Assembly (NCBI GenBank): GCA_003990765.1
Contig: RBNJ01000222.1
Coordinates: 1-36,388, forward strand
Reading direction: 5' to 3'
Source of the DNA: Jimgerdemannia flammicorona
Taxonomy: Eukaryota
Length of the DNA: 36,388 bases
In this document: one piece after another, positions 1 to 36,388 of the stretch
Layout of the letters: every line of letters begins with the position of its first letter
Position numbering within the stretch: the first letter of the stretch is position 1
Translations under genes and position numbers: made by a program
The notes under the pieces: generated by a model
What the model was told of the DNA's origin: nothing
Seen by the model: the letters and a program-made list of their open reading frames with translations, nothing else
Database searches by the model: none

Positions 1-106
1 TCCCAGCGACCCCCCTCCCCCACCAGCCGACGCCCAACACCCAATCTATCCCCTATCTCTGCCCAAAAATCCCCCAAGACCTCACACTCCCCCAGCCAAT
101 GTTCCG
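1..106 (-). mobile_element. 5'-truncated L1/Tx1-like LINE fragment (ORF2 C-terminal zinc-finger region), running off the window start
   Basis: Minus strand reads PEHWLGECEVLGDFWAEIGDRLG, matching PEHWLGECKVLGEFWRCIMDRLG of the LINE at about 36265-36330. Same G-rich sense strand. Abuts LTR sequence at about 115. Confidence 0.8.
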
Positions 107-302
107 GTCAAGAGATTGTCTAACTGCTGAGTCAGTTCACAGTCATGTCATATAAGGCTAATCTAACTATACTATGACTGCTAAGCTATCTATAGATTTA
201 GATACTGTCTAGGTAGTCTTTGATGACATCACCATCAATGACATCATCTCTGATAAAGTAGTTGTCTAAGAAGAGTTATTTGTGGATTAATTCTATATAT
301 TC

Positions 303-348
<46 letters not shown>

Positions 349-351
<3 letters not shown>

Positions 352-1337
352 TAATAGTATATTGAGACTTCATTGCTGTCCTATAGAATAGTATCATCAG
401 TCTCATATGCTGGATAAGGTGTTAGTAGGTAAAGAAAGAGTGCATCATCTTCACTTTCATCAGATTCACTATTTGTATACCTCTTATAAGTTATAGCACT
501 ATGAGTTACTGGGTTGTAGTAAGCTAGTAGCTGTAGTTCATATTGTTCATACTCAGGTGGTGGGGTGGTTGGTTTGATCTTGAGGATTGTCTGAAGATAC
601 AGATTGTATTCTCTAGTTTCTTTATTATAGTTGAAGTAATTGGGGATAAATATGAGTTGGTATTCATACTAATGGTCATTGTCCTAATAAGTTTCATAGG
701 TGGTTATGAACTATTATAAGTTTATCAGCAAGGTTGGTGAAGTGATCAAGATTGGCAGAGATCCTTGGCTTGAGGTCATGTCAGCATCAGAGGGATCATT
801 ATCTTCTACTTCATCTTCATCAAATCAGATTATATTGTAGATATCCTTCGTAATATATCTGACTTAAGACATTTGTAAGATATAGTCATCAGGGTGCAGA
901 AAGATTCTGTCTGTAGTCTGAATATACTTAAGATACTTGTGGTTGAGTTCTTATATCATGTTATCTATTTGGCCATAAGATAGGATAGTAACCATTTCAG
1001 CAGTAGTAACTCAGAGGTAGGAAATAAAGATACTGTACTTATAGAAGAGTTCTCAATATTTGTGGACAATAAGTTTCTGGTGTTGAAACATCTGAGTAAT
1101 ATCTGTATCATAGTAGTATTTGACCATGTCTTTTAGGAGGTAGCTGATCTAGTAGTAGCTTGAGATTTATTCAATTCAGTGGACTTTGCTAAGCATATTC
1201 AGGGTGTTCTATCAGGCTTCCACAAAGTAGAGAGGTGCTAAGCTATAGATATTCATAAGGGGTAGAGAGAGTGTTGCTTGGTTGATAATGGTATTCCAAA
1301 TATCAGTACAGATATAGTTATAGATCTCAGTTGTCAT
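349..1337 (-). pseudogene. Degenerate ORF of about 330 codons inside the variant LTR; N-terminal half resembles Gypsy accessory ORF3
   Basis: One frame from ATG 1337 (MTTEIYNYICTDIWNT...); its stops revert to sense codons by single transitions. Contains YY*ISYLL...IVHKY*ELFYKYSIFISYL*VTT and acidic stretches (DEDEVEDND, SESDESEDD). The 3' end is uncertain. Confidence 0.6.
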
Positions 1338-1486
1338 GTTTATATATATTCAAGAGTTGGGGTTGTGTATTTGGTTTGTTTTGGTTCTTTATTTTGATAT
1401 GTCTCAGTACTTGGTATACATATATGTATTTAGTCCTGATTGGTAAGATCTCATTTGTATAAATCTTATATTCTATAACTTTATAT

Positions 1487-1562
1487 TGACTCAGCTTTAT
1501 ATACTGTGACTTTGGTTTGACTCAGCTTTGTATGCTGTGACTTTAGTTTGACTCAGCTTTAT
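1487..1562. repeat. 31-bp tandem repeat, about 2.4 copies
   Basis: TTGACTCAGCTTT(A/G)TAT(A/G)CTGTGACTTT(G/A)GT repeated. Confidence 0.8.
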
Positions 1563-2086
1563 GATCTTACAGGTGATTTCTAGATTTGTTCAGAGGTTGC
1601 ATGTGATTTCAGTAGCTTGTTTTGAGGGTAATGTGTGATTTTAGTAGCTTGGAGGTTGTATGCTTACAGATTAGATAAAAATAGTTAATTACTATAGTAG
1701 TCTATTAGAAAAAAAAAAAAAACTTTAAAAATATTATACTTTAATTTATCTGATATTATATAACTCTATTATTACTATTAAATACATATAATAATTTTAG
1801 TTTTTATAAAAGAAAGTAATTAAGTTTTAAAAAGAGAGACTTTTTTTACTTAAATTATTTAAAAAGAGCTAAGTTATAAATATATTCTTTTATGAAAAGT
1901 AATATATTAAATAGTTTTTACTTTATCTACTTAAATATATTAGGTTCAGAATAAGTCTAGTATTTAGCCAATACTATTTTTATTTACTTTTACTTAGTTT
2001 TAGAGAAACAGTAAGCTAGGAATTAACTAGCTCAGAGAGATTAATAAGAAGAGGGCTAGAGATAAAACTTTCTAGAAATTATATAG

Positions 2087-3592
2087 TATAAGAGGGTTAC
2101 TTTTTAGGGTAACCATTATGTAGTTCTGGAAGAGTTTTCTAGAAGTTCTGGATATTCTAGAAGACTGTTTTCTTAAGATCAAGATCAATTTCATATGGAG
2201 TACATCCTCTATGCTTATTGATTTTAAGATCAGATTGACATCTCAACTAAAGTTCTTTTTTGGACTAGTTCTGGATGTTCAGGATTTTCCATATTTCAAG
2301 AAGTTTAAGAAACTAAGACCAGCTTAGTTGAATCAACATATTGCTGCAGAAAATACCCAATTAGGAAATTTCGTGATGGGGTTAGGAGTGGGACTTAATG
2401 GGGAGCAGATTTACTTAAAAGTAGTTTGTGGGTTATTAAATAGGTTTATTAACTATTCATAATATTACTATACTAAGAGTAGTTGTATGAAGGGATATTG
2501 TGGAAAAGTATTCAGGAGTTGTATTCAAATTGTTCAGGTCTGTAAGTCTGAGATTCTGAGGTCTGGGAGAGGGGATATTTATACTAGTGAGGGGCTATCT
2601 GGACTATGCTAAATATGGATATAGCACTTAGTGCCTTGCTGAGTCAGAATACAGTTATATAGTACAAGTTTAATCTGATATATTAAGAGATCATCTGACT
2701 GCTGAGTTAGTTCACAGTCACATCATATAAGGCTAATCTAACTATACTATGACTGCTAAGCTATTTATAGATCTAGATACTGTCTAGTTAGTCTTTGATG
2801 ACATTACTATTGATGACATCATTGCTAGCAAAGTCTGAGCAGTTTTCTGACTTCTGATATCATCAGTTTCCAAGGTATCATCACTTCTATCTCTTGCAAG
2901 ATTGAGACTGTTCTTGGTTGTAGTGGTTGCACAAGGTTAACAGGTCTTGGTTCTCTTTTTTTTTGATCTGCTGGTGCATTTGCAAGGACTGGCCATCCTT
3001 GTCTAGGGCGAGGGCTCCCAATGTCACAGCTGGAGGTTCAAATCTCTCAGAAATGATATTTTCTGTAATCCAAGGCAATTTCTAGTAGTTATATCTGTCA
3101 CATGGATAGCTTGAGATTGGTTTTGATGATGTTGGCTTTCTTGAGTTCAGATGAAGCATCCATCACTCTCTAATAAAGGTGACACAGATAGAGCAAATAG
3201 AGTTGTTCAAATGCATTTTGCTTCTACTAAGTAATGAGGTCTTGTATAGTTGCAGAGTATCCTGGTCTTGAGTTGATAAGTACAGTTCATGAACCTTTTG
3301 ATAGATGAGATAGAGTTCTTCTTATCTTGAATTGAGTTTGGTACTTCTGGTTTTCTTTGTAATATATAGTACAGTATACCAAACTAGTTATAGTGGTTCA
3401 GAGTTGGTCTTATGGTTGTAGTACTTCTTCTAGTATTCTTGTGTCTTAGCAGTGGGTTCTCATGCTTGCTGGCATATTTTGTATAACCAGATGATCTCTT
3501 CAGTAACTTGTTTTGTAGTCTCACATATGGTTTCCAAATTAGTTCTTAAGGATGATATGTGATTTTAGTGGCTTGGAGGTTGTGCACTTATA
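2087..3592 (-). repeat. 3' LTR, about 1.5 kb
   Basis: Reverse complement of 29173-30675 over its full length. TGTAAG..CTTACA termini decayed to TATAAG..CTTATA. PPT AGAAGGGGAGAG immediately upstream on the minus strand (3594-3605). Confidence 0.9.
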
Positions 3593-4018
3593 ACTCTCCC
3601 CTTCTTAGCTTTTGACATTCTCATCAGAGCCTTCTAATTTGTTCTAGTATTGTTATACCATTTGGAAGGTCAAAAGTCTAGTGAAGTCTATTTTTCTCAG
3701 AAAGTGGCATACTCATAGTACAGTTGCCTAATATATTGGATTTATATGTTAAAGGGTCATGTGTTCAATGCTATATACTAGAAGTGATTCTGACATTATT
3801 CACTACTGGAGAATTTCCTCTAAGGAATCTTCTTAAATGTCTATATCTCATTTCCCACCAGTGGTATAGGGAGAATAGACTTACTTTCAGTTTTGTTATT
3901 TTTCCAGAGGGTTGGTATTCTTTGTCTTGACTTGCTAAGTTCTTGATTTTTTGCTCATAATAATTATAATATTCAGGAGGGTAATATATAGTGTGTACTG
4001 ATAGGTATCAGATAGATT

Positions 4019-4594
4019 TTAGTTGTTCGAGAAATCATATTCCTGAACTAAGTCAGTAGTATTCTGGAGATTGGTCTTGGGTTCCCATGTTGTATTGTAG
4101 ATCAGGTAACATTTCTATTTAACAAGATACTCAGGGTGGTTCTTGTTGCCATGTTTATTGAGAATTTGTTCAACTTCATATTCTTCTTGATCATTAATTA
4201 TGATAGGTGCAGGTGGTTCAGTGGTTTGGTTTAGGAATAGCTCATCATTGTTTTCATTGTATCACTTGAGACATTGGACATTAAAGACTGAGTGGACCCT
4301 AATGGTGTCAGGTAGTACTAATTTGTAGGAAGTAGAAGAGACTTATGTAATGACTTCGAATGGTTCAATGAACTTACTGTTCAGCTTTATAGATGGTCTG
4401 TACTTGAGGTTGTCAACTCAGTATCCTCAGATATCCAGTAGAACTTTTTCTTCAATGTCAAAGGTTTCTTCTCAGTAGTGTTGGTTAATATATTGTGACT
4501 GTTATTCCTGAGCTCATAATAAATTCTCAATTGCAATTTGGCTTAGATTATGTATTTGGAGTAAGAATTCTTCAACAGCTTCGACTGTAGAGGG
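4019..4594 (-). pseudogene. Integrase C-terminus (GPF motif) plus chromodomain
   Basis: KLNSKFIEPFEVI (decayed GPF motif), then EEYEVEQILNKHGNKNHPEYLVK*KCYLIYNTTWEPKTNL at 4019-4186, a canonical chromodomain pattern. Confidence 0.88.
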
Positions 4595-4986
4595 TAGTGT
4601 TCCCAACGAATTGAATTGAATCAAATTTGGCCCAAACTCGATTTGATTCGATTGAATCAAGGGTCCAATTTGATTTGAAGTTTGATTTGAACCTTAATTT
4701 TCAAAATGTAATAACTCAACGAAAACTCATCCAAATTTAACATATTTTAGCTTGTTAGATTCACCGTATTAATGTGAATTCTAACAAGCTAAAGTACGTT
4801 AGATTTGGATGAGTTTACGCTGAGTTATTGCATTTTGAAAATTAGGGTTTGAATCAGACCCTCAATTTGATTCAACTTTTGATTCAATTTGAATTGATTT
4901 GAATTGAAAAATCCCCAATTCGATTCGACTCATTTAACTCTCAATTCGATTCAATTCGAATTGATTCAACTTTTTTGGGAGCACTA
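4595..4986. mobile_element. Non-autonomous hAT-like MITE, copy 1
   Basis: TIR TAGTG(T/C)TCCCAA / TTGGGAGCACTA. Subterminal 5-mer arrays (ATTCG/ATTTG). Central long inverted repeat. Flanks do not form a TSD. Confidence 0.8.
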
Positions 4987-4998
4987 TTGAGTTAATAA

Positions 4999-5381
4999 TA
5001 GTGCTCCCAATAAATTGAATCGAATTGAATTTGGCCCAAACTTGATTCGATTCAATTGAATCAAGGGTCCAATTCAATTCAATTCAAATCAAATCAAAGG
5101 TCCAATTTGATTTGAAGTTCGATTTGAACCTTAATTTTCAAAATATAATAACTTGATGAAAACTCATCCAAATTTAACATATTTTAGCTTATTAGATTCA
5201 CCATATTAATGTGATTCTAACAAGCTAAAGTACATTAGATTTGGATGAGTTTACGCTGAATTATTGCATTTTGAAAATTAGGGTTCAAATTAGACCCTCA
5301 ATTTGATTCAACTTTTGATTTGATTCAAATTGATTTGAATTGAAAAATCCCCAATTTGATTCAACTCATTTGGGAGCACTA
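4999..5381. mobile_element. Non-autonomous hAT-like MITE, copy 2
   Basis: Perfect 12-bp TIR TAGTGCTCCCAA. 8-bp TSD GTTAATAA (4991-4998) / GTTGATAA (5382-5389), one transition apart. An 8-bp TSD and YAGTG terminus are typical of hAT. Confidence 0.85.
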
Positions 5382-5698
5382 GTTGATAAGTACAGTTCAT
5401 GAACCTTTTGATGGATGAGATAGGGTTCTTCTTGTCTCAAATTGAGTTTAGTACTTCTGGTTTCCTTTGTAATAGTACAGTACACCAAACTAGTTATAGC
5501 AGTTTAGAGTTGGTCTTATAGTTGTAGTACTTCTTCTAGTATTCTTGTATCTTAGCAGTGGGTTCTCATACTTGCTGATGTATTTTGTATAACCAGATGA
5601 TCTCTTCAGTAACTTATTTTGTAGTCTTACATGTGGTTTCCAAATTAGTTCTTAAGGATGACATATGATTTTGGTGGCTTGGAGGTTGTATGCTTACA
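5382..5698 (-). repeat. Remnant (first about 317 bp) of the chromovirus 5' LTR
   Basis: Near-identical to 3272-3592; intact TGTAAG terminus. Confidence 0.9.
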
Positions 5699-5703
5699 TA
5701 TAG

Positions 5704-8221
5704 TAACTACTAATATTAGAGATATTAGAGAGAGTAGAGAGTTATAAAGAAAAATAAAAGATATTTACTGGAAATTAATAATAAATAGTAAGAGAAAGAA
5801 GAAAGATTATTAGATTTTTAATAAAAGATAGAAGAGATATAGTATTGATAAAGAAACAAAAATCTCAGAGATCAAAGATAAAGAGATATGACTGAAAATT
5901 CTAAAGCTGAGCAAATAGCTAAGAAATACTAAAATTAGTAAAAGTATAACTAGAGGTATGACTGATAGAGTAAATGAGAATGGAGAGAGAATAATACTAA
6001 CCATTAGATCTGAAGAAATAGTAGTGAGACTCTTTTTTTACAAGTTGGTATCTATGTAAGTAATCTTGGTAAATTTTCTAGATCTTAGTATATAATTGAT
6101 AAAAAGATAAAAGAAACTAAATCTTTGAAGTTTATTACCTTAGTAAAGACTGTAAATATTAGCTTTATAGAGAAAAATATAATAATAGTTATCTTGAAAA
6201 AAGAGTTACTAATCAAAAGTATTAAGGTAAAGATAATTAGATATCTGAGATAAGATCTGAGAACTATTAGACTAATGATGAAAGAAGTGCTGATCTTGAG
6301 AAGATAAGAGATAAAAGAGATAATTACTGAGACTCTGAAGCAGTATAGAGAGATATTAGATTTTGAATTTATATTTTAGAAGAATACTAAGTTATATAAT
6401 AGAATCTATAAAGCTATAGTGAGGCTAAAGAGATAGAAAGTAACTAGATTGAGAAGAGACTATATAACTAGAGTTCATTTATATTATAAAATAGAATTAT
6501 AAGATATAGTGATAGAAAATTCTAAACAGAAGGAAGATGAGCTAATAATAGTCTTAAAGAAGAGAGAAGCTATAAAAGTAATATATTAGAAGAAATAAGT
6601 GAGATTTTTAAAGAACTGAGTTTGAATTCAGACTAAAAACAGAAGAAAGAAAGTGAGAAAGATAGAATAAAAGAAATTATAAAAGATAATAGAGTATATA
6701 GTAATTGAGATAAAAAAAAAAAAGACTTATATAAAAAAGAGACTGAGATTTCTATTTTATACTTAAAGAAATTAAGAGTTTACAATATATACTGGTGAGA
6801 AGTAAGAGGCTGATAGTAAGAAAGAGTAGAGAGATAGTATTGAGAAAGAGCTAAAAATGATATTAGAAGAATATAAGAATAGTAAAAATAGTAAAAATAT
6901 AGTAAAGCTGTCTAAATATTAAAGAGATAGTAAAATCTATAAGAGTTGGTAGTAAAGAGAAGTTGTTGAAGGTTCAGTCTGATATATTTGAAGATAGAAA
7001 GATTTTTCAGAAGCTAATTAGGATTTCAAGACTATAGATACTAGTATTAAAAGAGATTATAAAGAAGAATTAATTTAAGCAAACTTTAAAGAAAATAGCT
7101 ATAGAGAATATCAGAGAGATAAATATATTTAATAGTTTATAAGAGAAGTGGAAAAACTTTTTAAATATTATATTCTAAGATCAAAACTAATAATAACAAT
7201 AGTGGTAGCAATTCTAGAGAATAAAAAGTATAAAATAGATATAATAAGAATAACTAAGATCAAAAAGATAGTAAGGAATTATATAACTAGTTCTATAAGA
7301 GTAAAAATAGAAAGTATATTTAGAAGACAGTCTGTAAGAAGAAGAGAGATATTATATTGATCAGAGTGGAGAAGATTGTAGAAAATATAAGTGTAATCTT
7401 TATTATTAACTTAATATTATAAAGAGACTATATATATTATTAATAAACTGAGAGATAGGATGAAGAGAAGATATCTGTTTATATAACTCAAAGTATAGTA
7501 ATATAATCTGATATTGATATAAGATATCAGAATATATAAAGAAAAAGACATTATAAAATATATAGAGTAAAAAGAGATTTTATAGCTCAGACTAGAATAA
7601 GTAGATAGAAATTTTGATAGAAGTAAAAAAAAAAAAAGAGCTAGAGAATATTGAATAGTGAGAGATAGATTGATATAAAGTAGATTGAAGAAAATAAACT
7701 AATAGTGGGTTTAATTTATCTTCTGATAGTAGTTAGAAAGCAAAAATAATAACTAAAAGATTAAAAGAAGTGAGATGATAGAGAGAATATAGAGTTGGAA
7801 AAAAACTTCAATATGATATATAATTAATATATATATATAGATAGGTCTATAGTGGGGCAGATGTTTCTATATTTCTGAGACTGGAGAGATAGCTATAAGT
7901 AAAAAGAAAGATAAAACTAATAGATAGTATTAGATAGAAGAGAAATAGAGAGAAAAGATCTTTTATAAGGTAGTACAGAGTAAGTTATAGCTTGATTGAA
8001 ATATATATTAATTGAGTATTAGTAAATAAATATTGAGAGAATATACTGAATATAGTTGAGATAAGATACATAATATTCTTAATTAGACTATTAGAGAGTA
8101 AAGATTAGTAAGAAGTTTAGAGTATTAAATATTGATAAAAACAGACAATAGTTAAATATTATTTTACTAGAAAGAAAAGTAATTTATAATAGAGACTAGA
8201 TATAAAGTAGGTAGATAGTAG
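5704..8221 (+). mobile_element. Heavily G>A-decayed L1/Tx1-like LINE relic (ORF1 plus endonuclease region); continues at about 14914-15200
   Basis: ETLKQYRDI (about 6330) resembles ORF1 EAIKEYGEI. AAA AAC TTC AAT ATG (about 7801) matches GDFNM, followed by RLDW-, SDH- and WxLN-like remnants in the expected order. Purine-rich sense strand. Boundaries approximate. Confidence 0.55.
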
Positions 8222-8689
8222 TGTAATGGTACAGCCAAATTTGGAAGAAGGAAATAGGGAATAGATACTTGATCACACCCAGTCCCAAAGTAATATAGCC
8301 TTATAGTTAGCAGTCCTCGATTTCGATATTGTCTAAATTCTTAGACATTGTCTAAATTTTTAGACATTATCCAAATCGAATGTCCTGATTTAGTATAGCA
8401 TTTAGATATTGTCCAAATATTTTGACAAAGTCCAAATGACTCATTTATTACTTAGCCACCCTTGCATAGCTAGCAAACTTGTATAAATAACCCAGTATCT
8501 TGGAGTGAATAAACCTCAGATCGAAAGTATTAGAAAAAGAACAAGTATACCAATAAAAGGACCTTCGGGATTACTTCTTTAAAAACACATTTGGCCTCAA
8601 GGAACTACTGACTCTGGGAGTCAAGAAGACAAAAATTCAAGATAAAGAAATCTGATGTACTTACCCATCTTAGTGTCCACTACATTACA
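8222..8689 (+). repeat. 5' LTR (468 bp)
   Basis: TGTAATG...CATTACA termini; direct repeat of 14447-14913; contains TATAAATA and AATAAA. Confidence 0.97.
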
Positions 8690-8692
8690 ACT

Positions 8693-8709
8693 TGGTGCCC
8701 ATTGGCTGG
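8693..8709 (+). promoter_or_regulatory. Primer binding site TGGTGCCCATTGGCTGG
   Basis: Starts with TGG 3 nt after the LTR; decayed version at 23193 in the second copy. Cognate tRNA not determined. Confidence 0.75.
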
Positions 8710-8794
8710 TGATTCAAGATGAATCCCTCACTTTCAAGCTGAACAATGAACAACCGTAACAAGAACCCACACAACACAATCAGACAAAATAGAT

Positions 8795-11700
8795 ATGAGA
8801 CCACCTGTATTTCATGGATACACCTCTGATGAATCAATCATCACCTTCATCGACGATTTCAAGCAATATACTGCCATAAGGACCTTAAGTATAGCACAAC
8901 AAGTAGCCCTACTCTCTGTAAGCCTCAGAGGCCCAGCAAGAACTGCATTTACTATAGCCAATATTGTGGGAAATGACAATCCAGCAAGACTCCTAGCTTT
9001 CAAGGCCTGGCTCCAAGCAACCTATTATACAGATGAAATCAAACAAGCATTCAAGGATCAACTAAATACTATCTGCCAAGGAATGTCTGAAGACCCAAAC
9101 ACATTCTACACAAGAATCCGACATCAAATAGTCCTTGCTGACTACCCTGATGCAGTTCAAGACCAAGTGGCTGAGAATACCTTCATGAAAGGCATTCATC
9201 AAGAAATTGCTTTAGCTATCTGATCTACTCCAATGGTGCTGGACCTGGGCCAGAAGGTTACCTATGCCCAAAGATACTGGACTACCAGACACCCTCAAGG
9301 CCATACAATGGAAAGAATAACAGGAGTAAAAATTGAACAAGTACCAAGGGTCACCAATATAGTCCCAGCTATCATAGTCAACTGAAATACTCAACGATAA
9401 TCACAAGAACAGAGAAGGGTTGACCCAATGGAGGAATTGGCCAAACAGTTTGCAGAAATGACTGCACACCTCAGTGACATAGTCAAAGAGTTCAAGAAGA
9501 AGCCAGTATAGAAGTTTGCTGCTACAAATGCAAGATGATCAATAACATGCTACAACTGTGGAGAAGAAGACCACTATGCCTCCGAATGCATGACAGAAAC
9601 CAAGCGAAAAGCCAATCCAAGCAATGCAACCAGAAACCGTGAGCAGGCAAACACTATCACCTTCAAGGAGATTGGAGAATCTGAGGAAGAGAGGGAGGAA
9701 TGGGAAGCTTACCCTGCCACCTCAAGCAAGAAGGATGTCTGATCCAGTCCCTACAAAAGATCTCCAGGCAGACCCCCTAAGAAGGCCCAGACACAAACAA
9801 GATAACCAGAAACAGTCATCAAAAAAGAGAACCAGCAGAGCGAAGCTGATCAAGATATGGAGCTGGAACAAGATGCTGAACTTGAACAAGTGGTAGAAGA
9901 TATCATTAGAAACACCACCCCATCAAGTGAAGGGAGGAAGGAGCAGAAATTGCACAAGAGCAAGACCTTTAAATATGATATCTTCAAGGACCTCAAGGAC
10001 CAAAAAGTCAATGCAACCTTTGGCCAACTAGCAGAAATCCCAATCTTCAGACAACAAATAAGGACAGGAATCTCAGATATTGGCAAAGACCAAGGTTGGA
10101 AAATAATTGAAGCCAATAATGCACAAGAAGATTCAGATGAAGAGAGTGAAGATAATTGGAAAACATCAGCCTATGCTATCTGCCAGATCGAGGATCGAGT
10201 CTTCAAAGCCATTATTGATATGGGAGTAGGAGGATGTCTCATCACCAAGAAAGCAGTAGACTGCCTAGGCTGGGAGATAGAAGAAGCCACCAAACTGGTA
10301 TTTGTCACAGCTGATGGAACATGAGCAACACCCTTGGGAAAGATCTGAGATGTACCAATCAAGTTCAGAGAGGCCACTATCCCTGTGAATGTCATTATCA
10401 TCAATGCAACCAACTATGATATCCTCATCGGCAATCAATAGCTTCATAAAGCCAAGGCAATAATTGACCTCAGTGCACAGAAGATGCAGATCGTCTACTA
10501 GGGAAAGAAGATTAGAATTCCCATCAATGTCTACAAAGGAGTCCACCCCGAGATAGAGGAAGACCAAGAAGAAGAAGTCTACATAGTTACTATAAAGAAA
10601 GGAAAAGGCAAGCAATTGACAGAGGAAGAATGGTATATAAGAATCACAGATGGATATGCCCTACTAGGAAGGTGCCCCCATGGTGAAAGAATGTACTGTG
10701 CCCAGCACTTGGGTCACTGCTACTCTTGTATCATTGAGGTAAAGAAGATCACCAACAAGCCAAAGAAGAACCAGGAGGAACTAGAAGATGGACCACCAGA
10801 GTTATTGGATGACAGTGATGATGAGGATGAAGATATCATAGTCAAGATATGAAGGATTCACCCTGATGCAGTCATACCACAGTACAAGTCGGAGAATGCA
10901 GCTGGAATAGACCTATCTACTACTATATACACAATACTCGAACCACAGACTACTACCATTCTAGGAACAGGAATTGAAGTAACCATCCTACCAAACCATG
11001 TCGGAATCCTCAAGACAAGGAGTAGCCTGGCGAAAAGCAAAATATCTATAGAAGGAGGAGTCATCGATTTGGATTATACTGGAGAAATCCTTCTCCTTAC
11101 TAGAAACCACAACCCAACAATCCCATTTGAAGTAAGGAAGAAGGATCGGCTGGCACAAATGCTCATCCTATCTGTCCTTAATCCAAGAATCAAGGAGGTC
11201 ACAAACATCAGACAAACTCAGCAAGAGAGAGCTGGATTTAGCTCTACCGGAAGAGGAGTCCTCACAGCAACTAAGATCACCGAATTGAAGCACAAGAAGG
11301 AGGAAAGCCAAGACAAACACACCTACACAATCGGAAGAAACTTCCCCCTCAGGGTAGAATTGCAGAGCCTCTTGTATACATTCGAAGATATACTGGCCAC
11401 AGATTTCAAGGACATCAAGACCAAGAAACCCTTGTATTATCATGATGTCAATACTGGAGATACAAAGCCAATCTATCAGAAGGCCTGCCCCATTCCACCA
11501 GCATACAGAGAATGGCTCAAGACAGAGATCAAGGAAATGGAGGAATCTGGTATCATTAAAGAAGCCAGCAGCCCTTGGTCCTCCCCTATTGTCCTTGTAC
11601 CAAAGAAAGGAAGCCAACCAGGAGAATTTACACCAAGACTCTGCACAGACTATAGAAGACTCAATGAGGTCACAGAGAAGGACAGACAACCATTGCTAAA

Positions 11701-12757
11701 CATTGGCGATATCCTTATCATGCTGGGGAATGAATCATGATTCTACACTACCCTGGATCTATTCTCAGAATTCTACCAAATCAGCCTTACACATGAAGCC
11801 AGCAAAAGATCAGCCTTCATCACCCCCGATGGAACCTATGTCTATCTCTACATGCCCTTTGGAATGTGCAATGTACCAGCAAGCTTCTAGCAAATGATGA
11901 ACAGTATCTTCAGAGATATTATGGAAAAATGGATGATGGTATATATAGATGATATGATCATCTTCAGCTGAACAGCCAAGGAGCACTTGGAACATATTGA
12001 GGAAATCCTCAGAAGGCTTCACAAACATGGCCTCTACATCAAGCCCAAGAAATGCAAGTTCGGAGAAGAAGAGATTGCATACCTCAGACACATTATCAAT
12101 CATGAAGGAACACACACAGACCCCACAAAGATCAAAGCAGTAGCAGCATACCCAGTACCTACCAGCATCATGGAAGCCCAAGCCTTTATGGGACTTACAT
12201 CCTACTACAGAAGATTTATTAGAAGATTCTCCCACATCGCCAGCCCTATCTATGATCTGTTTAGAAAAGAGGTTAAGTTCCAGTGGACTCAGCAGCAGCA
12301 ACTAGCCTTTGATGAGCTCAAGACCAGATTGACCCAGGCCCTAATCTTGAGAAGACCTGACTGGACTCAGGAGTTTATTCTGCAAACAGATGCCAGAGCA
12401 ATGAGACTTGGAGCTGTCCTTGCACAAAAGAAAAATGATGCCAAATACATGGTAGCCTATCTCAGCCGAGGTACTCATGGGGCAGAGCAGTCCTATGAGT
12501 CTTATAAGCTGGAATGCCTTGCAGTCATCTGGGCTGTAGAAAAGTTCCACTACTACCTGGCTGGAAGACACTTCACCATCTAGACAGACCACTCAGCACT
12601 CACCTAGTTGCTCACTACCAGTGAGCCCAAAGGAATCTATGCCCAATGGATTGTGAAGCTACAAGCATATGATGCCACGATCACCCACCGCCCTGGAAGA
12701 ACCAATGCCAATGCTGATGCCCTCTCATGGATACCCCAAAGGACCCCACCACCATAA
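8795..12757 (+). pseudogene. gag-pol: Gag-PR-dUTPase-RT-RNaseH polyprotein, single frame with internal stops
   Basis: ORF pieces at 8795, 9857, 10616, 11069 and 11987 share one frame. Zinc knuckle CYNCGEEDHYASEC (9548-9589). Protease IIDMG (10217; decayed DTG). RT SPWSSPIVLVPKK, DYRRLN, YIDD (11942-11953). RNase H ILQTDA, LECLAV, NADALS. Ends at TAA 12755-12757. Confidence 0.93.
10838..11251 (+). pseudogene. dut: Trimeric-type dUTPase domain between protease and RT
   Basis: All five motifs in order: AGIDL, RSSLA, GVIDLDYTGEI, DRLAQ, RAGFSSTG. Confidence 0.93.
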
Positions 12758-12764
12758 AATCACC

Positions 12765-13958
12765 ATGAATAAGGAGCTGTACTATGGAATCATCAGCTAC
12801 CTGGGGCAGTGAAAGATGCCCCCGCATCTGGAAGAATGGACAAAAACAATTATTAATCAGACATGGAAACAATTTGAAACTAATGGAGAAATACTCAAGA
12901 AAGAACAACAATTAGTCATCCCCGAGCACCAGAAGAATCAAGTAATGAAAGAAGTACATAAACAGGGTCACATAGAAGGAACAAATACATATGACAAAGC
13001 AAGAAGAACCATGTGGTGGCCCAGAATGGAAGAAGATATCAGACAATTTGTCAGAACCTGTGACAAATGCCAGAAATAGAAACAAGACCGATGGGATCAA
13101 GCCTCTGGATCAGCAGACATCAAACCAATACTATTTGCCCACATTGCAATAGATGTAATTGGCCCTCTACCCCTGACATTGACTGGCAACCAATATGTCA
13201 TTGTAATAGTGGATCTATTTACAAAATGGGTAGAGGCTGGACCCCTCAAGGAAGCCAATGCACAGTCAATTGCTGATTTTTTTCATAGAGAAATCATCTG
13301 CTGATTCAAGACCCCAAAGCAAGTTACTACAGACAGAGGAACAGAATTCGTCAACCAGTTCCATGAGGTTCTTTACAAGAAGTACAAGATTCAATACATC
13401 AAGACCACAGTCTATCACCCACAAGGAAACAGACAAGCAGAAAGAACCAACAAGACCCTCAAGAACATCATTGCCAAGATCTGTGATGAATATGGAAACT
13501 GGGACCACTATCTACCAATAGCATTATCTACTCTGCAGGATATATGATTATAAAGCACCCATTTTACACCACGAGAAATGCTATTTGGTGAAGAAGGTTC
13601 CAGTGGAAGTTTGTCAGCAGGTAATAATGCAATCTGGAAGCATGTGGATACAGAGATATGGAGATTGCATCAAATTAGGAAAAAGGCAGAGGATTACATA
13701 ATCAAGGCACAGGCACTATAATGGAACAATGTAAAAAAAACCCACAAGCCCCTAGAGATTATCAAGATAGGAGATGAAGTCCTAGTATATTGGAATATGG
13801 TAGAAGCTTCTTGGTCACGAAAACTGGAGCCCAAGTGGGAAGGACCTTATCTGGTACAAGATATAAAAGGGACTACTTTCTGGCTATGAAAGCCCTCAGG
13901 CACAATAATCCCCACTACCATTCATCGAAACTGACTCAAGAAGTACCATGGCCAATAA
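12765..13958 (+). pseudogene. int: Integrase encoded as its own ORF (HHCC, DDE, GPY; no chromodomain)
   Basis: ATG 7 nt after the pol stop, in a different frame. HKQGH..CDKC, IDVIGPL, TDRGTEF, AERTN, KLEPKWEGPY. Ends at TAA 13956-13958. Confidence 0.9.
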
Positions 13959-14409
13959 CCAAAGCACTGTGATAGCACTCAAGATCACTAGTGCTACCCA
14001 AAGAGCCATTGAAAGACAATGGCACACCACCGAGCCTCCGACCATAGAGGCATACTATGAGGATATTCAGAGTATTGTACAGACTCATCTCTCTTAGATC
14101 TTGCACTTTAGAGCCTATCAATATCAGGCAGAATTCCAAGAGTACTTCAAGCTTGGACAGGTGCTCAATCAGGATCCAGCAAAGACCAAAGAGGACTGGA
14201 TTGCCAAGTGTCAACTCTCCCACTCACAGATCACTATTGCCAAAAGAATCTACAAGTTATTCCGAGAAGATGAACTAGCAATAGACTACCTGAGAGGGGT
14301 AACCCCCACCGACTTCGAGAAAGTGAGAAGACATCATTGGGAGACAGTCATGCAGCAAATTGCACAATATAAGACCATACAGATGGTTGAAGCCTGGGAG
14401 TTTGAATAG
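13948..14409 (+). pseudogene. Accessory ORF3, 153 aa, unknown function (one internal stop)
   Basis: MANNQSTVIALKITS...EYFKLGQVL...IAKRIYKLF...EAWEFE*. Overlaps the integrase end by 11 nt. Equal-length homolog at 28527-28988. Confidence 0.8.
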
Positions 14410-14446
14410 ATGCCTCAGAGATGAGACCATCTATTCAGGAGGAAGT

Positions 14447-14913
14447 TGTGACGGTATAGCCAAATTTGGAAGAAGGAAATAGGGAATAGATACTTGATCG
14501 TACCCAGTTCCAAAGTAGTATAGCCTTATAGTTAGCAGTCCTCGATTTTGACATTGTCTAAATTCTTAGACATTGTCTAAATTTTTAGACATTATCCAAA
14601 TCGAACATCCTGATTTAATATAGCATTTAGACATTGTCCAAATATTTTGACAAGTCCAAATGACTCATTTATTACTTAGCCACCCTCGCATAGCTAGCAA
14701 ACTTGTATAAATAACCCAGTATCTTGGTGTGAATAAACCTCAGATCGAAAGTGTTAGAAAAAGAACAAGTATACTAATAAAAGGACCTTCAGGATTACCT
14801 CTTTAAAAACACATTTGGCCTTAAGGAACTACTGACTCTGGGAGTCAAGGAGACAAGAATTCAAGATAAAGAAATCCAATGTACTTGCCCATCTTAGCGT
14901 CTGCTATGTTACA
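14447..14913 (+). repeat. 3' LTR (467 bp), preceded by PPT AGGAGGAAG
   Basis: TGTGACG...TGTTACA termini; direct repeat of 8222-8689. Confidence 0.97.
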
Positions 14914-17489
14914 GTAGATAAAAGAGTAGTTTATAAAGAAGTTAAGAAAGAGAAAAGAAGTATATTAGAGTAGAATAGAGTAGAGTGAGTTGAATTAGAG
15001 CTACTAGTGTAGTATAAGAACTGTATATCTGTTATAGATTAGTTAATAAAGAGGCCTAGTGCTCAGGAAAAAAAAAAAAAAAAAAGTAGAGAGAGATTTA
15101 AATATTTTATATAAGTCTTTTAAAGATATATTAGAGAGATGACCAAAAAGAAGTAAAAGAATAAGAAGAGATAGATAGATAGAAGATTATAGTTATTAAT
15201 GAACAGATAGTATAATAGTATAACTTCACTATTATAGTAATTGTACTCTTTAAGTTAATAATTCTTATTATTAATAACTTAAAGATACTTATGTTAGATA
15301 TCTATAGCTTAAGGAAGTAGCTGTCTTAATATCTAAGTACTATCTGTTGTACTTTTAATTAATCTAATCTCTTTCTGGTAGACTTAGATAATAATTTAGC
15401 AATTATGGACTTTAATTCTTTAAAGTCTAAGTTCTTTAATATATCCTTTTTAGATATAATCTAGTTCTGAGAATTATATTTAGATTTTTCAGAGTTTAAG
15501 TATTTATATAGTTCAAGGTATCTAATTTTAGATGTAGTCTTTCTATTGGAGATTATTCTGAGATCTATCTATATATTATAGACTTAGGTCTTAATTATTC
15601 TTTTTATTCAATATTCTGTAAATTCTGAGAGTTTTTAAGTTGTTTCTCTAAGAGTATTTATATATTTTGAAGGTCTTTTAATATTGACTAACTATTGACT
15701 AAAAGATATAAAATAAAAAGTCACTAGAAATAATATAAATGTTATATTATAATAATATTATTATAAAGTTAAAATGATACTATTTAATGATATTATTTTC
15801 ATATACTAACTTTGAAGTTATTGTTTTAGATTTCAATTGAGACTTATGATGTAGTATTTTATTACATTATATAATAGTAATGGATATCTGTATAAGGGGT
15901 TAGAGGCTCTTCATCTATCTCTATACTAGATAAAGAATAGGTTAGCTCTTCTGAGCTAGTTTCTGACCTCATAGTCTCAGATACATAATATAAAAGACCA
16001 GTCAGAGACTAGTCTAATATTGGAGAAGACATAGTAACCAGATAGCCAGATACTGATAGGGATAGAGACTTATATAATTAGTTCTTAGAAAAGACTAATG
16101 ATAGAGTTAAACACCTCATTCTCATAAGGTCAAACATTATTATTATAGTGATCTTGAAGGTTAAAGTCATTTATAAGATCTAACTCTACTTATATAATAT
16201 GAGTGCCAATTTCAATAAGAGCTATTCCTTATATATCACTAATAGTAAAGAGTATTTTCCAAAATAATTAGTAAGTATAGAGCAAAATATGCTATCTAAA
16301 TATAGAGATATTATATTTATTCAGTATTTCTGAAATATTCATATTATTTCTGATAATAAGTCTATCTATCTAATAGTTTCTTAATATTATAAAGTATCTG
16401 GTAATCTATTATATTTTAGATACAACTTCATCAGCAGTTTGTAGATACTGCTCAAGATTATAGATATATATCTATATTAATATATTCTTAGCTAAACTGA
16501 TATTAATAATCAAAGATAGCATTCCAGAGTATTTAGTAGATATGTTCAGAAGAGAAGGACATAATTTGTTTATATCTAGTTTTATTTTAGAGAGATGTCT
16601 TTAAGTTTGTATAATTATTATTTGATGGATCATTTTTCAGAGCTAATTTACTGATAAGATATAAGTATCTTTACTTGCTGTATCTAATATAGTTAAGCTG
16701 CTAGACAATAACTAATCTAGATTTGATGGAGATATAGTACTTAGTGGATAGTAGAGGAGAGTTTGACCTATATAGTCTAGATTCTCTTTTAATAAAAATC
16801 TATAAGACTTTGAGTTTATTAAAAAAAAAAAAAAAGTCAATTTGCTAGTTTTTTATTTGTTTATCAAATAAACTATTTTAGTATATAGTAATTATGATTT
16901 TATAACTTATCATAGTCTGGTTTAGCTCATAAAGTCACTGGTCTTAAAGATCTTACTAACTTCTGATATGTATCAGAGAGCTGATAATATTAATAGCTAA
17001 TTTTAATATACTTTAGTTTCTATAATATTATATACTATTTTAGTATCCTTAGTCTATTTCTAAGATGTATCCATAATAATGTCAGTATGAGTATATACTA
17101 AACTAGTATAGAGACTAGTGTAACTACTATAATATCATTAGTTGAAAAGAGCTAAAATTAGTGTAAAATCATTATAATCTCACTAATATTCTTAGTTTTT
17201 CTAGTATATAATCTTACTGATAATATAAATCCAATAATATCAACTTGATGATATTATTCTTTGAGATATTGAGATGTAATTTTATTACATTATCTCTATC
17301 TTTAAGATTTAATATTCTCATTAAATAGTTTTATAGAGATTTCTTTAAAATAAAGTATTCTTGAGATAATTTTTATCTCTTTTCTCTTTTTGAGGTCCTT
17401 ATAGAATATTTTCAAGATTTGGAGCTCAGCTTTACTGTATAATTAAGATATCTTAATTTGATTTTTAAGCTAAGTTTTCAAATTTTTCT

Positions 17490-18430
17490 TGATCTTTTAA
17501 GAAGATCTAACTAAACTTAAGAATTCATCCTTCAGACTGATATATATAAGTTTAGTTAGATTAGATAGAGTCTTTATATAAAAAAAAACATATCTCTATC
17601 AAGGAACCTGTAGAGAAGAAAGAAGTATAAATTCTATAAGTTAGAGTATCTTATAGTCATTTGGACTATAGAAAATTTTACTACTACCTTGCAGAAAGAT
17701 ACTTCACTATCCTGATAGACTATTTGGCCCTTACTTAGTTAATGACTATAACTAAACTCAAAAGAATATTTATCATATAATTATAAAGCTATATATAAGC
17801 TTATAATATAATTATTATATACTATTTAAAAAGAACTAATACTAATACTAATCCTCTTTTATAGATATCTTAAAGAATCTACAACTAGTAAAAAAAAAAA
17901 AAATATGAATAAGAAACTTTACTATAGAATTATCACCTATCTGAGATAGCAAAAGATGTTCTAATATCTGGAAGAATAAATATAAATAATTATTTATAAA
18001 ACTTAATTTTTTTTTAAAACTAATAGAGAAATACTAAAGAAAGAAAAGCTACTAGTTATATCTGAATATAAAAAGGAATAAGAAATGAAATTATATATAA
18101 ACTTAATTATTTAGAAGGAATAAATATCTATAATAAAGTAAAAACAATAATATAGTAGTTAGAAATAGAGGAAGATATTAGATAATTTATCAAAATCTGT
18201 GATAAATATTAGAAATAGAAGTAAGATTAGTAAAATCAGACTCCAGGATCAGCAGACATAGACCTAGTACTATTTGTCTGTATTATAATAAATATAATTA
18301 GTTTCTTATCTATAATATTAACTGATAATTAATATATATATCATCATTATCATAGATCTTTTTACAAAATAAATAAAAGCAGAACTTCTCAAAAAGTCAA
18401 TGCATAGTTAATTACTGATTTCTTTTACAG
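17490..18430 (+). pseudogene. Decayed fragment (RNase H to integrase N-terminal half) of a third dUTPase-Gypsy relative
   Basis: EFILQTD (17521), YYLAERYFTI, ATG AAT AAG AAA CTT TAC (17905). Collinear with about 12340-13290. Confidence 0.85.
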
Positions 18431-18928
18431 CAGAGAAGGAAGAAGGCCCAGCGAGAGCCAAGGGAGTGAACCCAGAGCCAGTGTCAAAGTGAACGGAAGA
18501 CATATAGAAAGATATATATAAGGGGGATGAATAAAGAATGTAACTGAAAATGCATAAGCCATTTATTGCCATGTAAAAATGCAGTCCTTATATATAAAAT
18601 ATAATATCCCAAAAGGGAGAATGTACCACAACTCAGAGTGAACTGAATTAGGAACCACATGACCACTGGAGATAGGCGGAGATAAAGGGAGAGCCAATCC
18701 CAGTTATAGGATAAAAATCACAAACAAACATAAATAAAACAAATCTAAATCGAGATTAAAAAACACCCATCTATCCTGGAAGGGTGAGCATGAGTGATGA
18801 GTGAGGCCGAAATGGAGCGAGCCACAGTGAGCCTGAGCGAAGTGAGGGGCTGAAGGCAGTGGAGGGGAGTGGAGTAAGGCCAAGACCTCAGAGTAAGCAC
18901 GAGACCCTGGAGGGAGCAAGGATGTTTT

Positions 18929-20790
18929 TTAATCCTCTCTAGCAGAGCCGGAGATACCAGAAGGTGATGAAAATGCAAAATGAGAGCAATGAATTAAAGA
19001 AGAAACAGAAGGAAGACATGAATAAGCAATCAGAGAGCATTGAGAAAGAGATGAAAGTCTATGGCATGAAAGAGAAGAGCACAGGATGGAATCAGGGCAT
19101 TGAGCAACCCAGCAAGCACAATCAAATAGTATAACAAGAATTGAGGGTGGGAAAGAAGAGGGGGTATGGAGAGGATAAGGGAAGAGGGAGAGAAGGGAGG
19201 GAGAGTAAAGAGGAGAAAGGAGGGAAGAGCGAACAACAGACCATTCAATAGAAGCAAGCAGATCACAAATGATAGAAATTGGGTAGGCATGATGATGATT
19301 GGACAAGAAGTCAGGGAACTGTTGGGAATATGGAAAATGAGAATAAACAACAGTTCAAAAAGGAGAAAGAGAAATAGAAAGGTCCAAGAAGGGAATACTA
19401 ATCATACTGCACACCCAAGTAATAGAATGATGGGGAGGGTAGATACCCGAAAACATACCAGGGATATCAATATCAGCAATAGCAAAGACAATAAAGTCAT
19501 CGATATATCGGTGAAAGAAGATATCCCTGGCCTGGAACATGATGAAAAGAGATGAAGAAAGATCACATATTGCATGAAGTTTATGGGCCAGGCCAACGAG
19601 ATTGGTAAGGGTGGAGGCACAATTCATACCCATGGCAATACTAGAAGTCTGGTGAAAAGAGCCAAGGACTGACTCAAAATAATTAGAGCTGCAGATGAGG
19701 AGCATAAGCTCAACAATGGAAGTCAACAAGATAGGAGAATTCAAAGGAAAAACAATAGAACCCAAGAAGTGAAGGCAATTATCAATCTCATCAAAACGAA
19801 TAGTAGTATAGAAGGAGGAAAAATCACCAGAGGCCAAATGGGAAAAACAGTGAACAGGCACAATGGTAGAGCAGAGAAGGGTGAGCTCCTGAGTATCATG
19901 AAGAATGGTATACTCAGGCCTAAGATGGTGTTGTAGAAGAGCCATCCAGGAGAGGAAGAAGTGGGATAACTACTTTGAAATCTCAGTAGTAGGGGAACTA
20001 TAAGCAGCCATAATGGGATGCCAAGCCAAAGTAGGCTTGTGAACTTTAGAAAGAGCATAGAAAACCAGAAGAGAAATATCTGGGAAGAACAAAGAGTCCT
20101 GGAAGAAGTTAAAAATAGGATTCATGAATGGAGAATCCAAAAGTGATCTGGTATAAGCCAGAGAAACCTGAAGAAGAGTAAGAATCTCATCCAATCTAAG
20201 AGTGCTAGGCTCATAAGCCACAGCTCAAAAGAGGGCAGAAAGGCCATCAAGGTAGAGCGACTTAGGAATAAGTGCAAAACCTTGATTCTTATCAATGACT
20301 ATGAGCAAATGCATGGGCAATTGCTTGACCAATTTAAGCATGGTATATATAGCATAGTCTGAAACCAAGTAGGAGCAAGCGTGTCCAGAAATGGACAGTG
20401 AGCAAGCCATGTTGAGGAATATATAGTATGAAGAGACATTGGGAGAGGGGACCAAATCACTAGGAACAAAATAGCAAGAGGACATCTCACTACAATCTTG
20501 ATATGACAAAAACATGTGAGATGAGTCAGATCAGTGAAAGAAAATTGTGAGGGAGTCGTAGGAAAAACAAAGCAAGGACCCAAGGATAAGGCAAAGACTT
20601 GAAAGGGAGAAAGGGGGCAGTCAGCCGAAGAGAAAGGAGGAGACAAAAGTGTTTCAAGAGAAGAGTAAACCTGAAAGTTCAGGATAAGCAACTGGGAAAG
20701 GTGAAGGGGGGACAACATGAGGAACCACTCAGGGCACACCAGAAGCGACAATGGAATCTGAGAAGAGACAGGGATACTGGGGGAGAATCA
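18929..20790 (-). pseudogene. PLE reverse transcriptase with stops and at least one frameshift
   Basis: LSLGPCFVFP, IDKNQG (PLE DKN motif), FYALSKVHK, WHPIMAAYSSPT, GDFSSFYT, QTSSIAMG, RYIDD, IPFLDL. ORF pieces starting 20515, 20221, 19945 and 19306 share one frame. Start position approximate. Confidence 0.88.
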
Positions 20791-20804
20791 TGCTAGGGGG
20801 AAGT

Positions 20805-22034
20805 TTAAGAGTAGGAGACCTTCCTCTTCTCTCTGACTTTTTTTGAAGGCGGTGAACCCAATGAACAGAAGTATACCCCATCAGAGTACCAGATCTTGCG
20901 GCCACAGGCTTTCGTACAGCCCTTATATTTAGGGGCACAGGTGGAGGAGGCGGAGGAGAAACCAGTAGAGGAGGCCAAAGGTGAGCAAGCAGCCAAAGGA
21001 GCAGCAGCATGAGGAACACCATCATGAGGACAGACAGACTTGGCCGGGTGCCAGTAGGCACAGTGGAGGCAACCAGAGTAGACAGCACAAGGCCAGGCCC
21101 TGACAGGGTGAGAACCAAGTTGGCGGCCATGCTTGGGGGCAGGGGAAATGGAGGAGAAAGCCTTGGTGAGGGAGGGAGACCAAGAAGAGGCCGACAAAGC
21201 CTGGTTGGGCTTGGCAGGGGTCTTGGCAGGGGTCTTGGAGGGGGCCTTGGCAGCAGTAGTGGCAAAGGAATAAACCTCAGCACAAGTAGCAGCACAAGCT
21301 TTGGCACAAATGGCCTCAGAGACCAAAACCTCGGGGAAGGTAGACAGGGGAGCAGTGGTGGCAGCATGAGCAGCAGTAGCAGTATATGACATCTCCTACT
21401 CATGAAGGCAAGCAATAAAAGAGGTGCTGGCAAGGAGAAAATGATGCACAGTATCAATGTTGGCAGTGACAGAAGAAACGTCTTGGATAGTAAAGCCACA
21501 GAAGGGGGCAGCATCTGAAAGGTAAGAGGAGGCAAAGGCCATGAAGACAGTACAGATATGGTAGAAGGAGGCAGAAGCAGTAGCAGCAGAAGTAGCAGCA
21601 GCATCAGCAGTGGTAAGCTTGGTGGTGGCAGTGGCAGTATGAATCTCTTCAGAGAGAGCTTGGCAGTAGACCTTGGGGAGAATGGAGTAGCAGACAGCAG
21701 ATGGAGCAATGATGTTGACATCACAGCAGAGACGAGCCTCCTTAGCAGAGAGGGCAAGAACTGACTGGAACTGAGAGAGGAGTAGATGACCAGAGAGACA
21801 AAGGTCCAGGGGGAGGGAAAGGATGGCAGATGAGATATAGGTCTTGAATGAGATAGTGGTGGAGGTGAAGGCAGGGGGAGGAGGAGGAGAAAGAGCCTCA
21901 TCTATGAGCTCATCAATGAGGACAGAGGCTCTGAGGGCAGATGGTACAGCAGAGGAGGAAGAAGGCCCAGCAGGAGCCAAGGGAGCGAACCCAGAGCCAG
22001 TGTCAAAGTGAACAGAAGACATGTGGAAAGGCAT
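20805..22034 (-). pseudogene. PLE ORF1, about 409 aa, Ala/Ser/Pro-rich with Cys/His clusters (one internal stop)
   Basis: ORFs 21396-22034 and 20805-21392 are in one frame. Starts within the pLTR. Motifs CLHCAYWHPAKSVCPH and CTKACGRKIWYSDGVYFC; basic C-terminus. Confidence 0.6.
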
Positions 22035-22775
22035 GTATAAGGAGGATGAATAAAGAATATAACCAAAAATGCATCAGCCATTTATTGCCATGTAAAAACG
22101 CAGTCCTTATATACAAAATACGACATCTCAAAAGAGAGGACATGCCACAACTTGGGGCGAACCGAATTAGGAACCACATGACTACTGGAGATAGGCAGAG
22201 ATAAAGGAGGAGCCAATCTCAGTTGCAGGATAAAAATCACAAATAAACACAAACAAAACAAATCCAAATTGAGATTAAAAAACATCCTTGCCCCCTCTGG
22301 AGTCTCACACTTGCTCTGGGGTCTCGGCCTTACTCTGCTCCCCTCTGCTGTCTTCAGCCCCTTGCTTTGCTTAGACTCACTGCAGCTTGCTCTGTTTCGG
22401 CCTCATCCCTCACTCGCGCTCACCCCTCTGGGGTCTGTGGATGTTTTTTAATCTTGATTTGGATTTGTTTTGTTTGTATTTGTTTGTGATTTTTATCCTA
22501 CAACTGGGATTGGCTCCCCCTTTATCTCCACCTATCTCCAGCAGTCATGTGGTTCCTAATTCAGTTTGCCCCAAGTTATAGTGCATCCTCTCTTTTGGGA
22601 TGTTGTATTTTGTATATAAGGACTGCATTTTTATGTGGCAATAAATGGCTGATGCATTTTCAGTTACATTTTTTATTCATCCCCCTTATATATACCTTTC
22701 CACATATCTTCTGTTTGCTTTGATACTGGCTCTGGGTTCGCTCCCTTGGCTCCTGCTGGGTCTTCTTCCTCTTCT

Positions 22776-25092
22776 TACAAATAGCAGTTATTTCACAAAT
22801 GTTAAAGTTTTGATAAATATTAATATTTTTACAAATATTGAGATTTTATAGATATTAAATCTTAATAATTATTAAAGATTTAACAGATATCAAGAATTAA
22901 TACTTGTAAAAAATGACTTACAGGAAATATAGTTATAACTTAGTCTCATATTTAGTAGCTAAATTAGTATACAAATTTGTATAAATATCTCCAGTATCTA
23001 GAGTGAATAAACCTCAGATCAAAATAGTTTAAAGTAAAGAGAAAGTAAGAAAACTAGTAAGTCTGTAGGCAGATATACTTTAAACTTACCCACCCCTATA
23101 TTCTGAGGACTCTGCAGAGTCAAAGAAGATCAAGTTTTCAAGAGATAGAATTCAACATACTTATACAGTTATATGTCTGTTATATTACAACTTAGTATCT
23201 ATTAGCTGGTAATTTAAGTCAAATTCCTCACTTTTAAGCTAAACAACAAACAACTACTACTATCTGAATAACTATACAAATCAAACCAAAATATCTAGAC
23301 AAGATAGATATGAGACTACTAGTATTCTACAGATATACTTTAGATAAATCAATCATCATCTTCATTAATGATTTTAAGCAATATACTACTATAAGAACTC
23401 TGACAGTAAAGCAGCAAGTAGCCCTCATACCTTTCAGTCTCTAAGGTCTAGCAAGAGCAGTATTCATAGCTGTAACCTATAAAGAAAATAATAACAATGT
23501 TGTACTAATAGTATAGAAGACCAGGCTTAGAGCTACCTACTATACAGATGAGATCAAGTAAGCTCTGAAGAATCAGCTCAATATAATATATCAAGGAATG
23601 AGTGAGAATTCAAACACATTCTATACTAGAATTTAATATTAGATAATCCTTATAGATTATGATGCTGCAATCTGAGATCAAGTAGCTGAGGCAACCTTTA
23701 TAAAGAGAGTCTACTTAGAAATAGCTATAGCCATCTAGCATCACTAGTAGTTCTGGACCTGACATAGAAGATCATCTATGCTTAGTGATACTGAATAGCC
23801 AGACATCTACAAGACTATATAATAAAAAGAGTCACTAGAGTTAGAATTGAAGTCTCTAAGATAACTAGTATAATCTCTACCATAGTGATCAATTGAAATA
23901 CATCTCAACTAAGAGCTATTGAGTAGTAAAGAAACAGTGACCCTATAGAGAAACTAGCTAAGAAGTTCACTAAAATGACTACTTATGTAAGAGATATGGT
24001 AAAAGAAATCAGAGGAAGAGATTACTATCCAGTTCAGAAGTTTGCTATTATCTTAGACAAAAAGAGAAGTATCTGCTATACTTGTGAAGAAGAAGGCCAC
24101 TACTTATATGAATATATAAGTAAAATCAAGTATAAGATATACTACTTGAAATAGAGAACAGACCAATACCATTATCTTTGAAGAAATTAGAGAATCTAAT
24201 AAAGAAGAATGAGAGGCCTACTCTATATAGATCACTAAGAAGGATGTTCATAAAGAACTCTACAAGAGATCATCAGGGAGACCCAATAAGAACTTAGTAA
24301 AAAAATAAATAGAAATTATCACAGAAAACCAAGCTAAAGAAATAAATCTAAATATGGAGTTTGAGAAAGCAGTTTAAGATATTATCTGAGAAACTACTCT
24401 AGTTCCAGTTAGTGAAGGAGAAAAGAAAAGGAAGCTTTGCAAAATCAAGACTTTTAAGTATGATATCTTCAAGGATCTTAGTCAATAAAAAGTCAATGCA
24501 ATCTTTGGCCAGCTGGTGGAAATCTTCACATTTAGATAGTAAATAAGATATAGACTTGCTGAGATAACTAATATCAACAATATTTAAGAAAACTCAGAAG
24601 ATGAAAGTGAAGATAATTACAAGACCTCTGCCTATATAATTTATCAAATTGAAGATAGAATCTTCAAGACCATCATTAATACTAGAGCAAGAGGATGCCT
24701 TCTCAGTAAGAAGGCAGCAGACTATCTAAGTTGAGAGGTTAAAGAAGCAACTAAGTTAGTATTTGTCACAGCAGATAGTATAAGAGCCACACCTCTAGAA
24801 AAGATCCAAGATATTTCCATCAAGTTTAAGAAGTAACCATCCTAGGTGATGTCATTATAATCAATACAACCAACTATGACATCCTTATTAGTAACTAATA
24901 ACTTCATAAAGCTAGTGTAATAATCAATCTGAATGCCCAAAAGATGCAGATTATCTACTAAAGATAGAAGATATAGATTTCCATCATATCAACAAAAAAG
25001 TACTCTCTGAAATAAAGAAAGAAGAAAGTGAATAAGAAGAAGCCTATATTATATGGGATAGATGGGTGTAATAAAGGACGAGTTTAAGTGAC

Positions 25093-25153
<61 letters not shown>

Positions 25154-28100
25154 AGCCTATATAGTGACCACTCAGAAAAAGAAGAAGAAAGTTGGATGGA
25201 TCAGTGAAGAGAACTGGTGCAAGAGGATTATTGAAGGATATATATCATAAGGAGTCTGCTCTTATAGAATTAAGATATATTATATGAAGTATGTCAATGA
25301 TTACTATCAGTATACTAGCAGAATCAAGAAGATCTATTATAAAAGAAAACAGAAGACTCTTGAGAAATAGACAAGAGAAGAGAAGGAGGAGGAAGAGAAT
25401 GATGAACCATCAGTCCTTCTGGAAGACAGTAATGATGAAGAGAAGATCAAGATCAAGATTCAGAAAATCTACTCTGATATAGTCCTATCAGAATACAAGT
25501 TAGAGAATATAGCTAGAATAGATATTACTACAGTAGAAGAAACTATACTTGAGCCCTAGACAACTATTCTATTTATAACTGATCTGGAGATAACTATTCT
25601 AAAAGACTATATTAGAATCATTAAGATAAGAAGCAGCCTGACCAAGAGTGAGATTACTATTGAAGGAGAAGTCATCAATTTGAATTACATATATCAGAGA
25701 AATACTACTCATTGCTAGAAACTACAACTCTATGATTTCATTCTAATCAAAAGGAAGAACTGACTAGTACAGATGTTAATCTTCTTAGTTCTTCAGCCAA
25801 AGTTCATAAAAGTTAAGAAGTTAGAGAAAATAGAGAGAAAAAGGAAGAAATTCAGATCTATAAGAAGAGGAGTATTCATCAGTACTAAGCTCATCAAACT
25901 AGATCATAAGAAAGAGGAAACTACAAATAAGCATAGCTATATTATTAAAAATGAATTCTCACTTAAGAAGAAATTCAAGAAGATACTTTATAAATTCAAG
26001 GATATTCTAGCTATAGATTTCAAGAACATTAAAGAAAAGACCCCACATTACTATCATGATATAGATATAGGGGACACTGAACCAATCTACTAAAAAGCAA
26101 GACCAATTCTACTAGCCTTCTGCAAATAGCTTAGAGAAGAAATCAAGCAGATGGAAGATGTCAATATTATCAAAGAAAATAGCAGTCCTTAGACTTTACT
26201 AGTTATACTAGCTCTGAAGAAAGAAAGCAAACTAGGAGAATTTGCTCCAAGGCTCTATACTGATTATAGGAAGCTCAATCTAGCTATCAAGAAGGACTAT
26301 TAATTACTACTCCTTATCAGTGATATCCTTATAACTCTGAGAGATAAAGTATAGTATTACAGTATTTTAGATTTATATTTAGAATTCTATCAAATCAGCC
26401 TCACAGAAGTAGCAAGTGATAAGTCAGCCTTTATCACTTCAGATAGAACTTATGTCTATCTATAAATGTCATTTAGAATGTATAATATATCAATAAGCTT
26501 CTAGTGAATGATGAACAAAATCTTCTGCTATGATATGGAAAGATGGGTGGTGGTTTATATAGATGATTTTATTATCTACAGTAAAATAGCTAAAGAATAT
26601 CTATAGTATATCTAGCAGATGATGGAGAAGCTAAGGAAGTATAGCCTATATATCAAGTCCAAGAAGTGTAAGTTTGTAGAAATCAAGATCTCTTACCTTA
26701 GTCATATTATTAACTAAGATAGAACACATACAGACACTCTCAAGATTCAAGCAGTAGCAGTATATCTAAAGTCCACCACTGTCACTAAAGCCCAAGTCTT
26801 TATGAGACTCACCTTATACTACTGCAGATTTATCAAAGAATTCTCCAATATTACAGATCTAATCTATGAATTCAATAAGAAGAATATCAAGTTCTAATAG
26901 ACTGACAGATAATAAAAAGTATTCAATGAACTCAAGATCAGATTGACCCAAGCACCTATCTTCAGAAGACCTGATTGGACTCAAGAATTCATTCTGTAGA
27001 CAGATACAAGTATATAAAAACTAGGAGTAGTTCTGGTCCAGAAGAAAGACAAAGTAGAGTATATCATTAGCTGAGAAATCTGAGGAGTCAAAAAAGAATA
27101 TAAATTCCATAAGTTAAAATGTTTTGCAGTTATCTGAGCTATAGAAAAGTTTCACTACTACTTCACTGAAATTTGCTTCACTATTCAGACAGACTATTCA
27201 GTTCTTACCTAACTACTGACTACTAGGCAAACCAAAGAAATCTATACCAGATAGATTATAAAGTTATAGGCCTATGATATAACCATTGTGCACTACTCTG
27301 GAAGAACTAATACTAATACAGATGCTCTCTTACAGATACTCTAAAGAACTCTCAACCTATAAATCAACAATGAATAAGGAGCTTTATTACAGAATTATCA
27401 CTTATCTGGGATAGCAAAAGATGCCCCAATATCTGAAAGAATGGATACAAATAATTATTAACAAAATATGAAAATAATTCAAAACTAATAGAAAATATTA
27501 AAGAAAGGAAAACTATTAGTCATATCTAAGTATAAGAAGAAGCAAGTAATGAAATCAGTATATGAACTTAGCTATCTAGAAGAAATAAATACTTATAAAA
27601 AAGCAAGAAGAACAATGTAGTAGCCAGGAATAAAGGAAGATATCAGATGATTTGTCAAGACCTATGATAAATATCAAAAATAGAAATAATATCAACAAAA
27701 TCAGACTCTAGAATTAGTATAAATAGAATCAGTATCTTTTGCCTATATAGCAATATAATTAGTCCTCTATCCTTGACTTTGACTGGCAACTGATACATCA
27801 TTATTATTGTAGACCTTTTTATAAAATAAATAGAGACAGAATCTCTCAAAGAAGCCAATATACAGTTAATTGCTAATTTATTCTACAAAGAAATCATCTG
27901 CTGATTCAAGACCCTATTATAGGTAACTATAGACAGAGGAATAGAATTTGTAAACCAGTTCATTAAGATTCTCTATAAGAAGTACAAGATTCAGCATATT
28001 CTATTATCTTTAAGAAAATGGATAAGCAGAAAGAATCAATAAGATCTTTAAGAATATTATTACCAAGATTTACAATAACTATGAAAACTGAGACCACTAT

Positions 28101-29172
28101 CTGCCAATAGCATTATCTGCTCTTTAGAATATCTGATCATAAAGTACCTATTTTATCTCTCAGAAAATACTGTTTAGAGAAGAAAGTTCTCAGAGAATTC
28201 TATTATTCAATAGAGATACTATATGGAAATACATAGATATAGAGATATAGAGACTATATCAAATCAGAAAGAATGCTGAGGATTATATAACTAAGATACA
28301 GGTATTATAACATAATAATATAGAAAAGATTCACAAATCTCTGAAGATTATCAAGATAAAAGACAAAGTTCTGATATATTAGAATATAGTAGAAGCTTCA
28401 TGGTTATAAAAGCTGGAGCCTAAGTAGAAAGGACCTTATCTTATACAAGATATAAAAGGAATTATCTTTTGGCTATAAAAACTCTCAGATATAATTATCT
28501 CTACTGAAATCTACTCAAAAAGTATTATAACTAATCAATAAAGTACTGCTGCAGCCCTCAAGATCACTAGTACTATATAATGAGTTATAGAAAGACAATA
28601 GTATACTACTGAGCCATCTATAATAGAGGAATCCTTTGATAGTATCTAGAGCATAGTGTAGATATACTTGTCATGAATTTTATATTTCAAGACTTATCAG
28701 AACTAGACAGAATTTTAAGAATATTTCAAGTTAGAACAGCTACTAAACTTACAGTCTGAGATGGGAAAAGAAGACTGAATTAGAAAGTGCTAGCTCTCTT
28801 ATATATAAATCACTATTATCAAATAGATTAATAAGTTATTCAAAGATGATAAGCCAGCTCTGGCTCATTTCTGAGAAATAGTTCTAAGAGACTTCAGACA
28901 TATTAAGAGATATAATTGAGAAAATATAATAATGCAAATCATATAGTACAAGGAGATATAACTTATAGAAGCTTGGGAGTTCAAGTGAATAGAATGTTTT
29001 AGAGATAAATCACCTATTCAGAAGGAAGTTATAATGGTTAATCTAAATTAGAAATATAAATTAGAGGAATAGACATTTGATTATAGTATCTGAATTTAAT
29101 TTTCAAATATAGTATAGCTTTACAAATAGTAGTTATTTTACAAATATTAAAGTTTTGATAAATATTAATGTT
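22776..29172 (+). mobile_element. Second, heavily mutated dUTPase-Gypsy element (diverged subfamily); both LTRs truncated
   Basis: 5' LTR part 22776-23189, decayed PBS, gag ATG 23310, knuckle about 24074, dUTPase about 25450-25865, YIDD about 26556, integrase ATG 27370, ORF3 28527-28988, PPT, and 3' LTR start 29030-29172. Confidence 0.93.
25050..25149 (+). mobile_element. Tiny retroposed insertion: 46-nt 3' end with AATAAA plus poly(A)
   Basis: Flanked by the duplication AAGAAGCCTATAT (25037-25049, 25150-25162). AATAAA at 25070-25075, 20 nt before the tail. Confidence 0.85.
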
Positions 29173-30675
29173 TGTAAGCACACAACCTCCAAGCTACCAA
29201 AATTGCATGTCATCCTCAGAACTAATTTGGAAACCACATGTAAGATCACAAAACAAGTTATTGAAGAGAACATCTGATTATACAAAATATGCCAGCAAAT
29301 ACAAGAACCTACTGCCAAGACACAAGAATACCAGAAGAAGTACTACAACCATAAGACTAACTCTGAACCTCTATAACTAGTTTGGTGTACTATACTATTA
29401 CAAAAGGAAACCTAAAGTATCAAACTCAAACTGAGACAAGAAGAACCCTATCTCATCCATCAAAGGTTCATAAACTACACTTATCAAACTCAAGACCAAG
29501 ATATACCATGACTATACAAGATTTCATTACTTAGCAGAAGCAAAATGTATTTGAACAACTCTGTTCACTCTATCTATATCACCTCTATTGGAGAGTGACA
29601 GATACTTCATCTGAACTTAAGAAAGCTGACATCATCGAAACCAATCTCAAGCCATCTACATGACAGATATTACTACTAGAAATTGCCTCAGATTATAGAA
29701 AATATTATATCCAAGAGGTTCAAATCCCCAGCCACAATATTGAGAGCCCTTGCTCTAGACAAGGATAGCCAGTCCTCACAAATGCACCAGCAGGCCAAAA
29801 AAAAAAAGAGAACCAAGACCTATTATCCTTATACAACCACCACCACTAAGGACAGCCTTAATCTTGTAAAAGATAGAAGTGATGATACCTTAAAACTGAT
29901 GATGTCAGAAGTCAGAAAACTGCTCAAACTTTGCCAGAGATAATACCATCAATGGTGATATTATCAAAGACTAATCAGACAGCATCTAAATCTATAAATA
30001 GCTTAGCAGTCATAATATAGTTAGATTAGTCTTATATAATGTGACTGTGAACTGACTCAGCAGTCAGATGATCTCTTGATATATCAGATCACCCTTGTAC
30101 TATATGACTGCATTCCGACTCAGTAAGATACTAAGTACTATATCCATATTCAGCATAGTCCAGATAGCTCCTCATTAGTATAAATACCCCCTCCCCCAGA
30201 CCTCAGAATATCAGACTTAAACACTTGAACAATCTGAACACAACTCCTGAACACTTTTCCACAATATCCCTTCACACAACTACTCCTAGTATAGTAATAT
30301 CATGAATAGCAAATAAACCTATTTAATAATCCATAAATCACTCTTAAGTAAATCTGCTCTCTGTTAGGTCCCACTCCTAACCCCATTATAAAATTTCCTA
30401 ATTGAGTATTGTCTGCAGCAATATGCCAATTCAACTAAGCTGGTCTTAGTTTCTTGAACTTCCTGAAATACAGAAAATTCTGAACATCCAGAACTAGTTT
30501 AAAAAAGGACTTTGGTTGAGACATCAACCTGAACTTGAAATCAATAAGTATAGAGGACATACTCTATATGAAATTGATCTTGACCTTAAGAAAACAGTCT
30601 TCCAGAATATTCAGAACTTCTAGAAGACTCTTTCAGAACTATGTAATAGTTATCCTAAAAAGCAACTCTCTTACA
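29173..30675 (+). repeat. 5' LTR (1503 bp) of a chromovirus-family copy inserted into the 3' LTR of the second Gypsy
   Basis: TGTAAG...CTTACA termini; homologous to 2087-3592. Followed by TGATAGCAG (iMet-like PBS TGGTAGCAG with one G>A) and about 300 bp of probable leader/gag. Confidence 0.9.
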
Positions 30676-31062
30676 ACTTGATAGCAGTGGTTTACAATCC
30701 AATTCCACTTCAAGATACTTCCTTACTCTACTACTAACCCTTCTAAGAATTCCTATAAGTTGGTATAAAGCCCAACCTCTGAACTAGAATTTATCCTGAA
30801 CCATCTGACAATCTGGAGTGAATTGAACCTGATGTATAAGAACAATTTGACCTCTATATCTGTAACAAGTGGGACAAACTTCATTTGAAGAAAGAAATAC
30901 TTCAGTTAAATCAGTAAATAAGCAAAACCCTATTTACCAAACTCCTTGCACTATACCCAGCAAGTCAGGATGAAGAAGGTCTTATAGAAGTCAACTTTTC
31001 ACCAGTAATATTCGGGTGACACAAGACTCAGACAACACTTTTTACAACATTTTTGGTGTCCA

Positions 31063-32991
31063 ATGACTAACAACATGGATGGCAATGATCAATCTGGTGA
31101 GTGTACTGACCAGGGGGGTAATGGCACCTTTGGCTGGCAGCAGGTGGGGAGGAGGGGAGATGGTTTGGGGATGCCAGGGGCCTCGATGGCTAGCCGAGGC
31201 CCCAGCGGCGGAGGGAGGGGAGGTCTGAGGCAGAGAGGAGGGGAGAGGTCAACCTTTGCTGACAAGGTCAGGATAGGGAAGATGGCTTCTGGACTGGATA
31301 GTTGGCTGGGCCTGGGGAAGGCAGCGATGGCTACTGCTGGGGGTCAGGGAGGCGCATCCCAGGGTACTTCTGGTGGTAGGGAAGGGGCCGGAGTAGGGGC
31401 TGGAGATGTGACTGTTGATGGAGCTGTGACTGGGGATCTGGCAAAAAATCCAGATGTGACGGTGGTTGGCAATTCAGGGCTTGGAATGGGCACGAGGCCC
31501 GGGGACCTGGCGGATGGGGTGACGGGCATGGTGTCAGCCCCGTTACTCAAGAAGTCGAGGTCCGAATTCGCGGTCACGATGTGCTTCCAGGGCTTGGCAG
31601 TGATGGCGAGGATGATTTTGGGGCTGATGGTGCAGGAGGCTAAGGGAGCGGCATCAGTGAAGTTCTTGAGGGGAAAGGAAGGGGTTGAGATGGGGTTTGA
31701 GGAGGAGGACGCCTTGTTGGCGGCCATGGAGAAGGGGGTGATGGTTGGCGGGGTTGTGGTCCCTATGGCAAGGTGTATGTACTGGGACCCCTGGGTGGTA
31801 CAGTTGATGGTGTTGGACCTCCCTATGGTGTCAAAGGAAAGGACCAGAGAGTTGGTTATGGAGGCGATCAAGGAGTATGGCGAGATTGTGGATGTTGAAT
31901 TTAAGGTCTGGGAGGGCACAGAGCTTAGAACTGGAGATGTCGATGTCAGGGTGAGACTGGCTGGAAAGGAGAATATGGGGAAGTCGAGGGACTGGCCAGC
32001 AGCGCTGAGGTGGGGACAGGTGGAGTGCAAGGTCACTAGGGTGAAGGGGACTCAGGAGGAGGAGGAGGACCTGTTGGAAGCTCTGGAGGATCTGGAAGGG
32101 GCAGTTGCAAGGAGGAGATCAGCCTGGAAGGAGTTTGAGGCAAGGACGGTGGTGGGGGAGATGGATGAGAAGAGGGTTCGGATGGAGAAGGGGGCCTGGG
32201 AGAAGTTGCAGGGGAGGAGAATTCAGAAGGAGTTGTTGGCGAAATTGAGCAGGGGTGGGGCTGGTGGAAGCTCTGGAGTGGGGGCTGCAGGGCTGCAGGA
32301 GAGCGCCTGGGCTGAAGGGGGAGAGATGGCCCAGGGCGGGGCTCAGATTGGAGTCGAAGAGGGGAGGGAGGATAACTTGGAGGTGGATACTGAGATGGGA
32401 GATGGTGGCCGCCCTCAGTATAGTATTCCAAATGGGGCGGGAGGTGAGGAAGAGCTGATGGATGTACCGGATGAGGAGTGGGATGAGTCAGTGAGGAGGA
32501 GCGTGCTGGTGGACCCCAAGGTGGATGGGGGACAGATTGCTCAGGGGGCGGCAGAGGCAGTAGATGAGGAGAAGTGGATGTGGAAGACTCTGGAAGGGGT
32601 AGCGGCTGAGGAGCTGGGGGGTGAGGACTTCAGGGTGATGGAGGAGAGGCATTGGAAGGAGATTCTACATGGGGAAGAGGTGCCGAGGAAGATGAGGAAT
32701 GAGATCCTGGTGGTCCTCCTGGAGTCAGTTGAGTATCAGGTTGATGATCAGCGAGAGGAGGAGCTTAGGAGGATCGCGAGTGACAGGGCACTTGTCTTGT
32801 GGAACTCGAGGAAGGGACTTGAGAAGTGGCGTGCAGTCTGCCTGGATTACAGGGCGGATATGGAGGAGGTGAACAGGGTGGAGTATCAGGAAATCTTGGG
32901 GGCACTGGATGCTCGGGATATCGCAGAGGGTGAATTGGAGGCTGAGCAGCTCTTGGACTTGGCGAGGGATGAGATGAGCATGGAATTATAG
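31063..32991 (+). CDS. LINE (L1/Tx1 clade) ORF1, probable RNA-binding protein, 642 aa, intact
   Basis: Long uninterrupted ORF directly upstream of an APE-RT ORF2. RGG-rich N-terminus; central RRM-like block (VLDLP...IKEYGEIVDV...RTGD). Confidence 0.8.
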   Translation: MTNNMDGNDQSGECTDQGGNGTFGWQQVGRRGDGLGMPGASMASRGPSGGGRGGLRQRGGERSTFADKVRIGKMASGLDSWLGLGKAAMATAGGQGGASQGTSGGREGAGVGAGDVTVDGAVTGDLAKNPDVTVVGNSGLGMGTRPGDLADGVTGMVSAPLLKKSRSEFAVTMCFQGLAVMARMILGLMVQEAKGAASVKFLRGKEGVEMGFEEEDALLAAMEKGVMVGGVVVPMARCMYWDPWVVQLMVLDLPMVSKERTRELVMEAIKEYGEIVDVEFKVWEGTELRTGDVDVRVRLAGKENMGKSRDWPAALRWGQVECKVTRVKGTQEEEEDLLEALEDLEGAVARRRSAWKEFEARTVVGEMDEKRVRMEKGAWEKLQGRRIQKELLAKLSRGGAGGSSGVGAAGLQESAWAEGGEMAQGGAQIGVEEGREDNLEVDTEMGDGGRPQYSIPNGAGGEEELMDVPDEEWDESVRRSVLVDPKVDGGQIAQGAAEAVDEEKWMWKTLEGVAAEELGGEDFRVMEERHWKEILHGEEVPRKMRNEILVVLLESVEYQVDDQREEELRRIASDRALVLWNSRKGLEKWRAVCLDYRADMEEVNRVEYQEILGALDARDIAEGELEAEQLLDLARDEMSMEL

Positions 32992-33022
32992 GCTGAGGTC
33001 TCTTCTACAATATCTATTCAAT

Positions 33023-36000
33023 ATGAACAGTACAACTAGGATATTCTCATTGAACATTAATGGGTTACGGGGGGAGGCTAGAAGGAAGTATATCTTTGGT
33101 TGGCTTCGGGGTCTGGATGCGGACCTCTTCTTGTTACAGGATGTTCAGTATGATGCAGATGTGGATTCACAGGATTGAACTAAGGAATGGGGGGGTGCAG
33201 CAGTTTGGAGGGGGAAAGTGGGTATTCTTGTTCGGAAAGAGATGGGGGACATTGGGGACATTGGACATTGGGGGTCGTGGGTGGTATGGGGAGTTTGGAA
33301 GAGGCCTGGATGGGGCTCGCTGATGGTTGGGTCTTGTTACTGCCTGGCTGAGAGAGGGGAGAGAGTGGAGTGGATTTGCAGTCTGAAAGAGGCTGGTTTA
33401 TTGGGAGAAGTTGGGTTTGACTGTTTGGGGGGGGACTTCAACATGGTACGGGATAAGGAGTTGGACAGGACTGATGGCGGGAGAGGCATGCGAGGTGAAA
33501 GTGGTGGGTTGGCAGAATGGCTGGAGATGGAAAGGTTGTGTTCTTTAGTGGACTCAGGGAGACATTTTTGGGCTGATAGGCAGGTGTATACTCATTGGGC
33601 AGCAGGACTGGGCTCTAGGATTGACTGGGTTCTTACGGCAGAGTGTTGGGGAGCGGATGTCTGGAAGGTGCTGGGAGTCATATGGTGTCCATGGTCTGAT
33701 CACTGGGGGTTGCTTGGAGAGGAGAGGTTTGGGGGAAATGGGGATGGGCCCGGATATTGGCGGCTAAATTCTTCCTTGTTGGAGGATAAGGCGTTGTAGG
33801 AGGGTTGGGAAACAGAGGTGGTTGGTGCTATTGGCAGGTGGCGGGATCAAGGACTAGTGATTGGGGACTGCTGGAGAAGGTTGAAGGTGAAGGCTCAGGG
33901 GTATTGGAGGGAAGCAGGGAAAGGAAAGTGTGCTCAGTGAAGGCAGCGGGTAATGTGGGCCTCGCGGCATTTGGCGGAGCTCATGGAGAGATGGGCGGGT
34001 GTGCTGGAGGATAGGGCCGAGACTGATTGGCATATTGCGAGGATCCGGCAGGAGGTAGAGGAGCTTAAAGGGGTGCTATGGTGGGAGGAAGAGGAGTAGT
34101 TGCAGGGGATGGTGGCCCACTTGCGCTGGCAGGGGCTTGAGGAAGGGGAGAGACCTACCAGGTTCTTGTCATGGTTGTTACAAGCACGAAGGACGAGGCA
34201 GTGGTGGGAGGGAGTTTTGGATGAGAATGGCGAGCTGGTGGTGGGGACTCCGGCGATTTTGGGCCTATTGCGATCTCAGTGGGGGAACCTTTGGAGTGAG
34301 GATGAAGGGGGACTGAATGCTCAGGATGTTGACAGGCAGCTGGGGGATTGGCACCCAGACCCTGCCATGGGACTTGAGGCATTGGGGGACCCGGTGAGTG
34401 GCGAGGAGATTTGCAAGGTGGTGGCCTCTACGAGTAAAGGGACAGCCCCGGGAGAGGATGGTCTCCCCTGGGATTTTTGGCAGAAGATGACAGGGGTGCG
34501 TGAGGTGCTAGAGGAAATGATGGCTATGTGTGATGAAGTTCTTCGGTCTGGTACCTGGATTGGGGGACAGCGCTTGGGGCTGGTCTCCTTGCTATATAAG
34601 AACAAGGGCAGGAGGGAGGATTGGAAGAACTGGTGGCCGATCATGCTTCTGGACATGGACCGCAAACTGGTGACGAAGATCTTGGTGCTGCGGTTGCAAG
34701 GGATTACACAGCAGGTGCTTGGTTTGAAGCAACGTGGGTTTGTCAGTGGTCAGTTGATTCGCGATGGGATGGCCTGGGTTCATAGAGTGATTGAAGGTGC
34801 CCGGGCTACAGGGGTGAATGGCAGATTGGTATTTTTGGACCAGGAGAAGGCTTATGATAGAGTACGGAGAATATGGCTGGAAGGAGTATTGAAGCGGATT
34901 GGTATCCCCCCGGGGTTCCGAGGTTCATTGATCAGACTCTTGGAGGACAGTCAGGCGGCATTGGTCATCAATGGCCACTGGGGGGTGACCTTCCCCCTGG
35001 GCCGTGGGGTGCCACAAGGGGACCCCTTGTTACCCATATTGTATGCCCTTTCCCTGGAGCCACTACTGGACAGGATTCGGTATAAGATTGGAGGTTTGGA
35101 CATTTTGGGGGTGAACTGGAAGGTGGGGGCCTTTGCCGATGACATGGTGGTCAGACTGGGTTCCTTGGAAGATGTTGGGGAGTTGCAGAGAATGATGGAA
35201 TGGTATGAGCGGGGTTCTGGTGCTAAACTGAACTGGCACAAATGCGAGACACTGGTTCTGGGCACTGAAATTGTGGGTGGCGATGTTATTGGGACGGTGG
35301 TTCCTGCTGGTGAGCCAGTGCACTACTTGGGGATCTACTTCTCGGTGTTCAGTTCTCTTCTTCCCCGGGCATGGTGGGACTGTAAACTGTTGGAGTGGGG
35401 CAATGTCTTGATATGATGGAGAGGCTGGCATATGTCCCTTGCCGGAAGGGTGATGGTGTTGAATGTGTACTGGATGCCAAAGCTATGGTATGTTGAATAT
35501 CATTTGGATTTCCCACCATGGGTGGTCAAGGGGTTGTTGAAGATGGCGAGGTCATAGATTTGGGGAGGGCGGCAGAGCCAGGTTGGTTGAGAAGGGCTCA
35601 CACTGCCCTTGGAGAGAGGTGGGCTGGGCTTAGTGGACTTTACTAAGTGGCTTTTATGTCTGAGAGTCTGGTGGCTAAGGAGGGTGAGTGAGCTTAGAGG
35701 TCGGGAGTGGGTGCCACTCATGCAGAGGTTGTGGGAGGTTCGATACTCCCCACGTGGTGGCTCTGGCGACCTACTTGCAATAGTGGCCATAGAAGGGAGC
35801 TAGAAAATGCGGTTTACAGGCTTTTGGTAGGGAGCGGTGGATGGAGCTAGGAAAATCGGCCTTCAGTGGCGAGGCGACGAGGCCGAGGAGGTTTGGGGAC
35901 TGCAGATGTGGAGATGGGACAGGCTTCTGTTGGGTGGTGTTCCGGTAGAGGACTTTCAGCTTGGTGAGGGTCTGGAGTGCCTGCGAGGCCTAGGTGGAGA

Positions 36001-36388
36001 CCTGTGGCCTGAAGCCTGGCAGAGGGTTGGAATCGGGGAAGAGTGGGATTAGAACAGGCTCTGGCTTTGGAACAAAAGGGTGAGCTCTGGCTTTGGAGCA
36101 AAAGGGTGAGGCAGTGGCTGCCCTCCAAGTTCTGGTTGGCGTGGTGGCGGGTCCTACGGCGGAATGTGATGCTGAACTATCAGTCTGGTCACTTGGTGGA
36201 CGGTGGGGTATTCGAGTGTGAGGATTGCTTCAATGTTGGTCAGGAGGGAGGAGTGGTTCAAACGCCTGAACATTGGCTTGGAGAATGCAAGGTTTTGGGG
36301 GAATTTTGGAGATGTATAATGGACAGGTTAGGGTTGGGGGCTGGGAGAGGGGAGGGCTGGGGGAGATGGGGAGAACTTTTCCTGCGAT
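33023..36388 (+). pseudogene. LINE ORF2: APE endonuclease, reverse transcriptase and CCHC finger; disrupted; runs off the window
   Basis: SLNINGL, GGDFN, SRID, SDH; APGEDG, FLDQEKAYD, GVPQGDPL, FADD; CEDC-x14-H-x4-C (36217-36288). Frameshift near 33215 and many stops. Confidence 0.95.
36058..36109 (+). repeat. 26-bp tandem duplication that frameshifts LINE ORF2
   Basis: GCTCTGGCTTTGGA(A/G)CAAAAGGGTGA twice. Confidence 0.9.

Follow-up and report, generated by a model that had tools for sequence, protein, structure and literature searches.

Organisation of the element

The window, that is, the whole 36,388-nt stretch of DNA analysed here, comes from contig RBNJ01000222.1 of Jimgerdemannia flammicorona, the source assembly of which (GCA_003990765.1; 231 Mb) is repeat-rich and codes for several full-length chitin synthases of family PF03142, as expected of a fungal host. 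It contains one complete LTR element at 8222-14913, plus two more decayed copies. All features of the complete element (copy 1) lie on the forward strand. The 5' LTR (8222..8689) has TG...CA ends and is directly preceded by the 4-bp target-site duplication GTAG, which also follows the 3' LTR (14447..14913). The two LTRs are ~94% identical, with transitions making up 29 of 30 substitutions. A PBS-like site at 8693..8710 (TGGTGCCC...) has the same sequence in genomic copies L168 and L171, and a polypurine tract (14437..14446) stands directly before the 3' LTR. Copy 1 thus carries the Ty3/Gypsy hallmarks of direct TG...CA LTRs, PBS, PPT and TSD, together with the domain order PR-RT-RH-IN and an RVT_1-type RT.

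Between the LTRs are three successive overlapping ORFs. ORF1 (8789..12772, the start being approximate) encodes Gag with a CCHC knuckle, protease, dUTPase, RT and RNase H in a single frame ending at the true stop, TAA at 12770-72; in copy 1 it is interrupted by decay stops. ORF2 (12765..13958; 397 codons, eight internal decay stops) is a stand-alone integrase in the +1 frame, identified by Pfam scan and homologs, whose domains are in order a YPYY-like N-terminus, H2C2, the rve core and a GPY/F-type end. ORF3 (13948..14409) encodes 153 aa of no known family, predicted from a structure model to be all-helical. A Pfam scan of frames translated with X at stops placed CCHC, PR, dUTPase, RT and RH in the first frame and H2C2 and rve in the next, without a match in ORF3. 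No chromodomain was found in that scan and the integrase ORF ends just after the GPY/F-type region, so the element is not chromovirus-like. In genomic copies L170 and L171, Gag through RNase H likewise occupy one frame, followed by the integrase and then ORF3, each step being +1. The stretch between protease and dUTPase at 10550-10760 is Cys/His-rich, a possible zinc-binding module with no Pfam match there.

The other two copies are heavily decayed. The coding region of copy 2 extends over ~23300-28985 and includes an ORF3 remnant, while copy 3 is an RNase H-integrase fragment at ~17490-18430. The first 145 integrase codons of the three window copies contain 2, 19 and 15 stops, CpG is nearly gone, and all three copies are dead.

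Several other repeats share the window. Copy 3 is interrupted by another element with an RT, encoded on the minus strand (18430-22780; weak RVT_1 match) and bounded by a 300-500-nt repeat that is present three times in both orientations. A GC-rich LINE-like element with an ORF1-like frame and pieces of endonuclease and RT lies at 31009-36388 (+). A non-coding repeat family occurs in direct and inverted orientation at 100-5700 and 29165-30673; it includes two inverted 781-nt units that lie 27 kb from each other and, at 4650-5370, some short palindromic units.

The RNase H-integrase junction

An earlier note on this DNA had described a conserved stop, 7-nt spacer and ATG between RNase H and integrase. 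The letters it quoted are correct (TAA at 12755-57, 7 nt and ATG at 12765 in copy 1; TAA 27360 and ATG 27370 in copy 2; TAA 17889, an A-run and ATG 17905 in copy 3), as is the placing of the integrase in a different frame, which is +1 in all three. The conservation of the arrangement, however, did not withstand comparison across the genome. Among copy-1-like loci, taken as the best 30 of 40 scored matches from 2,785 candidates in the same genome, the pol-frame codon at 12755..12757 is CAA in 27, CGA in two and TAA in one, the sole TAA being that of the window copy itself. It is TAA in 3/28 scorable least-decayed copies and in 6/15 copy-2-like copies with standard spacing. The TAA at 12755-57 is a C-to-T decay stop in a former CAA codon, and not the stop of the family.

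The family-wide stop lies five codons (15 nt) further on at 12770-72, where all 30 copy-1-like loci have either TAA (17) or TAG (13). Within 10952-12800 no other pol-frame codon is a stop throughout the 30 copies, although nine are stops in 9-15 of them. Because 12755 is a stop in one copy of 30 and 12770-72 in every one, the true junction is an ATG-AA-TAR overlap, and since the stop before the '7-nt spacer' is decay, the spacer itself is coding sequence. Across this junction the pol frame reads CAT GAA TAA, the stop beginning 2 nt after the integrase ATG ends. The sequence ATGAATAA is found here in all three window copies, at 12765..12772 in copy 1 (with A at -3), 27370..27377 in copy 2 and 17905..17912 in copy 3, in which the A-run before the ATG is expanded. 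The distance from RNase H to integrase is constant, placing the integrase in the +1 frame in 30/30 copy-1-like loci. Its ATG is intact in 26 of them and ATA in the other four. The integrase codon that overlies the pol stop varies between Lys and Arg, whilst the TAA/TAG stop itself is kept.

The overlap extends beyond the copy-1-like loci. A least-decayed set of 30 loci, out of 100 scored, was obtained by searching with the integrase of an intact relative; ATGAATAA is present in +1 in all 28 that have RNase H, the remaining two having none in the DNA examined. None of these 28 has the continuous RNase H-integrase frame that, according to the earlier note, would count against an ancestral split. 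In a copy-2-like set of 20 loci, 17 of them scorable, the +1 overlap with the stop at ATG+5 was seen in 15. The exceptions are L152, where a 1-nt deletion brings the integrase into frame but two stops lie just upstream, and L164, which has a 4-nt insertion. Combined, 73/75 scored genomic copies, least decayed included, have the +1 overlap with the stop at ATG+5, and a purine occupies position -3 of the integrase ATG in 76/76. The three-ORF layout, the ATG-AA-TAR overlap and its conservation are direct observations, and the earlier note's view of an element with three ORFs is borne out.

Split integrases in related elements

A near-length protein search with the integrase returned 92 proteins. 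In 49/49 aligned full-length homologs a Met falls in one column, and the next residue is Asn (36), Asp (11) or Glu (2). This agreement owes something to gene callers, which favour Met as the first residue of a protein. Look-alikes of ~400 aa in the Atlas come mostly from Mucoromycota and Rotifera clusters. A search for longer proteins found 601, and among the 120 of these listed none exceeds 39% identity to the L031 integrase. The top listed match, P0254, was the only fused candidate within the split group, and was rejected as its gene model lacks the RNase H end and integrase residues 1-36.

Metagenome and viral-collection DNA gives context to these proteins. RNase H lies upstream of the integrase in 43 of the 83 loci examined, L112 being excluded from the counts as a duplicate of L106. 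Of these informative relatives, 24 have a continuous frame, 13 show a clean split in which the integrase N-terminus has an ATG, and six are broken. The broken loci (L060, L068, L091, L100, L107 and L110) were not counted as split, being ordinary broken elements that have no integrase-start Met or contain other stops. In the split relative L031 an intact 1577-aa Gag-PR-dUTPase-RT-RH ORF ends in an AUGA overlap; L033 has a UGA-2 nt-AUG junction. In the closest relatives with DNA context, start and stop are still adjacent and the phase has changed. Among the 13 split relatives, AUGA occurs in two and the others have gaps of 2, 9, 12, 39, 62, 62, 89, 92, 156, 278 and 521 nt. The frame offset is -1 in nine and 0 in four, as against +1 in the window family, and a purine is found at -3 in 12/13.

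It might be supposed that the split is an artefact of decay or assembly, spread non-autonomously, since the window copies are all dead and full of decay stops. The same phase, however, recurs in 73/75 copies from three groups, relatives with stop-free ORFs are split too, and the closest fused relative among those listed, at just 39% identity to the L031 integrase, has a gene model that skips the junction. An artefact can be given virtually no credence, and is ruled out by L031, L033 and L035. The suggestion that the split is ancestral to the family is upheld both by the genomic copies and by intact relatives such as L031.

Other arrangements were encountered among these loci. The 521-nt gap between RNase H stop and integrase ATG in L046 (903-1399) is occupied by two short ORFs of 83 and 85 aa, the second of which overlaps the integrase start. 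In L039 (3491-4438) RNase H is extended by 316 aa that match no Pfam family. The Met-starting integrases of L063, L078 and L080 share a short motif upstream, distinct from the stem motif described below; these loci have no RNase H upstream in the DNA examined and may be DNA transposons or long-gap elements. In L056, L062 and L113 the integrase is located upstream of RT, an order that we take to be Gmr1-like.

ORF3 and the second junction

The start of ORF3 overlaps the integrase stop in much the same manner. In copy 1 junction 2 (ATGGCCAATAA; 13948..13958) places the ORF3 ATG at 13948 and the integrase stop at 13956-58, the shift again being +1. Among copy-1-like loci the ATG is retained in 25/30 and the TAA in 28/30, and the overlap is present in 25/30 least-decayed copies. 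A third ORF starts at the same register in L031. In 42/71 homologous integrases the pair of residues following the last conserved Tyr can hide a +1 ATG, against a background of 4.6%, the count being inflated because the sequences are related; where His is the first of the pair, the second is G, E, D, A or V in 35/41. No such third ORF was found in the DNA examined of the split relatives L037, L040, L045, L046, L048, L051 and L054.

ORF3 has seven close homologs, and a profile from a hand-picked alignment matched 238 proteins; the window ORF3 family and the wider family are linked by a weak HHalign match (E 2e-4, probability 46%). It belongs to no Pfam family and has no convincing PDB sequence match, and look-alikes in the Atlas are unnamed or weak. 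The structure model is all-helical (pLDDT 91). Foldseek searches of PDB and viral libraries with this model gave no match at E<=0.001. The best VIA Z was 4.1, with KorB/Spo0J/VirB HTH rows at 3.1-3.8, so that an HTH role for the modelled protein is a lead only.

How the integrase may be expressed

In textbook LTR elements the integrase reaches the particle as part of Gag-Pol. In the window family it very probably has a start AUG of its own and is not released from Pol by cleavage. The variety of frames and gaps, together with a Met that never varies and its start context, favours initiation at this AUG by a wide margin over frameshifting or readthrough. A +1 frameshift programmed close to the end of pol, giving a Gag-Pol-IN fusion cleaved by protease as in ordinary elements, would solve the packaging of the integrase, and the integrase frame is indeed open for ~35 codons upstream of its ATG. 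The offsets of -1 (9/13) and 0 (4/13) in intact relatives, together with +1 here and with stop-containing gaps as long as 521 nt, nevertheless argue against one programmed frameshift or readthrough. Neither the invariant integrase Met with its purine at -3 nor the 40 nt preceding the ATG, which differ between subfamilies, fit a frameshift site, and such a route is very improbable. Of the routes offered in the earlier note, recoding accordingly loses ground, whereas reinitiation gains from the overlapping start and stop.

Coupled reinitiation is favoured among those options by the overlap at junction 1. Within the group to which the window family belongs, start and stop lie within a few bases of one another despite a change of phase, twice per element, which is the signature of coupled termination-reinitiation in victoriviruses, hypoviruses and SART1. 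Judged from the sequence, there is about an even chance that this is the route to the integrase and that it is repeated at the integrase/ORF3 junction. Ribosomes on the genomic RNA would finish translating pol at its stop codon and resume at the integrase AUG that overlaps it, and a second stop and restart would follow at the integrase/ORF3 overlap. Integrase output would then be below that of Gag-Pol, and the protein would be made on the very RNA that is packaged. It might enter the particle by binding genomic RNA or Gag, or meet the cDNA afterwards. The AUG-nn-stop spacing of the window junction is that of the rabbit calicivirus junction. Precedents for termination-reinitiation are given, in the available part of PMC5972666, as victoriviruses, the hypovirus CHV1, caliciviruses, influenza B and the non-LTR element SART1.

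Counting against reinitiation, none of the cis-elements sought at the junction turned up. No stable fold was detected on either side (z 0.83 to -1.56), and none of 12 junction stretches folded with a z below -1.7. UGGGA, motif 1 of TURBS, is absent from the 120 nt upstream in 76/76 genomic copies and occurs within 120 nt in 2/13 split relatives. Rfam gave no matches in 11 loci, and third-position divergence between two subfamilies revealed no clear protected window just upstream of the junction. Motif 1 is missing from the fungal virus cases as well, as far as the accessible text of PMC5972666 goes.

A second route would provide the integrase (and ORF3) with a subgenomic mRNA of its own, through an internal promoter or splicing, the overlap being mere compaction. 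The good start context at the integrase ATG is compatible with this, and there are precedents in the spliced Pol of foamy virus (PMC7828637) and a spliced ORF3 (PMC5408684). Gaps of 39-521 nt are present in 8/13 intact split relatives, three of them with 2-8 ATGs in the gap. Such gaps in distant relatives fit a separate mRNA better than reinitiation, and the mechanism may therefore differ across the clade. In the window family, on the other hand, scanning ribosomes on such an mRNA would in many copies first meet in-frame ATGs just upstream of the integrase ATG, and in its closest relatives the start and the stop stay only a few bases apart although their phases differ. Splicing in particular is disfavoured by the AGs common to three genomic groups (-106, -99 and -65), which lie in RNase H coding sequence and none of which is a CAG or TAG acceptor in the window copy. 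A separate mRNA is the main rival to reinitiation, though the less likely of the two.

Thirdly, internal initiation of an IRES-like kind could occur on genomic RNA independently of upstream termination. A motif with a covarying 6-bp stem is situated just upstream of the integrase ATG in the distant relatives L039 (4465-4503), L042 (1131-1169), L043 (177-218) and L066 (494-544), L039 and L042 being near-copies; it has no Rfam match and is a candidate internal-entry or promoter element. It is, however, absent from the other 160/164 loci, including all copies of the window family, and with the window junction showing no unusual folding, internal entry there seems improbable.

Relationships of the integrase

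The trees unite the window copy with L031, L033 and the Met-starting homologs in one group (SH-aLRT 99-100) that has no fused member. In one integrase tree all clean split loci are on a single branch (95), within which the position of one long fused branch is unresolved. When more fused rows were included, the split loci fell in a weaker group that also takes in fused elements of plants and of fungal type; next to them in that tree, within the same weakly supported wider group, are GIN1 and a Ginger1-like protein. RT trees comprised only unnamed gypsy-type relatives, and their deep branches are unresolved. One RT-RH tree has 10/11 split rows on one side of a weak branch, and in a second the split label needs three changes. 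A single split clade is not rejected by the AU test (p-AU 0.745), nor is it thereby shown.

Bao et al. (PMC2836005), in the portion available, report that in Ginger1 and in a number of Gypsy integrases the zinc finger is preceded by a YPYY motif. A segment at the front of the window integrase, upstream of H2C2, matches that description by eye. The Gypsy integrases of this type are characterised by such a motif, ~40 aa long and upstream of H2C2, together with a GPY/F motif. The integrase is split at the front of this YPYY-like segment, and GIN1 and an Ulp1-bearing Ginger1-like protein begin at nearly the same position. The layout is also relevant to the question of the relationship between Ginger1 transposases and Gypsy integrases. 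It is conceivable, if improbable, that a free, self-starting YPYY integrase would supply the intermediate form so far missing between Gypsy elements and the DNA transposons of the Ginger1 type. Derivation of Ginger1 from the split group is not shown by the trees, in which Ginger1 does not nest inside that group.

Comparison with known elements

A literature search found no description of a separate integrase gene in such elements; Repbase, GyDB, subscription journals and supplements could hold one. Fungal and rotifer elements are described with the integrase inside Pol in the available parts of PMC2864245, PMC3248453 and PMC5408684, and PMC13468544, as far as its available text goes, concerns an RNase H ORF and not the integrase. 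On its sequence the family would be classed as Ty3/Gypsy with a YPYY-type integrase, in a layout seemingly undescribed in the literature searched. Tentatively, and with a little less than even confidence, it may represent a widespread three-gene LTR lineage not described before, probably of early-diverging fungi, in which the integrase has been freed, two serial stop-restarts also yield the helical ORF3 and the cDNA is reached without a Gag tether.

A lineage without integrase in Gag-Pol must set the dosage and delivery of the enzyme in another way. As a compact unit present twice in series, the junction lends itself to tests of eukaryotic reinitiation following an ORF of 1,300 codons. Integrases of 400 aa that stand alone in data sets from fungi and soil may have been filed wrongly, either as DNA transposases or as Pol genes that are broken.

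The element shares LTRs, PBS, PPT and short TSD with Ty3/Gypsy elements (Metaviridae), among them the dUTPase-bearing PosPlaTy3-5, Tuber and Phanerochaete elements, and also the order Gag-PR-(dUTPase)-RT-RH-IN and an H2C2 and DDE integrase, as set out in the accessible part of PMC2864245. It differs in having Gag in frame with Pol, no chromodomain, an added 153-aa ORF3 of no known family and the integrase outside Pol; location within the Pol polyprotein is usual in Ty3/Gypsy but not phylogenetically defining. A similar segment before the zinc finger is reported for the YPYY-motif integrases of Athila/Tat, Cer1, Gypsy-1-I_RO and DGLT-A (PMC2836005, in part). In the fused YPYY elements L061, P0294, P0298, P0301 and P0321 the motif lies inside Pol without a Met, whereas in the window family a YPYY-like segment begins a Met-started ORF. 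Ginger1 elements are DNA transposons with TIRs, a single transposase ORF and no RT; the window element has LTRs and RT and so is not Ginger1.

In the termination-reinitiation systems covered by the available text of PMC5972666, as at the window junctions, a long ORF ends in a stop codon that adjoins or overlaps the next start; no LTR retrotransposon is named among the examples there. Neither a TURBS motif nor a pseudoknot was found at the window junction, where reinitiation is a proposed route. Foamy viruses (Spumaretrovirinae), in the part of PMC7828637 available, express enzyme apart from Gag and package it through genomic RNA. There the whole of Pol, integrase included, comes from a spliced mRNA, whereas in the window family the integrase alone is separate and Gag-PR-RT-RH remain fused.

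Follow-up and report, generated by a model that had tools for sequence, protein, structure and literature searches.

The stretch of DNA analysed here (36,388 nt of contig RBNJ01000222.1 from Jimgerdemannia flammicorona; hereafter, the window) carries on its plus strand, at 8222–14913, a 6.7-kb Ty3/Gypsy element that bears a dUTPase and has no chromodomain. Its 5' LTR (8222–8689, termini TGTAATGG...TTACA) is repeated as the 3' LTR (14447–14913), the pair being about 93.4% identical over 468 nt, and the tetranucleotide GTAG flanks the element on both sides, a possible 4-bp target-site duplication. Between the LTRs lie, in order, ORF1 (8795–12772), which specifies gag with a CCHC motif, protease, dUTPase, RT and RNase H; ORF2 (12765–13958), which specifies an integrase; a third frame, ORF3 (13948–14409); and the PPT (AGGAGGAAG, 14437–14445), which directly precedes the 3' LTR. 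ORF2 is in the +1 frame relative to ORF1, and its ATG overlaps the ORF1 stop codon (ATGAATAA). We refer to this element, which is interrupted by 17, 8 and 1 in-frame stops in ORF1, ORF2 and ORF3, respectively, as copy 1.

ORF3 spans 153 codons plus a stop, again in the +1 frame relative to the cistron before it, and starts at an ATG set in ACCATGG at the end of the integrase gene. An earlier note on this DNA had described it as a 462-nt ORF between the integrase and the PPT. Its length and position are as described, the integrase stop codon falling at 13956–13958, but the frame is not open in copy 1: codon 50 (14095–14097), which specifies R, Q or W in intact relatives, is a TAG, and no open piece is longer than the 102 codons of 14101–14409. 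Translation also reproduces the C-terminal ends that had been reported, EAWEFE* for copy 1 and EAWEFK* for a second, diverged copy in the window (copy 2). ORF3 of copy 1 is a pseudogene, the defunct form of a genuine accessory gene of Gypsy-type elements that is maintained by selection and has as yet no name.

The layout can be read more clearly in a 6479-nt contig, L001, that emerged from one metagenome scan and contains the same element in a far better state, with one internal stop each in ORF1 and ORF2 and with ORF3 intact at the corresponding position and in the corresponding frame. Pfam models matched by ORF1 of L001 are zf-CCHC, aspartyl protease, dUTPase (2.9e-28), RVT_1 and RT_RNaseH, while ORF2 matches Integrase_H2C2 and rve only. 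The Chromo model gave no match to the L001 integrase at E ≤ 0.001, nor to any ORF3 member at E ≤ 10, and the same model does pick up a neighbouring chromovirus remnant in the window. The junction between ORF1 and ORF2 is free of indels in copy 1, copy 2 and L001. In all three, ORF3 lies between the integrase and the PPT/3' LTR, in the +1 frame and with its own ATG; the ACCATGG context is kept in copy 1 and L001, and the same PPT motif precedes the LTR in L001.

From this arrangement, each later cistron would be read in the +1 frame of the previous one, from its own ATG at the end of that cistron, and ORF3 would be translated from its own AUG rather than as a frameshift fusion. In L001 the integrase frame continues for ∼50 nt past the ORF3 ATG, so simple coupling by stop and restart does not fit all copies. 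We considered a CTGAC upstream of the ORF3 ATG of copy 1 as a branch point and dropped it, since L001 has CCGAC there; inspection of the leader by eye found no convincing splice donor. As a side observation, the sequencing runs listed as carrying the sequence included none of RNA, and three runs of one study gave small shares (0.06–0.07), as contigs of unknown kind. At 85% likeness there were 912–1189 contigs per run with all 30 bins covered, which is not informative on expression, and summed contig depth was lower over 14046–14269.

ORF3 has relatives well beyond this window. Of 10 candidates from a word-indexed search, seven reached E ≤ 0.01, led by an intact 153-aa "hypothetical protein" that is 79% identical over its full length. 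Intact 153-aa relatives occur in environmental assemblies, P0011 being another such member, and ORF3 of copy 1 scores E 2.9e-74 against P0003 and 7.5e-51 against the family HMM. An exhaustive HMMER search of 1.84 billion representatives gave five matches at E ≤ 0.001. One of the five is P0019 (165 aa, 7.3e-05), which joins two branches of the family: one typified by P0003 and P0021, the other by P0019 and P0026, whose members are ∼167 aa long and end in an acidic, Trp-bearing tail. A further protein, P0020 (455 aa, with repeats, HMMER E 3.4e-04), was set aside as a likely chance match. Searching from P0019 gave 11 proteins including itself, the 10 further relatives being 94–168 aa long. Some proteins clustered with them come from contigs as long as 7980 nt, and P0026 and P0038 are encoded on contigs of 7.8–8.0 kb. 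When branch-2 proteins were compared by tblastn with the ORF3 of the window, 10 of the 11 matched (2.8e-10 to 4.8e-05). Scans of viral_contigs with the family alignment and with P0026 yielded no relative.

The two branches are deep. Branch-2 proteins are only 17–21% identical to ORF3 of L001, yet length and motifs are kept. Six positions are invariant in the 19-sequence alignment (E62, F63, Q64, R100, L104 and F105), and the conserved core that they form, EFQ...R...LF, is present in copy 1. In both branches the initiating Met of ORF3 is column 1 of the alignment.

Comparison of copy 1 with L001 indicates that this conservation is of the protein. The differences in ORF3 fall 32/27/87 by codon position, and pN and pS are 0.197 and 0.815, a ratio of 0.24 that is not near 1. 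All four segments of ORF3 lie between 0.18 and 0.27, with codons 1–30 at 0.18, whereas the same DNA read in its other two frames yields ratios of 1.11 and 1.33, with 8–9 stops per frame. For comparison, gag to integrase show ratios of 0.09–0.18 between the same two elements. ORF3 is under purifying selection. One caveat here is that, with pS above 0.75, synonymous sites are saturated, so that 0.24 is only an estimate in the style of an upper bound; the true ratio is probably lower.

Copy 2 of ORF3 (28527–28988, plus strand) is equal in length to that of copy 1, as had been noted, and aligns with it without gaps, 73 of 153 residues being identical (E 7e-45). It contains 17 in-frame stops and is heavily decayed by C>T and G>A changes, and the family HMM still finds it at E 6.5e-33. 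Such changes account for 773 of the 1366 that are private to copy 2, and CA is the site of 217 of the 403 C>T changes. The decay of copy 2 is RIP-like. Given this, we scored the family profile against the possible pre-mutation forms of each codon, allowing that each T may once have been C and each A may once have been G.

This decay-aware alignment bears on the most ambitious claim of the earlier note, namely that the core of ORF3 aligns with a frame inside the LTR of another Gypsy family, at 349–1337. The frame lies on the minus strand (1337→349), and a different Gypsy remnant does lie nearby on that strand. The C-terminus of its integrase, with SH3_Tf2-1 and Chromo domains, is at 4034–4399(−) (Pfam 2.5e-12 and 1.2e-07, from the frame read with X at stops), and its PPT (AAGAAGGGGAGAG, ∼3606–3594) and ∼1.5-kb 3' LTR (TGTAAG...CTTACA) together occupy 2087–3606(−). 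Other copies of this chromovirus LTR are at 29172–30673(+) and 5706–5383(−), and the PPT and LTR start are common to the three. The LTR starts at ∼3592 and ends in CTTACA at ∼2087, which is also where the likeness to the copy at 29172–30673 stops. The frame in question begins ∼750 nt past that end and therefore lies outside the chromovirus LTR, not inside it.

Plain methods are blind to any kinship between this frame, which contains 15 stops, and ORF3. The 20-residue match that had been quoted has six identities, which, taken as it stands, is at chance level (six or more occur in 25 of 16,282 twenty-residue windows of 1–8200). The second motif, in which EYFKLGQVL was paired with the same frame, has two identities in nine. 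A profile–profile comparison by hhalign gave a probability of 0.33%; BLASTP with the frame gave E 15, and the family HMM −3.0 bits (E 0.61), a noise match that nonetheless falls on the stretch, ∼897–1109, to which the decay-aware alignment also points.

With the decay-aware profile, kinship does emerge. The frame scored 115.2 bits against 66.5 ± 5.6 for 300 codon shuffles (z 8.7, Gumbel p 2.5e-5), whereas the reversed profile gave z 0.0. Across five scoring settings z ranged from 8.7 to 12, the harsher ones giving 10–12. Among 624 windows covering both strands and all frames the frame ranked first, and the runner-up, at z 4.9, is about the maximum expected from that many windows; in a strictly local version it came third, after the two true copies, at 43.1, with the noise peaking at 29.6. 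Starting from the ATG of the frame, at 1337, the alignment runs collinearly with profile positions 1–158. Of its 155 codons, 22 equal the consensus and 19 more can be reached by reversal. The LF of the core is kept, the other core positions being reachable by undoing RIP-type changes, and the Met again occupies column 1. The homologous part is 870–1337(−), which is shorter than the frame as drawn in the earlier note, and its likeness to branch 2 (z 6.1) exceeds that to branch 1 (z 2.7).

The alternative is that this likeness is an artefact of permissive scoring on AT-rich DNA. Besides the failure of plain methods, what speaks for an artefact is that the method is home-made and inflates all scores (the null mean is 66 bits), and that the profile, when cut into thirds, reaches significance with the middle one alone (z −0.8, 9.6 and 1.1). 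Against it, the best local matches of the three thirds fall on diagonals 0, −2 and −2, as in none of 250 shuffles. Together with the stability of the score over settings, the silence of the reversed profile, the first rank among all windows, the start at an in-place ATG and the coincidence with the plain hmmsearch match, this leaves an artefact with only a slight chance of being the right explanation. We accept the frame, on these alignments, as a decayed distant relative of ORF3, with that small residual doubt because the method is home-made. A decay-aware search with one integrase query upstream of this third member reached z ≤ 1.7. As the method returned z 49.5 for the positive control but only z 2.8 for a distant chromovirus SH3, the miss carries little weight. 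The window ends 870 nt beyond the third member.

The earlier note had further proposed that the gene moves between retrotransposons. Sliding nucleotide identity between copy 1 and L001 is ∼90% through the integrase and drops to ∼65% from the start of ORF3 onward; the adjoining LTR, which is non-coding, is 78.7% identical. A gene under selection is hence more diverged than the LTR beside it, with pS of about 0.81 in ORF3 against 0.29 in the integrase, and the best explanation for this pattern is recombination that introduced an ORF3 which had diverged earlier. The ORF3 module may thus have been exchanged between sub-lineages of the element. The known ORF3 types of this kind split softly into two groups, one comprising copy 1, P0003, P0011 and P0004 and the other L001, P0015, P0007 and copy 2; both are present in the window, and the 5' end of L001 bears the tail of a first-group ORF3. 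Movement among sub-lineages fits the drop in identity. Sharing between "two different Gypsy lineages", on the other hand, is not supported by the window, in which no integrase signal precedes the second member of the pair that had been compared. We consider it doubtful that ORF3 is a portable cassette moved among unrelated Gypsy lineages, lying after the integrase in some and near or inside LTRs in others, and that it serves as a Tas-like transactivator or export factor, giving the element control over its expression, within a tri-cistronic, overlap-coupled layout with a stand-alone integrase that is unusual for Metaviridae.

The protein had been described as small, soluble and helical, and not env-like. 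Consistent with solubility, we found neither a signal peptide nor a membrane span in three intact relatives (maximum Kyte–Doolittle 19-residue means of 0.19–0.74), and Pfam assigned no env family to ORF3 members. The helical part of the description is seen in predicted structures of low confidence: two AF2 models are all-helical, with mean pLDDT of 56.3 and 59.2. Fold searches with these two models returned nothing above noise (best VIA Z 6.5 and 6.4, the first VIA list spanning residues 1–60 only; best Foldseek E 0.91 and 3.2). We found no already characterised domain by Pfam, in which ORF3 members match no family at or above cut-off, by fold, or by sequence profile against the PDB, where the best E values (0.13 and 0.36) belong to unrelated enzymes. 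In the ESM Atlas, P0003 leads to unnamed clusters only and P0026 to no usable match. The Pfam model HTH_Tnp_Mu_2 matched the N-terminal part of two of 12 members below cut-off (E 0.031 and 0.11), and rows for TetR, TrpR, MarR and similar folds, obtained with the low-confidence models, lie within noise (Z 3.6–4.3); a helix-turn-helix core, suggested by eye and by these low-ranked rows, is on that footing no better than chance. The proteins are neutral to acidic (pI 4.7–8.8), and the branch-2 tail has a net charge of −7 and about −4 per 20 residues.

We thus arrive at a gene that is real, conserved and located as first described, with two deep branches to its family and kin in a third member within the window. 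Our main reading, to which we give a probability of roughly 80%, is that ORF3 is the third cistron of a Ty3/Gypsy element, encoding an unnamed soluble protein family that is kept by selection, and that all three members in the window are dead. Could the frame instead be conserved as a cis-acting RNA or DNA element, the open frame being incidental? One would expect cis elements in its position beside the PPT and the 3' LTR. However, differences concentrate at third codon positions, the other two frames are broken by stops and have ratios exceeding 1, independent assemblies contain the frame intact, and branch 2 preserves length and motifs at very low identity to ORF3 of L001, all of which makes this explanation scarcely credible.

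Another way to read the locus is that ORF3 extends the integrase at its C-terminus through +1 ribosomal frameshifting, taking the place of the chromoviral chromodomain. The element has no chromodomain, each of ORF2 and ORF3 is in the +1 frame of its predecessor, both junctions in copy 1 read xAA-TAA (GAA TAA G and CAA TAA C), and no stop interrupts the ORF3 frame in the 17 codons ahead of its ATG. Yet that ATG is kept in its ACCATGG context, the Met opens the alignment for the two deep branches and the third member alike, and purifying selection on the ORF3 frame extends to codons 1–30. The integrase of L001 ends 16 codons inside ORF3, and a frameshift at that point would miss the conserved N-terminus. 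Longer, fused relatives numbered zero among 92 candidates, which is a weak argument in the same direction. We therefore regard a frameshift extension as improbable and keep to a separate cistron. As such, ORF3 might yet serve the integrase in trans, as an integration or packaging cofactor that binds the stand-alone enzyme, replaces the missing chromodomain and brings the integrase into the particle or to its chromatin target. It directly follows a chromodomain-less integrase that is a cistron of its own, and acidic tails containing Trp often serve in protein docking. With no detectable integrase upstream of the third member in the search described above, we consider a cofactor role unlikely.

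LTR retrotransposons commonly carry additional ORFs in the env position, and to our knowledge almost none has a known role, the CERV protein of the Gypsy-type element Cer1 of Caenorhabditis elegans being a rare exception. In foamy viruses, a small retroviral transactivator (Tas/Bel1) is encoded between pol/env and the 3' LTR; by analogy only, ORF3 would resemble it as a small accessory protein of the 3' end, and the idea of a nucleic-acid-binding part joined to an acidic activating tail could apply to both. Our literature searches found no description of the ORF3 family itself.

Three published systems offer closer comparison. In some fungal Gypsy elements an "add. ORF" of unknown function is drawn, and PosPlaTy3-5 is reported to have its dUTPase placed between PR and RT (Novikova et al. 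2010, PMC2864245). These are likewise fungal Ty3/Gypsy elements; they bear a chromodomain, unlike the element in the window, and the additional ORF is comparable by description only, the text on it giving neither sequence nor family. Bdelloid rotifers have dUTPase-encoding LTR elements with a third ORF after pol, whose products are described as env-like, GDSL esterase or DEDDy exonuclease (Rodriguez, Kenefick and Arkhipova 2017, PMC5408684). There, too, ORF3 types are common to unrelated retroelements, a modular exchange akin to that suggested here. The family in the window, however, matches none of the types named in that text and has no enzymatic or membrane signature. CERV has been shown to act in the nucleus as a regulator without which genomic RNA is not exported properly (Sun et al. 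2023, PMC10309623). Like ORF3 it is a non-env protein in the env position and, in the account given there, without homologues outside its host group. Unlike ORF3, at 150–170 aa, it has 517 residues and is made from a spliced mRNA, the ORF supplying its C-terminal half only. CERV would be the best functional analogue for the role that we guess at for ORF3.

In that role, ORF3 would be a small regulator acting in trans on the expression of the element that encodes it, much as Tas, Tax or CERV do. We put this forward tentatively, as a possibility, on the strength of a gene at the 3' end with its own AUG and a protein with a predicted helical core and an acidic, aromatic tail. The core may bind nucleic acid or a protein of the element, and the tail may recruit host machinery. 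The neutral-to-acidic character of the proteins, unusual for DNA binders, counts against a DNA-binding role. What likelihood is left after a regulator and an integrase cofactor would go to anti-defence or assembly roles.

As all three copies in the window are dead, the biology of the window alone is modest. It does illustrate that plain homology tests miss family members wrecked by RIP-like mutation and that decay-aware profile alignment can recover them. The ORF3 family itself is tractable: it is small and selected, it has at least two deep branches, it has apparently been swapped between sub-lineages, and it accompanies an integrase encoded as a separate cistron. It offers a concrete protein with which to test how fungal retrotransposons regulate themselves or cope with the defences of their hosts.

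Comparison of the dUTPase-bearing Ty3/Gypsy element at 8222–14913 (copy 1) with its near-intact relative on the metagenome contig L001 showed that nucleotide identity falls to ∼65% exactly over ORF3, the accessory frame between integrase and the PPT (13950–14410 versus L001 5795–6253), compared to 85–90% elsewhere. The drop points to recombination having swapped the ORF3 module. At its start (1–40), L001 itself carries the final 12 codons of a second ORF3, which belongs to the other sub-type; a PPT and an LTR come next. Hence, either a single LTR is shared by, or lies against, two elements, or two copies were joined during assembly.

Copy 2, the diverged second copy of the element (23150–29100), carries 1366 private changes; C>T and G>A together account for 773 of them, and CA>TA is the most frequent context, giving a RIP-like mutation spectrum. 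Its 3′ LTR is broken at ∼29168 by a chromodomain Gypsy LTR beginning at 29172. This ∼1.5-kb LTR (TGTAAG...CTTACA) is represented by three copies or fragments, at 2087–3606 (–), 29172–30673 (+) and 5383–5706 (–). Two long poly(A) runs of ∼40–55 nt were also seen, one (307–347) just past the frame of ORF-X, a decayed minus-strand ORF3 relative, and the other (25096–25150) within copy 2.

Direct repeats at 18426–18725 and 21945–22244 (87% identity, 3.5 kb apart) flank a GC-rich stretch with minus-strand frames rich in proline and serine, and may represent another LTR element. A further GC-rich block (31063–36388; 52–58%), with strong G skew, contains a LINE-like reverse transcriptase ORF (34100–35416; RVT_1, 3.5e-24), upstream of which lies a 642-aa Gly/Glu-rich ORF that gave no match in a Pfam comparison.

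A stray integrase fragment of the copy 1/copy 2 family lies at 17794–18290, with 69–76% identity to 12756–13151 and 27265–27755. Within copy 1, the integrase ATG overlaps the gag-RT-RNaseH stop (ATGAATAA; 12765–12772, equivalent to L001 4612–4619), and integrase forms a separate cistron in the +1 frame relative to gag-RT-RNaseH. The junction is indel-free in all three sequences compared (copy 1, copy 2 and L001). Ty3/Gypsy elements are not usually organised with a stand-alone, +1-frame integrase cistron.
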